Source of the DNA: a virus
Taxonomy: Duplodnaviria > Caudoviricetes
Direction: 5' to 3' (one strand)
Virus record (IMG/VR): IMGVR_UViG_3300005077_000001
Coordinates: 64,001-128,000 of that record
DNA: 64,000 nt
Part shown: piece after piece, positions 1 through 64,000 of the stretch
Position numbering within the stretch: position 1 is the stretch's first letter
Layout: each line of letters starts with the position of its first letter
Translations under genes and position numbers: made by a program
The notes under the pieces: model-generated
Told to the model about the DNA's origin: nothing
What the model saw: the letters and a program-made list of their open reading frames with translations, nothing else
Database searches by the model: none

Positions 1-2
1 AA

Positions 3-1349
3 TGCTTTCGTACTGGATTCGTTCGTACTTACAGAGTAATTGGTAAATACGAGCCTGGGATAAGCCCTCTTCCTCCATTAAAAGGCAAAGGTAGTAAAGG
101 AGCTATTCCTATTGCGTATCAAGTTCTTAATCCGCTAACAATTGAAATTGTTGGTCCTTTGTGGCTTGGGCAATCTCGTGTGTCTATGAAAGTAGATGAA
201 AATATGAAACAGTTAATGGAAAAGCCTGAGTATAAATTAACACAAGAAGAAAAAACTTTACTTACAAATTTACCTGCTCCTATAAAGAAAGCAATTAAGG
301 AGGGGGAAGATATTATCTTTGATGCAGCACAGGTTGGAGCTATAGATTTTATGAAGATGGATTATGAACGGTATCCCGTTCCTTTAGGTACGAGAGCTTT
401 TTATGCTTTAGATTACAGAGATGCTTTACGTACTGCGGATTTTAGTGCTGTTAATAGTATAACTCATGAAATATTAAAAGTAACAATTGGTAATGATGAA
501 TTTCCTGTTACAGGTCCTGAGCAATTAGAAGCTGTAGCCGAGATGTTCAATACCCCAGAAAGAGCATTCCAAGTTTTTTGGAATCACACTCTTCAGATAG
601 AACGTATTTCCGCTGAAAATACTGATAAAATATTTGGTAAATCGAAGTTTGAACAAGTAAATAGAGATATATCAGGCTCTTTTGGTATTATTCGTGCAAT
701 GGTAGATGGTATTGTTGAAGGGGATACTAACAGTGAAGCTATTAAATTAGCAGTTAAAACAGTTTTAGCTAAATTAAACTATGCTCGTCGTCTAGTTGCA
801 GATTGGTTAGAAGAGGAATATGTTTATATTGCTAATGTTAATAAGTTTGATATAATACCTAGTGTAAGGTTTGATGAGTATGAACTTCAAGATACACTTG
901 CGATTAAGAACTACTTAATGGGCTTAGCTGACCGTAGAATAGTGTCCTATAAAACAATACAGGAAGAATTAGGGTATAGTTCTTCTTATGAGCAAGAAAC
1001 AATGAAAACTGAATTTCCAGATGTTATTGCAGGGTATCTTGGGATTAAAGGTAGTCCTTACCAAGGAAATTCTGGAATGCTGGGTGGGAATCAGCCTATA
1101 CAGGGTACTCCTAAAGGTACCCCATCTACCGGCCGACCTAAAAACCAGCCATCTCGCAAGAAACCGAAGCCAGCAACCCCGGAAGGAAAAACGAAATATC
1201 AAATAAAAACTGGACCAAAAAGAAAAGCCGCATCTTTGGAAGATATAGAGAATTTAGTTTTGAATATGGGGTCGGAAGAACTAGAAAACCTTGAGCAATC
1301 AATTAAGAATTTAAAAGATATAAAGGAAAAGGAAAAAAATGGGGAGTAA
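3..1349 (+). CDS. Probable portal protein, 5'-truncated (frame is open from base 3)
   Basis: Frame 3 reads CFRTGFVRTYRVIGKYEP...IPIAYQVLNPLTIEIVGPLW upstream of the track start at 159 with no stop. First gene of the head module, upstream of the protease-like gene and capsid; basic low-complexity C-tail. Call rests on position and family resemblance. Confidence 0.6.
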   Translation, partial: CFRTGFVRTYRVIGKYEPGISPLPPLKGKGSKGAIPIAYQVLNPLTIEIVGPLWLGQSRVSMKVDENMKQLMEKPEYKLTQEEKTLLTNLPAPIKKAIKEGEDIIFDAAQVGAIDFMKMDYERYPVPLGTRAFYALDYRDALRTADFSAVNSITHEILKVTIGNDEFPVTGPEQLEAVAEMFNTPERAFQVFWNHTLQIERISAENTDKIFGKSKFEQVNRDISGSFGIIRAMVDGIVEGDTNSEAIKLAVKTVLAKLNYARRLVADWLEEEYVYIANVNKFDIIPSVRFDEYELQDTLAIKNYLMGLADRRIVSYKTIQEELGYSSSYEQETMKTEFPDVIAGYLGIKGSPYQGNSGMLGGNQPIQGTPKGTPSTGRPKNQPSRKKPKPATPEGKTKYQIKTGPKRKAASLEDIENLVLNMGSEELENLEQSIKNLKDIKEKEKNGE

Positions 1350-2448
1350 CCTAAACAGGTGGACCGATGAAGATACTGAATTAGCTCTTAATAACTATGA
1401 TTCAAAATCTACTAAAGAATTATATCTTTTGTTTTCTAAGTTTAGTAAATCTACTGTAAGAAATAATCTGCATAAGATAGGGTTAAAAGTAAAAACTAAT
1501 GAATGGACTCCAAAAGAAGATTCCTTCTTATTAAATAATAGTCACATGACTTGTAATGAGCAGTCCAAATACTTAAATAGAACTGTACAGGCAATTGCAG
1601 CTAGACGTAGCCATTTACAAGCACTTAAATCCTATAGTTGGTCTATTGAAGAAGAGTCTTTGTTAAGGGATAATTCTTATAATACTCCTACATCTGAATT
1701 AAATAAGCTATTACCTCGTAGAACAAAAATGTCTATTAATAGGAGAATACACGTATTAGGTTTAAGTGGAAATCGATATGAAGCATCTTCTAAAGCTTCT
1801 AGAAAATATACATTTGATTTTGATTTTTTTAATGAACCAAATATAATGAACTCTGGATATGCAGGGTTTATTGCAGCAGATGGGTGTATTGTTACAAATG
1901 AAAATTGTGTGAAAATAGGAATTAGTTCAAGAGATATCTCTTATTTATATAGTTTAAAAGAAGATATAAATTATGATGGCCCTATTAAAGAATATACTTT
2001 TTTTAATAAAAAAATAAATGGGGATATGGATATATGTGTTATAGAATTACACCATAAAGATACTATAAAGGATTTAAAAACTAATTTTAATATTGTTCCT
2101 AGAAAAACTTTTATTTTAAATCCGCCTGTTGGATTATCATTAGAAAACTCTTTAGCATACATTGTAGGTTATATTGATGGGGATGGGAGTATTTCTATTA
2201 AGAAAAACAAGTTAGTTTTAAGTCTATGTGGAGCTTCTTTAAACGTATTGGTTTATTTTAAAAAATTATTCGATAAATTAGTACCTACTCATAAATCTTA
2301 TGCTAATATAAATAAATACACAACTACGGTATATGAATATAAAATTGGAGGAAAAAGAGCAGCAGAAATTCTTGGTATTCTATATGAATTACCCATTACA
2401 AAACTAGAACGTAAATGGAACAAAGTCCGTGACTTTTTAGATAATTAA
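1339..2448 (+). mobile_element. Free-standing LAGLIDADG homing endonuclease with N-terminal Myb/SANT-like repeats
   Basis: Two motifs YAGFIAADGCI and YIVGYIDGDGSI; three W(T/S)xxE(D/E)xxL repeats; overlaps the portal stop; no flanking space for an intron core. Confidence 0.85.
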
Positions 2449-2488
2449 TCAACTTAATAATAATATTTAGTAATCTTAAGTAGGAGTT

Positions 2489-3895
2489 ATGATAATGAAA
2501 AAATTTTACTCTAAAATTGGTTTTCCTATTAATGTTTATAATGACAAGGAGTTTAGTAGTGTGGATTATAAACACATAGTATCTGCTTTAAATTTACCGC
2601 AGATTACTTCTAAAGACCTTGCTCCATTATTTGGAAAAATGGTGGAGACTGGTGGTAATAAGAATATGGCTTGGTTTGACACCAGTGAATTAATAAAACC
2701 CGATACATTTAATTCTATTGACTATAAAGCTCTGACTGATAATCATGAAGAACAATCTGTTGTGGGTTTTATATTAGCACATAAGTATGTTGACAAGTCC
2801 AACAACAAAATATTGGAATATGCAGATATAGAAAAACTAAATGGTAATAGATTAAAGAATCTAAATTTAGATATTATAATTGGAGGTTTTCTATTTTCAG
2901 ATAGATTTGTGGAATTAGCATCAGAAGCCTCTATTCCTACCAAAGCTCTAAGTATGGAATGTTATTATGAAAATTTCTTATTAAAGTTAGACGATCTTTT
3001 GCTGAGTCAAGAAGAAGCTGCAGCATTAGGTCTTTCCCATTTTATGGATAGAATTATGGATAATTTTAGTTCAATGGAAGAATGCCTAAAAGCACATAGT
3101 CTTAAAGTTATTGCGGGGAATGGTACAGAAGGGGATATTCTAGTGTATAAATATTTAACTGGGATTTTATTCAATGGCTGTGGTCTAGTTTCGAGTCCTG
3201 CATGCCCTTCTTGCACTATAATTCCTAACGAATCAATGGTTGCAGATGAACTTAAAATGGCCGCTTCACAAATTGTACCAGAATTCTCTTTAGATTTAAG
3301 AAAAATAGATAGATACATGAAAGCGTATCAACTTGATAATAAAATAACAACTAATTGTAGGTGTAAAGAAATGCAAGAAGAACCAAAAGATAATGCAGAT
3401 TTAAAAGAAGTAGCGGACCCAGGAGTTCCTCCAAGTATGAATCCTCCTTTTGCTGGTGATACTCCTCCTGATTCTACTCAAACATATACTCCGTCTCCTC
3501 AGGCTAACCCTGATGTTAGACCTGGTTTTTGTGTACAATTTCGTAACCATGTATACAAATTAGAAAAAGACGGTAGTTCTGTTCAAGAGGATTTAATTCA
3601 ATTAGATTCATGGTGTTTACGGAATGACGTAAAATGTGAGGTTGGTGGTGATGCTTCTCAAAAAGGATGTGTGCGTTGGGCACAAAATGACGAAGGTGAT
3701 TTAGTTTGGGATGGCGATGATAACTACCAAGCGATAGAAGTAGACGGCGTTACTTATTTTGATAAAGCCGAAGTTGATACTTTAATAGAGGATTATAAGA
3801 AGAAGTTTAAGAGAGCAAGTTTAAATAAATTTGAAGCTTTGATTCATAATCATAAAGCTTTCTTAGCAAGTATTGAGCCAGACTCGGAGGAATAA
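2489..3895 (+). CDS. Probable prohead maturation protease with Cys-rich C-terminal extension
   Basis: DNHEEQSVVGFI, ALSMECYY and GILFNGCGLVSSPACP resemble the His/Ser and FxGxGLVxxPA pattern of phage prohead proteases; lies between portal and capsid genes. Confidence 0.55.
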   Translation: MIMKKFYSKIGFPINVYNDKEFSSVDYKHIVSALNLPQITSKDLAPLFGKMVETGGNKNMAWFDTSELIKPDTFNSIDYKALTDNHEEQSVVGFILAHKYVDKSNNKILEYADIEKLNGNRLKNLNLDIIIGGFLFSDRFVELASEASIPTKALSMECYYENFLLKLDDLLLSQEEAAALGLSHFMDRIMDNFSSMEECLKAHSLKVIAGNGTEGDILVYKYLTGILFNGCGLVSSPACPSCTIIPNESMVADELKMAASQIVPEFSLDLRKIDRYMKAYQLDNKITTNCRCKEMQEEPKDNADLKEVADPGVPPSMNPPFAGDTPPDSTQTYTPSPQANPDVRPGFCVQFRNHVYKLEKDGSSVQEDLIQLDSWCLRNDVKCEVGGDASQKGCVRWAQNDEGDLVWDGDDNYQAIEVDGVTYFDKAEVDTLIEDYKKKFKRASLNKFEALIHNHKAFLASIEPDSEE

Positions 3896-3908
3896 TTAGG
3901 AATTTGAT

Positions 3909-4394
3909 ATGACTAACAGATCAGTTGGGATTAATACGCAGAATGCGGATAATTGGGTTGCTGCTATTACCGCAGCCGAAGAAGCAGATGGGCATACAAG
4001 ATTAATTCAGCTTATTTCTGTGGTTGCCGGTAAAATAGATGAATCAATAGGAAGTCCTGCACGAACAGTTGCTTCCAATGATAGTTTAGATATAACTACA
4101 GTTTCTGGAAATGTGCTAGTTGGTGATTCATCATATATGAGTATGTATATACAGCATAGCCAAGAAGATGGAAGCTGTTTGGTAACTCCTTTATTATGTG
4201 ATAATGATGGGGTTACTATTGGATGTCTTGATTCTAAAGTTTCTAGGGTTTCGGCACCTTTAAAAACAGGTTCTTATTATTTGAGTTCACATTTGTCGTG
4301 GGATATACGGGAAACAGGAGCATATAAATGTTTCCCACACATTTATAATTTATCAAGTTCAAATATAATTAAATGTTGGATTTTTTTAATTTAA
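3909..4394 (+). CDS. Hypothetical protein, probably virion-associated
   Basis: 161-aa ORF tightly packed in the operon; no recognised domain. Confidence 0.6.
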   Translation: MTNRSVGINTQNADNWVAAITAAEEADGHTRLIQLISVVAGKIDESIGSPARTVASNDSLDITTVSGNVLVGDSSYMSMYIQHSQEDGSCLVTPLLCDNDGVTIGCLDSKVSRVSAPLKTGSYYLSSHLSWDIRETGAYKCFPHIYNLSSSNIIKCWIFLI

Positions 4395-4406
4395 GGGAGA
4401 CTTAAA

Positions 4407-4742
4407 ATGACAATCTATGATAGGTACAGCACAAGAACATCTGATTATCCCAAGCCATTTGAAAATTATAATTTTGTAGAATTTACTGTGGCTAGTGGGG
4501 TAGTAGATTATGATGTAAATGCAGAGACTGATTTATTTAATAAAATAAAAACTTCCAATGATACCTTCATATGGGTTTATGACAATAATATTGAAGCAAA
4601 GCTATCTTCTATTACAAATGCTGCAATTTTAATGGATGCTGACACTTATATGAACTTTCCTACAATTAATATTACTAATGTTTATATAACTGCATCTGGA
4701 GGAGACGCTAGAGTTAGGATGATGATTTGCGGCTGGAGGTAA
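4407..4742 (+). CDS. Hypothetical small beta-rich virion protein
   Basis: 111 aa, RBS AAGGGAG upstream; VASG/ASGG motifs shared with neighbouring decoration genes. Confidence 0.6.
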   Translation: MTIYDRYSTRTSDYPKPFENYNFVEFTVASGVVDYDVNAETDLFNKIKTSNDTFIWVYDNNIEAKLSSITNAAILMDADTYMNFPTINITNVYITASGGDARVRMMICGWR

Positions 4743-4748
4743 TTAGAG

Positions 4749-6406
4749 ATGGCTATTATTTTCACTTCTCTTAATAGCGGTGGTGGCTTTTCTGATGTTA
4801 GTAAGCTTATGTTGATGCACAAGATGCTTCTGATAGATCTTATGCTTTAGATTTGGTTTCTAGCATTTCAGGCTTGGCAGCTGCTTTTTCTGGCGGTGAA
4901 ATTGATTTATCTGCTTTTGCCGATATGGTTACAGAAGACGTTTTACTCACTACAAGTGGTTACTTATTATCACAAATCCCCTCTTTAGCTGGCTATGCAA
5001 CTCAAGTATGGGTTAATTCCAATATAGATACAGTGAGTGGAGTCGTAGTATCGCAAATACCATCTCTCTCTGGTTATGCTACCCAAGTTTGGATCTCTAA
5101 TCAGGATTTAGCTAACCATAGTGATTTATCTACATTAAGCGGAGTTATTGTAAGTCAAATACCTTCTTTAGATTCCTATGCAACTCAGGCATGGACCACT
5201 AATACTTTTGTGACTTTAGAAGATTTATCTACTTTTAGTGGCGGAGGGGGAGTAACGTTACAGCAGCTACTTACTACGAGTGGTGTCTTAGTAGCCCAAA
5301 TCCCATCTCTCACTGGATATGCAACTCAAACATGGGTGGACACCAACTTTATTGATAATAATGAGATTACAGCATATGTAACTCAAACTATGCTTAACAC
5401 AAATTATTACACTAAAACTGATATTAATACAATTAGTGGGGTTTTGGCTAACCAGACTCCAAGCTCTTCTACTGGATTTACATGGAATTTTATAACTTCA
5501 GACACTTCAGCTGAGACTAATAATGGATATATAATAGATGCTGGGGATAACTCAGTGAATTTGTCACTACCTGTATTGCCGGAAGCAGGAGACTCTGTTG
5601 GGATTAAAGTTGTAGATCTTACTAATGAGGTTTTGGTTTCAAAAAATGGATCTCCTATCTTTGGTCAAATATCGGACTTGACTATTGATATTCTAGGTGC
5701 AGCTTTTACATTAGTTTATACAAACTCTTCTTACGGGTGGGTTTGTGTAGACCAGGTATATGAGAGTATGGTATCATCTTTTTCAAATGAATACTCTATG
5801 TATTTTGATGGGTCCAATGATTATGTAAGTGCTCCAGATTCAGATGCGTTAGATTTCGGAACTGATGGGTTTTCTATATCTGTTTGGTTTAAAGCCGCCG
5901 AGGATGGCTTAAATATAATACAATCTATGGTTTCCAAAATATGGGATGTTAGCAGTTCTACAGGTACTCCTGGATGGTGTATTGGTCTTAATAGTAGTGG
6001 ACGGGTGGAAGTATACCTAGGTGATACGGGCGATTCTAATAATGAACCATTAACTGGCTATGAGATGAGTTTGGTAGACTACAGAGACAATATGTGGCAT
6101 AATGTTATATCAATTATTGATAGAAGTCTAAATACTCTTTACATCTACTTTGATGGCGAGTTGAAGAATTCTTTTGATATCTCTGAATGGACTACAAGCT
6201 TTGATAGCTCTTATCCACTATACCTCGGAGCTAATTATAATAAGGGTGGGGCTCTGGATGGCTATTACAAAGGTTATTTAGACGAAGTATCTATTTTTAA
6301 TTCTGTGTTGTCTTTAGATGATGTCTCAAGAGTCTATAATGATGGTCTTGGCTCTGACTTATCAGGTTTCGATAATTTAGTCGCTTGGTATAGAATGGGG
6401 GATTAA
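4749..6406 (+). CDS. Fibre/decoration protein with QIPSL repeats and C-terminal LamG domain; frameshifted near 4804 (track ORF 4853-6406 is the downstream frame)
   Basis: GGAGGT at 4735-4740 precedes ATG 4749 (MAIIFTSLNSGGGFSDVSK); the -1 frame continues AYVDAQDASDRSYALDLVSSISG into the track ORF. LamG motifs YSMYFDGSNDYV, FSISVWFK, WHNVI, YLDEVSIFNSVL, AWYRMGD. Confidence 0.75.
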
Positions 6407-6408
6407 AA

Positions 6409-8319
6409 ATGTCATTTCCTACTTTAATAGATTATTCACCTACAGCTAATAATGCAACAGCTTATAATACTACATCTGGTTGTATAAGTGTTACTAGCTC
6501 ACAGTATAACCCCGTGTCGTATATGATTAAAAAGCCGTACTTAGTATGGCAACTAGATGATACCACGATGAAAATAAACTGGCAGTTGGATAGAACATCT
6601 ACTTGCCGGATTTCTTATGGGACTGATACTACATACGGTTTAGGTAGTCATACTACTACTGAGACTGGCTCTGGAACAAATGAGCATCAACATTCTTATA
6701 CCCTTACTAATCTAACCCCCGGTACAAAATATTACTATAAAATACAAGATCGAGGCGTGTATTATGGGGAATTTGTGGCTCCGAATAGCTCTGATGATGA
6801 TTCCTATTTCTTTGCTATAGGAGACACGCAGGGAACTCCACTAAAGCACTTCAATTTTATGTCTAAAAAAATGTACCAAATAGTGGCGAGCGGAACTCCT
6901 TATAATTTTGTATTTCATGCTGGGGATTGGTCTGATACAGATACTGAAGAAAATATCCAGGAAAACTTCTTTGACCCGGATTATTACTACAGCAACAAAA
7001 TACGTTCTAATATTCCATTCATCGGAGTTAGAGGAAACCACGATAATACTGATGGAGCTGTAACTTATCATAAATATTGGGACTTTAATTATGTTACCCC
7101 TTTTTATATGTATTTTGATAATGGTCCAGTAAGGCATATTCTCGTGGATGCTTATGGTACGATAACTCCAGGATCATCTCAGTACAATTGGCTTGAGTCT
7201 ACCATATCTGGTTCTACTAAACCATGGAATATAATATGGGTACATACTCCAATATTTACTGATAACGGAGGGCATGGTTCTAATACTACATTAAGGGGTA
7301 ATATTGGCCCACTATTAGCTTCTGGAATAACTCAATTAGTTATTGGTGGTCATAACCACTTCTATAGCAGATGCACTGTTAGTGGAATAACACATATAAC
7401 TACTGGTGGGGCTGGAGCTTCACTATATACTCCTACTTATTCAGGCACAGGCTTGGATATAACTGTACAAGATTGGCACTTTCTAGAATTTTATGCAACC
7501 ACTTCTGGACTAACTTGTAACGCAAGAAGTTGGGATGATTATGCTTTAATTGATACTTTTACCTTAGTTGCGAGTGGTATCCAAAGTGAAGAAGAGGAGC
7601 CCGAAGAGTTCAATAACGTATATTCTACATATTTTGCTGGGACAGACGACTATGGAATAGTATCAGACAGTAGAAGTCTAGATTTTGGTAGAAATGATTT
7701 CGGTATTTCTTTCTGGGCTAGAATTGATGGAACTCCAGCTACTTACCAATCTTTAGTAAGTAAAATAAACGATTATAATTCTAGTAGCGGTGGCAAAGGG
7801 TGGTCTGTATATGTTAACACATCAGGAAGAGTGTGTATTAAAATCAGCGATACTGAAAACAGTACATTAACAGAATACAGTACAAAAACTACTGATTATA
7901 GAGACGGGAATTGGCATCATTTCATATTTAATTATTATTTTGCTACGAATACGGCTTCCTATTTTATTGACGGGGTTGCTCAGGATAGTGATGTTACATC
8001 GGCTTTTGCTGGTAACTTTGACTCTACATATCCTCTTATGGTAGGTATGGGGTGGAATAAAGGAGCTACTAAAGATTTAGCCTTAACTGGGTATGTGGAT
8101 GAGATTTCGATACATAATTCACCTATAGATCAAGCTAAGGCAACTTCTATGTACAATAATGGAAAGCCTGTCGATCTATCTGAGGATAATACTCTAATGG
8201 CTTGGTGGAGAATGGGCGATGGGGATACTTACCCAAATATAACTGACCACGGACCCAATAACCTTACAATGACTGTGTATAATATGACATCTGAAAGTAT
8301 TGTTTCTACTGTACCATAA
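6409..8319 (+). CDS. FN3 + purple-acid-phosphatase-like metallophosphoesterase + LamG protein
   Basis: FN3-like LTNLTPGTKYYYKI; calcineurin-fold motifs GDTQG, HAGDWSD, RGNHD, WVHTP, GGHNH; C-terminal LamG (YSTYFAGTDDY...WHHFI...DEISIHN...WWRMGD). Confidence 0.85.
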   Translation: MSFPTLIDYSPTANNATAYNTTSGCISVTSSQYNPVSYMIKKPYLVWQLDDTTMKINWQLDRTSTCRISYGTDTTYGLGSHTTTETGSGTNEHQHSYTLTNLTPGTKYYYKIQDRGVYYGEFVAPNSSDDDSYFFAIGDTQGTPLKHFNFMSKKMYQIVASGTPYNFVFHAGDWSDTDTEENIQENFFDPDYYYSNKIRSNIPFIGVRGNHDNTDGAVTYHKYWDFNYVTPFYMYFDNGPVRHILVDAYGTITPGSSQYNWLESTISGSTKPWNIIWVHTPIFTDNGGHGSNTTLRGNIGPLLASGITQLVIGGHNHFYSRCTVSGITHITTGGAGASLYTPTYSGTGLDITVQDWHFLEFYATTSGLTCNARSWDDYALIDTFTLVASGIQSEEEEPEEFNNVYSTYFAGTDDYGIVSDSRSLDFGRNDFGISFWARIDGTPATYQSLVSKINDYNSSSGGKGWSVYVNTSGRVCIKISDTENSTLTEYSTKTTDYRDGNWHHFIFNYYFATNTASYFIDGVAQDSDVTSAFAGNFDSTYPLMVGMGWNKGATKDLALTGYVDEISIHNSPIDQAKATSMYNNGKPVDLSEDNTLMAWWRMGDGDTYPNITDHGPNNLTMTVYNMTSESIVSTVP

Positions 8320-8332
8320 TAGAGATTAAATA

Positions 8333-10969
8333 ATGAAACTTAGTGATATTTACCCACAACCAGTTTATTTAACCGAGCTTATTTCTGCAAGCGGGGTTAT
8401 TGTAAATCAAATACCTTCCCTAAATGGGTATGCTACTGAAGTTTGGGTGGCAAATGAACTGAATACTATTTCTGGCGGGGGAGATGTTACATTATCCCAA
8501 CTTATCACAACCAGTGGGGATATTATTGATCAACTTAATCAGATATCAATCAGTGGAGAGGGGCTTCCTATAGCTGTTGACCGGTCTTTATTAGTTTATG
8601 TAGATGATCATTGGGAAGGTACTACTGACGGTATATTTACTGCTTATAGTGGCAGCTTTACTCATGGGCTAACTGTAGGAACTGGCACTTTACATTTCAA
8701 TCAAGAGGGTATTGTTTTTGCTGATGGAAGTGAAATTACTGGTGCTCCTCAAGTTATTGGCGAGGAAATTTTATATGCTGTACCGAGTGGTATGGCTTGG
8801 ATTATTAAGCCATCCTCTAGACTTGCAAGGATCATCAATGATGGTGTTTTGCATGCCGGAACTCCTGGAACCGTAACTTGGTCTGGAATGCAAATTGGTT
8901 TATGGAATGGAGAAGAGTGGTCTGTTGTTACTCCACCTGCGGTTATGTACGAATTTGATGGCTCCAAAAGAGATATTGATAATAATGCATTAGAAGAAGG
9001 AACTAAGTATGATGTATATGCCAAGTATGCGTCTTCTACTGAATTTGACTTCATAATTGTTCCTTGGGATAGTACCACTTCAAGAAGAGCTGACACCTGT
9101 ATACTCCACGAGAGTACCCGTGTTTATGATTCTAGTTCTGATGGATTGAAGATGAGATTTTTAGGATCATTTACATTTGATGTGGAATACACCCCATCAT
9201 GGACTGAATGGGAACAGGAAAAGATCTATGAGCGTGGTGATATAGTAAAGCACGATGATAAATATTATGTATGTAAATGTAGGCATGCTTCTGATCCTTG
9301 GCACTCTTGGAGTTATGATACAACCTATAGTGGTGGAGATGTTGTAGTCATCACTGATGACTTAGTCGAAATATTCATATGTTTGCAGGACCATACTAGT
9401 GTCCCAGAGTCAGCAGTTTGGTGGCCGTCTGGAGGTGTCTACCAGCATTACACGCTAGGGGATTGGGTATGGTACCCACCTGAAGCGTCAGATGAGAATG
9501 AGCGTTATCTATATACTTGTATACAAGAAGAGGGAAGTTTAGAAAATCCTCCTACAGGAGAACAGACTGATAATACTTGGTGGCACTACGAACGAATACT
9601 AGTTTTGAATCCTAATCCGAGTTGTGTTAATGAGTATAACCAATTTGTCCCTAAATATGATCCACCTGTTGTGTGTGATTATTGGCAGGATATGGGGCGG
9701 TATGAAAATGAACCAGGGCTAGATACTATAAGCGATCCAGATCCTTGGGAATATTATTGGGCTCCAATAACAAATGGTAACTTCCCAATGTGGATTACTA
9801 ATAGATACATTATGAATCAGTATATAGACATAGATGTTGTACAGTATTTTCCTGCTGAGGGAACAACTCCAGTAGAATATATATCTAATACAATACTTGG
9901 ACCTCGTACTATGAATTATAAAGCACCGCAAATGCAATGTGAACGTGGTGCAGCTGTGTATCCAGGAACCTATTCAGAATCTATTTATTTACCTGCTGGA
10001 AATTATTCTGCGGCGGGAACTCTTGCGGATTCTATTTATCCTGATACATCAAACACGTCTATTCTGTGGAATTTATCAGCTAATAGTTCATTTACTTTGT
10101 TAGATGGCACTGTTGATAGCAGAACTGCTGTTGAATCTTGGTATTCAGTCTTTATGGTTGCTTCTGGTATTACAGTTTTACCGTGGTTTAGTACTTTTGG
10201 TCTAGGTGGCTTTGATGATAATGAAAATATGGCTGTTTGGGTTTACTATTTTGAACCAGAGAACGATGACTATAAAATAATTACTGAAGATGGTCAGTGG
10301 GCGGGGTATAGAGTTGTACGTCATAGTTCTGGTGTAGGAGAAGGAGCTGTGGCAACAATAGCTAGTGGTATGGTATATTATGAACATGATACCATGATTG
10401 GACCTATTGCTGGTCCTTGCTTAGCTTTAGAACCGGCAGTTGGTTGGAGTGACGATCCAGTAGATCCTTTCTCTGGTGAGGAATATATACAAATGGTACC
10501 CCCTGCAAATGTTCCTTATCTTTATTTAGGAAGTGTGCTTTGCACCTCCACCGATGGCAAGTTTCAAGCATTTTCAAAGAAGGGGAACACTTATAAGTGG
10601 GATTTTCCCATTACAATATCAGGGTACAGTGCAGAAGATGGATATTGTGGGTTAGTTAATTTTTCCAGGGCTGCTATCCCAACAGCAAAATCTTATAATT
10701 TTGCTTTAAAAATCAAATCATCTGGTGTATGTGATTATCTTGGGGTTGTGTTTGATGATTATTGGGGAGATGATGGGGTAAAATACTATTATCCTACTAA
10801 AGGGTTAGATAATCCAGAAATATCTATTCCATTTTATGGTTTTTCTTCTGATGAATGCGAGTTCACTTATTTAAGATGTATTAAATACAATGTCGATGGG
10901 GAAACTGGAGAATTAGTTGAGTCACCAGCAGATGAGTCATGGGTAATTATGACAGGATTTCAAGATTAA
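8333..10969 (+). CDS. Fibre/decoration protein with three CBM5/12-like aromatic repeats
   Basis: WEQEKIYERGDIVKHDDKYYVC, WSYDTTYSGGDVVVI, YQHYTLGDWVWYP; one QIPSLNGYATEVWV repeat; carries the IGLWNG...RFLG domain shared with three downstream genes. Confidence 0.7.
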   Translation: MKLSDIYPQPVYLTELISASGVIVNQIPSLNGYATEVWVANELNTISGGGDVTLSQLITTSGDIIDQLNQISISGEGLPIAVDRSLLVYVDDHWEGTTDGIFTAYSGSFTHGLTVGTGTLHFNQEGIVFADGSEITGAPQVIGEEILYAVPSGMAWIIKPSSRLARIINDGVLHAGTPGTVTWSGMQIGLWNGEEWSVVTPPAVMYEFDGSKRDIDNNALEEGTKYDVYAKYASSTEFDFIIVPWDSTTSRRADTCILHESTRVYDSSSDGLKMRFLGSFTFDVEYTPSWTEWEQEKIYERGDIVKHDDKYYVCKCRHASDPWHSWSYDTTYSGGDVVVITDDLVEIFICLQDHTSVPESAVWWPSGGVYQHYTLGDWVWYPPEASDENERYLYTCIQEEGSLENPPTGEQTDNTWWHYERILVLNPNPSCVNEYNQFVPKYDPPVVCDYWQDMGRYENEPGLDTISDPDPWEYYWAPITNGNFPMWITNRYIMNQYIDIDVVQYFPAEGTTPVEYISNTILGPRTMNYKAPQMQCERGAAVYPGTYSESIYLPAGNYSAAGTLADSIYPDTSNTSILWNLSANSSFTLLDGTVDSRTAVESWYSVFMVASGITVLPWFSTFGLGGFDDNENMAVWVYYFEPENDDYKIITEDGQWAGYRVVRHSSGVGEGAVATIASGMVYYEHDTMIGPIAGPCLALEPAVGWSDDPVDPFSGEEYIQMVPPANVPYLYLGSVLCTSTDGKFQAFSKKGNTYKWDFPITISGYSAEDGYCGLVNFSRAAIPTAKSYNFALKIKSSGVCDYLGVVFDDYWGDDGVKYYYPTKGLDNPEISIPFYGFSSDECEFTYLRCIKYNVDGETGELVESPADESWVIMTGFQD

Positions 10970-11046
10970 AGTTTATAAGTATCTTTGTAATTAAAAGGAG
11001 GTATGGTTTTTTACCAACCTAAAAACAAAAAAAGGAGAAAAGGATT

Positions 11047-11238
11047 ATGGTTAGTAACAGTGAGTTAGAAGCTTTGGAGTTGCTGGTAAAGGCGGGTCGT
11101 ATTGTGTCTAATGTGGCTTGGACTGATGCTGCACCTCAAGCGGCTGAGTATATTATAGACTTAGCGAAGCGTATAGTGTCAGAACGAGAGCCATCACAAG
11201 ATAATTTAAGTACATTATTAAATATGGGAGGAAATTAA
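11047..11238 (+). CDS. Small hypothetical protein
   Basis: 63 aa, preceded by AAGGAGAAAAGGA. Confidence 0.55.
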   Translation: MVSNSELEALELLVKAGRIVSNVAWTDAAPQAAEYIIDLAKRIVSEREPSQDNLSTLLNMGGN

Positions 11239-11240
11239 GA

Positions 11241-11537
11241 ATGGATTTGTAAACTGTAATTAGTGCTACTCAAGCTGGTAAACTGAATTGGTACGAAGAT
11301 AATTCTACAAGGGGCACTACGGGCCCAGCTAAAAAGTATTATCTTTGTACGTTAAATTCTTATAATTTTGATGTATCCGTATCAGATAATACTATTGAAG
11401 TCACAAAAGATAATGTAAAGGTATTTTCTGATAAAGAAGCTCAAAGTTTAGTATCAGAAATTGCTTTTTACCTAGTTTCAAAAGCAGAAACCGAGAAAGC
11501 AAGCTTGGTTGGTGCTTTAAACGACCTACTAGCATAA
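11241..11537 (+). pseudogene. 98-codon ORF with in-frame TAA at codon 4
   Basis: GGAGGA at 11227-11232, ATG GAT TTG TAA, then the same frame stays open (TVISATQAGKLNWYED...GALNDLLA) to TAA at 11535-11537, filling the gap between neighbours. Confidence 0.65.
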
Positions 11538-11568
11538 CAATAGATGTTTGTGGGGGTGGATTATATTT

Positions 11569-11594
11569 TTAACTAATTAATTAGTATAAGTAGA
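11569..11594 (+). promoter_or_regulatory. Candidate late promoter motif, copy A
   Basis: TTAACTAA-N14-TAGA, intergenic, upstream of the 11628 operon. Confidence 0.55.
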
Positions 11595-11627
11595 CTTATT
11601 CTTATTAGTTTATACAGAGGTTTTACT

Positions 11628-11945
11628 ATGTTCGTTACTCCACCCCCTCGTGACCAAGAAAATAATATATTACAAGGATATATTTCTGGAATTCCCAATG
11701 TACTTAATATTACTTGCCTTAGTGGTGTCTGGACAGAAATAAATAGTCCTTATGAAACTAAAGAGCTTCTTATTCAATCTAGAGGGTCTGTTACCTGGTA
11801 CTTTTCTAATGATGCATTGGGATTAACCTATTTTAGCTTCTATAATGGTGCAGCTTGGAAAGCGAACATAGCTTCGGTGTCAGGTACAATAGGGTACGTG
11901 AGTACAGAACAAAATACTGTAATAGAAGTTTTAATAGGGGTATAA
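11628..11945 (+). CDS. Hypothetical virion protein
   Basis: 105 aa; ISG/LSG/VSG motifs as in neighbouring genes. Confidence 0.6.
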   Translation: MFVTPPPRDQENNILQGYISGIPNVLNITCLSGVWTEINSPYETKELLIQSRGSVTWYFSNDALGLTYFSFYNGAAWKANIASVSGTIGYVSTEQNTVIEVLIGV

Positions 11946-11948
11946 TTA

Positions 11949-13685
11949 ATGGAAGTTATTGCTCCTAATACTAATATAAATACCTATACCAAAATAGAGA
12001 TTGATGCAAGAGATAACAATTTATATGATCTTATAATAACTCAATCTGGCATTGCTCATTCTTATACAAATTTATCTATTACTTCACTAAGTGGGTATTT
12101 AGTAAATTATGTAGACATTCAAGATACTAATTTTTACAATAATCTACACAATCAGCTTACCACAGCTTCCTCTTACTTATATCACCACCACACAGGCGTC
12201 TCTGGAATTCAAGTTTTTACACAATCAAATGAAATTATAATAGATGGGTCTGACCTCATCTATGATTTTATTGGTGATGGCACAAATATAAACGTGAGTT
12301 TAAGTGGGCATACTTATCAGATAAGTTATTCTGGTGATGGTATTACGGTTGGAGAAAGTGTGTTTAATGGTAGTGATGGGGCTACAATAGGGCATTTTCT
12401 TAATACAACAAACCACACAACACATATAGACATTTGTAATATATATGACTATACAGTAGAACAAATTGCTGGAGTAGGGGACTATTGGATAAAAAAAGGT
12501 TTGACAGCAGATGTTGTTTATACTACAGGTTCAGGTTCAGTAGGGATACAATTCAATTACTTATGTGCTGTTTCTGGAGTTGACATTGGTATATACACAG
12601 CTCCATCAAATTCTAAATTACCTTGTGCTGAATGTGTAGGTGATAATTTAATTGTAACTGGTCAATTACAGGATTGTAATCAAAATTCGTATATTGCTCC
12701 TCCACCTAATTATTGTCCTCCAGATATTAAATGGTTGACTGGTAGTGGTGGAATTACTGTAATGCCAGGTACCTATTTTGCTGGTGGACCCCGTATTAGT
12801 AGACAATACAAAGACTTATGCAATATAAATAATTATTGGGAAGTAGAAAATTATTTTAATATATCTATTTCTGGAAGTACAGTTGGTGGGTTAGTGAATA
12901 ATGCTTGGTATCAGTTCTATTTAACAAGCACAACTAGTGGTATATTTTTACCTATAATTAAGATAGCGAATGTCAGTTGGAATTCCCCTTATGTTGGAAT
13001 GACTACCATTAATCCTGGGAATTGTGATGACTCGTCTTATAACGACAACTATATAACGGAACATAATATTTTTAATAATTATCGTTTATATAAAATAGAT
13101 ACCGATTATACAGATGGTTACAAAATGGATGTAATTGGTTCGGTCGAGTACTCCCACGACCAGATTGTAGTAGCAGGAAACCATACAGGTGATTCAGGAG
13201 CACAGCTAGCTATTGGAGACTATCTAATTTTAGCGCCGCCGGTAGAAACAAAATCATTATATTTAGGAACAGTAAGGTTAAATTCTTTGTATAAAATATT
13301 GTCATTTGATAAAGCTGGGTGGGATTATGATTACCACAACAGATGGACTATAGCAGGGAATAAATCTACTTCACCAGGAAATACATACATAGGCAGTGTA
13401 GTACCCCCTAATGCAAGGTATGGGGATGCGATCATATTTCAACGTTCTGAAGCAAATAGTGCTAACGCTCAACTTTGTTATTTATACTATGGTAATTCAG
13501 GTACAGAGTTGAGAAAAATGTTGGAAGGGGATGAGGCGTCGGCAACTCAATACAGAACCTTCTCGTGGGATACTTCTTTATTAATGAGTTATCCTTGTTA
13601 TGTACGTAATAGTATGCAGGAGTATAGAGGAGGATGGACCTCAGCAACAGTTGGAGAATTCAATATTTATGGTTGGAGAGAGTAA
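11949..13685 (+). CDS. Fibre/decoration protein
   Basis: 578 aa, Ser/Gly/Thr/Tyr-rich; shares short segments (CAECVGDNLIVTG vs CAYCQDGNLYVTG; VTP/VAG...IGxYW/IY) with the 13686 protein. Confidence 0.6.
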   Translation: MEVIAPNTNINTYTKIEIDARDNNLYDLIITQSGIAHSYTNLSITSLSGYLVNYVDIQDTNFYNNLHNQLTTASSYLYHHHTGVSGIQVFTQSNEIIIDGSDLIYDFIGDGTNINVSLSGHTYQISYSGDGITVGESVFNGSDGATIGHFLNTTNHTTHIDICNIYDYTVEQIAGVGDYWIKKGLTADVVYTTGSGSVGIQFNYLCAVSGVDIGIYTAPSNSKLPCAECVGDNLIVTGQLQDCNQNSYIAPPPNYCPPDIKWLTGSGGITVMPGTYFAGGPRISRQYKDLCNINNYWEVENYFNISISGSTVGGLVNNAWYQFYLTSTTSGIFLPIIKIANVSWNSPYVGMTTINPGNCDDSSYNDNYITEHNIFNNYRLYKIDTDYTDGYKMDVIGSVEYSHDQIVVAGNHTGDSGAQLAIGDYLILAPPVETKSLYLGTVRLNSLYKILSFDKAGWDYDYHNRWTIAGNKSTSPGNTYIGSVVPPNARYGDAIIFQRSEANSANAQLCYLYYGNSGTELRKMLEGDEASATQYRTFSWDTSLLMSYPCYVRNSMQEYRGGWTSATVGEFNIYGWRE

Positions 13686-16600
13686 TTGACTTCTTATAGT
13701 TTATTAGATTTATATAATTTAATTCAATCAAATCCAAGTAATACTTCTTTATCTGGGATTAATGGTATTACTACGTACCTAGATGGGGGAGTGTGGTTTG
13801 TTGATGGGTCTAGTGTATCTGGAACTGGAAGTGGTGATGTAGTATTGATAGGGGAAGGTGGAATTTATGTTGAGCAAGTTGGGGATACTTGGTATATAGA
13901 TGGTACAAATATTTCTGGCACTGGAGAAGGAATCTCCATTAGTGGGTTGAATGGAATTCAAACTTCTTATAATAGTGGAACCTGGTGGATTGATGCACAA
14001 GAGATTAATCAGACTATAACTACGGCTAGTTCTTACATAATTTCTCAAATACCTAGTCTTGATGGGTATGCTACTCAAACATGGGTGAATTCAAATTTTA
14101 TTGATACAAGTGAAATAACTACGATTAGTGGAGATATAATCACCTACGTAAATAATCATTCTGCTAATGTATCTTTGTCTGGTATTGGAGGGATAGTCAC
14201 TACCCAATCTGGTTCTGTTTGGTATATAGATGCTTCTTCTGTTTCTGGAACAGGAACTGGAAGCACAACATTATCTGGAATTAATGGAGCTTCCACAAGT
14301 TTATCTGGAGGTGTTTGGTACGTTTCTGTTCCCACCTTATCAAATTATGCTACCTATTCTCAATTAACTACTACTTCTGCATATATCATTACACAAATAC
14401 TTACTTCAGCTAGTGGTATAAGCTTTAACGGGGTTGAAGTTGCAGCGGACGGTGCTACAAATACTAGTACTACTCCTGCCATACCAAGTTCAGCTAATGC
14501 TAGTTACAATTCATGGGTGACTAACTTATATGATAATAACCCATCTACTGAATGGTCTGCAATGGCCGGAACCGGTTGGGTTAGGTATGATTACGGGTTT
14601 TCAACTCCCAAAACAATAAATAAATATAGAATTCAAAGTAGACTTAGTTATGATGATTGGCCAAAGAATTGGACTATACAAGGAAGTAACGATGGTAGTA
14701 ATTGGACTACTTTACATACAGTAACTAATTCTACTCATGTTCCTATCGGTAATTATTGGTCAGAGTGGTATACTTTCTATAATCCTTCTTCCTATCGCTA
14801 TTACTTGTGGAATATTACTGCTCCTTGGAATTCAGTGACAGCAGTGGCTGAGTTTCAGATGGTGGAAGCTATAAACCCAGTTAGCTACATTTATACTTCA
14901 GCGGACACCACAGTCCATGCAGGATTAATAGCAGTCCAACAGTTTGTACCAACTCTTAGTGGAAATATATTAGCACGAGTTCCTACACTATCTGGTATAA
15001 ATGGAATCACAACGACTTTATCTGGCAATGTGTGGTACGTAAATGGAGCTTCTGTTTCTGGTACTGGAACTGGTAATATAATTTTATCAGGAACGGGAGG
15101 TATTATTACTACACAGTCTGGGAATATTTGGTATATAGATGCTTCGTCTGTTTCTGGAACAGGAACCGGGGGAAGTTCAACACTTTCTGGAGTTGGTGGT
15201 ATTTCTACAACTTTATCTGGTGGTATTTGGTATGTCGATGGGTCATCAGTACAAGGAGTTACTGGCCAGCTTGCGCCAATAGTAACAGGATCAAACACCT
15301 TTTCTGCAGATGGAACTCTTATTACTCATAATTTAAATAATATAAATCATTATACTTCTGTAACTCCCGTTGTATCTTCAGCTGAAGACGCCGCTAAAAT
15401 AGGTACAATTTATGTTGATTTAGGAGTAGATGAAGATACAATTTATTGTACCGGACAGAGCGATGCTGATGGATTACCTTTTATATGGAATGCTTCTGTT
15501 TCTGGGTATGCATTAGTATCTGGTACAGAGGGCACGTCTTTAGAGTGTGCTTATTGTCAAGATGGGAATCTTTATGTCACTGGCAGTGGTATTTTCCCAC
15601 ACGGTATTCAGGTAGGAAGTGGTACCTTATATATAACTTCGGATGGGATTAGATTTTCTGATGGGACTCAGATGACAACTGCTGTCTCACAAATTAATAT
15701 ATCGGGAACAGTTGGCATATCCACAAGTTATAGTGAAGGTATTTGGTACATACAAGGTCCTAGTTTATCAAATTATGTAACAGCTTCTACTTTGGATACC
15801 ATTTCAGGAAATATTGTATCCCAAATCCATACTGTATCAGGTACAGAAGCTTCTCAAATTAGTACAGCTCCCGGTAGAATATGGGATGGTTCTTACAACA
15901 CCAGCACTGATTATGCTACTGCTCAGATGACAGGTAATTCTTCTCCTTCCCCATATGTTGCATCCGCCAGTTCTGAGTCTACTGGATATTGGGGAGGTCA
16001 AGCATTTACAGCTTTTGACAAAGAAAGTACATTGTTTTGGCATTCACAAAATGGATTGCCAAATTGGATACAAATAGATTTAGGATCTAGTAATACAAAA
16101 GTAATTAATAAGTATAGAGTTCTTCGCCGTTCTAGTGGGGATCACACCCCTCTTACTTGGGATTTCCAGGGGAGCGATAATGCATCTGATTGGACAACTC
16201 TACATTCAGTTAGTAATATATCCTATACTGGTAACTGGACGGCTTGGCAGACATTTACCAATAGTAATTCCTATAGATACTATCGTTTTTATATTACAGC
16301 ATCCACTTCTTCCTATTCAAACATAGCTGATATTCAACTAGTTGAAGCAAATATAGTTTATACTTCTTATGATATTTTACCTAATGCAGATACTTTGGAT
16401 GTTTTTCTGGATAATATAGACAATGAATTTTATGAAATAGAAACTACAATGAGTGGTAACATAGTAGCACAGATTCCTTCATTAAGTAGTTATCCTACAT
16501 ATTCTTATCTAAATACTGTATCGGGAAACATTGTACAGCAAATACCCTCTTTAACAAATTATGTTACCTCCTCTACTTTAATTACAGTTTCTGGGAATAT

Positions 16601-18926
16601 AGTAGCACAGATTCCTTCTTTATCAGGGTATTCCACTCAGGAATGGGTACAATCTAATTACTACGACAAAAGTGCAATTACAACAATTAGTGGAGATATA
16701 GTAGCTTATGTAGGTTCAGTCTCTCTGGATCTTACAGATATTACTACTGATATATTACCAAATATGACAGGAGCTTCTGGTGTGGTTTCTGCTCATAGTA
16801 TAGGAAGTCCAACGCAGAAGTTCAGTGATCTCTATGTACACGATCTGCATGTCGATGCAGGGTCTCTTTACGTTAATGACAAGAAAGTTATAGAGGATGT
16901 ATCTGATACAATAACTATCAGAACTGATGAGGACCAGGATCTAGCTATTAAGACACTGGGTTTAGGAGATATCAACCTTCTGTCAGAGCACAGTATATCA
17001 GCCAGTTCCAAAGGGGGTATAGAATTAATAGTCCCTTCTACTCAAGCTGGAAAGGATATTGATTTATCAAACAGCTCTACTGGTGGAGGCGTTTATGTTA
17101 CAGCGGGCGGGGCTAATCAAAGTGTAGAGATTCTCGCCTTTGATGAGGTTAATATAACTGCCGAAACTATGACAGTTAATGCAGCTATTTCTACTCCAGA
17201 AGTTATATCTGCTTCAGGTATAAGGTTTCCAGACAATTCTACTATGTATACTAGTCCCTCTTTAACTGGTTATGCTACACAGAGTGATTTGGCGACCTTA
17301 TCAGGAAATATTTCTTTACAAATTCCATCGCTATCTGATTATGTTAGTTATTCTTATTTAAATACAGTTTCTGGTAACATTATATCCCAGATCCCTTCAT
17401 TAACAAATTATGTTACTCTTACTAAACTTACCACTACTAGTGGAGATATAGTAGATCAATTTCCGTCTCTTACTGGCTATGCCACAGAAAGTTGGGTTAA
17501 TTCTAACTTTTTAGATTCATCCGAGATTTCTACGCTAAGCGGAGTTCTCTCAGAGCAGATACCATCGTTAGATGGTTATGCAACTGAGACATGGGTTAAT
17601 TCTCAATTAGAATCTTTTTCTCCTGGAAGCGGAGATAACGGTATCTCTTCTACCTCTTCTGGCATCGCTGCTCAATCTCTTTCTGATTACACTGTGGTGT
17701 ATGCTGACTCCAGTAATTCTGGTTATTTAAATTTAGCACACTATGACCAAACAGAAGCGAAAGCCAGTGCATTCGCAATAGTCACTCAGTCTGGAGGTTT
17801 AGAACAGGACCAAACAGGAGAAATAACTTTATTTGGAAAAGTATCTAACCCAGCTTGGAATTGGCCGCCCAACACAGATTTATGGTTATCTAGTTCGGGA
17901 ACACTTACTACTACGAAACCTACAGCGGTTAATACTTATGCTGTTCCTATGGGCCATTCTATGATGATCCCACAAGATATTTGGTTTAATCCACAAACTG
18001 GGTGGAAAATAGGAGCCAGTTCTATTTTTGTGGGTGGGCCTCTATGTAGAAGTGCTGTGGAGGGTAGAATAGATATTAACTCTCCTACTGCTTCTGGTAC
18101 TGGTTCTTCTTTGATTTGGACTCCGGTGGCGGGCTACGGAATAGGATTATGGAATGGTTATGAGTGGCGCTTAGTTACTCCTTCTACGATTCCAACTTTT
18201 GATTACACAGGTACAGTATTAAATGGTACCACAACTTCGGGTGGAATAAATTATGATTTATTCGCTGAATATGTAAGTGATGATAGTTTCAATATTGTAG
18301 CGGTTGCATGGGCGGGGGATACTACAAGAAGTTTAGCATTAGGGCAATGGCAAGGTACTTATGTTTATGATTCAACAACAGATGTAGGAAGAAAAAGAAG
18401 ATTCTTGGGAACAGTCAGAAGAAGGTCTACTTATAACTTAGAGTGGGTTGACTCTAAGCAACAACGATTGGTATTAAATAGGTATAACAAAATTAGGAAG
18501 CCTTTTGGATACACTAATATTTATTCTACAAATAGGAGTGACACTAACATTGGCACTTCTTGGCTTTCATGGGATGGGAATGGAGATATATGGAAAAGTG
18601 AAGCATTAACTTCAGGTGATGAAAAAGTCAGCATTATTGCTTCGGCATATCTTGCTCCTGCTATTTCTCAGTCAATGAATCTTTCTGTTGGGTTAGATGC
18701 TAAAACTCCTTCATCAGCTGCAAGTGCACCACATCTTTTTTCAGGTAACCAAACACAACCTATGGGCGCTTCCTTGGCTGCGGCTTACGTAGACAATACT
18801 AGTGCTGGATATCATTATTGGTATCCATTGGTGATAGGCACAACTACAAACCAAACTATTTTTTATTATTATACAGCTACTGGTGCTTTTTTACGAGCTA
18901 CTTTTCAAGGAGATTTAAAATGTTAA
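13686..18926 (+). CDS. Large fibre protein with two F5/8 type C (discoidin-like) domains and multiple repeats
   Basis: 1746 aa, TTG start. Two copies of W(V/I)x(Y/I)D...(T/V)INKYR...P(K/L)(N/T)W(T/D)(I/F)QGS...WTTLH at about 14450-14870 and 15900-16350; LSGxxGIxTxxxGxxWY(I/V)D repeats; QIPSL repeats; shared C-terminal domain. Confidence 0.8.
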   Translation: MTSYSLLDLYNLIQSNPSNTSLSGINGITTYLDGGVWFVDGSSVSGTGSGDVVLIGEGGIYVEQVGDTWYIDGTNISGTGEGISISGLNGIQTSYNSGTWWIDAQEINQTITTASSYIISQIPSLDGYATQTWVNSNFIDTSEITTISGDIITYVNNHSANVSLSGIGGIVTTQSGSVWYIDASSVSGTGTGSTTLSGINGASTSLSGGVWYVSVPTLSNYATYSQLTTTSAYIITQILTSASGISFNGVEVAADGATNTSTTPAIPSSANASYNSWVTNLYDNNPSTEWSAMAGTGWVRYDYGFSTPKTINKYRIQSRLSYDDWPKNWTIQGSNDGSNWTTLHTVTNSTHVPIGNYWSEWYTFYNPSSYRYYLWNITAPWNSVTAVAEFQMVEAINPVSYIYTSADTTVHAGLIAVQQFVPTLSGNILARVPTLSGINGITTTLSGNVWYVNGASVSGTGTGNIILSGTGGIITTQSGNIWYIDASSVSGTGTGGSSTLSGVGGISTTLSGGIWYVDGSSVQGVTGQLAPIVTGSNTFSADGTLITHNLNNINHYTSVTPVVSSAEDAAKIGTIYVDLGVDEDTIYCTGQSDADGLPFIWNASVSGYALVSGTEGTSLECAYCQDGNLYVTGSGIFPHGIQVGSGTLYITSDGIRFSDGTQMTTAVSQINISGTVGISTSYSEGIWYIQGPSLSNYVTASTLDTISGNIVSQIHTVSGTEASQISTAPGRIWDGSYNTSTDYATAQMTGNSSPSPYVASASSESTGYWGGQAFTAFDKESTLFWHSQNGLPNWIQIDLGSSNTKVINKYRVLRRSSGDHTPLTWDFQGSDNASDWTTLHSVSNISYTGNWTAWQTFTNSNSYRYYRFYITASTSSYSNIADIQLVEANIVYTSYDILPNADTLDVFLDNIDNEFYEIETTMSGNIVAQIPSLSSYPTYSYLNTVSGNIVQQIPSLTNYVTSSTLITVSGNIVAQIPSLSGYSTQEWVQSNYYDKSAITTISGDIVAYVGSVSLDLTDITTDILPNMTGASGVVSAHSIGSPTQKFSDLYVHDLHVDAGSLYVNDKKVIEDVSDTITIRTDEDQDLAIKTLGLGDINLLSEHSISASSKGGIELIVPSTQAGKDIDLSNSSTGGGVYVTAGGANQSVEILAFDEVNITAETMTVNAAISTPEVISASGIRFPDNSTMYTSPSLTGYATQSDLATLSGNISLQIPSLSDYVSYSYLNTVSGNIISQIPSLTNYVTLTKLTTTSGDIVDQFPSLTGYATESWVNSNFLDSSEISTLSGVLSEQIPSLDGYATETWVNSQLESFSPGSGDNGISSTSSGIAAQSLSDYTVVYADSSNSGYLNLAHYDQTEAKASAFAIVTQSGGLEQDQTGEITLFGKVSNPAWNWPPNTDLWLSSSGTLTTTKPTAVNTYAVPMGHSMMIPQDIWFNPQTGWKIGASSIFVGGPLCRSAVEGRIDINSPTASGTGSSLIWTPVAGYGIGLWNGYEWRLVTPSTIPTFDYTGTVLNGTTTSGGINYDLFAEYVSDDSFNIVAVAWAGDTTRSLALGQWQGTYVYDSTTDVGRKRRFLGTVRRRSTYNLEWVDSKQQRLVLNRYNKIRKPFGYTNIYSTNRSDTNIGTSWLSWDGNGDIWKSEALTSGDEKVSIIASAYLAPAISQSMNLSVGLDAKTPSSAASAPHLFSGNQTQPMGASLAAAYVDNTSAGYHYWYPLVIGTTTNQTIFYYYTATGAFLRATFQGDLKC

Positions 18927-18936
18927 GGATATTAAA

Positions 18937-19692
18937 ATGTCAATAATTTCATCTACAATTGGTCAATCATATCCATATCAAATGTATAGAAAAAGGAAAT
19001 ATACTCAAGATGAGGATTTTTTTGATACTCCAAATATATTGAATTCTTTTATTGCTGGATTTATAGCAGCGGACGGAAATGTTAGAAGAAAAAGTGGTTC
19101 TTCAAATAATTCAACTTTATCAATTAATATATCAAAAAAAGATATAGATTATTTAAGAAACATTAAAATGATAACAAAAGCTTCTTCACCTATTACATTT
19201 AGATCTCGTTTAACTTGTTGTGGTAATGAAATTGATCTTATTGATTGGCATGTATACTCTAGAAAGTGGTTAAATGATCTAGAGAGTAATTTTGGTATTG
19301 TTGAAAATAAAAGACGTAATAGCATAGCTCCTATAAAATTGGTTGGTGAAAATCGTTTGGCTTTTATAATTGGGTATATAGATGGGGATGGTTGTATTAC
19401 CGTATTAAAGTATAAATATGGAAAAAATAAGGATTTGGTGTACAAAAGTCTTAGAATTGGTATTGCTGGTCAGGAACCGATGCTATTATGGATAAAAGAT
19501 GTTTTTGATGAGATTTGTCCACCTACTAACAAAATCTCTAATGTATTAAAACACACAGCATCAAATTCTTATGCTTATATACTAGCTGGTGAAAGAGCTA
19601 GACGGATTTATGAAATTCTTGAACCAATTAAATTACCAAAAATGGATAGAAAATGGTCTAGAACTAGACTAATTGAATTAGGAGTCTTGTAA
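18937..19692 (+). mobile_element. Free-standing LAGLIDADG homing endonuclease (no Myb-like repeats)
   Basis: FIAGFIAADGNV and FIIGYIDGDGCI; the first 16 aa resemble the start of the downstream gene. Confidence 0.85.
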
Positions 19693-21461
19693 TGTCAATA
19701 ATAACTTCTCCAATAGGAAGCGATTACCCATTTGGTATGAATGCAGATGTATCTCTTACTAGAACTTCAGCATCTGGTATTCAATTAGCTGGTGTCTATG
19801 GTTCTAGTGGAAGAATATTTATAAGAGATGTTGTTATAGATTGTAATAATCCATTAGTAATTTATACAAACTCTTCTAATGATTATATTATCACTGGGAC
19901 ATCTGTGGTAACTAAAGGTGGAGCATTCTCTACTTTAACATCTGGCTATTCAGACTATTCCCTACTTTATGTATACTTGTGTAATTACAGTGCTTGTTGG
20001 AATTTTTCTGGGTATAACAGACAGGGACAGTTAATCATTTCGTCCACCGCCCCACAAAATAGTGGGTATATGTATGATTATGGAGATGGAGCCAATGCTC
20101 GCCATGTAGGGTGGGTTACATTAAACACTAGTAGACAAATGGACCATAATTTAAGTATTGCTTCGGTATTTAATCCAATACCTCAGACTGTTCAATTAAT
20201 TGGAACTGATGCTGGATGGACAGGTATTAATACGGGAAGTAATTATTACACAACCATCCCTGGGTGTAGCACTAGAATAATAGTCCCTATTAATACTGAA
20301 TATGATATAAAAGGATCAAGTGCTTTTTATAATGATCATGGTACACTAGTAGCGGTAGATTTAAGAACATATGTAGATTCTTCACTTAAACATATTGGTT
20401 GGTTAGGTAATGTTAATAATGCAGGAGGCTACACAAGGCTGGGTACTTCGCATACCTTTTTTAATGAAACTGTTACTTCTGGAACATCTATAAAATTGAT
20501 TGAATTGAAATGGCTAACTAGCGGTGGCGGGGCTCCTCAGTACTACGGCCCATTTAGCTATTTACAGATAGATAGAAAAACTCCCTCTCAGCAATCTGGG
20601 TTCACCCGTAATTATACCTCTGATTATGAGTCTATTGCAAGAACTACCAATGGAGGGCGGCTGGAATACGTAAGCACAACCAGTTTAGAGTGGCAACCTC
20701 ACACTAATGGATCAATAGGGTTATATAATGGATTGAATTGGGTAATTTGTACACCCTCAACAAACCCATCTTTAGCAAACAATGCTACAACCATAAGTGG
20801 GGCGGCTCTAACCTATGATAAAAACTATGATATATTTGCTCGGTACATATCTGAGACTTCTCTTACTTTGGAGGCTCAAGAGTGGGCTACAAACACAGGA
20901 AGATATACTGTACCGTCTAGGTTTCAAGGTATACTAGTAGAGAATTCTACAACTGATTTAGGTAGACAAAGGAGATTTTTAGGTACGGTTAGATTAATAA
21001 ATTCTTCTGGTGCTAAATTTGTTGACAGTGAAACAAGACGGTATGTTTCTAACTATTATAATAGAAAACAACAATATCTATATTTGTTTGTGTCTGGTGG
21101 GGGTACCACTTTTAACAGCTTAAATCTAGCTCTTTGGACTAATTGGGCATCTCCTGGTATTGCTTTAGTTATATGTGATACTGCTGTCATTAATGTAATT
21201 GGTGAGGGTCAGGCTAACACAACTTCGGATTCCCGTAGACCACAGTATAGTATATACTATGATGGGGCTATTTCAGGGGATTCTGCTTATAATGGGTGGG
21301 ATGCCAACACTTGGAATAAACAAAATTCTATATTATCAACTACTGTAAGTGGAGTTGCAGGTTATCATTATTTTGATTTTTATAAGTGCCTTAATGGTTC
21401 TTCCACTTCTAATACATCTGCTCAATGGGGTGCTTACTTACGAGGAACATTTACGGGGTAA
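19692..21461 (+). CDS. Fibre/decoration protein
   Basis: 589 aa; second half holds the shared GGRL...IGLYNG...NYDIFA...RRFLGTVR...FVDS...NYYN domain. Confidence 0.7.
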   Translation: MSIITSPIGSDYPFGMNADVSLTRTSASGIQLAGVYGSSGRIFIRDVVIDCNNPLVIYTNSSNDYIITGTSVVTKGGAFSTLTSGYSDYSLLYVYLCNYSACWNFSGYNRQGQLIISSTAPQNSGYMYDYGDGANARHVGWVTLNTSRQMDHNLSIASVFNPIPQTVQLIGTDAGWTGINTGSNYYTTIPGCSTRIIVPINTEYDIKGSSAFYNDHGTLVAVDLRTYVDSSLKHIGWLGNVNNAGGYTRLGTSHTFFNETVTSGTSIKLIELKWLTSGGGAPQYYGPFSYLQIDRKTPSQQSGFTRNYTSDYESIARTTNGGRLEYVSTTSLEWQPHTNGSIGLYNGLNWVICTPSTNPSLANNATTISGAALTYDKNYDIFARYISETSLTLEAQEWATNTGRYTVPSRFQGILVENSTTDLGRQRRFLGTVRLINSSGAKFVDSETRRYVSNYYNRKQQYLYLFVSGGGTTFNSLNLALWTNWASPGIALVICDTAVINVIGEGQANTTSDSRRPQYSIYYDGAISGDSAYNGWDANTWNKQNSILSTTVSGVAGYHYFDFYKCLNGSSTSNTSAQWGAYLRGTFTG

Positions 21462-21465
21462 ATTT

Positions 21466-22584
21466 ATGACTATATATAATGATTATAGATTACAAGAACA
21501 AATAAATAATATTTCAATAAGTGGCACTACTGGTTCTGGTACAGCAGAATTATATGGAACTGGCGGTATTACTACAGAATTAATTGATGGAGTTTGGTAC
21601 ATTGATGGTTCTACAATATCTGGTGGAGGTCCTGGTACAGATTATACTTTTGTAGGAGCAGGAAGCGTCCAAGTAACTCAAGTAGATTCCTTAGTAACTA
21701 TTAGTGGTCAGTTAAGTGCTTTTGCTCGTTCTATGGTTGGGGGAAGATTAGACATTTATAATATAACTTCGAGTGGTACTGGTACCCAGTTGTATTGGAA
21801 TTCTGTTATTTCTTCAGATATAGGATTATATAATGGAACAATTTGGGAATATGTAACACCTTCAGGCAGTATATATTTAAATAGTAACTCTACAACAATT
21901 AGTGGTGCTACTATGTCTGGCGGAATTAACTATGATGTATTTGCTGAGTATTTTTCTTCAAATAACTTTAACTTAGTAATACAGGAATGGGCTTCAAGCA
22001 CAGGCAGGTACACCTCTTTATCTACATTTGAAGGGGTATATGTCTATGACTTATCAACTCAAGGTAAAAAAAGAAGGTACTTGGGTACAGTCAGAAGAAG
22101 AAGCACATATAATTTAGAGTTTGTTGACTCGCCAAATCAAAGATTATTAATGAATTATTATAATAAATTAAGTAAAAATTTTAATGTGATGCCTTTGACA
22201 GCATTTACTACACAAACCATTAGTGTTACTTCTTGGCAATCTTGGGTTAATGACGGAGAATTATTTAAAGTAGAGTTTTTATCAGATGGTATAAATATAA
22301 TAAAACTGGATGGGTATATTTCTGGAGAACCAGGTACTATGTGTGCTTGGGGTATTGATTCTAAAACGGTTGCTACTAATGATAGTTTTGCAATACAAGA
22401 TTGGGGCGCAGGAGGCCAAGGTATGATTACAGAATACAGAGGTTTTCCGTCTGCAGGGTATCATTATGCTTACCCTCTCATTAAAAAAAGGAGTGATAAA
22501 GGTAATTTTACTATGTTTTGGTGTGAACCGGAAGGTTCTTATTTTAGAGCTAGAGCCCAAGTACTTGGTGATATCTTGTGTTAG
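21466..22584 (+). CDS. Fibre/decoration protein (start reassigned from 21349 to ATG 21466)
   Basis: ATG 4 nt after the upstream stop; GxWYIDGS repeat plus the shared GGRL...RRYLGTVRRRSTYNLEFVDS domain, close to the 13686 C-terminus. Confidence 0.7.
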   Translation: MTIYNDYRLQEQINNISISGTTGSGTAELYGTGGITTELIDGVWYIDGSTISGGGPGTDYTFVGAGSVQVTQVDSLVTISGQLSAFARSMVGGRLDIYNITSSGTGTQLYWNSVISSDIGLYNGTIWEYVTPSGSIYLNSNSTTISGATMSGGINYDVFAEYFSSNNFNLVIQEWASSTGRYTSLSTFEGVYVYDLSTQGKKRRYLGTVRRRSTYNLEFVDSPNQRLLMNYYNKLSKNFNVMPLTAFTTQTISVTSWQSWVNDGELFKVEFLSDGINIIKLDGYISGEPGTMCAWGIDSKTVATNDSFAIQDWGAGGQGMITEYRGFPSAGYHYAYPLIKKRSDKGNFTMFWCEPEGSYFRARAQVLGDILC

Positions 22585-22656
22585 CTTGGCATGAGTATGA
22601 GTGTAAATTTGTGTCTTTTACTTAAAAAAGGATTACTATTTGTTATTTAATCCTAT

Positions 22657-22683
22657 TTAACTAACCTATTTAATTTAAATAGA
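22657..22683 (+). promoter_or_regulatory. Candidate late promoter motif, copy B
   Basis: TTAACTAA-N15-TAGA, upstream of the scaffold/capsid operon. Confidence 0.55.
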
Positions 22684-22823
22684 ATTATAGGGTGATATTA
22701 GTGACCCTTTAATAATATAGGAAAAGGTCAGTCATGGTTTTATTTATATAATTAATTTAGGGGGCTTTATTAGTTATATAAGAAATTATGAACCAAGATT
22801 AATTTTTTGGGGGTATAGATTAG

Positions 22824-23486
22824 ATGGATAAAAAGCTTTTAAAGCAAATAAAAGAGAAAATTAGAGCAGATGTTGCTACTATTTTTTCTTCTGAAGACAT
22901 TAGTACCCAGCAAAAAGCTCTTGAGGAGTTACTTGAGGAGTCAGCACTTCGTATGGCTGATTTAGTCGATCAGTCTTCTGCAAAGGAGGTTGAGGTGGCT
23001 GAAAAAGTTTCCGAAATTGAAACTCTAACTACTAAAGTAGATGTTTTAATGAAGGAAGTCGAAGCTATTAAGTCTGAGTCTACAAAGGCTTCCAAGGCTT
23101 TATCTGATGTTACTGCTGAGCGTGATGCTCTAAAATCTCAAATGGATGAGATTAATAAGCAGCTAATAATGGACAATAGGGTAAAAGATCTAGAGTCTGC
23201 TGGAGTTCTTCGTTCTGGTGAAGCAGCTGATAAGCAGAAAGCTTATATTGGCAAGCTATCAGATGAGGAGTTCGCAGATTATCGGGAGCATCTTGTTGAA
23301 ACAAAGACAGATCTTGAGACAGCTATTAAGGCAGCTCTTGCTTCTTCTAGTTCTGATACGACTGACGGGAAAGACACAGCCAGTGCTACTGCTCCAGTAG
23401 TTAGTGGTAAAGAATTGGCTGCTATTAATTCAACGGTGAAGCTTACTAAAGAAGATAAAGAAAAGTATGCTTCATTATTCAAATAA
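22824..23486 (+). CDS. Probable head scaffolding protein
   Basis: 220-aa acidic coiled coil placed two genes before the major capsid protein. Confidence 0.6.
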   Translation: MDKKLLKQIKEKIRADVATIFSSEDISTQQKALEELLEESALRMADLVDQSSAKEVEVAEKVSEIETLTTKVDVLMKEVEAIKSESTKASKALSDVTAERDALKSQMDEINKQLIMDNRVKDLESAGVLRSGEAADKQKAYIGKLSDEEFADYREHLVETKTDLETAIKAALASSSSDTTDGKDTASATAPVVSGKELAAINSTVKLTKEDKEKYASLFK

Positions 23487-23504
23487 TAGTCGGAGGTAAT
23501 TTTT

Positions 23505-24026
23505 ATGTTACAATTTCGATCAGGCTATAATGCGAATATGTTTTGCCGTCATGATGAAACTCAAACCTCCACTTATTATAACTGGAGAGGAGAAGAAACA
23601 GCTCTAGTTGCTGAAGCTGGCAATGTTGCCGTAATAACTGGATGCGACGGTGAGACTACAAAAGTCAAAAGGATGTCTGCCTGTACTGAAAAACCTTTTG
23701 GTCTTTTGATGCAGGATGTTAGGAAAGCTTATGATCACGCTTATATGCCTTGGGGCTATATTAAGCCTTTTGATCTAAGTTCTCAGCTAGCATTTATCGG
23801 TGGGCCTGTTGCAGTTGCCCACTTAGGAATTCACGATACTACAGCGTATGATGGTTCAATGGCCGGTGTTACCGCTGGTTCTTTACTCTATCCAACTGCT
23901 AGTGGTACTTTATCCACTACTTCTGGAAGTAATAACTGCGCCACTGCAATTGCAGTTGCCATGAGTACTCTAACAGAAGCTCAGGTTGAGATGGGTCGTA
24001 TGCTTAGAATTAAGCTCTTAATTTAA
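23505..24026 (+). CDS. Probable capsid cement/decoration protein
   Basis: 173 aa beta-rich, PFGLLMQDV...GGPVAV...AGSLLY pattern, directly before the capsid gene. Confidence 0.55.
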   Translation: MLQFRSGYNANMFCRHDETQTSTYYNWRGEETALVAEAGNVAVITGCDGETTKVKRMSACTEKPFGLLMQDVRKAYDHAYMPWGYIKPFDLSSQLAFIGGPVAVAHLGIHDTTAYDGSMAGVTAGSLLYPTASGTLSTTSGSNNCATAIAVAMSTLTEAQVEMGRMLRIKLLI

Positions 24027-24041
24027 GGGTGTAAGGAGGAG

Positions 24042-25130
24042 TTGTTTAAGATGGAACTATCTTTAGCAGATCGACAACAGCTACTGAGAGAAACTGCTGG
24101 TACGACTCTTGAAGCACAGCTTAAGTTTCATGAGCTTGCTCAAGCTATGACAGGACCAATCCTGCAAAAGCTGGAAGAAGAGTCTATCATGCGTCAGTTA
24201 TTCACAGTAGAGAGGCTAGCGCCTGGGGCCCAGCCTGAGTATCCTGTTGCCACTGATTTCGAGACTCCAGTATGGATTCTCCCTCAGTTTGGCTATATAG
24301 CACAGAATTATGTAGAAGGTTTAGGGGAAAGTGTATTCGTTCCAACCTTTAATCTATCTGCTTCAAACAACTGGAAAGTAGATTATGCACGCGATGGTCG
24401 TATTGATATCGTCAATAAGGCTAAAGATGCAACTGCTCGTCAGTTAGCTGAAATGGAAGAAGAATGTGGTTGGCGTGTAATTGCTCCTGCCGTTACTACA
24501 AATTTTGGTGGTATGGGTATTCTTGCTCCACGTCCCGCGCCTATTTATCAGATGCCGTCTAGCGATCCCGCCAGCGGCTATCTTTCAAAAGAACTTATCA
24601 ATAGAATGATTGTTGGTATGGATCGACTTGGAAGAGAACTTAATGAATTATGGGTATCTCCTGAAGATCTCGCAGATATTCGAGAATGGACAGATACCGA
24701 TGTTGATCCTATTACTCGTAGGGAAATTTTCCAAGCAGCGGGTATGGGTAAAATCTGGAACGTAACTTTACGAAAAGTGCGTAATCTAGGTGTCAAAGGT
24801 AAGTATAATATCAATGACAAGACCTCTCTGTATGGTCCTTTCAAGGGTAAGGCTGCTGATAATACATTCAATAATTATACCGTTACAAATGGTAATATTC
24901 TTGATGTATACGGTAATCTAGATACTCCTGGTGAGACCCAGATTTATGGATTTGATGTTACATTTACTGATGCACTTGTAATGCCAGTACGTAAGGAGTA
25001 CGAACCTATTGATGATCCTGCTCTTCTAAGACAGCAGCTTCAGGGTTATTTCGGCTGGTCCACCCTCGGATTCGGCATTTTAGACAGTCGCTCAATCTGT
25101 ATGGGAATCATTGATAGGGCTACTTCCTAA
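24042..25130 (+). CDS. Major capsid protein (HK97-fold expected)
   Basis: 362 aa, strong RBS AAGGAGGAG; LFTVERLAPGAQPEYP...VFVPTF...DYARDGRIDIV pattern typical of large-phage capsid proteins; followed by a terminator. Confidence 0.8.
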   Translation: MFKMELSLADRQQLLRETAGTTLEAQLKFHELAQAMTGPILQKLEEESIMRQLFTVERLAPGAQPEYPVATDFETPVWILPQFGYIAQNYVEGLGESVFVPTFNLSASNNWKVDYARDGRIDIVNKAKDATARQLAEMEEECGWRVIAPAVTTNFGGMGILAPRPAPIYQMPSSDPASGYLSKELINRMIVGMDRLGRELNELWVSPEDLADIREWTDTDVDPITRREIFQAAGMGKIWNVTLRKVRNLGVKGKYNINDKTSLYGPFKGKAADNTFNNYTVTNGNILDVYGNLDTPGETQIYGFDVTFTDALVMPVRKEYEPIDDPALLRQQLQGYFGWSTLGFGILDSRSICMGIIDRATS

Positions 25131-25144
25131 GGAGGCACGATATA

Positions 25145-25348
25145 ATGTTTACATTAGACCTTAATGGAAAGATTCAAGAAACATATGTTAATGGTTGGTA
25201 TGACGGAATGGCTGCTCATCGTTATGGCTGGCTTGGTTTTTGGGGCATGGTCAATTGCAACCCTATGACTCGAATGGCTGTAATCGCAGATCGCCTTAAA
25301 TATCAAGGGGATGGAACTGATTATCATTGGGCTATCCTGTGGTCATAA
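25145..25348 (+). CDS. Small aromatic/Gly-rich hypothetical protein
   Basis: 67 aa, AAGGAGG overlapping the capsid stop codon. Confidence 0.6.
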   Translation: MFTLDLNGKIQETYVNGWYDGMAAHRYGWLGFWGMVNCNPMTRMAVIADRLKYQGDGTDYHWAILWS

Positions 25349-25374
25349 TTAACTAACTACTAACATATAGTAGA
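25349..25374 (+). promoter_or_regulatory. Candidate late promoter motif, copy C
   Basis: TTAACTAA-N14-TAGA immediately after a stop codon, upstream of the HEG at 25430. Confidence 0.5.
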
Positions 25375-25377
25375 ATG

Positions 25378-25412
25378 AAAGAGAAGAGAGAAGAAATTCT
25401 CTCTTTTCTTTT
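25378..25412 (+). terminator. Intrinsic terminator-like hairpin ending the capsid operon
   Basis: AAAGAGAAGAGAGAA-GAAA-TTCTCTCTTTTCTTT: 15-bp stem with one G-U pair, GAAA loop, U-rich 3' arm. Confidence 0.65.
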
Positions 25413-25429
25413 AAAAAAGGAGGGACAGT

Positions 25430-26617
25430 ATGGCAAAGGATTGGTCAAAAAATGAAGATTTACTTTTAGAAAAAAATTGTTCTAATATGAACGATAGAGA
25501 ATTATCTATATTACTAAATAGAACTTTAAAATCTGTTAAACATAGGAGAATTAAACTAGGATTAAAAAATAATTGGAATTGTCAATCTTCGCAATTACCT
25601 TGGTCTAAGGAAGAAGATCAAATATTAATAGATAATTATAGAAAAATACCCTATAAAGAAATTATAAAACTACTACCTAATAAACGAACAGTGGGATCTT
25701 TAGAAAATAGACGTACTTATTTAATTGGCTTAATAAAGAACCCTATCTTAAGAAAATCATCTAATGACGTTTGGACTCCAGAAGAAGATGAAATAATAAT
25801 TAAGAATTATGGTAAATTAACATATGAACAGATGCTTGAATTACTGCCTAATAAAAACAGAACTGTTTTGGCATTACAGTCTAGAAAAAGTCAATTAGAA
25901 CCAGAAGCAGATCTAACAACTTTACGTAGAAATCAACGTAAACATTTTTATAACAATGCTTTTTTTGAAATACCTAATATTGTAAATTGTTATTTTGCAG
26001 GACTTTTATCGGCTGATGGGAATATTAGTAAAAACAGAGAAAATTTAGCAATAACTTTGCATCAGAAAGACAAACCTATTTTAGAAACTTTTTCTAAATG
26101 CATTGAGTATACAGGAGAAGTAGTAGACAGATATTACGAAAAACAAAATAAGTTGACTTCCAGGTTATTAATCAATGGTTGTGGTAGAGATTTAATTCCT
26201 GATTTAGAAAAACATTTCAATATAGTCCCAAAAAAATCTTTAATTTTAAAACCTCCTAATCTAAAAAATGAAGAATTAATTAAAAGTTTTATTAAAGGTT
26301 ATATAGATGGGGATGGTCATATAAACATGGATTCAAAAGGAAATGGGCAATATGCTTGGATTATATCTGTGTGTGGTACTAAAGAAATGCTTGAATGGAT
26401 TAAATTTTATTTTGATAAATGGGCTCCTAATGCATATCATAATAAATTTTCTAAAGTAAGGAAATATGATTATAACAGAATTCATCATTACTCAGTAAAT
26501 GGTAACCGTTCTATTGAAATATTAAAACAATTATGTGGAATACACAGTCCCTATCTAGAGAGAAAATGGCGTCCCTTTATGCACGAACACAATTGTTATT
26601 ACAAATTTACCTCTTAA
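25430..26617 (+). mobile_element. Free-standing LAGLIDADG homing endonuclease with three Myb/SANT-like repeats
   Basis: WSKNED, WSKEED and WTPEED repeats; YFAGLLSADGNI and FIKGYIDGDGHI. Confidence 0.85.
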
Positions 26618-26644
26618 TTAACTACCCACCTACATTCTTATAGG
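26618..26644 (+). promoter_or_regulatory. Candidate late promoter motif, copy D
   Basis: TTAACTAC-N15-TAGG upstream of the endolysin gene. Confidence 0.45.
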
Positions 26645-26675
26645 TATTTAATTTATTAAAGGAAAGGAATAAGCC

Positions 26676-27296
26676 ATGGGATTAATATATGAAATTATGA
26701 ATATTGTTTTTGGTAGAAAGGAAAATGGAGATTATACCCCACAACCTATTTCTGGTGGTGATTTTACAGAAGAAGATTATGATGGGGATTGGGGTGTTAA
26801 TTTACCAGACGTGGATGATGATATAGAATCCGCTGTGCATAAATATAGTAAACAATATAACGTGCCATTTCCTTTGCTTTTGGCTATAATAAAAACCGAA
26901 TCGGACTTTAGAAGAAATGCGATTCGGGAGGAACCCGCCTTTAGAAAAAGATATATTGATAATAATCCTAATTATAGAGAGTTAGATGAGGAAAGCAAAA
27001 GATTCCTTTCCTGTTCACACGGTCTAACGCAATTAATGGGCCTTACGGCTGTTGAACTTGGCTTCAGCTTTTCTGGTCCACAAGAAATTTACGATGTAAA
27101 TAACAATATAATGATTTGTGCATATTACTTACGAAAATTATGGAATAAATACAATGACTTAGAAAAGGCAGTGGCTTCCTATAATGCCGGATCTCCTAGG
27201 TACAATATGGATGGCTCCTTCGTTAATCAAAATTATGTTTCAAAAGTATTAAAATACTTTGAAATATATAAACAGCAAACAATAGCACAAGGATGA
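26676..27296 (+). CDS. Lytic transglycosylase (SLT family), probable endolysin
   Basis: LLLAIIKTESDF (catalytic Glu), HGLTQLM, NNIMICAYYL, AVASYNAG; heads the lysis cassette. Confidence 0.9.
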   Translation: MGLIYEIMNIVFGRKENGDYTPQPISGGDFTEEDYDGDWGVNLPDVDDDIESAVHKYSKQYNVPFPLLLAIIKTESDFRRNAIREEPAFRKRYIDNNPNYRELDEESKRFLSCSHGLTQLMGLTAVELGFSFSGPQEIYDVNNNIMICAYYLRKLWNKYNDLEKAVASYNAGSPRYNMDGSFVNQNYVSKVLKYFEIYKQQTIAQG

Positions 27297-28300
27297 AAAA
27301 GATGCAAGCAAACATATGGACCTCTAAAGAAATAGAGATACTTAAAAATATGTATTTTTCTGGGATAAAAAAAGACATCTTACAGCCGTTGTTAAGTAAT
27401 AGATCTTGGGATGGTATTTGTTCTAAAGCAAGGAATCTTGGTTTATCCGATAAAAAATATCCCAATTGGACAGAAGAAGAAATATCTTTTTTAAAAGAGA
27501 ATTATAAATCTTTACCTACAGAAGAAATATCAAGTATATTAAATAGAACTAGAGATGCTATAATAACTAAAGTAAATAATTTAGGAATAAGTTCTTATGC
27601 TGATAAGAAAGGTAGATACTTATTTAATCGTGATTACTTTTCTGTTTTAAATTTAGAGAGGGCATATTGGGCAGGATTTATAGCAGCAGATGGTTGTTTG
27701 TCAACTGTTGGAAATTCTATAAAACTTAGTATTAGATTAAATCGAAAAGACCATAATCACCTTGAAATGTTTAAGAAATGCATATCTCATGAAGGTCCTG
27801 TTCATAAGGGTTCTTCTTTACGTAAACAAACCACTTGTTTTTTCTCTGTTATTGAAATAAATGGTATTTTTGAATGGCAATCCGATTTATATAAAATATA
27901 TAATATTACTCCAAAAAAATCTCTGACATTAAAACCTCCTAATTTAAGAGATTCTTCTCTTATTAAAGCATTTATTATTGGTTATATTGATGGAGACGGT
28001 TATATAGGTAGAAGACATTATTATAATTATTGGAGACTTTCTATTGTAGGAACTGAAGATTTTTTAATGTTTATAGAAAGTTTCTTTAATAAGCACTATC
28101 CTTATTATAAATTAGCTCACCTAAGAAAAAATAAAAGTATTTATGAATATGATATACAGGGAAAAAGGGTTTCAACAATTTTGAGAGATCTTGCTACTAT
28201 TAAAGTTCCGCATCTTTATCGAAAATGGAATCCTGTTAAAAATGAATTACTAGATAAGGAATGGGTTGAATATATACCAGATATAAAAAAGGAGAATTAA
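27293..28300 (+). mobile_element. Free-standing LAGLIDADG homing endonuclease with two Myb/SANT-like repeats
   Basis: WTSKEI and WTEEEI repeats; YWAGFIAADGCL and FIIGYIDGDGYI; ATGA overlap with the endolysin stop. Confidence 0.85.
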
Positions 28301-28600
28301 ATGTTTAATAATTTTAAAGCATATTTAAGTTCTATGTTTAGAGATGAAAATAGTAAACCAAGTATGTCAAAAACACAATTATTTATTAATTGGATAGTTG
28401 TTTTGGGTGCATATATGTATGATGTCATATCTTATGGTGCTTCACATTCAATTGAACTTGCTCTTGGTTTATTAGGGATCGGTGCTGCTTCGAGGGGTGT
28501 TTCTCAATTTAATAATTTTAAATATAAGTCTTCACAACCATCTAAATCCATATTTACTGGAAATAATTGTAATCCATCAAATGGTACAAATGGGGGTTAA
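28301..28600 (+). CDS. Probable holin
   Basis: 99 aa, two hydrophobic segments (LFINWIVVLGAYMY; LALGLLGIGAA), inside the lysis cassette. Confidence 0.55.
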   Translation: MFNNFKAYLSSMFRDENSKPSMSKTQLFINWIVVLGAYMYDVISYGASHSIELALGLLGIGAASRGVSQFNNFKYKSSQPSKSIFTGNNCNPSNGTNGG

Positions 28601-28603
28601 CTT

Positions 28604-28873
28604 ATGGGTGTATTAGAAACTATATTTGGGATAGCTGCTGTAGTTATAGCTATCTTACTAGGTATTATTAAGATCATGTGGAATATGATGCAATCAAAAA
28701 ATAATCAAATTGGAGACATACAAGCAGCAAATAAGGAATGGCAAGATTACAGTAATGTGCAGAAGGAAAACAGTGAAATAGACCAGCAAGAAGCACAAAA
28801 AGAACAGGAAATTGCGGGGCAAAATGAAACCGACCAACTTATTAGTACTGATAAGCAGTCTTCTAATTTTTAA
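28604..28873 (+). CDS. Probable inner-membrane spanin (Rz-like)
   Basis: One N-terminal TM helix then a Gln/Glu-rich coiled coil; 3' end overlaps a lipoprotein gene in another frame. Confidence 0.6.
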   Translation: MGVLETIFGIAAVVIAILLGIIKIMWNMMQSKNNQIGDIQAANKEWQDYSNVQKENSEIDQQEAQKEQEIAGQNETDQLISTDKQSSNF

Positions 28874-29132
28874 TGGATGTACCTGGTGGGGAATTAATGT
28901 AGTAAGACCTTCGTGGGATGCTCCACCAAGACCCAAAATAGAAGTAGGAGTAAAACAACGAGCAGATACATTTGATTATTTGAATAATGAAGATAAATTA
29001 AAAGATTATATAATTGAACATAAAGATGAATTAAAAAAAGATATAATTACTAAAGAACGGTTAAAGGCGCACATACTAAAATTAGAAAATTTATTAAAAG
29101 GATGTAATAGCAAAGGAGGTGATAGTAAATAG
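28824..29132 (+). CDS. Probable outer-membrane lipoprotein spanin (Rz1-like)
   Basis: MKPTNLLVLISSLLIFNG-C19 signal peptide with lipobox-like Cys, followed by Pro-rich RPSWDAPPRP; start placed at ATG 28824. Confidence 0.65.
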   Translation: MKPTNLLVLISSLLIFNGCTWWGINVVRPSWDAPPRPKIEVGVKQRADTFDYLNNEDKLKDYIIEHKDELKKDIITKERLKAHILKLENLLKGCNSKGGDSK

Positions 29133-29141
29133 GAGTAATAT

Positions 29142-29690
29142 TTGATGGAAGAATTAAAAAATTTAGTAACAGAAGTAAAAACTGATTTAGAAGATTTAAT
29201 TTCTCTTTCGAATCAATCTCAAGGTTCAAATTTATTGAATCTTACAATAAAGTTGGAAAAATTTGAAGACAAAGTAGAAGAACGATTGGATTATTTGGAT
29301 GATAAATTAGATGAAAAAATAAACAAAGTTAAAGAAGCATTAGACAAAAGTGAATGGCAACGATGGAAAACGTTTGGCGGGGCAATAGCTTTGGCAGTTA
29401 CAATATTTATTGGGACTATATTTCTTGGGGCAAATATACTTCAAGATAGAATGTCAAAGATTGAGAAAGAGGTTACTGTTGTTCAAGAATCGGATAAAAG
29501 CCAAGTGTCGTTTGAGAAGTTTCTTGAGTTACAAAAAACTTCTGAGAAAGACCGTGCTCTGATATTAGAAAAGTTAAATCATGTAGTAAGTACGAACGAT
29601 TTTAATCTATTTAAAAAAGAAGTGTATGACGTGATTCTTAAATTACACTTGGGGGATAAGAATGAAAGACCTACTAATAGTGGAAAATGA
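29142..29690 (+). CDS. Coiled-coil protein with a single TM helix
   Basis: Heptad-rich N-half, FGGAIALAVTIFIGTIFLGA TM segment; overlaps the response regulator start. Confidence 0.6.
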   Translation: MMEELKNLVTEVKTDLEDLISLSNQSQGSNLLNLTIKLEKFEDKVEERLDYLDDKLDEKINKVKEALDKSEWQRWKTFGGAIALAVTIFIGTIFLGANILQDRMSKIEKEVTVVQESDKSQVSFEKFLELQKTSEKDRALILEKLNHVVSTNDFNLFKKEVYDVILKLHLGDKNERPTNSGK

Positions 29691-30060
29691 TACAATAGTT
29701 ACTAAAATATGGGCAACCTACTTTAGCCAATACTACAACGTTAAGCGTGCCCATAGCGTAGGAGAGGCTTTAATAATGGTTAAAGAAAAACTTCCAGATG
29801 CTGTTATTCTAGATTTAAGGTTAAATGGTCCAGAAGATTCTGGTTTAAGTGTGTATTCTTATATAAGGAATGTTTGCCAAAGCAGTATTCCTGTTATCTT
29901 TGTTACAGGATTGGATTCAGATACTTTATTATATAAAGAAGCAGATACTATAGCTGCTGTTGATTATGAAAAAGGGATGTTTACTAAATTATTTGTAAAA
30001 CCTATAAAATTATCAACATTGGAGCCAGTAATTGAAACAATGATGTCTGAGGCGGTATGA
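29662..30060 (+). CDS. Single-domain response regulator (CheY-like receiver)
   Basis: LLIVEND acidic pocket, VILD51LRL phospho-acceptor, FVTG, FVKP. Confidence 0.9.
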   Translation: MKDLLIVENDTIVTKIWATYFSQYYNVKRAHSVGEALIMVKEKLPDAVILDLRLNGPEDSGLSVYSYIRNVCQSSIPVIFVTGLDSDTLLYKEADTIAAVDYEKGMFTKLFVKPIKLSTLEPVIETMMSEAV

Positions 30061-31502
30061 GCATAAGTGTTATTGTATCTTTAATATTTTCTATTTGTCT
30101 TCAGTCTTTTACAATTTGGTATATTTTCAAACACTTCATTGGTATGCCCAGACACACGTGGTTTTTTATAATACTCCCATCTTTTTTTATGATTTCGTTA
30201 AGACTAACTGCTATCTATTTACATTTTAATAACTATGGTCCTTTTGTTGAAGATTTTGTAATATCCCTTTTTATTATAGGTATTTCTTCTTCTCTATTAT
30301 ATAGTTATACAAAAATTAATAAATTATTTAAATCTTTATCAGGGTATGAGAATAACTTTGATGATATGGTAGAAAAACGATTTAAGAAAGAATGGGAAGA
30401 GACATTCGATTCAATTCCTGATCTGATTACTGTTTTGGATACTAATTTTACAATTTTACGTGCAAATGAAGCTGTGCTGAAGTTCCTTGACTTGACTGAA
30501 GATGAAATAGTAGGAAAGCATTGTTATGAACTAATACACGGTACTGTAAAACCTCCTGCATTTTGTCCATTTCATATGCTACTATGTACAGGAACCTCTG
30601 TACCTGTGGAGGTTAAGTTGGGTAATACTATATTTCTAGTGAGTGTGCATCCTTTTTATGATAAAAATACACTAAAAGGGGTTATACATATAGCACGGGA
30701 TGTTACAAGTTTGAAAAAAACGGAAATTGAATTGGAGAAAAAAAAGGAGGAATTATATGCTCTAAATTTAGCGAAAACTCAAGATTTATTAGATTCAGCT
30801 AGAATGTTAAATGCTGGAGTAGCTCATGAATTACGTACTCCAATGCAAGCTATAATAAATGTAATAGAGTTATTACAATCTGAATTAGTACATTGCTATG
30901 TAGAAGAAGCTAAGAGTACTATGAAAGCTTTATTGGAAGATGCAGAGATTCAATTAACTTATTCTATTGGAGTTTTAAATTCGCTATCTGCTTACGCAAA
31001 ATCTGGAGTCATGGTCGGTGTTCATTGCATTGATGTTTTTGAAGAACTAGTTGGTATAATTAAAACTTTGAGATTTGTAGATCCATTCAAGGCTTTAGAC
31101 GACGATCAATTCCATATTCAAGAACCAAGTTTTTTTAGTTGTGCAATAAAAATAAATAAATCTGACTTTAGACAAATAATTGAAAATTTATGTAAAAACT
31201 CTATTGAAGCAATAAAAGGTGTAGAGCCTAAAATATCAATTAAAGTTACTAAAGAAATAGATTTAATTAACATACACATAATAGATAACGGAGTAGGAGT
31301 TCCTGATAAATATAAAGATGATATATTTAAACCTTATTTTTCAACTAAAATAGGGAAAACACAACAGAATCAGGGTTTAGGGTTGGCTATTGTAAAAAAC
31401 CTAGTGATAAAGAACGGTGGGAATATTACATTTAATAGTCATCCTGGATATACGGAATTTATAGTTACATTTCCGTGTGCAAAAGCGGAAATAGAAGAAT
31501 AA
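30057..31502 (+). CDS. Membrane sensor histidine kinase (TM-PAS-HisKA-HATPase)
   Basis: About three N-terminal TM helices; PAS WEETFDSIPD...GKHCYELIHG...CP...ARDVT; H-box VAHELRTP; N-box NLCKNSIEA; DNGVG, FSTK and GLGLAIV boxes. Confidence 0.92.
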   Translation: MSISVIVSLIFSICLQSFTIWYIFKHFIGMPRHTWFFIILPSFFMISLRLTAIYLHFNNYGPFVEDFVISLFIIGISSSLLYSYTKINKLFKSLSGYENNFDDMVEKRFKKEWEETFDSIPDLITVLDTNFTILRANEAVLKFLDLTEDEIVGKHCYELIHGTVKPPAFCPFHMLLCTGTSVPVEVKLGNTIFLVSVHPFYDKNTLKGVIHIARDVTSLKKTEIELEKKKEELYALNLAKTQDLLDSARMLNAGVAHELRTPMQAIINVIELLQSELVHCYVEEAKSTMKALLEDAEIQLTYSIGVLNSLSAYAKSGVMVGVHCIDVFEELVGIIKTLRFVDPFKALDDDQFHIQEPSFFSCAIKINKSDFRQIIENLCKNSIEAIKGVEPKISIKVTKEIDLINIHIIDNGVGVPDKYKDDIFKPYFSTKIGKTQQNQGLGLAIVKNLVIKNGGNITFNSHPGYTEFIVTFPCAKAEIEE

Positions 31503-31518
31503 GAAAGGGGAATATAAG

Positions 31519-32079
31519 ATGGAAAGTTACTTACAAAATATAAGTACAGTACCAAAAATGATTTTAAAGCAGTTTTTTGAGCCGGGAGAAAAAAAGGATT
31601 TAAGTATTTTATTTAAAGAATTTAGTACTGATACTCCTAGAAAGAAGGCTAAATTTAGACCAAATGAATTTTCTGATTTCATTGAGTGGGTACAAGAATT
31701 AACTAATGAGCAACAAGGGTACTGGTGTGTTTCTTTACCTGTAGATAAAAATAAAACTGTTGCTAAGCCTAAACCTAAAGGTAAAGCTAAAGTTAAAAAA
31801 ACTACTAAGAAGAAGAATCCATTAGAAAAAATAGAAAAAGAGATTGCTACTCTTCCATTAGATCAGTATAAAGCAATGCATATCGCAAACCTTCCATATG
31901 ATATTGAAGGGAAACGTAAAATAGATGTTTATGAAAACCCAGATGAATTAAGAAAAGCAGAAAATATATGTTCAAATACTGCTGGTAAAGAGAAATTGCG
32001 TAATTACATTACAAAGCGTTTACGACAATTAGAATCACAAGGCAGGTATGCTAAAGGAGCACTAGTGCCTTCTGCTTAA
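31519..32079 (+). CDS. Hypothetical protein
   Basis: 186 aa with a Lys-rich linker; RBS AAAGGGG. Confidence 0.6.
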   Translation: MESYLQNISTVPKMILKQFFEPGEKKDLSILFKEFSTDTPRKKAKFRPNEFSDFIEWVQELTNEQQGYWCVSLPVDKNKTVAKPKPKGKAKVKKTTKKKNPLEKIEKEIATLPLDQYKAMHIANLPYDIEGKRKIDVYENPDELRKAENICSNTAGKEKLRNYITKRLRQLESQGRYAKGALVPSA

Positions 32080-32088
32080 GAGGTAAAA

Positions 32089-32625
32089 ATGATTGATCCT
32101 GCTTTTATAGATGATTATACTAGATTACAAAAGCAAATGGTCTTGGATTTGAGTAAGCAAGTGACCATAGGGTTACCTCCACTAGAGGAGGAATGTCCTA
32201 ACTGTGCTTATACAGACCCAGATAATTCTTCTTTAGGAAGTTTTATAGATTTTGGTAGTCCAGTGGTAGTTTTTTCTGGTACTAGTTGTGAGCGTACAAT
32301 AGCTCCTACCCCATTTAAAAGAACATGTAAAGTATGTAGTGGTAAAGGAAAATTGACTTGTGCACAAGAAGTTGTGGTACCTGCTATGGTTGCTAAATCT
32401 CAAATAGGATTACCAGATTCTCCGGCGGGTATAGTGTCTCAAAAAACATATCGGGTTAAAACAGATATTGCATACTATGATTATTTTGATGAAGCTGTGT
32501 ATTATATTATTGATTCTAAAAAATATGAAAAAATAAAACCTCCAATAAAAAGAGGTATGGGAGATAATTACGGGGTAGTTGAAGTATTTGTTGGGAGTGT
32601 AGATGAACGAGCAAGTATTAGTTAA
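32089..32625 (+). CDS. Probable neck/head-closure protein with CxxC...CxxC
   Basis: CPNC and CKVC pairs; C-terminal YRVKTD...YIIDSKKYE...KRGMG pattern resembles head-closure proteins; positional support. Confidence 0.45.
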   Translation: MIDPAFIDDYTRLQKQMVLDLSKQVTIGLPPLEEECPNCAYTDPDNSSLGSFIDFGSPVVVFSGTSCERTIAPTPFKRTCKVCSGKGKLTCAQEVVVPAMVAKSQIGLPDSPAGIVSQKTYRVKTDIAYYDYFDEAVYYIIDSKKYEKIKPPIKRGMGDNYGVVEVFVGSVDERASIS

Positions 32626-33229
32626 ATCTAAACAAATAACTGATGATTTACGTAATCATATTCTAAATTATTTAAAGTCAGAAGGTGCTGGCGGTAAAAA
32701 AATAGTAGCTGCTTTTATGTCTGAGTTTGAGAATTTAGCTTATCGTTCGCCGCCAGACGACCCAACAAACATTATTAATCACATGGATTTTTTAGAGAAC
32801 CACATAAAAAATACTTTAGATTCTAGTATTCATATAGATGAAAATGGTAATATTAATTTAGGAATTTGTACTGATACTCTGTTAGGTTTTAAAGAAGATA
32901 AGTCTTCTTTGAAACACCATCCACAGCCTTTAAAGTGGGTGGTGTACTTAATAAGAGGAATTGCTGGAGAGTATGCATTTGTTAATAATAATACTTATTT
33001 TTTGAAATATAGTAAGCCTATGCCCGCTCAATATAATGGCGGTTTCTTGGTAGGAAAATGGCTTTGGGATAGAGAAGGATGGAATATTGTTGGTGATTTT
33101 GCTAGATTTAGGCACCCGGCTTCTAAAGCATCACCCATCCCATTTTTTAAAAATGTATTAGAAAAAATAAATTTACATTCTTTAATGGATGAAGCCAAAG
33201 GGAGTTTCAGAACTGATGGAACTAATTAG
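32603..33229 (+). CDS. Probable neck/tail-completion protein
   Basis: 208 aa between the head-closure-like and terminator-like genes; positional call only. Confidence 0.4.
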   Translation: MNEQVLVKSKQITDDLRNHILNYLKSEGAGGKKIVAAFMSEFENLAYRSPPDDPTNIINHMDFLENHIKNTLDSSIHIDENGNINLGICTDTLLGFKEDKSSLKHHPQPLKWVVYLIRGIAGEYAFVNNNTYFLKYSKPMPAQYNGGFLVGKWLWDREGWNIVGDFARFRHPASKASPIPFFKNVLEKINLHSLMDEAKGSFRTDGTN

Positions 33230-34031
33230 ATGTATTAAATATAGTATTTTATTATATATACAGAATTGTATTTTAGCAACTAATTATGCTGAAGAAAATA
33301 CAGATATGTCATTAACTAGTATTGGAAATAATACTTATAATATTGAATATGACGATAATTGGGTAGATATATTTGATAGGGGAGAATATGCTGGTCAAGG
33401 AGAAGGAAGAGGGCTGGTGTATTTTAATACCCCTACTATATTATCTAATTATTCTTGTTCTTTTGTAAATGAACAAACTCGTATGGTTACTGTTTATGAT
33501 GACGTAGATACTGTAGTATCTGGATGTAGAATTAATTATAAAAAAGGACAAATAGTATATGATGGGCCACAAATTCCTTCAACAATAGATTATTATTGGA
33601 ATTACGTATCTACTATAGATGGATGGCCTCACGAAGATTTACCTCAACTGCCTATAGTTTCTGTTTTAGAGCAAGATTTTGATACTGTAGGGATTCAATT
33701 AGGCGGAGGAGATAAAACTAGGCAAAGTTGGCATATAGAACTTTTTGCAAATAATAAAGGAGAAAGAGATGATTTACGGTCTATTATTTATGATGGCCTT
33801 AATCTACGTTCTTGTCCATTATATGCATTTTCTAAAGGTATTCCATTAGATAAAAATGGATTTTTTAATAATAATTTCGATTCTTCACTCATACAAAATA
33901 GATCAAATATACAGTTTTTAGATGTTAAAACTTCTATTACTGGATTACCTGATTGGGGATTTTGGCAGACAGAAACAGTTAATAAATTTAGAGCAAGTAT
34001 TAATTTTTCTACACAAGTATATTATGGTTAA
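33216..34031 (+). CDS. Probable tail terminator protein
   Basis: LPQLPIVSV...QLGG...WHIELFANNKGERDDLRSII pattern; directly before the tail tube gene; start placed at ATG 33216. Confidence 0.5.
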   Translation: MELIRCIKYSILLYIQNCILATNYAEENTDMSLTSIGNNTYNIEYDDNWVDIFDRGEYAGQGEGRGLVYFNTPTILSNYSCSFVNEQTRMVTVYDDVDTVVSGCRINYKKGQIVYDGPQIPSTIDYYWNYVSTIDGWPHEDLPQLPIVSVLEQDFDTVGIQLGGGDKTRQSWHIELFANNKGERDDLRSIIYDGLNLRSCPLYAFSKGIPLDKNGFFNNNFDSSLIQNRSNIQFLDVKTSITGLPDWGFWQTETVNKFRASINFSTQVYYG

Positions 34032-34041
34032 TATTAACTAA

Positions 34042-34068
34042 TTAACTAACTTTCTAGTGTAAGATAGA
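34042..34068 (+). promoter_or_regulatory. Candidate late promoter motif, copy E (TTAACTAA tandemly doubled from 34034)
   Basis: TTAACTAA-N15-TAGA upstream of the major tail gene. Confidence 0.55.
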
Positions 34069-34146
34069 TAATAAAAAAAAGGAAAAGGAGTAAGCCCCCG
34101 GTAAGTTTTAGACTTTTTTAAGTAACCTAGGAGGAAAGAAAGTCAT

Positions 34147-35886
34147 ATGGCTAAACGAACTAGAATAATTTATGCTTCTCAAAGTGTTCGTTGTAATGGG
34201 CACCTTCTGTATCGTGTACAGACTTTAGGTTCCAACACCACTTTCACTTCTGAGAACTTGTTTGAATTAGGCCATTTAGACATCATCGACGTTGTTGATG
34301 ACGTACCTGCGGTTGCTGTTGCTATTGATACTAACGATTTTGGTAGTGTTGAGACAATGGCATCTCTTGCTGGTATGAATATGATGGTGATGTCTGGTGT
34401 AGTTAGTGCAAGTTCTGCTTATCTTAGAGCACCTGCTGCCTGCACCGGTTCTGGTACTACGTACTATCACGGTGTTGGAATTGATGACTTTGGGCTAAGC
34501 AATGGCGTAGCTATTTGGGCCCCTGTTCAGAAAGAAGGCAATCTAGGTACTCTAGATGATGAAATAGAAATGACTCTATTCATGAACAAAGTTTTCGTAA
34601 ACTCCATTACACTTACTTATAATGTTGGTGCTAATGCGACAGAAAACTATGCAGCTGAAACTGACAATAAAATGTGGCTTATGAACGGTGCTAAATTCAT
34701 CTCACAAGAGGAATGGGATATTACTGATCCTAGTAATAGCTATGCTCTAGCTCTTGGGCTAACAGCATTAAATCCAATTCCTACTCTGTCTGATTGTAAA
34801 TTAGCATTCCTGGCTTATACTGATGATGGCGTAGAAGGTGTTACAGTTAAAACATCAACCGAGCGTGATGGTACTGTATACCCAATCGCAGCCGGAACAG
34901 TATCTACTGCTGGAGAATTTAGATACAACGCAACTCTCCAGACTGTCATTCTGCCTAGTGACGCGGCTTCTCTATGGACTGGCGACGTAACTTTTAAAGT
35001 ACGTTATGCTGCTCCTGCTTATGCTGCTGTTGCTAATGCAGTAAGTGCAAATACAGCAACTAGAGTTTATGCTAAGTATTTTGAGCTAACAAGTGCAGAT
35101 ACTGAACCAGATCATCCATCAACTCACTATGCTGAGGATATCGGTGGTCTTCGTCAAGGTCAAGTTGAAGTATTTATTGTAGATCCAGACGTAGTAACTT
35201 CTGAGTCTGATTGGGAAAATATGTGGCGTGTTCAGACTGTAACTATTACAGCTACTCCTGCACGTACTCCATTGAATGAGCTTGGTCATATCAGACCTTA
35301 TACTCGTACAATGAACTTCCCAGTTGAAATTACTTCTAACGTTGCTACTACAGCTTCTGATATGGAAAACTTCGTAAAGTTCTGTGGTAAAACCTGGACT
35401 GACTTCGAAGATGGTGGTACTGGAGTAGATCTTTCTTTGGCTCATATTATGGCTAAGAAAAATCTTATTCTAGTTGTAAAAATTTACAGCCAGACCAATG
35501 AGGAAGCTGGTGGAAATAATAGAACTCGTAAGGCTCTTATTAGTACATTAGCGGGCAAAGAATTCTTTGATCCTAATAATGATAGTATTGGAGCTGGTAG
35601 CTGGTCTAATGGTAAGGGTTTCTACCCTGCTTATGATCAGGATGTTTCAGGTTATGTTGGGTCTTGTACTTCACCTCCTCGTGAAAGACCGTTGAAGTGC
35701 GTAATTGTGCCTGATCTAAAGATCACGGCTGAAAATTACCAGAACTCAATTGGTGGTGGTCGTGGTGGTGGTACCAATGCTACTCAGGAATTCAACTTCC
35801 GTTCAACCAATAAGCTGTTCGTTGTTAAAGGCGAAGTAGCTATTACGGATCTTGCTTGCCTTGAGAGAAACCCAATCAATCCATAA
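34147..35886 (+). CDS. Major tail (tube) protein
   Basis: 579 aa; own promoter motif, RBS GGAGGA and terminator; RVQTLGSNTTFTSENLFELG and RVQTVTITATPARTPLNELG internal duplication typical of tube proteins; precedes chaperones and tape measure. Confidence 0.7.
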   Translation: MAKRTRIIYASQSVRCNGHLLYRVQTLGSNTTFTSENLFELGHLDIIDVVDDVPAVAVAIDTNDFGSVETMASLAGMNMMVMSGVVSASSAYLRAPAACTGSGTTYYHGVGIDDFGLSNGVAIWAPVQKEGNLGTLDDEIEMTLFMNKVFVNSITLTYNVGANATENYAAETDNKMWLMNGAKFISQEEWDITDPSNSYALALGLTALNPIPTLSDCKLAFLAYTDDGVEGVTVKTSTERDGTVYPIAAGTVSTAGEFRYNATLQTVILPSDAASLWTGDVTFKVRYAAPAYAAVANAVSANTATRVYAKYFELTSADTEPDHPSTHYAEDIGGLRQGQVEVFIVDPDVVTSESDWENMWRVQTVTITATPARTPLNELGHIRPYTRTMNFPVEITSNVATTASDMENFVKFCGKTWTDFEDGGTGVDLSLAHIMAKKNLILVVKIYSQTNEEAGGNNRTRKALISTLAGKEFFDPNNDSIGAGSWSNGKGFYPAYDQDVSGYVGSCTSPPRERPLKCVIVPDLKITAENYQNSIGGGRGGGTNATQEFNFRSTNKLFVVKGEVAITDLACLERNPINP

Positions 35887-35906
35887 TTGAATTGATGGTA
35901 TGCGAT

Positions 35907-35938
35907 AAAGGAGTAGCCTTAGTGCTACTCCTTTTTTT
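35907..35938 (+). terminator. Intrinsic terminator after the major tail gene
   Basis: AAAGGAGTAGC-CTTAGT-GCTACTCCTTT followed by TTTT. Confidence 0.85.
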
Positions 35939-35974
35939 CACTTCTCATAAAAAGTAAAGGAGGTCGGAAGGGCA

Positions 35975-36265
35975 ATGGATAAGAAATCTTATCAAGAAAA
36001 CTCTCGCCGTAAATATAATTCATTTGTAGATAAAAGAAAAGATATTATGTTAGGCAAAATTCTTACGATTGTTGAAGTTTTAGTTACTAATAAACTACAA
36101 TGGGAAAAAACAAGGAAACATCTATTAGGGATTTGTAATGATTTTGTTAGAGAAAATCAATTTGAATTAGAAAAGAATTATGTTATGGAATATGTAGATT
36201 CTAAAGAAGATCTTATTGAAGTTACTCATTTAAACAAAAATGGAGGAGGGGACTCTAATGGCTAA
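35975..36265 (+). CDS. Small hypothetical protein
   Basis: 96 aa; AAGGAGG upstream. Confidence 0.6.
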   Translation: MDKKSYQENSRRKYNSFVDKRKDIMLGKILTIVEVLVTNKLQWEKTRKHLLGICNDFVRENQFELEKNYVMEYVDSKEDLIEVTHLNKNGGGDSNG

Positions 36266-36968
36266 TAAGGATTTAAAGGATGTATTTGAAAACGGCCGCT
36301 CGTTTCAAATGGAAGATTCTGGATTAATGTATTACATTATCCCACCTGATGCTGAATCTGCTGCTAAAGCTAAGTGGCACTACAGTAAAATGTATAGTAA
36401 AGCTTTTATGGATGGAGTAAGCACTGTTGCTGAAATGAGAGATGCTCTACTTAAAAGAGGGCTAATAGGGGAAGCTTTCGATAGCAAACTGCAAGAACTT
36501 ATAAATGATCGTGATATTATGGTAAGTGAATTAGAAAGTGTATCTGATATAGATGAACGTGAAGCATTGGCAATTAAAATTGCGGAAAAAAGAGATGAAA
36601 TCTATGCATGGAGCCAACGTGCTAGTGCTCCATTATCACAAACTGCTGAAAGTTTGGCAGAAGACAGCCAAACAGACTTTCTTACTACATGTATGGTAGT
36701 GGGAGAGGACGGTAAGAAGATATGGGCAGACTACGATTCATTTGTTAAAGAAAAAGATCAGATGCTAGCAATGAGAGCTAGATACGAATGCATAATGTTT
36801 CTACAAGGTTTTGAATCAGATTTTCTTGAGAATTTACCAGAAAATAAAATTCTACGAGAAGTAATGGAAGAGAGACAGAAAGAAGCAGAAGCAGAAGCAG
36901 AAGAAGATGTAGAAGTTGAAGAAGAAAAACCAAAGAAGAAGAAAAGTACTAAAAAGAAAAATGATTAA
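36258..36968 (+). CDS. Probable tail assembly chaperone
   Basis: Acidic helical protein between tail tube and tape measure; GGAGGAGGGG RBS before ATG 36258. Confidence 0.55.
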   Translation: MANKDLKDVFENGRSFQMEDSGLMYYIIPPDAESAAKAKWHYSKMYSKAFMDGVSTVAEMRDALLKRGLIGEAFDSKLQELINDRDIMVSELESVSDIDEREALAIKIAEKRDEIYAWSQRASAPLSQTAESLAEDSQTDFLTTCMVVGEDGKKIWADYDSFVKEKDQMLAMRARYECIMFLQGFESDFLENLPENKILREVMEERQKEAEAEAEEDVEVEEEKPKKKKSTKKKND

Positions 36969-36970
36969 TA

Positions 36971-38050
36971 ATGATAGATTTGAGTATAGATACTTTAGTA
37001 CAGAAAATTGAAGAAATTTCCAGTGGAGAATGTGTAAGGCACATAGAGGCAAATGACTCTTATGTGCTTTATACCTATCCTAATAAATATCAATTTAAGC
37101 TTGCCGATATAAAAGAAAAACAAACATATAAATTAGCTACAGATGATGGTTTTCCAACTATAGAACAGATGGAAAAACGATTAAGAGAAGGGGGTTTGTG
37201 GACTGAAACACACGAGATTAAATCAGAGGATTTACGAAGTAAGATAAAAGGATTACGAGTAGTTAAAGATGACCCATCCCTCACAAAAACAGAAAATAGA
37301 AAACATATTTTACAGCAATCAATTAATAAATATGAAAAAGAATTATGGGAATTAGAGTATATAAAAGATAGTAAACTAGACGAAACAGTGGAGCGGAAAT
37401 CTCGTCGTATTAGATACGATTATTTATGTTGGTTATGCGCGTTTGATCCATTTTCTAAAGATAAATTTTGGGATAAGTCCTTTGATGAATATCAAATAAT
37501 AGAAAATATATTAAAAACAGAGGTTTTAACTAACTTTATACAATTTATAGGTGGTCATGAACAAGAAGAAATTAGGTATATAGCTCGTAGCACTTATTGG
37601 AAAGTAAATTACCTAGTTTCACAAAAAAGCAATTCTCCTCTATTTAGTCGGTCTGTGTATGAAATGACCCCTGACCAGCTCAATTTATGTTATTGGAGTC
37701 AGTTCTATCAAAACATAAATGAGATGATGCCAGAAGACAGACCAGATGATGAAACAATAGATAACGATGAGGCATTGGATAAATGGCTAGAGGAGTATCA
37801 CAGGAATAAAAGCGAAGAACGTAAATCAGCAAGGCTTTCCTCATTTGGATCTAGTTCGGCAATGAACCAAAAAGAAGTTTTGGTATTTAGATCCAATCCA
37901 AATTACGAGAAAATTGAATATGATGAGCCACCTTCTACAGAAGGTAAATTATCAGACAGTGACACAAAAGAAAGTATGGACAAAAAAGGTATGCGTCTTA
38001 GGAGATTAATAAGACAGAAAAAAATGGAGAAAAACAAGAAAACTGATTAA
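36971..38050 (+). CDS. Probable second tail assembly chaperone
   Basis: 359 aa; stop overlaps the giant ORF start (TAATG). Confidence 0.5.
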   Translation: MIDLSIDTLVQKIEEISSGECVRHIEANDSYVLYTYPNKYQFKLADIKEKQTYKLATDDGFPTIEQMEKRLREGGLWTETHEIKSEDLRSKIKGLRVVKDDPSLTKTENRKHILQQSINKYEKELWELEYIKDSKLDETVERKSRRIRYDYLCWLCAFDPFSKDKFWDKSFDEYQIIENILKTEVLTNFIQFIGGHEQEEIRYIARSTYWKVNYLVSQKSNSPLFSRSVYEMTPDQLNLCYWSQFYQNINEMMPEDRPDDETIDNDEALDKWLEEYHRNKSEERKSARLSSFGSSSAMNQKEVLVFRSNPNYEKIEYDEPPSTEGKLSDSDTKESMDKKGMRLRRLIRQKKMEKNKKTD

Positions 38051-41000
38051 TGGCTGAAGATTATACGTTTAATATAAAAATCAATATAACTCCAGAGATA
38101 AATCAAAGCGAACTTGCCAAGTTGTCTTCTCTAGATAAACATCAAAAAGTTTCTACTACTGATATGATGGCTTTAAGACGTACTATTTCTGCTGATAAAC
38201 CGATTACTAAACAAACTGAAGATAAACTATTTGATCATATGTCCAAACTTGAACAGAGAATTGAGCAATTAAAGCAAACCAATGTACAATCCTATGCTCC
38301 TGTATCTAATATATCAATTCGGAATTCTATGGAATCCATAGAGAAAACAATAGATAAAGCTAATCGCTTAAATGAAAAGCTACTTAATTCACAAAAAGAA
38401 TTAGGTCAACAGTTCCATTCCTCTAAACAAATGTCAGAAGAGCTGCGAAGAAGCCTTGAACAGCAAAGACAAAAATTTGTAGACTACGTGAGATTAAATG
38501 AATCAATTACTAAACCCACTCAATTAACTACATTTGCTGGAGAAAGAATACAACTAAAACCAGAACGTCCTCTAAAACCAATGGTAGCTCCAGATATGTT
38601 TTCAAAAGAAATTGAAAAACAATTTCAAAATCTACTTACTACAGCTAAGCAAGATTTAGCCAAAGAAATATTAAAATTTAAATACGCTTTCAATGACAGG
38701 TTAGGAGATATTACTTCTTCTTTACAAGAGGTAGGGTATAGTTCTCATATGAAGGCATTGGATCAAGTAAATAAAGTAAAGGATTTACTAGATCAAGTTA
38801 CTAGTTCAGAAGATTTAAAAGTGGTCGTTGATAATTTTAAATCTAAATCTAAACAGATGCAAAAAGATATTGTTGATATGAGGTATATGATTGATAAAGC
38901 ATCTACTGATTTTGGTACAGAATTAGGTAAAGAGATAGATAATATAAGAAAATCTTTTCAGAATTTTTATAGGGATTTCGTATTTACATTTGGCAAACCT
39001 AACTTCTTTGAACCTGCTGGTCCTATGTTTAGGGATGTTGCTTCCCAATCTATGAGACGTGGAGAGCGTTCACCCATAGGGGGTAGATACGTTGGAGATC
39101 CTAGGATTAAGTTTGATCAGTATGGGGCGGCTCAATACAATATTACTGATGTTAAAGCTTTAGGTCAAACTTTATTGGATTTGTTAAAACCCAATTATTT
39201 AGCAAAAGCTTTTGATTTGAAAAATGTAGATAAAGCACTTCAGAATCAAATAAATGATTATTTCACTAAAAATAATATTTCTAAAAAACTAGAAACTTTA
39301 ATATCTTATAGTATTCCTGATTTAAAAAGTATACATCAGGATATAGTAGATACCATCTCCAAACACCTAGAAAAAACGATGGATAATGGTAAAATAAATA
39401 AGATGGTAGATAAATATATGCAAGATGTTTTATCTGCTACAGAAAAATCACTTAAAATACCTTCTATAGCTAAAAGTCCTAGGGGTGCTGGAATAATAAG
39501 AGATGTAGAACGTGGTGAATACCTCACTATGGGGCAGTATTTAAGTGTCCAACCTTCAATCAATAGGTTGTATGATCAATACATTAACCCAATGTTCAAG
39601 ATGCTGTCTCGTACAGGGATTGAACAATCTAAACTTCCACAAGACTTAAAAAATCTTAGAAAACTAGTAAAGGATTATTGGGCGAGATCTAAATCTTTTG
39701 AAGGAACTGAAGGGGTTGGGGTTGGTACAGAATTAGCTTCAGCCGAAATTATTGATAGGGTAAAGGGGTCTTTCAAGATGATGGAAGACTATTTGAAGAA
39801 AGAGAAAGGCTCAAAGTCTATAAGATATATTAATGAGATAGAGAAACTTCGTAATAATTTCATGGAAGAATATGACAAAGCATTAAGAGAGTCTATACGT
39901 ACTACGATGGAAAGAGTATTCAAAGAATCTTTGATTAGGGGAGATGTAAAACTTCCTTCAAATCTAGAAAAAAAATACAGGTCAGAACTACAACAATATA
40001 TAGGAAAGGGGGTTAGAACTTATTTATTACCAGATGATATTCAAAAAGTCATTAAAGATCATTCAAAAGAAATAGAGAAGAAAGTTAATGCCATTGGGAA
40101 TATTAATTTAGAAACTACTTTAAATAAGCTATCAAAAGAAGAGGAACGTATCTTTGGTAAAAATGATTATAGTGTTAGACCAAAACAAAGAGTAATGGAA
40201 GAATTTGGTAAGTATTACCCAACAGATGTATATAAACTGATGATGCAAGTAACGAGATCAATGCAAGGTCAATTAAATGAGTTACAAAAAATAAGGAATA
40301 GTTTATCAGCAGCAGGAAGTAAAGGTAATGACTCTTATTTTCGTGAATTATTAGAGCAACATTTTAGACGAGTATTTGATCCTGTAAAAGAACGTATTCC
40401 TGAAGAGCATGAAGCTATGCAGAAACACGAAGTATATGGTAGGTATCGTACTATTACTTTACAACCAAAACTTCCTAGCATTGCTGAAGGCGAATCTTCT
40501 TACGGAGTACCTGTCGATTTACAAGCAGAGCGTAGATTCATTGTTCAGAGAAATCTGGAAATGGAAGAGTTGTTTGAAAAAGAATATATAAGAGGTATTA
40601 AAGATTTAGAAAAAAGACTTGGTCCTACAATTAGAATGTTGTCTACCATTGGTCTTAATGAAGCAGCTGCAGCTGGTAAGAGGGTATTTGGTCAAGATTT
40701 TGGTAAAGAATTTTTAGAATCTTTTCTAAAAAATAGAAAAGTTCATCCTTTTTCTTCTTATGATCCAAGAGAAACGGAAGCTTTTGGACAATCTATTAAT
40801 CCATCAAGACCTACTGGTGCAGCATGGTTAAGTTTAGCGGGCCCAGAATTTAATGCTATTCGTTCTGCAAGATCACACCAGATGATTTCTCGTGGAGAGT
40901 GGGGCCCTTATGGTACTGGGCTTAATGTAGTAACAGCATTGAAAGACGTATCTCAAGGCTATGAAGATGTATTTGAAATTGGTAAAAGGTTAAAAGAAAT

Positions 41001-44000
41001 AGCTACTTTTAAATTTAAAAAAATGGTAGTTCCAAATCTGAAGGGTAATGAAGATGAATTAGTGAACAGTATTAAAAATTATTTAGAAACTGTTGGTTCT
41101 GATATATTTGGTAAACCAATTAAAATTAAAGAATTAGCTGATGAAGTCTTTGTTAAAGATATAGCCAAAAGATGGGCGAAGGGGAAAGAGGGGTCTATTG
41201 AAGAGAATGTGCTCACACTATTAGAATCTTTTGTGGGTCACGAGGCTAGGAAACTATCTACAGGCCAAGTTCTTAAAGGAGTAGGTGCTTCTATATTTAG
41301 CAAGTACGGTGATGATTTAGAACAATCAATAATCAATAAATTTGTTAAAGGAATGAAGCCGAGGATAAAATTTGGAGATGTTGGTATTTTAAAGGGAGTT
41401 CCTAAGTCGTTTGAAGAATTATTCACTGAGATTATCAATTCTTCTAGACTTAATTTAGATCCTGCCAAAATAGATAAGGCCAAAGAACTTATCAAAGGAA
41501 CTCAAAACTTACCAATGCTTTCTTCAAAACACTTATCACAGTTTAATGTTTATCCTGTTGAATACGGAACTGGTAAGATTATGGGAACCCAAGGTAGTTT
41601 ATCCTTAGAGCAAAGGAAAAAATACCTATTTGATATGCTAGGTATCCCAATGTCTGATATTAGTACAGCCAAATCTATTTCTAAGCAGATAGAACTACTT
41701 GGAAATGATATGCAAAAAGTAAGAGATTTATATAAATCTACAGTTGGTGGAGGCCTAACAAAGGATGTTCCAATTGATTTAAGAATAGCTGCTTCATCCA
41801 TTGGCAAAAAATCTCGTTTAATTGGTGGTAATGTTGCAGAAGTAATAGCTAATAATATAATTGGTAATATTCGTTCTGCTCCTTTACAAGGAGAAACCAT
41901 TGTAGATCAAATTATTCGTCAACCCTTGGCAAAAATTATTACTGATACAAAAGCAACAGGGGAAGATGCTCGTAAGCTAGCTTCTTTATATAAAGATGTT
42001 TTAGGTCTTCGTGGTAAATACGGGGAAGAGTTCTTATCAGAAAGTCAGGGTAGGGTTGAAAAGACCATGGCTGGTATGATGCATATGATGATCATGAAAG
42101 AACCTAAACAGTATATTCCTAAAGGAGCAGCAGAGATAGAAGCTGGTAGATCCAAATTAACTATAGATCCTCACGCTTGGGTAGGCTTAAAGAAATTATT
42201 CGATGAGGAAAATAGTGCATTATTAAAAGAAATAAATTTAAATTCTGTACCTGATGCTAGAACTGCTGGGGCTTTATTATCTTCGTTCAGGTCTTTTTCA
42301 AAAAAAAGAGAAGCAGAATTAATGGAAGAGCTATCAAAAAATAAGATTGGTTTGTTAAACCGAGAATCTCTATTAAACCCTAATTACACAAATTATGTTT
42401 CACCTTTAGAAAGAGGATCTTTAAGCGCTGATTTAGGAGGCACTATCTTTGATCCTATGCATTTACCAAAACCAATTCTTTTGGAAATGCCTAAACCTAA
42501 CGAAGAATTAAGAAAAAGAATAGAGAAAGATATAAAAAGGCGAATAGAAAATAGGGAACAGGCTCTTCCATTAAGAGACTATATCGAGATTCCTGAAATA
42601 TCTGGAAGACAAGTATTGGTAAATGAAACTGGAGAAGTTATGCCAACATCAACTTCTAGGTATATGTCTGAGCTAATAGAGTCTACTAGGAAATATCATC
42701 AATTGCAAGATGTGTCAAAAGATCCTAAAATTATGGACATACAGAGGAAAGCCCTAACTGATTTTATTAGTGATAGTTATAATCAGATTCACGCTGAACG
42801 TAATTTAGATATAAAGAAAAAAATGATTAAACATTTTGAAGATCAAGTTTTACCTGTTATTGGTTCTTTACCTATGCCCTTATATTCTTCTGAATCTAAT
42901 TTAATTTTAGGTAAAGAAGGACCAGAACTTCCAACTATATATTCTAGAGTTGGGGCGGATTCTAAAACTAAATTGGAAAAAGAAATATCGAAGGGTATCA
43001 CTATACAAGATGCATATAATAGATATATCACTAAAATTACAGAAGGAAGTGAAGCAAGTAGATTAAACTATATGGCTCGTTTCTTGAGAAATACAATTGC
43101 CAGCCCTGTAATCTACTCTAAATCTCCACAATTAATAGGTCAACAGGTTTCTAGGGAAATTTTACCAGAAGGAGATAAAGAATTTGTAACTAAAACACTG
43201 CTATCTGATAAAAATGTACAAAATTTAGTAACAAAATTTAGTGCACTTAAACCTGAGTATGATAAGAATAAACAACTGACTGGTTTGTATCCTCAAAATA
43301 TTATTGATGAGCAAGTTTTATTAGCTAGACGAAATGCTTATGATTTCTATCGTGAGTTAACAAATTCAATATTTGGTAAAAGTGGTGTTATTAGTGATAC
43401 TTTGCTTAAGAAGAAAGTGCCTGGACTATATTTGACTGCTCAATCAAGACCTTACGACCCTACTGATGCTATGAAATCAGGTGTTGAATTACTAAATAAA
43501 TATTCATCAGAAATAGAAAATTCTGATAAGCTAAAAGAAGATTTAAGGCAACAACTGGATGCTGTACAGAAATTTAAAAAGGAAAACCCTTTGGCTTGGA
43601 TTAAAAGAGATGAGGTCCGTATCGGAGAACGTGATTTACGGGAACTTCAAAAAGCAGGACAAGCCACACCAGAATTGCAAAAGCAAGTTAAAGATGTGTA
43701 TGCAATAATTCATAGACAACCTTCTACAGATGAGTTCAGTTTTAAATCTATGAAATTAAAAATAGATGATATGCAAAAGGATTTATCTGGAGTTGCAGTT
43801 GTTCCTGGATTACCTTTAGGCGACTATGACGCTATGAGAGCTATGGAAAATACCTATAAAGCACTTGAAGGAGTACGAAGTAAACAAACTAGCCAAGTAG
43901 AAGAACTTTATAAATTGGGAAAAACAGAAACTGATCCTGTGGTTAGGCGTCTCCGTAAAAGTATTGAAGAAATAGATAAAGCTGTAAGAGACTTAATACC

Positions 44001-47000
44001 TATATATCATGAGCAACAGCAGAATTTAGATTTTGATGGTGATATGATAGCTCTTCATGCTGCTACATTAAAGAATACTAATGATGAGTTGGAGAAAATT
44101 AATATAGAACAAACTCTCAGAACTGGGGATACAAGGAGATTCCTATATGAAGACTTCAGCAAAGTAATGGCAGAGAAATGGTCGCTAGGTAAAAAAGGAG
44201 ATAAACCGTCTGATGAGGAGTTAGCTGTATTTAAGAATTTTGCTCCGTCTTTATCCTCCCAATGGAATTCTATGGACGTAACTCAGCAATTTACCGATAA
44301 AGCTAAAAAGGACTTATTAAAATTTCATGGTACGGATGCTCCTACTGTGGCAGAAGATGCTTTGAAACACTTTGTTCATAAGATTGATATGGGCCAAGTT
44401 TACGAACAATTTAATAGGATTGGTTTATCTTATCGTGGATTAAGTGCAGAGGAAGCTGGACTTACTCCTAAAATGAGTGAAAATTATAATCTCCTATTAG
44501 CGGAATTTTTACGCTATGTAGTACAAAAGGCTATTGGAGGTAAACATGGATCAGAAGGAGCAGATTTAGCTCCTATGGTTCAAAAAGCGTTTTTCACAGG
44601 GAATTTGGATTTTCTGGCCGGTAAAGGAAAGAATGCTCTATTTGGAGAACAAGAAGAAGCCCTTACAAAGTATAGAATGAAGTATTTGAAACCGTTGTCA
44701 CTTGCTGAATTACAAAAAGAAGCAGAATCTTATGGTATTGATCCAGGAGTAAAAAATAGAGAGCAATTAATAAAAGAGATTGTTAAAAAAACATCTTTTA
44801 GATCTATGTTTGAGAACGTATTTGATACTATCAAAAGACTTACTTTAGCAAATATACGAGAATTATATGAAAAAGGAGCTATTGGAGACATATCATTATC
44901 TAAAAAAGGTAGATTAGGGACAGCAAAGTATCTGAGTGGCCAGTATAATAAATCTATAGATGAGCTATATGATACTTTGAAAGTTTCGTTTAAAGATGGT
45001 AACTTAAATATTACAATGGGTAATAAAGATATTACCCAAGATGTTATAAACCGTGTATCAAAGGATATTGGGGTAGAGTTATCACCAAAAGAGGCTGCTT
45101 TCAGATTAGCTGCTCATGGGGAAGGGTTATACAGCGCAATTGTAGGAGAACCTGGGAAAACGCAAAAACGTATATTAGATTACGGTCCTTCAACTTCCCA
45201 ACTATCAAAAGGATTACAGCCACTTTATGTTTTGAAAAGTTCTGGTGGTGCAGACTTAGCCACAAATAGATATCTAAAATATAAACCAGGGTTTACATCT
45301 GAATATATGCCTGGAGGTCCAGAAGCTGGATATGCTGAAATAGTAGATTCTATTTTAAGAAACAGAATGGGAGCAAATATCCCAATCGACGATGCGTTGG
45401 GTACTTTCAGCAAAATAGGAGGCTCCAAAAACTTTGTAAGTCCAGTTATTAAGATATATGATGAATTTAAAGATACCTATGATAAATTAATGTCAGTAAT
45501 GACAGATGATATCTATAAAATTGAAGGGTTAACAAAACAAACTAAATCTTTTAATAGAGAAATGGATGGATTTGCAGGTAATATGGCAAAAGCGGGGGTT
45601 AAAGCATTTTATAATAAAGAAGAGAACCAATTGTATTTATCTAGTCAAATTAAATCTGATTTTGATGAATCTCTCAATAAATATGCATTAGGTAAAACAG
45701 ATAAAGAAAAAGCCGAAGCCAGGGAATCATTAAGTAAGGCTGCACAAGAAATAAAAGAAGTTCTATCTTATGCTGCAGCACATAAATACATACAAGCAAG
45801 TAATTCAGATTTAGCTAATAGTATACGTGCTAACATAACTAAATATGCTGATCCAAAATCTAATCAATCACTGAAAGTGGATACTCTTATTGAACGATTG
45901 GTTTCTTTACATCAATATACTCCTATTATTGTTAAATGGTTAGAATTAATTGGTAAACCAGAATTAGTATCTCAACCAAAAATAACTATAGCTAGAGAAT
46001 TATCTAAGCATCCACAAATAAGAAAAGAAGCTTTAGAAGAAGAAGTAGCTTCCCTGTTAAGTGGAAGTGGAGGTTTTTCCACCGGTATATATCCGTTATT
46101 TAAATACAGAAAGAAGATAAACCCATTCAACGAGCTGCTATTTGGTTTAGCTAGTAAGCAGCCTGTTCAAATGCAAGCATTTTACCCATTGACCTCAGAA
46201 TCTTGGTCAAATAAAATGTCTGATATGCAATACAATCTTAATTCTGGAGAATGGTATGATATTTTTAAGGGTCACCCTTCTTTACGTGATATAGAATTAC
46301 CTTCTGGTATGACTTCTTACAAAGATGTGTTTTCTTTTTTACGGTCAATGAAAAAATACGGGGGATCAAAAGGAGCAACTCATTATTTAAATAGCATCAT
46401 AAAAGATCGTAACAGATCTTTATTAGAGAATATGGGAATTGGCATACCTGAAGATTGGGATAAAATGAGGCTATGGGCAACAGAACCTTTGGTACAAGGT
46501 GGAATAAGCGAGGCAGCTACTACTACTAGCTGGCCTTTTTTACCATACCCTAGTAATATAAAATTACCCATAGATACTCCCACTGGAAGAGCACGTCGCA
46601 GTATTGAATCCATATATAGTAAAGCATTTGATTTATCTAGAAAAGATTGGACAAATGTATTCAAAGATTTTGATAAACCACTAGCAGATGAAATTCAATC
46701 TTTACCAAAGGATACAAATGTGATAGAACATTTACAAGATACAGGGATGTATGGGCAAAATAAAGGATACACCAGATATATAAATATGATTTTCAAACGA
46801 AGAATGGAGCAGTTACTAAAATCATTAGGCGAAGAGGTTCCTGAATTTTATGACATGCGTTTTCAAAAAGCAAAACAAGAATTTTTAAAAGTATTGGAAA
46901 ATAGAGCAAAACAAGGGAAAGGTTTTGGTTGGTTATGGGGCCCATCCACTGGAGGAACTTGGGGCGGTGATAAGTTTGGCCCTGAAGAAGCATATGGGGA

Positions 47001-50000
47001 TAATCCTCCAGCAAACATAATTAAACGTTGGCAAATGCAGTCTTTTTCTCCTGCCGATTATCCTCACATTAAACCGATATTTGATTATCCTAAATTTTTA
47101 GAGACTGATGCTGCTCTTCAATATAAGAGTCATGGACATCAGATTAAGCTTAGTGCAGTTCCATTAAGATGGGGTAATATTGAGATTGGATATGGAACTA
47201 AAAATAAACCCTTAGACCCAGATAAAGCAAATGCCATTTATAAACCTTTCATTGAACAAGTTAATGAAGAATTAGTTCCTAAGCTAAAAGATAAGGTGAA
47301 AGAAATTCATCATAGGATTGATTTATTTGGAGAATGGGGCGGTAAAAAAGATAAGCTTTTGTGGTTTGATGCAAAAATTGGAAATAAACCATTATCAGTT
47401 GATCAATTTAAAGAACTAGCTTCAAGTCTTGGTTTAAAAACTCCTGATGAATTATACCGTGGGAAAGTAACTAAGCAAATAGTAGAAGATGTATTCAGAG
47501 AAAAACCTCCATTCACAGAGTTAGAGGAAGGTGTAGTTGCTAAGGCATTAGAACGTAAAAAAGGTGATTGGTATGACATGGCAAAGTTTAAAACTAAACC
47601 ATATCTAGTGAATGAAGAAAACAGATATCCTTGGTTTGATGAGAAGTCAGCTGGTGAAAATATTGAAAGAAAAATGAAGAAAGTTTTAGATTACCAGTTA
47701 AAAGCTTTTTCCCCATTAAGAAAACCCAAGGGGACTCAATTAGAAGAGGGTATGTATCCTGAGGAATGGCCCACAATTGAAGTATCCAAAAAGAGAGCAG
47801 AACAGTATTTAAAAGGGTTAGATGATAAGTTTTATCGGCCGGCTGAAGAAGCCAGTATGTATAAAAAGGGTACTGAATTTTTAGTAAAAGCGGCTGGTTT
47901 ATCTGATATACCTTCCGTTGTAAAAGATGCTGTTGTTTTATCTCAAGAAGAATTAAAGAATAGTATCTTTGGTAAAGATATGCCAAAATTACCATATGAC
48001 CCTGTGTTGGTATTGAATACAAGAAAACAAAAACCATTATATCCTGAAGCAGTACCTATTTCTAAAGAAGCAGGTTTTATGTTTCCAGAGACTTCAGAAC
48101 CTGGACAAGTAGGTAGATTCGTGCTCCATAAGCATGACGCATTAAGGGCAGGACCTCATCATGATTTAAGATTTGAAGTAGGAGGTCAATTACAATCTTT
48201 TGCTATACCACAACTAGTTCCAACTGATAAAGGCAAAATAAGATTAGCAATTGGTCCAACTGCTCACCATTCATTAGATTACTATGAAAAAGGAGATTAC
48301 GAAATTCCAAAAGGTTTTTATGGTGCTGGACGTATGCGTACAATGGATGTTGGTACAGCTGTATTAGAAAGCTTTAAACCAGATCATATTACTGTAAAAT
48401 TAACCGGGGTAAGAGGTTTAGCTGATGGTACATATTCACTAGTAAAATTTGATCCGAAAGGAGAGAAACCTAAACAACAGCAATGGTTATTTCAAAAAAT
48501 AAGAGATATAGAAGAGAGGGACCCTGTTAGATTTGCAGAAATATATACTGATAAAGTAGAAAAAGAACAGGATAAAACTTTAAATAAATTAGGGGATAAA
48601 TACAGAGACTTTCTTTCTCCTTTGACAAAATATGAAGAAAAAACATATTCTAATTATCCCACACTAGAGTTAGATTCTTATTTCAATGCTCCTGGACAAA
48701 TGAGGGGAAGGTATTCAAAAGGGAAAATACGAACAGGAAAACCTAGAAATATGGAAGAAATGAGGGCTCTCTTAGCTACTTATGACCACGAGGTTGGTCA
48801 TGCAGCTATAGAGAAATCCTATCCTGATATCGCTGAAAATATCATGTCTGGAAAAGCTGTATTTCCTGGTGTTCATATGGATAAGATTAGAGGCTATTTT
48901 GCAGCTAAATATGGGGGCGATAGAGGAGAAGGAGAAGATCCAGCAATTAAAGCTCTAGAAGAAGCAATTGCAGGTACCAGAGAAGAAGATCAAGATATTT
49001 TAAATGAACTTAGCAAATTACGGGATGAATCTTTTGGTAAAGCTGGAATGGTACCAATAGATCCTAATGCCCTCCAAGAACTAAAATATATCAGACGTTC
49101 TTTTAGTCCCACACAAAAACAAGATTTTGCTATTACAGTAGATTTAAATGATGATAAAGGAGCCCTCTCCTCTTTGAGTTCTTCCTTACAATCATTGGTC
49201 AGGCGATCAATATCAAAAGCTTATGGGCCATATGAGTTGCATGTAGATGCAGCATCTAGAGGTAATCCTGGGCCAGCGGGAGCTGGTGGTATAATAACAA
49301 GTCCTCGCGGAGGGGTTGTAACATCTTTTAGTAAACCAATCGGTGATATGACTAACAGCATGGCTGAGTATGTAGGATTAATTTTAGGATTACAAGAAGC
49401 GTATCAAAAAGGTATTCGTAGTTTAGAAGTTATTTCTGATTCTCAATCAATGGTTAATCAACTTCTAGGTACATATAAAACTAGAAGTCAAAATATTATT
49501 CCATTAAAAGCTAGGGTAGATCAAATTTCAAGTAAGTTTGGTAATGTGGATTTCCAATGGAAACCAAGAACCTTTCTTTCGGATGCAGATAAATTAGCTA
49601 ATGAGACTTTGGATTCTGCTCACAACAAAATTAATCCTGATGATGCAGTAAAGAGAGTAAAGAATTTAATAGATACTAAACAAATAAAGACTAATGATAC
49701 TCTTTTTAAAACTGCTTATTCAAAAGATAAGTACATGGATTACTTATCAAAAGGTTTTGCTGTGGGTATGCTAGCTAATGATGATATATATATGCCTTCA
49801 GGTATAGTAGAAAAGTTTAAAAAAGATTATTCTAAAAACACTCCTGATTTACAATCAGTATCAGAAGCTATACTTCGTACCTATTCTCATGAACGAACTC
49901 ATAAAGATATAAACACTGCTCCTTCTAATATCTACCGTAAATACAAATCTTTAGCAATTGACCCTCGATATTCAAATGCAATTGAATCCTTCATACATGA

Positions 50001-53000
50001 GGTAATACAAGGACCATCTAAGGATATATACTTAAGACAATTTGAAAGGGCTCAGATAAAATCTGGAGAACGACCTGGAGATTACGTATCTTCACCCGCT
50101 GCACGATGGGAAGCATTACAGGAATTAATTGCAGGACATCCTGAAATGAAATCTGCATCTGCTTATAATAAGGATATATCTTTAATAAGGTCTTCCTTTT
50201 ATAGAGATTTGAGTAGAGAAAGCATACAGCATTATGCTCCTGGGCGTAAAGCAAAAGAAAAACCTGATTTCAAATCAAAAGATTATATTAAAATGGTGGG
50301 AGCTAGTGCTGGTGGTTATGAAGTTGGTAATATTCTGTCTAGTATGCTCTCTCTAGATGATATCAAAAACTTATATAGCTTAATGAATGAGCTTACTGGG
50401 TTGGACCCTCTTAGAGTGAAAGGATCAGATCCTGAAAAATCTAAGAGCTTAAGAGACAAAATAGAAAAATTAAGAAGTATGACTGGTTCTAGAGGAGCAA
50501 TGCCTGGTGAAGAACAAGCTGCAAAAGAACGAATAAGGGTATTAGAAGAAAGACTTAAGGAACTTGGTGGTAATGAAAATAGATTGGAAACCCTGCATGG
50601 AATTACGTCTACTGCATTGCCTTTTGCTGGGGCTGCGATTGGAGCTGGCGTACAATATGCTACTACTGGGCTATTTTCAGAAAAAGGCATACCAAGGTCT
50701 TCCTGGGCTAATTTGGCAGCGGCTGGTGTTGGAAGTGTAGTTGGAGCTGGTGGTTTACCTTTATTGTTAAATAAACTTCCATGGGCTGTTCCACATCTAC
50801 CGTGGCACCTTATAGGAGCTGGGGCTGGAGCTTTAGGAGGGTATGGGCTATTACAACTTTATAGAAAATTATCTAATAAGCCAACTAAGCAGTCTTATGT
50901 ACCAACAAGTATAGGTACACCTATTGAAGGTAAACTAGGTTGGTCTACCGATAGTGGGTTTTTCAAAGTAGGAGCAGAAGGTTCAATAGGGTTACCTCCT
51001 CTTTTAGGAATGTCAGGGGATGAATATTTAGAGAAAGATATAAATACATTATTCAATCCAGAGGTTAGACAATCCCGTTTTGTTGGATTACCTCAAAGAC
51101 TAGTGGATCGTATAGATCCAAGAATTTCTGGATTACTGAGGTCTAGCTTGTCTTCAGATCAACTATTTAATATAGGAGCGAATGTAGGTGTTGGTCCAAT
51201 TAGTTTAGGATTTGAGTCAAATTTAGGATCTTATAATTTAGGTTCCTTACCTTATGAGTCTCGGCTTAAGCCACGTATTTCTTTACGAGAAAAAAACTTA
51301 GATGAATTTTCTACAGATTATTTAAATAGAAAACCAGGAATACATCCTCATTATAAGCAGGGTATTTCTTCTGCCTTGGAAATGATGTCTCCAATGGGTA
51401 GTTCTGATTTTCTTGATATTATACTATCTGGTACGGATATGCTAGATGATCTTCTATTACGCATGCCAAAATTAAAAGGACCCAAAGTTAAGCAGACGAA
51501 TAGAATATTTAATTTGACAAGAGATATAACTCCTGAAACTCCTATCAAAGAGCAAGCTCTATCTTTAAAAGAAGTACATGATCAATTAAGAAAAGGGTGG
51601 GTAGCAATAAAAGAAGGAATCGACCAATTTCCTGGTTCAACTTTAACTACTCCTAGCTTTTCTGTTTCTTCTATAAAAGATTTCTTTTCTAACCAATGGA
51701 AAGGTTTAAAAAATGCTATAAACACATTTTCTTCTTTTACTCCTACTAAGAATTTAAGGAATGAAATAAATAGTTTAAGATCTGGTCCTATAGATAATAC
51801 TATATTACAAAAAATAATAGGATTAGAAGAAGAGGTTATAGGTCGTAGAATTGGGATTTTAAAATCTATATCTTCATACAATCCTCGTCGTAGGGCTGAA
51901 TTAGAAAATATTTTTAAGTATGCTAATACTTTTAAACCAGGTTATCAATTTGATGTACAAGGTCCGGGTGGATGGGAAAAAATATTCTTTGAAGAATATC
52001 TTAAACGTGGTGGAAAAGAAACTAGTGAAGTCCATGTTGCTGCGAGAGAATTAAATAAAATGGGAATAAATAATTCTCAACAGCTAAGGGCGTTACAAAA
52101 CATAGTAGGTCCTGGAAAAGCATATGAAACAATTGAGAGTGTTACTCCTATTCCGGTAGGCCAAAGAGTTGCTAATGATGCATTTTCCTTAATAAAAACT
52201 GTTCCTAGTTCTATCAAAAATGCTGGTACATTTATGATTGATGCCTTTAAAGATATAGGAAGCTTTATTTCTACTTTTGTTAAAGGTAAAGATGCATCAG
52301 GCCAAGTATTTAATAGGTCAGCCTATTTTAGTAATGTAATTTCTGAATTACAAGATACTCCTGAAAGATATAGCACAATAACTGGAACTTTATTAAAGAA
52401 TCCAAAAGCCGATACAGTATATTCGCCAAAGATAATGGGACATTTAGTTGAATTAGCCAAATCATCAGTCTATAGGCCGTTAAATGCTCTAGGTATGGGA
52501 CTTGGAAAATTTATTGAACTAGATTTGGATAATAACATCGAGCCTGGAGTTAAAGGTCTATGGAAAAACTATATTACAAATCAATCTGGTGCGGATATTA
52601 AATCAGGATTAAATAGGCTATTCGGTTGGAAAGGCGGAGTAGTAAACACTACTACTGAAAATCTAAGAAATATAAAAGATTCTACTATTGGAGCAGCAAA
52701 GGTTTTTAGTAAAGAATATGGTCCTTCAAGAACTTGGGATTTATTAAAGAGCTTTTATACGGTTCCAGCTTATGGTGTTGGGGAGGCTATGCAAGGTGTT
52801 GGAGGAGCAATAAAAAGCGGTAATATACTAGATATTGCTAAGACTGTTGGATATACTGGTTTTCAAGCATTACCGTTCTTGGGGCATGTAGTATCTGGAG
52901 GATTTGAATTAAGAGACCAATTGCGACAAGGCCATAGATTAATTCCTTCTATAATTGGTACAAGTGCGAAAGAGTCAATTACTTATGGTACTACCGGCCT

Positions 53001-56000
53001 TGGTATGACCGCTGGAGAAGCTGTGATGAGGGCGCTATCTAATAGTATGGGCCCACGTGGTAAAGCGTTGATGTCTGTAGTAGGCTTGATTGGAGGGGGC
53101 ATTGCAGGAGGAGCATTCGGTGGTCGTATTGGGGGGATAGCTGAGAATTTGGTATTCAAACTTTTTGGTGAAAAACCTGATGACCACCAAAAAATACAAT
53201 CTTGGAAAGATCGTAAGAAGCAACTAGAAGATGAAAAGAATTCTTTAGTAGCAGTTACTCCAGATCGAAGCTATGCTCCAGTTTCTTCATTAGAAAGACC
53301 TTGGATAACTCCAGCAGAAATAAGAGGGTCTATTGCTCCCAATTTAGTAGGAAAACCACTAGATGCTTACATTAAATCTTTTAAGCAACTACAAGCAGAA
53401 GCATCAGAAAATATCCGAACTTCAGACGTTAATAAGTCTCAAAAGGCTTTAATAAAAACTACCTCAGATTTTTATTTAAACCGAGTGATAGAATCAAGAA
53501 ATGAACTAGAAGCCGCTGAAAATAACCAGTCTCCTAAATACGTTGTAGATCAGATTAAAAAGCAGATAGATGAATACATGATTAAATACGTATCTAATGT
53601 TATTAGTGCTTCTATGACTGGGGAAATCCACCCACTATCTGACCCATATAGGGTTAAAAAAACTGGAGGATTTGTTGGCGTAGATGATGCAAAAGCTGTG
53701 GCTTTAGGTAGGTCTCCTTCATTTGAAAAAGTTGTTAACCCGGAAAATTTCTATGTATCCGGTATGAGCAATTTATCTAAAAACATTATAGGTTCTATGA
53801 GAGATTTATCAGTATCCAACATTAGTCCTAACTCTGTATACAAAGAATTGATTAATACATTATTTACTACTTCTACAGATATCCCTAAAGATCTTTCAAA
53901 TATACATGCCTATTTAAAGATGTATACCTCTGAATTAGGGAAGAACCCTAACATTGATGTAAACAGATTGAGATATTGGAAGTCCTTAGAGGAATTATTT
54001 AGAACACCAGCAAAATCTATTAGACAGTATGGTAGATTTGATTTTCAAGGATTTGGGAGTATTGAATCTAATGCTCCAGTTGAAGAATTATCTCCTACTC
54101 AAAATCGTGGATCTAAATTTTGGAGAGGAATGTCTATATTTGGGGGTGCTTTGGTTGGGGCTAATGCTCTTGGGATGAATCCATTTGTGGCTCCTGTAGG
54201 AATGGTAGCGGGCGGTATATTTGGAAATTACCTATACAATAGACATCTTGCTAAAAAACAAAAACAAGAAGAAGAAGTAGTGGATGTTCAATCTAATGCT
54301 CCAGTTTCTGATACGAGATCTTATTTGAAATTAATATTAGGAGAATTAGCAGGAGCTAGTATAGGTGGCGTTCTAGCTGCTTTAGCTTCTGGAGGTAATC
54401 CTTTATTTACCAGTTTAGGTGCTGGAGTAGGTTTGTACGCTGGTAATAAGCTTACCAAGAAATATGTAATTCCACAAGAAATGGATATTCAATCAGCGGC
54501 TCCTATAAATATGGGCGGATTGCCTATCGATATGCAGTTTAAGCAAAATCAATTAATGCTTGATTACTACAAAAAAATGATAGCATCTAGTTCTTCTATT
54601 AAAGAAGGTACTATAATACCTATTGATCTAAAAGTTAAAGATGAGGCAGGTCAAGTACTTAGTAATATACGAGCAGATTTAAAGAAAACCTCAAATAGCG
54701 CAGAGGGGGTTATTACTACTTTTACAGATTTAAATAAAGTATTAGCTCAGAAAAATACGCTATGGGGTGCAATAGAACTAACTAGCCAATATGTTGCTGC
54801 TGGTGCTGGAGTAGGAGCAGTAATTAAAGAGTTTACAAATATGATTTCTACTATCACCAGTGTAGACGCAGCAATGTATGGTTTAGCACGCCTAATGGAC
54901 CCTGCAATATCAAATTTTGATAAATTAAGATCAGTTGCATTTGAAATGTCTAAACAATATGGAACTAGTATTGTTGAAGTCATTGAATCTATGAAAGTAT
55001 ATGGTCAGCAAGGTCTAAAGCAAGCTGAAATTATTGATATGACACGAGCTTCTATAATGATGGCAAATGTATCAGAAATGAAAGCTACAGAAGTAACTGA
55101 ATTGATGACTTCTGCCACTAAACAATTTGGAGATCAAGTAAGATCTACTATGGCATTTGTTGATGCATGGGTTAAAGTTGACACTGAGCATGCTATTACT
55201 TCACAACAATTAGGACAAGCATTATTACGAGTTGGTGCGGCGGCTAAAACTGCTGGTATGTCTTTTCATGAATTAAACGGTGTTGTTACTGCTATCGGAT
55301 CTGTAACTAGACAAACAGGTAGAGAGATAGGTACTTCGTTAAGATTCATTTTACGTAATATAGAAACTTCTGCAGTTAAAAATAAATTAAGAGATCTATT
55401 TCAAATTGATACCCTGTTGCCAAGTGGTGCTATAAAACCCGCATTTGCTCTGTTAGGGGAATTACAACAAAAATGGGGCACTATAACAAACGCTGAACAA
55501 ATGAATCTTGCTCAAATGATTGCTGGTGCAAGACACTACAATGCTTTTACTGTTTTAATGAATAATTTTCAAGAAGCTTTAGAAGCTACATCAGATTCTT
55601 TAAATTCAAAAGGTGATGCAGAAAAAAGAAATTACATTTTAATGCAAAGCTTAGAGAAAAAAATGCAGCAACTTCGTGGAGCAGCTAGTGAATTATATAC
55701 TGAATTCGGTAAATTAGCATTAGGACCAATGAAGTTCATGGCTGATTCAACAAAAGCTTTGATTGAGGGTTTTACTAGTTTACCTGATTCAATAAAAACA
55801 TCAGTTATGGCAATAGGTGCATTCACTGTTTATGCATCAAAAATAGAGAGAATTACTAGTATACTTGGAGGTATTGGTGAGGCAAGTGGTCTTTCTGGTA
55901 TTGTGAATACTTTTGGCCAATTCTCTATCAGTCCTATTTCTAGCATAATATATTCTTTTGATTCATTAAAAGGTGTTAATTCCTTAAGCCAAGTTAATAC

Positions 56001-59000
56001 AACTTTAGGAAAAATGCTTTTCCTAATAAAATCAGTAGCAGATAGCTTTCTTCATGCAGGAGCTTCTGCTTTTAGCTTCGTGCATACTGCTGCTAGATTA
56101 ACTTCCCTTTTTAGTATTGGGGCTTTCATTAGTAGCGGGTTTAATCCTACAGCTTTACTTCCTCTTCTTGTAACTAGAGGACCTGTACTCGGTTGGGGTG
56201 CTAGAAGGATGTCTAATCTGATGAATCAAGGTACTGAGGGGATACTAGAAAAAGTCTCTTCTCCTACTGGGTTATTAGGCATTGGCTTAACTTATGTCTT
56301 AACTAGGTTAGCAGGTTTAAATACTGGTATGCTAAGTAGAGAAGGGATGGGTATTGGTGATACTATTAAACAACTATTCATTGGACCAGAAGCTGAATTA
56401 AATAGATACAAAGAGCAAACTGTTCAAATAGGGGGAGCTTCTACTCGCATATCTTATCTAAGTGATGTGCTTAAATCTTATACTGCTCTCAAAGGTCAAT
56501 ACAAGTCTTTATCTGAAATAGGTGTAAAGTTAGGGACTCCTGAAGGCATTACTTCTGAGGCCGAGCGAACATTATCATCTTTTGGGGAAGAAACTGGATT
56601 TAAACCATACATGGTTCGCTTATATGAGTTTAATAAACTACAAGAGGAAGCTAAGAGAAAAGCTGGTTCTTTGATTCCTTCTTTAGTATCTGGATTTGAT
56701 TTGTTTGGTAATTCTATACTTCAAGTTAATAAAAATTTCCGTACTAACATAGAATCTATGGATGAGCTACTAAAGAAAATACAAGACTTTGAAAAGATAC
56801 ACCTTGCCGGATTACAAATAGATAAACTATTCCCCGAAGCCAGCTTTGGACAAACATTTAGAAATACTTTAAAAGGACTAGTTGGAACTTTACCTTTTAT
56901 GGGAGAAACTTGGGCTGAGAAAATATTCCCCGCTACACCATACCAAAAACAGCAATCTATTTTGAAAGATATATCACGTTATCAGGGTATGCAGAATGCT
57001 GCATTAGCGACTGGATTACCTGTGCCTCCTTTTATCACTGATACTTTAAAAAATCTTAATAATAAGTTAAAAATGGTTAATTCAGAATTAGATTCGGAAT
57101 TAGCAAAGATTAAAGATACTATTGCTGATCTTAATGTGAAGACTCCTAAAGAGGTACTATCCGTATTATCAGATACTAAATTCGGGAAATATTTAGAAGT
57201 ATATGGTGGAAGAAATATGGATGTGCTTAATGCGGTGGCTGGATATAGAGGTATTTCTACACGGGATCTACAGAAGCAGCTAGTTCAGGATACTACAAAG
57301 TATGAATATATGCATATTGATAAACAGCCTGGTATTGCAAGTATCTTATCATTTCCTGCTTTCTACGGATTTTCTAGAATTCTATCTAAAGTTGTAGAGC
57401 ATTTTACTTCTCTTTCACTAGCTTCTTCTAATTTAGGAAAAGCTCTATTGCTTGCAACATCTGCAGCCGCAAGTTACCATTTTTTTGGAACACCTGAACA
57501 TTATTCATTAATGAAAAGTAGACCAACAGTTGAAGATACTTTAACTCCAGCAATTAATAATGTTAAAAATTTATTACCGTATATTACAGCTATTGGAACA
57601 TACAAAGCATTAGGAGCTATAGGCGGAGGTGGAGGAACAATACCTCAAAGGATTGTGGGAGGATTAGCGAGATTAGGGGTATCCTACTATATGTATGGGG
57701 TGGGAGGGAGATTAGCAGAAGGGATACCAAATCTACCTACAGAATCAGATAGAGTAAGAGGTATTAAAAATGAAATAGCGCAACGTCAGGCTTGGGAATT
57801 AGCAATGGGTAAATTAGGTATTGCTAAAGAAGCCATATATGGGCCTCCAGGTACTTTAGGGGCTATGCTGCCATTAAATGTTATTGCTGCTCAAAACCCA
57901 CTAGGCAGGTATGCTGTTCGTACAACTGCTCTGAATGAAGAAGATAGAAAATTAGCTGAAAAAAGAATGTTTTCTGGTCCTGGTTGGAATGGTGGAGCCT
58001 ACGGGGTAGGTGCCGGATGGGTAGGCAAAGTATTAGAAGAAGAACTAAATAAGCTGTCAGGAGTATCTGAGGGTGATGTTGTCATGATGGCAGAACTCAC
58101 TGATGTGGCTAAGAAGAGAGAGAATATTGTAAATAATTTACTACCACTAATTTATAGACGTAATAAAGCAGGTGAAGTAGTTCCTACCGTACAAGCTCAA
58201 AGGGAAGGTGAAATTCAAGCTTCAGAAATACAAATAAAACCAGAAGATTTAAAATTTCTATATTCACGTGGCCCAGGAGCAGCAGTTGATATGCGTACGG
58301 CATATGATCAGTTGAGGCGTACCTTAATTGGTGGTGCTGGTGCTGGGAAATACTGGACTCTAAGTGGAGCAGAGAAATTACAAATGGGGGTAGATTTTAT
58401 TTGGCAAGTACATGGATATGACAAGGCTATCACAAATCTATCAAAAACTTCATTAGTTATACATGAAATAGAAAAACAATTACAGGCTTTTTCTAAAGAA
58501 CAAATAGAAACAGCTCGGGCTCAAAACGATTTAAACAAAGTAATGGACGTAATTTTTGAGCATCGCAAATTGACATTCTTAGTTAGAATGAACCAAGAAT
58601 GGGAGAACTTAAAGAACACTATTGGTGAAATAGATTTTAAACGTCAAATGAGCGATGTTGATGAGTTTGCTACTATGCTAGAAAAAAGAGCTGCTATTGG
58701 ATTAAAAAGCATTTCGGCTGGCTTACCTCCTCAGGTTCCAATGGTAGCAAGTTGGAGTCAACTATCTCCAGAAGAACAAAAGTCTGTTCTAAGTCCAGAG
58801 TATACAGGCACAGCAAAATTAGCATGGGAAGTACAAAAATATCAAACTGATACAGCAGCAAAACTAAGAGCTACTCTAAGAACTGAACAAACAGGGGTTG
58901 CTTTATATGAGCAATTGAAAGAGGATTTAGGGCCTAATCTGAATGTGGCATTAAGTGGTAGAACTAGAAGAGCCCTCCAAAGTGATTTTGGTAGTAAAGT

Positions 59001-62000
59001 ATCTCCAGATAGAGTTTTTTCTGAGATACAGAGAAATCTATTAAGTGCTAATCTAACGGAACAGATGAAAGTAAATCAAGGTGCTTTCAATCTGAGTAAT
59101 CAAGAATTAGTAAATACGGTAGCAACTAATATGTCTCAAGTACGTGAGATTCAGAAGAGAGTTGCGGAAGGAGCTAAAGATCCTAAGATACTTGAAATGG
59201 AAGCAGATCTAAGAACAAGAAATGCTCAGATGTGGGTTAATGAACTAAAAAATAGACAATCAGTTTCACCAGAGGATTTTTCAGGGGTTAGTAAAGAATT
59301 ACTTGAAGGTTTTATTCATGAAATGGAAACTGAGGCAAAAAAACCGTTACCCTTTAGCTGGTGGAGATTATTGAACCCATGGGCATCGAATGAACCTGCA
59401 ATGCAAGCACAGAAAGCTAAGGATTTATTAGCAGCTAGACCAGAATCTACTTTTGATAAACCTATTGAAATGTTGGGGTCTATAGCTAGTTTATGGGTTG
59501 GAGAAAAAGTAGCTGGATTAATGTTTAAGCAAACTGGTCCGGCTGGGCTAGAGCAATTAGTTAAAAATATGGATAAAAGTAAGACGTGGGAGAGGGAAGT
59601 TATGCTAACTCAATCCCAATTTTTACGAGATATAGCAGAAAACACAGGTAAATTAGCAGGGACTCCTTCTCAGTCATATGGGCCTGGTACAGTACCAGGA
59701 CGTGGAAGCTACTCAGTTTTAAGCTCAGGATTGCAATTAGCTGGAGCTACAGCGGGTGGTTTTCTACTTTATTCTCTTGGTCAGCGTTTATCACAATCTA
59801 CCAGTACTGTTGGTAGTGCAATTGGGTCTTTAATCAATTTATTATTTAAAACAGCTAATGCAACAGGTACTTTTGGTAAGTGGTTAGGAAGACTTGGTCC
59901 TATTATGTCTGGTTTAGCGACTGCATACGTAGCACACCAATCTGGCATTGGTAAAGTGGATTCACTTATTGGAGGTGCATTAAATGCAGGTTCTGCTGCA
60001 TTAGGAGGTATAGGCTTAGGATTAATACACCCTGCTTTAGCAATTCCTGGTGGAGTGCTTGGTAGCATGGTAGGTAGTGGTTTATCAGATCTTTATTATC
60101 GTATTAGAGGGTATGATTTAAATGCAATAAAGGGAGTCGAAGGACAAGCAGCTTCTCCTGGACAGGAGTTAACTAATCCATATGCAAATATGCAAAGCAT
60201 ACAAGCCAATGTGCCTGATAGTATGTATAGTACTTTGGCGCGTATCGCTACTACAGGACTTGTTGCGGGGGCAGTTAAATCTAATGTTTTTGATGTGTAT
60301 TCTGAATATCGTAAACGTGGGATGGAAGAAGAAGTTGGAGCATTCCAATTAACTGCTGTTGCTCAACTGATTGGTCGCGATAAAAATGTGAATACTAAAT
60401 TCAAAGAATTTATAGAGAGTAAAGACTTAAAAAATAAAGATGAGCTATCCAATTTTATTAAACAAGCCGAAAAAGAAATGGGTCTTGGTAAAGAACCAGC
60501 AAATAGAGAAAATTTTCAAACTGATTTACAAAAATTTATTAATAATCTAGTGTCACAATTAAAAGAAACTCCTGAATTTCTTAATGAATTTGCTGAATCT
60601 ATCTCTTTTACAATGGCTAAGATGAATGAGTTTGCTGAGGGACTTAGATCAGTATCAACTACTTTAGGTGGATTACATGCTATTTCTAGAACAGTTCCTT
60701 ATGAGTTGGAAGCTAATGCTCCTAGATTTGGTTTCTTAGCCGGTCGTGGTGGTCCTGAGATATCCAGAGAGAAAGAGTTATGGCAATTATCTCCTACCGA
60801 TCTTTTTAAGTTAAGAGATACACAAGGTTTATATACTAAATATGTAACAGTACAAAAACAATTATCTGAATCTGGTAATTCTTGGGTAAAAGCAGTAGAG
60901 GATTATAATAAACAACAACGGGATATGGCTGCTCCTATTTTAGGAATTAGATATGAACTAAATAAAACAAAAAGGAATGTAGATCCAAAATATAGAGAAT
61001 TCATAGATGATTTAGCTAAATTCGTTGAAAATCCAGATCGTAATAGAGCTGAAACCATAGATTTTAGAAAAAGAGCAGTTGAATTAGAAGAGGCCGGGAT
61101 CAAAATAAAAAGATATAATTTAACTTGGAATAAAATTATGGAGGGGCAATCTCCTCGTAAACAGTTTGAAGCTTATTTTTCTGAGGAATCAGCTAACACA
61201 AGAATAAAACAACTACAAGTAGAATCTGGTACAGCTTCTAATCCAGAACAAGCAAAAGAATATGCTGCAGCAGCTGAAAGATTACGTGCTGAAGTTGAAA
61301 CTAAAAAGAAAGAAGAAGGGCAAAGTCCGCTTAGTTTATTCAGAGATGTGATGGTTAATTTAGAAAAAGAAGGAGGATTACTCAATACAATAAAGAATGC
61401 TAAAGAGCAAACTCTTCAAATCACAAAAGCATATATAGATTTAAATACGCAAATAGATTCAGAAATATTAAAAACAGAGCATTTAAATAAACTATATACT
61501 ACTAGATATGAACTTTTACAATCTATAATTTCATTGAGGCCTGGGGGATCTATAATTGAAGAAATTAAACGGCAAGGGCCTCTATTTGGACCATTGGCAG
61601 GTACAACTCCTTGGTCACAAAATGTTATTCCAGAGAATCTTGGAAAACCTTTTTCTTATGAAAACTACATGTCAGTTCTTTATCCACAACTCTCTGAGGA
61701 AATGACTTCCATACAAAGAAGAAAAGACGCTATATCAAAAGCAATGCAAACAGCTGCTCAGGAATCAGAAAAAGCTCAAACTGGAGAAACATTTTATAGG
61801 GAAGCTTTATCCGCTGTTACTACTGGTAAAGGACCTATGGATATATTGCAATTACAACCTAAAGGTGCAATGCTGAAACAGGCCATTTTTGAAGATACTA
61901 AACGAATGCGGGAAGAGCTTAAAGAGTCTAAAGAAACTAAAAAAGACTATGAGAAACAAATGGCTGATCTTAAGATACCTGCTGGATTCAAAGAGAGTGA

Positions 62001-64000
62001 TAGTTATAAAACATATATGACAACCAAAAAGAATATTGCAGATGTAGAATCCCTAATGCCGCTTATAGAGGATGTTAAGAAAACTGGTGCTGACTCATCT
62101 TTACGCTTAAAGGAAACTTTAGTTAAGACTTCCCCAGAAGCAAAGAAGTTAATTGAATCTAACCAACTATGGGATATGACTCCTGAACAGGCACTAAATC
62201 ACTTAAAGAAAAAATTACAGATAAATCAAAAAGAGTTAGCTAAACAGCAATATCAAGGTCAGCCAGTGTCTGATATAGGGGAAAAATTAGATAAATATGA
62301 AAAATTAGCGGGATACAAAAATATCAGGCAGGCTAGGATAGAGCAATTAGAGGAAGACATCAGCAAAAAGCAAGAAGAAGTGGATATTGTTAATTTACTT
62401 AGTAGCTCTGATTTATCTAAGATAGACCAAGGTGTAATAGACTACATAAATGCTAAAATTAAAACATATGCTGACCAAGCAGAACGTGCAAGTAAAGATG
62501 AAACCATGTTTCATGCAGATGGGAATAATTTAATTAAAGAATCAATGTCTAAAGTGATGCAAGTTCTAGGTAAATCAATAAAAGCTAGATTATTTGCTCT
62601 ATCAGATCAACTTAATTATGAATTTGATAAAATAAAATTTACTCCTGCTTTAGAATTAGGGGCGATGAGATCTCCTCTTACGGGAATAACTGCAGGTCTT
62701 CCCCTGATAAATCAACCAGATATTGGTAGAACCTGGAGAGAAGCTTCTTCTGCAGAAAGAGTTCTTTATTCTAATCCTGGTTTGTCAATGGCTAGACAAG
62801 AATTAGAAAGAATGACTCAAGCAAATATTTCACGAGTAGAGGGGTATATGAGAGATAGATCTGAGGCACAAGCTCAAAATGAGCGTATTAAAGAGCAGGT
62901 CGAGACTTTTAGTAAATCTGGAAGATTAACTCCTCAAGCAGAAGAAATGTATAAAGCAAGTATAGAAAAAAATAACGAATATATTAAAGAATTAAATAAA
63001 AAAATAGAAGATTTAACGGAATCTATTGATAAAAGTAGGAATAGTGAAATAGCTTCAGACTATAGAAGAAGTATGTGGATTGATGCTATACGAAAGCAAT
63101 TAGAAGACTTGGGAGTTAGATTTAAGGAATCCATTATTAATTTTGGGTCTGACTTGAAGAGTGCAATAAGAAAGTCTCCCGTTATGGGGCCAATGGCAGG
63201 AGTAGCTTATATTGGAGAACCTCCAAAGTCTCCTAGTATATGGGAATTATCTGCTGGCCAATTAACATCAATACAGTATCCTGGTATATACCAGCAGGGT
63301 ATGGCAGCACAAAGACAAAAAGAAGCAATAGATGTTTATATGAAAGGTATAGAAACAGCTATTTCGCAAAGACAATCCGAGTTAGAAATGGCTAAAACTC
63401 CTCAAGATGTAGAAAAAGCAAAAACAGAATTAAAAGAACTCATGGCAAAATACGATGAGGTGGAAGCAAAGTATGGTTCTCAAATTGATAGCCTAAATTC
63501 AACGATAGCAGAATTAGAGAGGTTTAATATTGCTTCAGAAGGAACTAAAACAGCATTAGAAGCAATGTACACTTATCTAAGAGCTATCGCTGATATTAAA
63601 GCGAGACGGGATTTGGGATATCTTACCTCTCCGTTCTCTGGAGCGATGAGAGGAGTCCCTGAGGCAAATTTTGAAATTGGGAAGAATGAATGGGAATTAA
63701 CAGGTAGAGAGGTTGTAGCAAAATATTCTCCTAATTTAGCCCAAGGAACAGCTGATTGGCAATCCTCTTATAAAGCTTTGGCACAAGAAGCAACGAAAGT
63801 GGGATCTGCTAGGAATTTAGCACTTCTTGAAGCTCGTTTTTCTGGAGATCCTAAAAAGCAAGAAGCTTATTTAGCAAAAGCTACGTCATTAGATGCGGCA
63901 TACCAGAAAATGACTAAAAGCCTAGAAGAGCAAAGACCTAAGATAGAGGCTCTAAGTGAAAGATTAAAAGGTCTTTCAGCGGCTGGAGAAGTAGCCACAA
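38050..64000 (+). CDS. Giant polyvalent tape-measure protein, at least 8650 aa, 3'-truncated by the window
   Basis: ATG 38050 (MAEDYTFNIKINI...); frame 1 had no stop in the segments translated and the last codons read RLKGLSAAGEVAT. The ORF track lists no + strand ORF after 38050, as expected for one unterminated ORF. Confidence 0.9.
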   Translation, partial: MAEDYTFNIKINITPEINQSELAKLSSLDKHQKVSTTDMMALRRTISADKPITKQTEDKLFDHMSKLEQRIEQLKQTNVQSYAPVSNISIRNSMESIEKTIDKANRLNEKLLNSQKELGQQFHSSKQMSEELRRSLEQQRQKFVDYVRLNESITKPTQLTTFAGERIQLKPERPLKPMVAPDMFSKEIEKQFQNLLTTAKQDLAKEILKFKYAFNDRLGDITSSLQEVGYSSHMKALDQVNKVKDLLDQVTSSEDLKVVVDNFKSKSKQMQKDIVDMRYMIDKASTDFGTELGKEIDNIRKSFQNFYRDFVFTFGKPNFFEPAGPMFRDVASQSMRRGERSPIGGRYVGDPRIKFDQYGAAQYNITDVKALGQTLLDLLKPNYLAKAFDLKNVDKALQNQINDYFTKNNISKKLETLISYSIPDLKSIHQDIVDTISKHLEKTMDNGKINKMVDKYMQDVLSATEKSLKIPSIAKSPRGAGIIRDVERGEYLTMGQYLSVQPSINRLYDQYINPMFKMLSRTGIEQSKLPQDLKNLRKLVKDYWARSKSFEGTEGVGVGTELASAEIIDRVKGSFKMMEDYLKKEKGSKSIRYINEIEKLRNNFMEEYDKALRESIRTTMERVFKESLIRGDVKLPSNLEKKYRSELQQYIGKGVRTYLLPDDIQKVIKDHSKEIEKKVNAIGNINLETTLNKLSKEEERIFGKNDYSVRPKQRVMEEFGKYYPTDVYKLMMQVTRSMQGQLNELQKIRNSLSAAGSKGNDSYFRELLEQHFRRVFDPVKERIPEEHEAMQKHEVYGRYRTITLQPKLPSIAEGESSYGVPVDLQAERRFIVQRNLEMEELFEKEYIRGIKDLEKRLGPTIRMLSTIGLNEAAAAGKRVFGQDFGKEFLESFLKNRKVHPFSSYDPRETEAFGQSINPSRPTGAAWLSLAGPEFNAIRSARSHQMISRGEWGPYGTGLNVVTALKDVSQGYEDVFEIGKRLKEIATFKFKKMVVPNLKGNEDELVNSIKNYLETVGSDIFGKPIKIKELADEVFVKDIAKRWAKGKEGSIEENVLTLLESFVGHEARKLSTGQVLKGVGASIFSKYGDDLEQSIINKFVKGMKPRIKFGDVGILKGVPKSFEELFTEIINSSRLNLDPAKIDKAKELIKGTQNLPMLSSKHLSQFNVYPVEYGTGKIMGTQGSLSLEQRKKYLFDMLGIPMSDISTAKSISKQIELLGNDMQKVRDLYKSTVGGGLTKDVPIDLRIAASSIGKKSRLIGGNVAEVIANNIIGNIRSAPLQGETIVDQIIRQPLAKIITDTKATGEDARKLASLYKDVLGLRGKYGEEFLSESQGRVEKTMAGMMHMMIMKEPKQYIPKGAAEIEAGRSKLTIDPHAWVGLKKLFDEENSALLKEINLNSVPDARTAGALLSSFRSFSKKREAELMEELSKNKIGLLNRESLLNPNYTNYVSPLERGSLSADLGGTIFDPMHLPKPILLEMPKPNEELRKRIEKDIKRRIENREQALPLRDYIEIPEISGRQVLVNETGEVMPTSTSRYMSELIESTRKYHQLQDVSKDPKIMDIQRKALTDFISDSYNQIHAERNLDIKKKMIKHFEDQVLPVIGSLPMPLYSSESNLILGKEGPELPTIYSRVGADSKTKLEKEISKGITIQDAYNRYITKITEGSEASRLNYMARFLRNTIASPVIYSKSPQLIGQQVSREILPEGDKEFVTKTLLSDKNVQNLVTKFSALKPEYDKNKQLTGLYPQNIIDEQVLLARRNAYDFYRELTNSIFGKSGVISDTLLKKKVPGLYLTAQSRPYDPTDAMKSGVELLNKYSSEIENSDKLKEDLRQQLDAVQKFKKENPLAWIKRDEVRIGERDLRELQKAGQATPELQKQVKDVYAIIHRQPSTDEFSFKSMKLKIDDMQKDLSGVAVVPGLPLGDYDAMRAMENTYKALEGVRSKQTSQVEELYKLGKTETDPVVRRLRKSIEEIDKAVRDLIPIYHEQQQNLDFDGDMIALHAATLKNTNDELEKINIEQTLRTGDTRRFLYEDFSKVMAEKWSLGKKGDKPSDEELAVFKNFAPSLSSQWNSMDVTQQFTDKAKKDLLKFHGTDAPTVAEDALKHFVHKIDMGQVYEQFNRIGLSYRGLSAEEAGLTPKMSENYNLLLAEFLRYVVQKAIGGKHGSEGADLAPMVQKAFFTGNLDFLAGKGKNALFGEQEEALTKYRMKYLKPLSLAELQKEAESYGIDPGVKNREQLIKEIVKKTSFRSMFENVFDTIKRLTLANIRELYEKGAIGDISLSKKGRLGTAKYLSGQYNKSIDELYDTLKVSFKDGNLNITMGNKDITQDVINRVSKDIGVELSPKEAAFRLAAHGEGLYSAIVGEPGKTQKRILDYGPSTSQLSKGLQPLYVLKSSGGADLATNRYLKYKPGFTSEYMPGGPEAGYAEIVDSILRNRMGANIPIDDALGTFSKIGGSKNFVSPVIKIYDEFKDTYDKLMSVMTDDIYKIEGLTKQTKSFNREMDGFAGNMAKAGVKAFYNKEENQLYLSSQIKSDFDESLNKYALGKTDKEKAEARESLSKAAQEIKEVLSYAAAHKYIQASNSDLANSIRANITKYADPKSNQSLKVDTLIERLVSLHQYTPIIVKWLELIGKPELVSQPKITIARELSKHPQIRKEALEEEVASLLSGSGGFSTGIYPLFKYRKKINPFNELLFGLASKQPVQMQAFYPLTSESWSNKMSDMQYNLNSGEWYDIFKGHPSLRDIELPSGMTSYKDVFSFLRSMKKYGGSKGATHYLNSIIKDRNRSLLENMGIGIPEDWDKMRLWATEPLVQGGISEAATTTSWPFLPYPSNIKLPIDTPTGRARRSIESIYSKAFDLSRKDWTNVFKDFDKPLADEIQSLPKDTNVIEHLQDTGMYGQNKGYTRYINMIFKRRMEQLLKSLGEEVPEFYDMRFQKAKQEFLKVLENRAKQGKGFGWLWGPSTGGTWGGDKFGPEEAYGDNPPANIIKRWQMQSFSPADYPHIKPIFDYPKFLETDAALQYKSHGHQIKLSAVPLRWGNIEIGYGTKNKPLDPDKANAIYKPFIEQVNEELVPKLKDKVKEIHHRIDLFGEWGGKKDKLLWFDAKIGNKPLSVDQFKELASSLGLKTPDELYRGKVTKQIVEDVFREKPPFTELEEGVVAKALERKKGDWYDMAKFKTKPYLVNEENRYPWFDEKSAGENIERKMKKVLDYQLKAFSPLRKPKGTQLEEGMYPEEWPTIEVSKKRAEQYLKGLDDKFYRPAEEASMYKKGTEFLVKAAGLSDIPSVVKDAVVLSQEELKNSIFGKDMPKLPYDPVLVLNTRKQKPLYPEAVPISKEAGFMFPETSEPGQVGRFVLHKHDALRAGPHHDLRFEVGGQLQSFAIPQLVPTDKGKIRLAIGPTAHHSLDYYEKGDYEIPKGFYGAGRMRTMDVGTAVLESFKPDHITVKLTGVRGLADGTYSLVKFDPKGEKPKQQQWLFQKIRDIEERDPVRFAEIYTDKVEKEQDKTLNKLGDKYRDFLSPLTKYEEKTYSNYPTLELDSYFNAPGQMRGRYSKGKIRTGKPRNMEEMRALLATYDHEVGHAAIEKSYPDIAENIMSGKAVFPGVHMDKIRGYFAAKYGGDRGEGEDPAIKALEEAIAGTREEDQDILNELSKLRDESFGKAGMVPIDPNALQELKYIRRSFSPTQKQDFAITVDLNDDKGALSSLSSSLQSLVRRSISKAYGPYELHVDAASRGNPGPAGAGGIITSPRGGVVTSFSKPIGDMTNSMAEYVGLILGLQEAYQKGIRSLEVISDSQSMVNQLLGTYKTRSQNIIPLKARVDQISSKFGNVDFQWKPRTFLSDADKLANETLDSAHNKINPDDAVKRVKNLIDTKQIKTNDTLFKTAYSKDKYMDYLSKGFAVGMLANDDIYMPSGIVEKFKKDYSKNTPDLQSVSEAILRTYSHERTHKDINTAPSNIYRKYKSLAIDPRYSNAIESFIHEVIQGPSKDIYLRQFERAQIKSGERPGDYVSSPAARWEALQELIAGHPEMKSASAYNKDISLIRSSFYRDLSRESIQHYAPGRKAKEKPDFKSKDYIKMVGASAGGYEVGNILSSMLSLDDIKNLYSLMNELTGLDPLRVKGSDPEKSKSLRDKIEKLRSMTGSRGAMPGEEQAAKERIRVLEERLKELGGNENRLETLHGITSTALPFAGAAIGAGVQYATTGLFSEKGIPRSSWANLAAAGVGSVVGAGGLPLLLNKLPWAVPHLPWHLIGAGAGALGGYGLLQLYRKLSNKPTKQSYVPTSIGTPIEGKLGWSTDSGFFKVGAEGSIGLPPLLGMSGDEYLEKDINTLFNPEVRQSRFVGLPQRLVDRIDPRISGLLRSSLSSDQLFNIGANVGVGPISLGFESNLGSYNLGSLPYESRLKPRISLREKNLDEFSTDYLNRKPGIHPHYKQGISSALEMMSPMGSSDFLDIILSGTDMLDDLLLRMPKLKGPKVKQTNRIFNLTRDITPETPIKEQALSLKEVHDQLRKGWVAIKEGIDQFPGSTLTTPSFSVSSIKDFFSNQWKGLKNAINTFSSFTPTKNLRNEINSLRSGPIDNTILQKIIGLEEEVIGRRIGILKSISSYNPRRRAELENIFKYANTFKPGYQFDVQGPGGWEKIFFEEYLKRGGKETSEVHVAARELNKMGINNSQQLRALQNIVGPGKAYETIESVTPIPVGQRVANDAFSLIKTVPSSIKNAGTFMIDAFKDIGSFISTFVKGKDASGQVFNRSAYFSNVISELQDTPERYSTITGTLLKNPKADTVYSPKIMGHLVELAKSSVYRPLNALGMGLGKFIELDLDNNIEPGVKGLWKNYITNQSGADIKSGLNRLFGWKGGVVNTTTENLRNIKDSTIGAAKVFSKEYGPSRTWDLLKSFYTVPAYGVGEAMQGVGGAIKSGNILDIAKTVGYTGFQALPFLGHVVSGGFELRDQLRQGHRLIPSIIGTSAKESITYGTTGLGMTAGEAVMRALSNSMGPRGKALMSVVGLIGGGIAGGAFGGRIGGIAENLVFKLFGEKPDDHQKIQSWKDRKKQLEDEKNSLVAVTPDRSYAPVSSLERPWITPAEIRGSIAPNLVGKPLDAYIKSFKQLQAEASENIRTSDVNKSQKALIKTTSDFYLNRVIESRNELEAAENNQSPKYVVDQIKKQIDEYMIKYVSNVISASMTGEIHPLSDPYRVKKTGGFVGVDDAKAVALGRSPSFEKVVNPENFYVSGMSNLSKNIIGSMRDLSVSNISPNSVYKELINTLFTTSTDIPKDLSNIHAYLKMYTSELGKNPNIDVNRLRYWKSLEELFRTPAKSIRQYGRFDFQGFGSIESNAPVEELSPTQNRGSKFWRGMSIFGGALVGANALGMNPFVAPVGMVAGGIFGNYLYNRHLAKKQKQEEEVVDVQSNAPVSDTRSYLKLILGELAGASIGGVLAALASGGNPLFTSLGAGVGLYAGNKLTKKYVIPQEMDIQSAAPINMGGLPIDMQFKQNQLMLDYYKKMIASSSSIKEGTIIPIDLKVKDEAGQVLSNIRADLKKTSNSAEGVITTFTDLNKVLAQKNTLWGAIELTSQYVAAGAGVGAVIKEFTNMISTITSVDAAMYGLARLMDPAISNFDKLRSVAFEMSKQYGTSIVEVIESMKVYGQQGLKQAEIIDMTRASIMMANVSEMKATEVTELMTSATKQFGDQVRSTMAFVDAWVKVDTEHAITSQQLGQALLRVGAAAKTAGMSFHELNGVVTAIGSVTRQTGREIGTSLRFILRNIETSAVKNKLRDLFQIDTLLPSGAIKPAFALLGELQQKWGTITNAEQMNLAQMIAGARHYNAFTVLMNNFQEALEATSDSLNSKGDAEKRNYILMQSLEKKMQQLRGAASELYTEFGKLALGPMKFMADSTKALIEGFTSLPDSIKTSVMAIGAFTVYASKIERITSILGGIGEASGLSGIVNTFGQFSISPISSIIYSFDSLKGVNSLSQVNTTLGKMLFLIKSVADSFLHAGASAFSFVHTAARLTSLFSIGAFISSGFNPTALLPLLVTRGPVLGWGARRMSNLMNQGTEGILEKVSSPTGLLGIGLTYVLTRLAGLNTGMLSREGMGIGDTIKQLFIGPEAELNRYKEQTVQIGGASTRISYLSDVLKSYTALKGQYKSLSEIGVKLGTPEGITSEAERTLSSFGEETGFKPYMVRLYEFNKLQEEAKRKAGSLIPSLVSGFDLFGNSILQVNKNFRTNIESMDELLKKIQDFEKIHLAGLQIDKLFPEASFGQTFRNTLKGLVGTLPFMGETWAEKIFPATPYQKQQSILKDISRYQGMQNAALATGLPVPPFITDTLKNLNNKLKMVNSELDSELAKIKDTIADLNVKTPKEVLSVLSDTKFGKYLEVYGGRNMDVLNAVAGYRGISTRDLQKQLVQDTTKYEYMHIDKQPGIASILSFPAFYGFSRILSKVVEHFTSLSLASSNLGKALLLATSAAASYHFFGTPEHYSLMKSRPTVEDTLTPAINNVKNLLPYITAIGTYKALGAIGGGGGTIPQRIVGGLARLGVSYYMYGVGGRLAEGIPNLPTESDRVRGIKNEIAQRQAWELAMGKLGIAKEAIYGPPGTLGAMLPLNVIAAQNPLGRYAVRTTALNEEDRKLAEKRMFSGPGWNGGAYGVGAGWVGKVLEEELNKLSGVSEGDVVMMAELTDVAKKRENIVNNLLPLIYRRNKAGEVVPTVQAQREGEIQASEIQIKPEDLKFLYSRGPGAAVDMRTAYDQLRRTLIGGAGAGKYWTLSGAEKLQMGVDFIWQVHGYDKAITNLSKTSLVIHEIEKQLQAFSKEQIETARAQNDLNKVMDVIFEHRKLTFLVRMNQEWENLKNTIGEIDFKRQMSDVDEFATMLEKRAAIGLKSISAGLPPQVPMVASWSQLSPEEQKSVLSPEYTGTAKLAWEVQKYQTDTAAKLRATLRTEQTGVALYEQLKEDLGPNLNVALSGRTRRALQSDFGSKVSPDRVFSEIQRNLLSANLTEQMKVNQGAFNLSNQELVNTVATNMSQVREIQKRVAEGAKDPKILEMEADLRTRNAQMWVNELKNRQSVSPEDFSGVSKELLEGFIHEMETEAKKPLPFSWWRLLNPWASNEPAMQAQKAKDLLAARPESTFDKPIEMLGSIASLWVGEKVAGLMFKQTGPAGLEQLVKNMDKSKTWEREVMLTQSQFLRDIAENTGKLAGTPSQSYGPGTVPGRGSYSVLSSGLQLAGATAGGFLLYSLGQRLSQSTSTVGSAIGSLINLLFKTANATGTFGKWLGRLGPIMSGLATAYVAHQSGIGKVDSLIGGALNAGSAALGGIGLGLIHPALAIPGGVLGSMVGSGLSDLYYRIRGYDLNAIKGVEGQAASPGQELTNPYANMQSIQANVPDSMYSTLARIATTGLVAGAVKSNVFDVYSEYRKRGMEEEVGAFQLTAVAQLIGRDKNVNTKFKEFIESKDLKNKDELSNFIKQAEKEMGLGKEPANRENFQTDLQKFINNLVSQLKETPEFLNEFAESISFTMAKMNEFAEGLRSVSTTLGGLHAISRTVPYELEANAPRFGFLAGRGGPEISREKELWQLSPTDLFKLRDTQGLYTKYVTVQKQLSESGNSWVKAVEDYNKQQRDMAAPILGIRYELNKTKRNVDPKYREFIDDLAKFVENPDRNRAETIDFRKRAVELEEAGIKIKRYNLTWNKIMEGQSPRKQFEAYFSEESANTRIKQLQVESGTASNPEQAKEYAAAAERLRAEVETKKKEEGQSPLSLFRDVMVNLEKEGGLLNTIKNAKEQTLQITKAYIDLNTQIDSEILKTEHLNKLYTTRYELLQSIISLRPGGSIIEEIKRQGPLFGPLAGTTPWSQNVIPENLGKPFSYENYMSVLYPQLSEEMTSIQRRKDAISKAMQTAAQESEKAQTGETFYREALSAVTTGKGPMDILQLQPKGAMLKQAIFEDTKRMREELKESKETKKDYEKQMADLKIPAGFKESDSYKTYMTTKKNIADVESLMPLIEDVKKTGADSSLRLKETLVKTSPEAKKLIESNQLWDMTPEQALNHLKKKLQINQKELAKQQYQGQPVSDIGEKLDKYEKLAGYKNIRQARIEQLEEDISKKQEEVDIVNLLSSSDLSKIDQGVIDYINAKIKTYADQAERASKDETMFHADGNNLIKESMSKVMQVLGKSIKARLFALSDQLNYEFDKIKFTPALELGAMRSPLTGITAGLPLINQPDIGRTWREASSAERVLYSNPGLSMARQELERMTQANISRVEGYMRDRSEAQAQNERIKEQVETFSKSGRLTPQAEEMYKASIEKNNEYIKELNKKIEDLTESIDKSRNSEIASDYRRSMWIDAIRKQLEDLGVRFKESIINFGSDLKSAIRKSPVMGPMAGVAYIGEPPKSPSIWELSAGQLTSIQYPGIYQQGMAAQRQKEAIDVYMKGIETAISQRQSELEMAKTPQDVEKAKTELKELMAKYDEVEAKYGSQIDSLNSTIAELERFNIASEGTKTALEAMYTYLRAIADIKARRDLGYLTSPFSGAMRGVPEANFEIGKNEWELTGREVVAKYSPNLAQGTADWQSSYKALAQEATKVGSARNLALLEARFSGDPKKQEAYLAKATSLDAAYQKMTKSLEEQRPKIEALSERLKGLSAAGEVAT
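40381..44560 (+). other. Domain of giant ORF: single-chain two-barrel RNA polymerase (beta-like then beta-prime-like)
   Basis: In canonical order: HPFSSYDPRETEAFGQ, GLNVVTAL...GYEDVFEIG, RKLSTGQVLKGV, VPIDLRI, AGMMHMM, FGKSGVISDTLLKKKV, IHRQPST, NLDFDGDMIALH (44023-44043), VQKAIGGKHG. Confidence 0.9.
45589..46060 (+). other. Domain of giant ORF: inactive zincin-like domain
   Basis: AGVKAFYNKEENQLYLS, then LSYAAAHKYI (HExxH replaced by YAAAH) and ALEEEVA. Confidence 0.5.
47053..47610 (+). other. Domain of giant ORF: Rnl2-type RNA ligase adenylyltransferase
   Basis: Motif I YKSHGHQ (Lys at 47125), III LFGEWGG, IIIa WFDAKI, IV EEGVVAK, V AKFKTK. Confidence 0.85.
48076..48501 (+). other. Domain of giant ORF: LigD-type 3'-phosphoesterase (PE)
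   Basis: FVLHKHDALRAGPHHDLRFE...QSFAIP...RLAI...HHSLDY...IPKGFYGAG...QWLFQK matches the LigD PE consensus end to end. Confidence 0.92.
48661..48975 (+). other. Domain of giant ORF: zincin-like metallopeptidase
   Basis: MRGRYSKGKI strand, ATYDHEVGHAAIE (HExxH at 48787-48801), downstream ALEEAIA. Confidence 0.7.
49231..49614 (+). other. Domain of giant ORF: RNase HI (archaeal/actinobacterial-like subtype)
   Basis: LHVDAASRGNPGPAGAG, TNSMAEY, VISDSQ, SDADKLAN: all four acidic catalytic residues present. Confidence 0.93.
49741..50140 (+). other. Domain of giant ORF: second intact zincin-like metallopeptidase
   Basis: GFAVGMLANDDIYM, RTYSHERTHKDI (HExxH at 49888-49902), downstream ALQELIA. Confidence 0.65.
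54751..55750 (+). other. Domain of giant ORF: TP901-family tape-measure core
   Basis: LRSVAFEMSKQYGTSIVEVIESMKVYGQQG...AITSQQLGQALLRVGAAAKTAGMSFHELNGVVTAIGSVTRQTGREIGTSLRFI. Confidence 0.9.

Follow-up and report, generated by a model that had tools for sequence, protein, structure and literature searches.

A candidate RNA polymerase module of the multisubunit type inside an uncultured phage's giant tail tape measure protein

The tail tape measure protein encoded by an uncultured phage contains, as an internal segment of its 12,315 residues, a module related to the largest subunit of cellular RNA polymerases. Residues ~790-2300 probably form a single-chain, two-barrel RNA polymerase whose beta-prime-like half is of the cellular, multisubunit type, and by analogy the protein is most likely a divergent second example, after that of Thermus phage P23-45, of a polymerase delivered through the tail. 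The phage is represented by a 256-kb genome, a single metagenomic contig in IMG/VR, in which one stop-free frame (genome 102050-138997) encodes the tape measure protein, so that the polymerase-like module and the tape measure core share one polypeptide. To our knowledge, this protein is among the longest predicted from any phage. The window that we analysed is a stretch of 64,000 nucleotides of this genome, and the features on which the argument rests are given below in its coordinates.

34147..38050, + strand: four upstream genes (579, 96, 242 and 359 aa), recognised by gene sizes and order and by homology
38050..64000, + strand: tail tape measure frame, first 8,650 codons, continuing 10,997 nt past the window end
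40417..44961, + strand: RNA-polymerase-like module, residues ~790-2304 (phmmer domain ranges; alignments A2 and A3)
40903..42105, + strand: candidate beta-like barrel (DPBB-B), residues 952-1352 (invariant residues; hhalign P 0.024 and 0.097)
40963..40968, + strand: invariant E972-D973, pairing with beta E813-D814 of GYNFEDS (alignment, hhalign)
41248..41283, + strand: invariant R1067-K1068...K1076-G1077-V1078, pairing with beta K1065...K1073-G-V at equal spacing (alignment, hhalign)
42298..43419, + strand: clamp-like domain, residues 1417-1790, including EIPEISGRQVLV (pLDDT 75-94; structure matches)
43420..44142, + strand: beta-prime-like active-site barrel (DPBB-A), residues 1791-2031 (hhalign; fold alignment to beta-prime ~498)
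44029..44043, + strand: metal-binding loop D1994-F-D1996-G-D1998 (family conservation, profile matches)
47125..47589, + strand: RNA ligase domain, residues 3026-3180 (PF09414, E 8.2e-08)
48127..48444, + strand: LigD 3'-phosphoesterase domain, residues 3360-3465 (PF13298, E 1.8e-14)
49234..49605, + strand: RNase H domain, residues 3729-3852 (PF13456, E 1.1e-21; phrog_531)
54766..56001, + strand: tape measure core, residues ~5573-5984 (PF10145, E 8.5e-27; phrog_4211, E 1.1e-76)

The bounds of the module are the extent conserved with distant relatives. All of the motifs that the original prediction had aligned by hand with E. coli beta and beta-prime were found at the residue numbers it gave, in the frame starting at window position 38050. 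On the beta side these are GYEDVF (residues 970-975, hence E972/D973), ARKLSTGQVLKG (1066-1077, hence K1068/K1076), PIDLRIAA (1241-1248) and GMMHMMIM (1342-1349), and on the beta-prime side EIPEISGRQVLV (1513-1524), the GKSG block GKSGVISDTLLKKKV (1776-1790), HRQPSTD (1888-1894) and NLDFDGD (1992-1998).

The beta-prime-like half is homologous to beta-prime, and at the level of sequence its motifs exceed chance. Each of the 28 family members that cover the site has the pattern D[FY]DGD, which occurs within a long frame once in the 256-kb genome, a looser pattern giving one further genome match, DYDGD in a 207-aa frame. When compared with E. coli beta-prime by hhalign, the family matches it colinearly at four places, namely residues 242-308, 324-347, 359-446 and 460-479. 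The DFDGD block (beta-prime 455-481) has P 0.00084-0.002, while P is 0.0049 in the HRQPSTD/NRAPTLH block and 0.0056 in the GKSG/GKQG block. The family profile scores higher on E. coli beta-prime 457-479 than on 2000 of 2000 shuffles, and a profile of the DFDGD region ranks rpoC first in the E. coli chromosome, with an E of only 0.35. PF00623 (RNA_pol_Rpb1_2) reaches 16.8 bits (E 0.0086) over model positions 137-163 only, below its curated cut-off of 25.3 bits, and searching the genome in six frames gave 13.4 bits; a sub-threshold match of this kind to the DFDGD block recurs in 10 of 18 members. HRQPSTD lies within DPBB-A, as does a helical-hairpin insertion of ~70 aa, and the GKSG block directly precedes the barrel. 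The evidence supports a beta-prime-like module whose metal-binding loop is intact, and what had been claimed for this half is borne out by the invariance of DFDGD, by the profile matches and by the fold alignment described next.

AlphaFold was run with 18 sequences (mean pLDDT 55.7) and with 33 sequences (mean pLDDT 66.1). In structural alignment, model residues 466-1082, corresponding to residues 1417-2033 of the protein, match E. coli beta-prime 23-498. RNA polymerase largest subunits, including archaeal, eukaryotic, AR9 and PhiKZ chains, account for 46 of the best 50 rows among 874 chains aligned, with Z 8.0-9.7 (values of 8-10 being middling) over 206-281 aligned residues. The likeness to the beta-prime clamp that had been noticed in the sequence is thus borne out by fold; the archaeal clamp 3qqc_A matches the clamp-like domain with Z 8.8 and an rmsd of 3.0 over 134 residues. 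The alignment passes through the DFDGD loop, predicted with a pLDDT of only ~55-69, to beta-prime ~498. In a Foldseek-independent search, 11 of 50 rows were largest subunits. Foldseek gave no row at E <= 0.001 with either model, and with the second model beta-prime-type chains made up ~20 of its best 50 rows. The many helical-bundle proteins that were matched to model residues 850-1040 were taken as matches to the helical insertion and not as kin.

In these respects the protein resembles beta-prime, A-prime and Rpb1, including the split enzymes of AR9 and PhiKZ: clamp and active-site barrel superpose, the four blocks are colinear, and DFDGD[QM]-hydrophobic-x-hydrophobic-H is similar to NADFDGDQMAVH. 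It differs from them in its barrel insertions of ~70 aa, in that neither a bridge helix nor a trigger loop can be recognised, and in that the beta-like and beta-prime-like parts would lie in one chain, within a structural tail protein. A single chain that is expected to carry both barrels also recalls phi14:2 gp66, SPbeta YonO and QDE-1, which are single-chain two-barrel polymerases. The module had no sequence match in the phage collection, which is presumed to include such phages, and none of these enzymes is among the best 50 fold rows, all of the multisubunit type, their chains being perhaps absent from the 874 aligned. A fused derivative of the multisubunit-type clade suits the evidence as well as the intermediate, proposed originally, between cellular-type and minimal single-chain enzymes.

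Two other phage proteins provide parallels for the delivery of a polymerase with the virion. In phi14:2, which is a crAss-like phage, gp66 is a virion protein that is ejected into the host, and gp50 of phage N4, mentioned also in PMC10770324, is a giant virion protein that is ejected with the DNA and transcribes early genes, although it is a T7-like single-subunit enzyme of unrelated fold. The crAss gp66 and YonO enzymes had been named as parallels, but the closest known system is gp96 of P23-45, because its polymerase sits inside a tape measure protein. This tape-measure-fused virion polymerase with DFDGD was shown in 2024 to be active and to transcribe the pre-early genes (PMC10770324). As in gp96, a predicted two-barrel-type polymerase with DFDGD lies N-terminal to the tape measure core in the same polypeptide, HExxH motifs and hydrophobic stretches can be seen by eye further down the chain, and a cluster of AT-rich motifs occurs in the presumed early region. 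In contrast to gp96, which has 5,002 aa, begins its module at residue 1 and is flat and without a clamp, the 12,315-aa protein here has a predicted cellular-type clamp, a module that starts near residue 790, and RNA ligase, LigD phosphoesterase and RNase H domains. No homology between the two was detected by hhalign (A1 against gp96 residues 1-1200, probability 0.3%) or by tblastn against 50,697 phage records, and no counterpart of gp64, the second polymerase of P23-45, was found in the genome.

On the analogy of gp96, the module is most likely a virion polymerase that is ejected with the tape measure and transcribes early genes. The tape measure-polymerase protein would be incorporated into the tail and ejected at infection into the cell envelope and cytoplasm before the DNA; its polymerase part, presumably active on a DNA template, would then transcribe the first phage genes during genome entry without the host polymerase. 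Once folded, an enzyme with a clamp ought not to fit into the lumen of the tail tube, which counts against delivery through the tail, and the P23-45 authors proposed flatness as the property that allows their polymerase to pass (PMC10770324).

A possible set of promoters is provided by a 22-nt AT-rich motif whose 13 copies all lie on the + strand, in the part of the genome from 9.8 to 20.3 kb; most of them stand just 3' of a short GC-rich stem and a T-run. The AT-rich pre-early promoters of P23-45 resemble it (PMC10770324). The motif is absent from a 545-kb relative, and could equally well serve the host polymerase. A search of the genome for another polymerase candidate gave no match to PF00562, PF00940 or PF04542, and D[FY]DGD did not recur within any other long frame; the PF00940 search is uninformative, because the control genomes were equally silent.

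As far as we know, the tail-delivered polymerases described before came from one small group of Thermus phages, whose enzymes are flat and clamp-less. If the present assignment is true, and a family unrelated to these in sequence is carried by giant tape measure proteins in huge phages that are uncultured, the fusion is a recurrent strategy and not a one-off, a clamp-bearing family delivered by the tail would put the idea of flatness to the test, and a compact beta/beta-prime-like enzyme would be at hand for studying how multisubunit polymerases are reduced or fused. It is quite possible, though somewhat less likely than not, that a tape measure protein captured a polymerase independently for a second time, here one of the multisubunit type that kept its clamp and was joined by RNA ligase, phosphoesterase and RNase H in polyproteins, 6,500-14,700 aa long, that jumbo and mega phages encode. 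Such a polymerase would have to cross the tail tube in an unfolded state and regain its fold inside the host, and what the phage injects would be a ready-made kit for transcription and for RNA or end repair.

The three accessory domains also bear on what an active polymerase might do. RNA ligase, LigD phosphoesterase and RNase H (the last also matching PF00075 at E 2.8e-05, slightly below the curated cut-off) lie downstream of the polymerase module, within ~1,900 residues of the same chain, and the tape measure core beyond them matches 15 more tape measure PHROGs besides phrog_4211. This arrangement would suit an active two-barrel enzyme that takes no part in early transcription, and that either lays down RNA primers or patches on the incoming genome, to be processed by these three activities, or copies RNA like QDE-1. 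RNA-dependent and DNA-synthesising members are known among the two-barrel enzymes (PMC10770324; PMC9508822). We regard such a role as unlikely, as the polymerases matched by fold have a clamp and transcribe, the sole characterised tape-measure fusion transcribes pre-early genes (PMC10770324), and the genome yielded no further polymerase that could serve early genes.

A little less likely again is that the polymerase has decayed and persists, non-catalytic, as tape measure bulk or as a structural part. When the 610 residues after DFDGD were compared by hhalign with a full-length beta-prime profile, no likeness to bridge helix or trigger loop emerged; the second barrel is likewise not detectable, and the module as a whole has diverged very far from beta and beta-prime. 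However, the three aspartates of D[FY]DGD, the E972/D973 pair and the two lysines of R-K...K-G-V are invariant in relatives that are only 17-25% identical. This invariance points to selection on catalysis.

The beta-like half is where the single-chain assignment is most conditional. E972, D973, R1067, K1068, K1076, G1077, V1078, K1253 and R1256 are invariant in 24 of 24 sequences, and the best two hhalign alignments to a beta profile, which are colinear (P 0.024 and 0.097), coincide with the first two beta pairings made by hand. Another of these pairings, GMMHMMIM with GYMYMLKL, was rejected, distant relatives having KFLQIIEEP at that place; a match of residues 1115-1128 to beta 1317-1330 was rejected too, since it breaks the order. 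At the sequence level the likeness to beta is no more than suggestive: a HMMER profile of the beta-like part scored no higher on E. coli beta than on shuffles, and the family profile of this part found no match in the whole E. coli chromosome. The structure prediction that had been put forward as a check, while matching clamp and DPBB-A to RNA polymerase largest subunits, gave low confidence for residues 952-1390 in both runs (pLDDT mostly <50), with the surroundings of GYEDVF modelled as helical; the candidate DPBB-B itself carries a helical insertion of ~165 aa. The original claim of a fused beta/beta-prime enzyme thus holds, in sequence and fold, for the beta-prime half, whereas the likeness to beta is not significant alone.

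As neither fold nor significant sequence likeness supports a barrel at residues 950-1400, one could suppose that this stretch is something else, and that the beta-prime-like part is real but works with a beta-like protein encoded separately and so far unrecognised. We give this little credence, for the E-D and K...KGV motifs come out as the best two alignments, in the correct order and with their residues invariant, and PF00562 (RNA_pol_Rpb2_6) had no match at E <= 1 anywhere in the genome, while 14 of 14 control genomes were matched. We infer instead that a second barrel, the candidate DPBB-B, may complete a single-chain polymerase.

Residues 700-2400 had no match among PDB sequences by phmmer, and the family profile had chance matches only (hmmsearch); tblastn against 50,697 phage records and a comparison of residues 1-2400 with PHROGs gave none, and an ESM Atlas feature search with both halves gave no usable match. 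No sequence search of the polymerase module attains a curated threshold.

Relatives are rare and are tape measure proteins of 6,500-14,700 aa. For one distant relative, P0008, 16 relatives were found, nine of which carry PF10145, and six of those nine have 6,555-6,987 aa. That the motifs arose by chance, or that separate genes were fused into one frame by assembly, is very improbable: the record is a single metagenomic contig and short motifs do recur by chance over many scanned windows, but 24-28 independent metagenomic relatives conserve the motifs, fold matches exist, and in the 545-kb relative, an independent contig, a frame of 14,712 aa is colinear with this one and shares its N-terminal and tape measure parts. 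Furthermore, the order of the four genes that precede the giant gene is kept on the contig bearing P0008, where homology to the upstream genes is seen at identities of 35% (E 2e-60) and 41% (E 4e-107).

The polymerase-like feature at window positions 40381-44560 is real and falls within one open frame, which begins at window position 38050 and has not closed by the end of the window. In the source IMG/VR record, which is 256,335 bp long and rated 97% complete and of which the window covers bases 64001-128000, the full frame spans 102050-138997, 14% of the genome, and encodes 12,315 aa. The original prediction had read this stretch as a fused beta/beta-prime-like RNA polymerase, and all eight strings that it quoted were found, with residue numbers exactly as stated. 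Pfam recognizes four domains in the giant chain.

Pfam domains of the giant protein (residue numbers of the 12,315-aa chain)
3026-3180, RNA ligase
3360-3465, LigD 3'-phosphoesterase
3729-3852, RNase H
5630-5826, tape measure family PF10145

In addition, 16 tape measure PHROGs have hits at residues about 5530-6360 (best E 1.1e-76). Because these and PF10145 lie in the same chain, the polymerase-like stretch is an internal N-terminal part of a tail tape measure protein. Residues 1-2400 gave no above-threshold Pfam or PHROG match, and the polymerase-like stretch matched neither PDB sequences nor, by tblastn, any of 50,697 deposited phage genomes. There is good support for the active-site module of beta-prime type and for its being fused to the tape measure protein; a second barrel and any polymerase activity of the module are what we infer.

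The active-site motif D[FY]DGD, with the leucine before it and the histidine five residues after, is invariant in 28 of 28 sequences and occurs in no other long frame of the genome. PF00623 matches the DFDGD block of the giant protein below threshold (16.8 bits vs a cut-off of 25.3) and does the same for 10 of the 18 family members; every other Pfam family turns up in two members at most. A profile of this block scored 8.6 bits against E. coli beta-prime 457-479, the best of 2000 shuffles reaching 4.1, and when the E. coli chromosome was searched in six frames it ranked rpoC top, but with an E of only 0.35. Against a beta-prime profile, hhalign gave four colinear alignments, among them the clamp match of the original prediction, and in the region after DFDGD it detected nothing similar to a bridge helix or a trigger loop.

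Colinear hhalign alignments (giant protein, beta-prime)
1512-1578, 242-308, clamp match, P 0.41
1767-1790, 324-347, GKSG block, P 0.24 (0.0056 vs single sequence)
1847-1909, 359-446, HRQPSTD on NRAPTLH, P 0.0049
1994-2013, 460-479, DFDGD block, P 0.002

A first AlphaFold model (18 sequences, mean pLDDT 55.7) was confident only at residues about 1400-1860, a part that already matches polymerase clamp regions (Z 5.7-8.1). The second (33 sequences, residues 952-2151, mean pLDDT 66.1) was confident at about 1391-1991. Foldseek alone returned zero rows at E <= 0.001 for this second model. Run independently of Foldseek over 48,161 chains, a further search placed polymerase largest subunits in 11 of the best 50 rows, all aligned with model residues 466-1080, and gave a Z of 8.8 (rmsd 3.0) for an archaeal clamp. 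When the Foldseek candidates were re-examined, largest subunits made up 46 of the best 50 rows (Z 8.0-9.7; 206-281 aligned residues), spanning bacterial, archaeal, Pol I, Pol II, Pol III, AR9 and PhiKZ enzymes, with E. coli beta-prime 23-498 aligned on residues 1417-2033. Although these Z scores are middling, the matches are uniform and colinear, and joined with the sequence evidence they make homology to the clamp and active-site half of beta-prime well supported.

For the beta-like half, E972, D973, R1067, K1068, K1076, G1077, V1078, K1253 and R1256 are invariant in 24 aligned relatives, and distant relatives come closer to beta than the giant protein does (TFEDQIxISG, FGRKxTTRYGSKGV and PIDxRISSxGxxKRGLQxE). 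Of the beta pairings proposed earlier, the first two are the best two hhalign alignments to a beta profile, in order (P 0.024 and 0.097). In HMMER, the beta-like profile scored no better against beta than shuffles, and both AlphaFold runs left residues 952-1390 unfolded. A second, beta-like barrel is no more than plausible. From the evidence so far, the module looks nearer to the multisubunit-type clade than to gp66, YonO or QDE-1.

Only 17 relatives came out of a full HMMER scan over 1.8 billion representative proteins, and a further search that started from the distant relative P0008 gave 16 proteins. PF10145 is present in nine of these 16, six of the nine being 6,555-6,987 aa long, and three of the 16 carry a TP901-family tape measure annotation. 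A colinear frame of 14,712 aa lies on a 545,322-bp IMG/VR megaphage contig (IMGVR_UViG_3300037484_000435); identity is 48% over the polymerase part and 41% over the tape measure part. The four genes directly upstream of the giant gene keep their size and order on the P0008 contig, and the two that were compared are 35% and 41% identical. The fusion is therefore a trait conserved within a phage lineage and no accident of assembly.

Three distant relatives (P0030, P0031 and P0032) carry an RNase T/DEDD exonuclease domain (PF00929) within the same giant protein, and enzyme cargo therefore varies between lineages. P0008 itself (L093:21919-32015, on a 126-kb contig) stops after 4,004 aa and has no recorded tape measure domain, and as its longest relatives are 6,500-7,000 aa it may be truncated. 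Where its frame ends, it overlaps a block of genes on the minus strand (DEAD helicase, AAA_22 and DpdG), and insertion of a defence-type island may therefore have occurred.

The nearest functional parallel is the 5,002-aa tape measure protein gp96 of Thermus phage P23-45. The two-barrel polymerase at its N terminus, which has DFDGD, shows activity in vitro, occurs in virions and uses AT-rich promoters to transcribe pre-early genes; the authors propose that it acts at the tape-measure pore during DNA entry (PMC10770324). By analogy, the polymerase part of the giant protein would carry out early transcription at the pore as DNA enters. This logic fits because the 256-kb genome yielded no further polymerase gene and no sigma gene (a PF00940 search was uninformative) and because of a cluster of AT-rich motifs. 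With up to 4 mismatches, the 22-nt motif TATATTTAATGnnnTATAGnAT has 13 copies at genome positions 9803-20250, all on the plus strand, and one on the minus strand at 48899, vs 0-4 matches anywhere in shuffled sequence. Most of the 13 directly follow a short GC-rich stem and T-run (gcggtttt-type), and the row reads as small promoter-terminator cassettes. However, this motif is not within the window, it could be one that the host polymerase uses, and the 545-kb relative lacks it; the motif is thus context, not proof.

In contrast to gp96, which is flat and lacks a clamp, a flatness that its authors suggest permits tail passage (PMC10770324), the giant protein is predicted to have retained a clamp of the cellular type. 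Its module starts near residue 790, whereas the gp96 polymerase is N-terminal; its chain is 2.5 times longer and includes RNA-end-processing enzymes; and there is no detectable sequence similarity between the two. Because of these differences in sequence, clamp, start, length and cargo, we liken the giant protein to gp96 in its working but keep it out of the gp96 sequence family.

By eye, the giant protein also has several HExxH motifs (e.g., around residues 3570 and 4000 and within the final 3,665 aa) and hydrophobic glycine-rich stretches near residues 4300-4400 and 5350-5450. Its last third, where Pfam gave nothing at E <= 0.1, has a kinase-like GxGxxG...VAVK...HLNN...IDLG pattern and the motif GGGVRDILRGETPNDYD, of a type characteristic of the heads of CCA-adding or poly(A) polymerases.

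Several other genes in the structural region were recorded. The 579-aa protein gave no hit in Pfam or PHROG and shares 41% identity with its counterpart beside P0008; judging from where it lies, it may be a tail tube or sheath protein. The three paralogous endonuclease genes and the RRXRR-HNH gene, the latter on the stretch continuing past the window end (L002), are scattered among structural genes and are probably homing endonucleases.

Other genes (window positions unless stated)
34147-35886, plus strand, 579-aa protein just upstream of chaperone-sized genes
30057-31502, plus strand, phage sensor histidine kinase with PAS, HisKA and HATPase_c (HATPase_c E 1.9e-18)
1339-2448, 25430-26617 and 27293-28300, plus strand, endonucleases (phrog_4645, D5-like N-terminal part)
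L002:13707-14930, RRXRR-HNH endonuclease

Follow-up and report, generated by a model that had tools for sequence, protein, structure and literature searches.

Within the 64,000-nucleotide stretch of DNA analysed here (the window), a single uninterrupted open reading frame starts at position 38050 of the plus strand and continues past the right edge to position 74997 (positions 102050-138997 of the genome), encoding a protein of 12,315 aa. An RNA ligase, a LigD-type phosphoesterase and an RNase H, which a preceding sequence-only reading had recognized at 47053-49614, are neighbouring domains of this one protein, the tape-measure protein of a jumbo phage. The recognition of the three domains is borne out: all score above the respective Pfam cut-offs and their catalytic residues are intact. 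The features of the frame are as follows.

38050..64000 (+), continuing to 74997: giant ORF that contains all the domains below; 2 cysteines
44029..44043 (+), aa 1994-1998: DFDGD motif of a putative two-barrel virion RNA polymerase, assigned by motif
46939..47025 (+), aa 2964-2992: Gly/Trp-rich junction motif with the core WGG..FGP.EA[YF]G, conserved, just before the ligase
47107..47649 (+), aa ~3020-3200: Rnl2-like RNA ligase nucleotidyltransferase domain, assigned by Pfam, motifs and structure comparison
47761..48030 (+), aa 3238-3327: ASCH/PUA-like small beta-barrel domain, similar to YqfB (Z 9.3, rmsd 2.4 A over 87 residues)
48112..48549 (+), aa 3355-3500: LigD-type 3'-phosphoesterase domain, assigned by Pfam, PDB similarity and residues
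48730..48984 (+), aa 3561-3645: candidate zincin-like spacer 1, with HEVGH at aa 3580-3584 and a conserved Glu ~57 residues downstream
49234..49614 (+), aa 3729-3855: type 1 RNase H domain, assigned by Pfam, PDB similarity and catalytic residues
49837..49929 (+): second HExxH motif, HERTH at aa 3947, after the RNase H; possible second zincin-like spacer
54631..57099 (+), aa ~5528-6350: tape-measure core, assigned by Pfam PhageMin_Tail and PHROG tape-measure families

The sequence-only reading had placed the three enzymes just downstream of an RNA polymerase. They do form an ordered unit that follows the polymerase-like region, but within the same ORF, and the DFDGD motif lies ~1,000 aa upstream of the unit. 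There is no sign of separate transcription units, because neither promoter-like sites (20 inside the enzyme block versus 25.4 expected) nor terminator-like sites (5 versus 4.4) are enriched. Separate genes or internal transcription units are ruled out by the one unbroken frame and by the lack of such an excess. An antisense ORF at 47594-48037, contained entirely in the coding frame, is probably spurious. The ORFs adjoining the giant frame showed no family match.

The ligase domain matches the Pfam family RNA_ligase (PF09414) over aa 3026-3180 (~47125-47589) with 33.2 bits against a cut-off of 27 (E 6.9e-8); in a six-frame search of the genome, the score was 39.4 bits, and the relatives scored 37.8 and 41.4 bits. 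Motifs I (KSHG; K3026, H3028), III (LFGEWGG; E3095), IIIa (WFDA; D3107), IV (EGVVAK; E3160, K3165) and V (AKFKTK; K3179/K3181/K3183) are invariant in five lineages and, in a manual motif alignment, match K35/H37, E99, F119/D120, E204/K209 and K225/K227 of T4 Rnl2. Alignment of the ligase family with T4 Rnl2 by hhalign recovered motif III alone, and no match was obtained among PDB sequences or in a word-index search with the ligase domain alone. The AF2 model of the domain has a pLDDT of 57 and is confident in its first half only. Its best matches (Foldseek, VIA) are T4 Rnl2 (Z 8.8 over 101 residues), NgrRnl (7.6) and REL1 (7.4), with Rnl1 at 5.1. By this comparison, the domain appears closest to nick-sealing ligases and not to Rnl1, a class assignment that is soft because the structure model is poor, and is a putative enzyme sealing duplex nicks with an RNA 3'-OH. 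There is no Pfam match to the C-terminal domain of Rnl2 (PF18043); the ASCH/PUA-like domain follows instead. The latter is located between the ligase and the phosphoesterase and is always contiguous with the phosphoesterase in the relatives; a search of the ESM Atlas with this piece gave no usable match.

The phosphoesterase matches LigD_N (PF13298) over aa 3360-3465 (~48127-48444; 54.5 bits versus a cut-off of 31.1, E 1.5e-14), and its PDB matches include 3p43 (3.4e-14) and the phosphoesterase (PE) of Pseudomonas LigD, 3n9b (1.3e-12). The residues H3362, H3370, D3372, R3374, H3407 and Y3411, invariant in five relatives, correspond to His42, His48, Asp50, Arg52, His84 and Tyr88 of Pseudomonas LigD, which are essential for both activities of that domain (PMC3300020). 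Two other positions differ: that of Glu82 is occupied by Ala3405 and that of Gln40 by His3360, both replacements being invariant in all five relatives. In LigD PE, Glu82 is required for the 3'-phosphatase activity and dispensable for ribonucleoside removal (PMC3300020, PMC8656161). The match to NCBIfam TIGR02777 reaches 68.2 bits, below the equivalog-domain cut-off of 144; judged by these similarities, the phosphoesterase is a divergent family member rather than an orthologue of the LigD domain.

The RNase H domain is recognized by RVT_3 (PF13456; aa 3732-3852, 77.8 bits versus a cut-off of 21.6, E 8.5e-22) and also matches RNase_H (PF00075). Its catalytic DEDD residues are D3733, E3773, D3797 and D3847, and among solved structures it is closest to the N-terminal domain of Rv2228c (PDB 3hst, 1.4e-24). 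The NCBIfam models for RNase H/acid phosphatase and for Halobacterium RNase HI are matched as well, below their equivalog cut-offs.

The enzyme block is flanked on its N-terminal side by the polymerase-like region and on its C-terminal side by a bona fide tape-measure core, which matches PF10145 with 94.7 bits (102.7 bits in another Pfam search) and 12 PHROG tape-measure families (best 2.9e-76); Gly-rich hydrophobic segments lie upstream of the core at aa 4222, 5006 and 5428. The polymerase is putative, its assignment drawing on a single motif, DFDGD, that is invariant in this protein, P0003 and P0154, and on analogy. The region scores 13.5 bits with Pfam Rpb1_2 and finds RPB1 at E 0.58 in a PDB profile search; tblastn against GenBank phages produced no match, no sequence link to known polymerases emerged, and no sequence similarity to gp96 of phage P23-45 (see below) was detectable. 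Directly after the junction motif, relatives insert extra domains, and in L005 the motif is duplicated. In spacer 1, the HExGH motif and the downstream Glu are kept in four relatives. Its AF2 model, of moderate confidence (pLDDT 63), found neither a zincin nor any other informative fold match. The HExxH spacer regions have no Pfam match and gave no usable match in the ESM Atlas, and the HERTH spacer is weakly similar to spacer 1 around the motif only.

The ordered block is also present in a 545-kb phage, G001 (the genome analysed here, G000, is 256 kb), in a 14,712-aa frame that is 46% identical overall, and in at least five metagenome fragments. The sequence-only reading had asked whether the three domains co-occur across homologs, and they do: the order ligase - phosphoesterase - RNase H is found in G001, P0003, L005 and L007 and is kept in every relative that covers the region, whereas one distant relative with the polymerase and the tape-measure core lacks all three enzyme domains. 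In L010, the ligase - ASCH - phosphoesterase part is kept; it is uninformative on RNase H because similarity ends after the phosphoesterase. The co-occurrence is largely inherited and does not constitute independent evidence, because the relatives form one small clade. The constraint on the domains is strong: between this phage and G001, identity is 66% for the ligase, 67% for the ASCH-like domain and 64% for the phosphoesterase, compared with 23-30% for the linkers, and the catalytic residues do not vary among relatives whose overall identity is 45-60%. RNase H, at 43%, is the least conserved of the three enzyme domains.

In P0003, the ligase is immediately preceded by two copies of a PcnB/CCA-like nucleotidyltransferase and immediately followed by a kinase-like insert. 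Homologous segments occur far downstream in the present protein, a kinase-like one at aa 9925-10023 and a nucleotidyltransferase-like one with GGGVRD..DYD at aa 10250-10328; the kinase-like segments give weak ABC1/ePK-type matches only. Outside this protein family, the trio was not found among the top 150 matches of a search of 1.84 billion proteins, which consisted of RNase H proteins and of fragments from the same family, those matching in multiple stretches being tandem RNase H repeats. GenBank phages yielded one weak RNase H match only, and a scan of GTDB genomes yielded ordinary actinomycete LigD only. No public sequencing runs were listed as containing the block.

The giant protein and its homologs are almost devoid of cysteine, with 2 residues in the 12,315 aa of this protein, 2 in the 14,712 aa of G001, none in the 6,667 aa of P0003 and none in the 5,915 aa of P0154. 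The other ORFs of this genome contain 1.63% cysteine (binomial p ~3e-84 for the depletion in the giant protein). Near-total cysteine avoidance across the family fits a virion-delivered protein, and because cysteine is nearly absent throughout, the enzyme domains appear to share the fate of the exported structural protein. Because the carrier has a tape-measure core, delivery at infection is plausible: judging from the protein family and the cysteine avoidance, the enzymes would be delivered together with the DNA, and we infer that the enzyme-bearing part of the protein enters the cytoplasm.

Elsewhere in this genome, a separate RNase H gene is present whose product is only 22% identical to the embedded domain; G001 has its own NAD-dependent DNA ligase, yet retains the embedded ligase. 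The embedded copies are therefore not simply replication enzymes, and we rejected service as the phage's sole replicative DNA ligase and RNase H as their main role. No DNA ligase of its own is detectable in the present genome. In neither complete genome, G000 or G001, was Ku (PF02735) or a LigD-type ATP-dependent DNA ligase (PF01068) detected. Inside the giant frame there is no match to a P-loop kinase; AAA_33 matches are located in small separate ORFs. The tRNA genes of this genome are tRNA-Lys(UUU), Asn, Leu and Met.

Both tape-measure-fused polymerases and polyvalent injected proteins are known. In Thermus phage P23-45, gp96 is experimentally established as a tape measure with a fused virion RNA polymerase, and a chain of small folded domains fitting the tail channel has been proposed (10.1101/2022.12.01.518664 = PMC10770324). 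The present protein resembles gp96 in being a giant tape measure that contains a DFDGD motif in its N-terminal part, in a region that is polymerase-like here, as well as HExxH (metallopeptidase-like) motifs and hydrophobic segments. It differs in being 2.5 times longer and in having at least five extra enzyme-type domains; in gp96 (5,002 aa), no ligase, phosphoesterase or RNase H has been reported. With the polyvalent proteins, as described by Iyer et al. 2017 (PMC5512222), it shares many unrelated enzymatic domains in one polypeptide, presumed delivery with the DNA, and interspersed HExxH zincin-like domains, presumed processing proteases there and candidates by motif here; the difference is that here the carrier is the tape measure. 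In the passages searched, that article states that the 2H phosphoesterase versions were never seen with RNA ligases, and it does not mention RNase H. We are aware of no earlier description of a tape measure that contains a conserved ligase - PUA-like - LigD phosphoesterase - RNase H block; none was found in the work on P23-45 or in the searched passages of that on polyvalent proteins.

The system of bacterial LigD and Ku contains the same phosphoesterase family, with the six essential residues, and follows the same logic: one enzyme adds ribonucleotides, another trims them from 3' ends, and the ligase favours an RNA 3'-OH (PMC3300020, PMC8656161). In contrast, the ligase here is Rnl2-like and not a LigD DNA ligase, Ku was looked for and none was found, Glu82 and Gln40 are replaced, RNase H is added, and no primase-polymerase-type domain was recognized in the general domain searches. 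With the nick-sealing ligases T4 Rnl2, Naegleria NgrRnl and trypanosome REL1, the ligase shares motifs I, III, IIIa, IV and V, including the KxHG form of motif I, and these are its best structural matches. Its nucleotidyltransferase domain is shorter (~180 aa), without the C-terminal domain of Rnl2 or the N-terminal domain of NgrRnl, and is followed by the ASCH/PUA-like domain; in relatives, insertions separate these two domains. T4 Pnkp with Rnl1 and fungal Trl1 likewise bring an end-healing enzyme and a ligase together, and the ligase - kinase-like - phosphoesterase order of P0003 recalls the ligase - kinase - phosphodiesterase order of Trl1. Unlike these systems, the giant protein lacks a P-loop polynucleotide kinase as well as any end-healing domain of the HAD or 2H type, its phosphoesterase is of the LigD type, and the block is embedded in a structural protein.

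The reading that we tentatively prefer is that the block is cargo of a tape-measure/virion-RNA-polymerase polyprotein, a few copies of which would enter with the DNA and act in cis on the genome and the products of the polymerase. From the known chemistry of the enzyme families, we infer the following substrates and order of action. RNase HI would clear RNA:DNA hybrids (R-loops) behind an anchored, non-rotating polymerase; the LigD-type phosphoesterase would trim 3'-ribonucleotide tails on duplex to a ligatable 3'-OH; and the Rnl2-like ligase, aided by the PUA-like domain, would seal nicks with RNA on the 3'-OH side, restoring continuity in the incoming genome or in RNA paired to it. The HExxH spacers may split the chain into separate enzymes after delivery. 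Several properties of the domains lean this way: the ligase model is nearest to nick-sealing enzymes, the phosphoesterase keeps the six essential residues with Ala at the Glu82 position, and RNase H requires a DNA strand in its substrate. Tape measures are present in few copies per virion, and few copies would suit single-molecule targets; this argument loses force because the protein is also synthesized late, in abundance, and might already be active prior to assembly. Against action in cis stand the lack of detected Ku in G000 and G001, the lack of a recognized LigD polymerase, and the domains more typical of RNA-directed work, namely, the CCA/poly(A)-polymerase-type and kinase-like domains in relatives and the ASCH/PUA-like domain.

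Healing and sealing of RNA is the strongest competitor, which we consider unlikely but worth attention; action in cis, on the incoming genome and on the RNA:DNA hybrids of the polymerase, seems to us the better reading. Here the phosphoesterase would clean 3' ends and the ligase would rejoin tRNA or mRNA cut by host anticodon nucleases or other abortive-infection RNases, with assistance from the nucleotidyltransferase and kinase-like domains, while RNase H would serve the polymerase only. Rnl2-family ligases and phosphoesterases are standard parts of phage RNA repair (PMC7824862), CCA/poly(A)-type nucleotidyltransferase and kinase-like domains accompany the block in relatives and have homologous segments in this protein, the ASCH/PUA-like fold is typically RNA-binding, and the genome has its own tRNA genes for Lys(UUU), Asn, Leu and Met. 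However, a few molecules per virion presumably could not mend a bulk tRNA pool, the giant protein offers weak ABC1/ePK-type segments in place of a P-loop polynucleotide kinase, the Glu82 position needed for 3'-phosphatase activity is Ala in all members, and the ligase model resembles nick-sealing enzymes and not the Rnl1-type ligases of tRNA loops. Furthermore, we know of no RNA-repair pathway in which RNase H has a role. Somewhat more doubtful still is a reading in which the block belongs to a tail-delivered DNA repair machine that patches with ribonucleotides, analogous to bacterial LigD and built from different parts. The two-barrel RNA polymerase and/or a Pol-beta-type nucleotidyltransferase would add ribonucleotides, the resection-tuned phosphoesterase would trim them, the ligase would seal the RNA-terminated nick, and RNase H would later remove the patch, so that the incoming genome would be mended at nicks or staggered cuts before phage gene expression. 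End joining after Cas9 or restriction cuts, which had been suggested from the sequence, has no support, since nick-sealing ligases alone do not join double-strand ends; Ku, too, went undetected in both complete genomes.

Processing at the start of replication seems improbable. Under this scenario, the fused polymerase would supply transcripts from which RNase H cuts primers, and the RNA ends that remain would be trimmed and sealed, launching or tidying the first round of DNA synthesis. Such primers are established for the ColE1 plasmid, whose replication initiates from RNase H-made RNA; the block adjoins the polymerase-like region, and no separate DNA ligase was detected in this genome. Yet the standalone RNase H is available for replication, G001 retains the embedded ligase despite its NAD-dependent one, and nothing links the block to a replication origin. 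Slightly less probable again is counter-defence directed at host RNA:DNA hybrids, such as retron msDNA, products of defence reverse transcriptases or crRNA R-loops, with the ligase and the phosphoesterase modifying the resulting ends. Polyvalent injected proteins often carry anti-defence enzymes (PMC5512222), and the closest matches of the RNase H clade, among the top 150, include many multi-copy RNase H proteins; on the other hand, no defence system could be specifically tied to the block, conservation is lowest in RNase H among the three enzymes, and the ligase and the phosphoesterase would be left with no clear role. That the domains were captured and now merely add spacer or length to the tape measure, with no enzymatic role, we regard as very improbable: tape-measure length matters in itself and the domains are minimal in size, but every relative retains the full set of catalytic residues, and conservation is far higher in the enzyme domains than in the linkers.

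Should the block act on the incoming genome, as in the preferred reading, it would represent a new phage function of the first minute of infection, with repair or maintenance enzymes carried in the tail, and the first case in nature of a LigD-type phosphoesterase linked to an Rnl2-type ligase. Patching with ribonucleotides, if true, would amount to virion-borne resistance to host nucleases through repair and not avoidance. At 12,315 and 14,712 aa, the carriers are far longer than the 5,002-aa tape measure of P23-45, which raises questions about tail length and the passage of folded enzymes through the tail. The block also provides three useful nucleic-acid enzymes in minimal, cysteine-free form.

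The stretch 47053-49614, in which a sequence-only reading had placed an Rnl2-type RNA ligase, a LigD-type phosphoesterase (PE) and RNase HI, falls within one ORF that starts at window position 38050, continues beyond the window end and stops at genome position 138997 (74997 in window numbering). The window spans bases 64001-128000 of its source record, a 256,335-bp virus contig from IMG/VR with an estimated completeness of 97%; the 12,315-aa product of the giant ORF accounts for ~14% of the genome. The neighboring genes, all on the same strand, make up a phage structural module in which only the major head protein (24042-25130) has a family match. The four tRNA genes of the genome (Met, Asn, Leu-UAA and Lys-UUU) lie outside the window, which has none. 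The tape-measure core is strongly supported by a Pfam match to PhageMin_Tail (aa 5630-5826) and matches to 12 PHROG tape-measure families (best 2.9e-76); a weak Pfam match to Rpb1 surrounds the NLDFDGD motif (aa 1991-2017), and at E 0.1 Pfam matches nothing in the C-terminal 3,665 aa. The giant ORF thus encodes a tape measure of the polyvalent kind that has a putative virion polymerase and carries a previously undescribed enzyme block. All three enzymes were confirmed, each above its Pfam cut-off and with catalytic residues retained, and a fourth domain was recognized between the ligase and the PE.

Domains of the giant ORF product (Pfam scores) and the standalone RNase H
aa 3026-3180: RNA ligase (RNA_ligase PF09414; 33.2 bits, cut-off 27; E 6.9e-8)
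aa 3238-3327: ASCH/PUA-like domain
aa 3360-3465: PE (LigD_N PF13298; 54.5 bits, cut-off 31.1; E 1.5e-14)
aa 3732-3852: RNase H (RVT_3 PF13456, with RNase_H PF00075; 77.8 bits, cut-off 21.6; E 8.5e-22)
genome 252895-253278, minus strand, outside the window: standalone RNase H (RVT_3, 39.3 bits), sharing only 22% identity with the embedded domain

The ligase motifs, aligned manually with T4 Rnl2 (sequence from NC_000866), show no variation across five lineages.

Ligase motifs and their T4 Rnl2 counterparts
I: KSHG, KIHG (K35, H37)
III: LFGEWGG, VFGEFAG (E99)
IIIa: WFDA, VFDI (F119, D120)
IV: EGVVAK, EGYVLK (E204, K209)
V: AKFKTK, IKCK (K225, K227)

For aa 3000-3345, AlphaFold2 with five input sequences gave a generally poor model (pLDDT 57); the first half of the ligase, its confident part, matched T4 Rnl2 (Z 8.8), Naegleria NgrRnl (7.6) and trypanosome REL1 (7.4), and more weakly T4 Rnl1 (Z 5.1). 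The Rnl2 C-terminal domain is absent from the embedded ligase; by ESM Atlas features, the ligase segment groups with viral clusters of PF09414, and T4_Rnl2_C occurs in some of these. The ASCH/PUA-like domain, also modeled confidently, matched YqfB (Z 9.3, rmsd 2.4 Å over 87/102 residues), PH0355 and ZmASCH. A 147-aa antisense ORF within the ligase/ASCH-like coding region (47594-48037, minus strand) is unsupported and probably spurious.

In the PE, HMMER alignments to solved PE domains and the family alignment equate H3362, H3370, D3372, R3374, H3407 and Y3411 with H42, H48, D50, R52, H84 and Y88 of Pseudomonas LigD, all six of which matter for both PE activities (PMC3300020). The positions of Glu82 and Gln40 are occupied by Ala and His, respectively, in all aligned family members; Glu82 is required for the 3'-phosphatase but dispensable for 3'-ribonucleoside removal (PMC8656161). 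The embedded RNase H retains D3733, E3773, D3797 and D3847, and its nearest solved structures are the Rv2228c N-terminal domain (1.4e-24) and Halobacterium RNase HI. Spacer 1, between the PE and RNase H, contains HEVGH and a Glu ~57 residues on, both conserved in four relatives; two further HExxH motifs occur, the second (HERTH) after RNase H and the third (HEINH) at aa 9801. This pattern would fit the zincin-like peptidases of polyvalent proteins (PMC5512222), although a model of spacer 1 (pLDDT 63) did not match zincin folds.

The association of the three domains, from which a pathway had been proposed, recurs in relatives. G001, an IMG/VR record of 545,322 bp (100% complete by CheckV), has a 14,712-aa frame (G001:C1:288398-332533, minus strand) that is 46% identical to the present one, almost without gaps over aa 1-3851, and contains RNA_ligase, LigD_N and RNase H in unchanged order, each above its cut-off. 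The order is also unchanged in P0003, a related protein (6,667 aa, ending at the contig end) in which the ligase is preceded by two copies of a PcnB/CCA-like nucleotidyltransferase and followed by a kinase-like insert, and, as far as they cover the block, in the metagenome fragments L005/L006, L007, L009 and L010. In L010, the ligase and the ASCH-like domain are separated by an inserted DUF3175, and the similarity stops past the PE. This contig (ENA ERZ25039509 contig_115276) has 50% G+C, and its final 900 bases show no relation to the family. In L010 and L005/L006 (ENA ERZ25039603 contig_78987), assembly indels have probably fragmented the giant frame: its pieces overlap and lie in different frames, and gene callers therefore list ligase, PE and RNase H as separate proteins. 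In the distantly related P0154 (5,915 aa; identity 23-28%), ligase, PE and RNase H are all missing, although the polymerase-like region and the tape-measure core are present. Thus, the block is an accretion in one sub-lineage, placed between the polymerase and the core, and its constant order is mostly inherited, because all carriers form one clade.

In the present protein, homologs of the kinase-like and nucleotidyltransferase inserts seen in P0003 map to aa 9925-10023 and 10250-10328, within its C-terminal third. These lie beyond the window (L002:3148-5550), within a kinase-like segment with a weak ABC1 match (aa 9925-10060) and a nucleotidyltransferase-like segment with GGGVRD..DYD (aa 10250-10330); the third HExxH is likewise homologous to ligase-adjacent inserts of P0003. 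A Gly/Trp-rich motif, WGG..FGP.EA[YF]G.N.P.NI (46939-47025; aa 2964-2992), marks a hot spot for differing inserted domains among relatives, is present as a duplicate in L005, one copy on either side of a 235-aa insert (L005:10400-11300), and could be a linker or processing site.

Identity between this genome and G001
overall: 46%
ligase: 66%
ASCH-like domain: 67%
PE: 64%
spacer 1: 53%
RNase H: 43%
linker before RNase H: 23%

Cysteines in the carrier proteins
this genome: 2 of 12,315 aa
P0003: 0 of 6,667 aa
P0154: 0 of 5,915 aa
G001: 2 of 14,712 aa

The enzyme domains are intact and constrained, in fixed order, within a tape-measure protein. Cysteine makes up 1.63% of this genome's other ORFs (p ~3e-84 for avoidance in the giant protein), and the embedded domains share this avoidance, which is indirect evidence that they may travel with the structural protein. 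The only two cysteines of the present protein adjoin (aa 8975-8976).

The Thermus phage P23-45 gp96, a 5,002-aa tape measure, has an active virion RNA polymerase as its N-terminal part (10.1101/2022.12.01.518664 = PMC10770324), and its folded domains were proposed to form a caterpillar-like chain in the tail channel (10.1101/2022.12.01.518664); ligase, phosphoesterase and RNase H are unmentioned there, whereas the giant ORF carries all three. In the portion of the polyvalent-protein survey that we used, zincin peptidases are interspersed among domains, the 2H phosphoesterases of such proteins are never accompanied by RNA ligases, and 'RNase H' does not appear as a term (PMC5512222). RNA repair in jumbo phages has been reviewed as the work of separately encoded Rnl1, Rnl2 and RtcB, alongside kinases, phosphoesterases and nucleotidyltransferases (PMC7824862). 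A literature search for this combination within a tape measure found no report. At the P23-45 ratio (5,002 aa to ~800 nm), tails of ~2 micrometres would be expected for the 12,315- and 14,712-aa carriers, an estimate that fails if length is set by just a portion of the chain.

As families, RNase H cleaves RNA within hybrids, PE enzymes trim back 3'-ribonucleotides and take off 3'-phosphates, and Rnl2-type ligases close nicks in duplexes where the 3'-OH is on RNA; such a set would suit RNA-terminated nicks and RNA:DNA hybrids. We tentatively favor action of the block in cis at entry, because few molecules per virion suit a single-molecule target, which would be the entering genome or R-loops made by the fused polymerase. 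This model would unite the 'patch, trim, seal' scheme of the sequence-only reading with the R-loop clearance that it offered separately. The double-strand end joining that it also entertained is unsupported, since Ku is absent and the ligase class seals nicks; Pfam searches of this genome detected neither a further RNA_ligase nor Ku, and no DNA ligase, whether ATP- or NAD-dependent. G001 encodes an NAD-dependent DNA ligase yet retains the embedded one.

Bulk repair of tRNA or mRNA, the remaining earlier proposal, draws support from the CCA-type and kinase-like domains accompanying the block and from its PUA-like domain, but is rather unlikely given the low copy number per virion, the loss of Glu82 from the PE, the presence of RNase H and the lack of a polynucleotide kinase. 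P-loop kinase matches are confined to small ORFs separate from the giant frame. A role in replication priming is improbable, destruction of host hybrids slightly more so, and inert filler highly improbable.

Three more very large ORFs lie outside the window, at genome 158761-181691 (L003, L004): those of 2,414 and 2,242 aa have no Pfam match, and that of 1,568 aa contains concanavalin-like lectin domains. Dispersed in the structural module are four ORFs with LAGLIDADG-like motifs (GFIAADG..., GYIDGDG; 1339-2448, 18937-19692, 25430-26617 and 27293-28300), probably homing endonucleases. The structural region also includes a 481-aa ORF (30057-31502) with membrane segments, an H-box-like AHELRTP and an ATPase-like GLGLAIV, which looks like a sensor histidine kinase.
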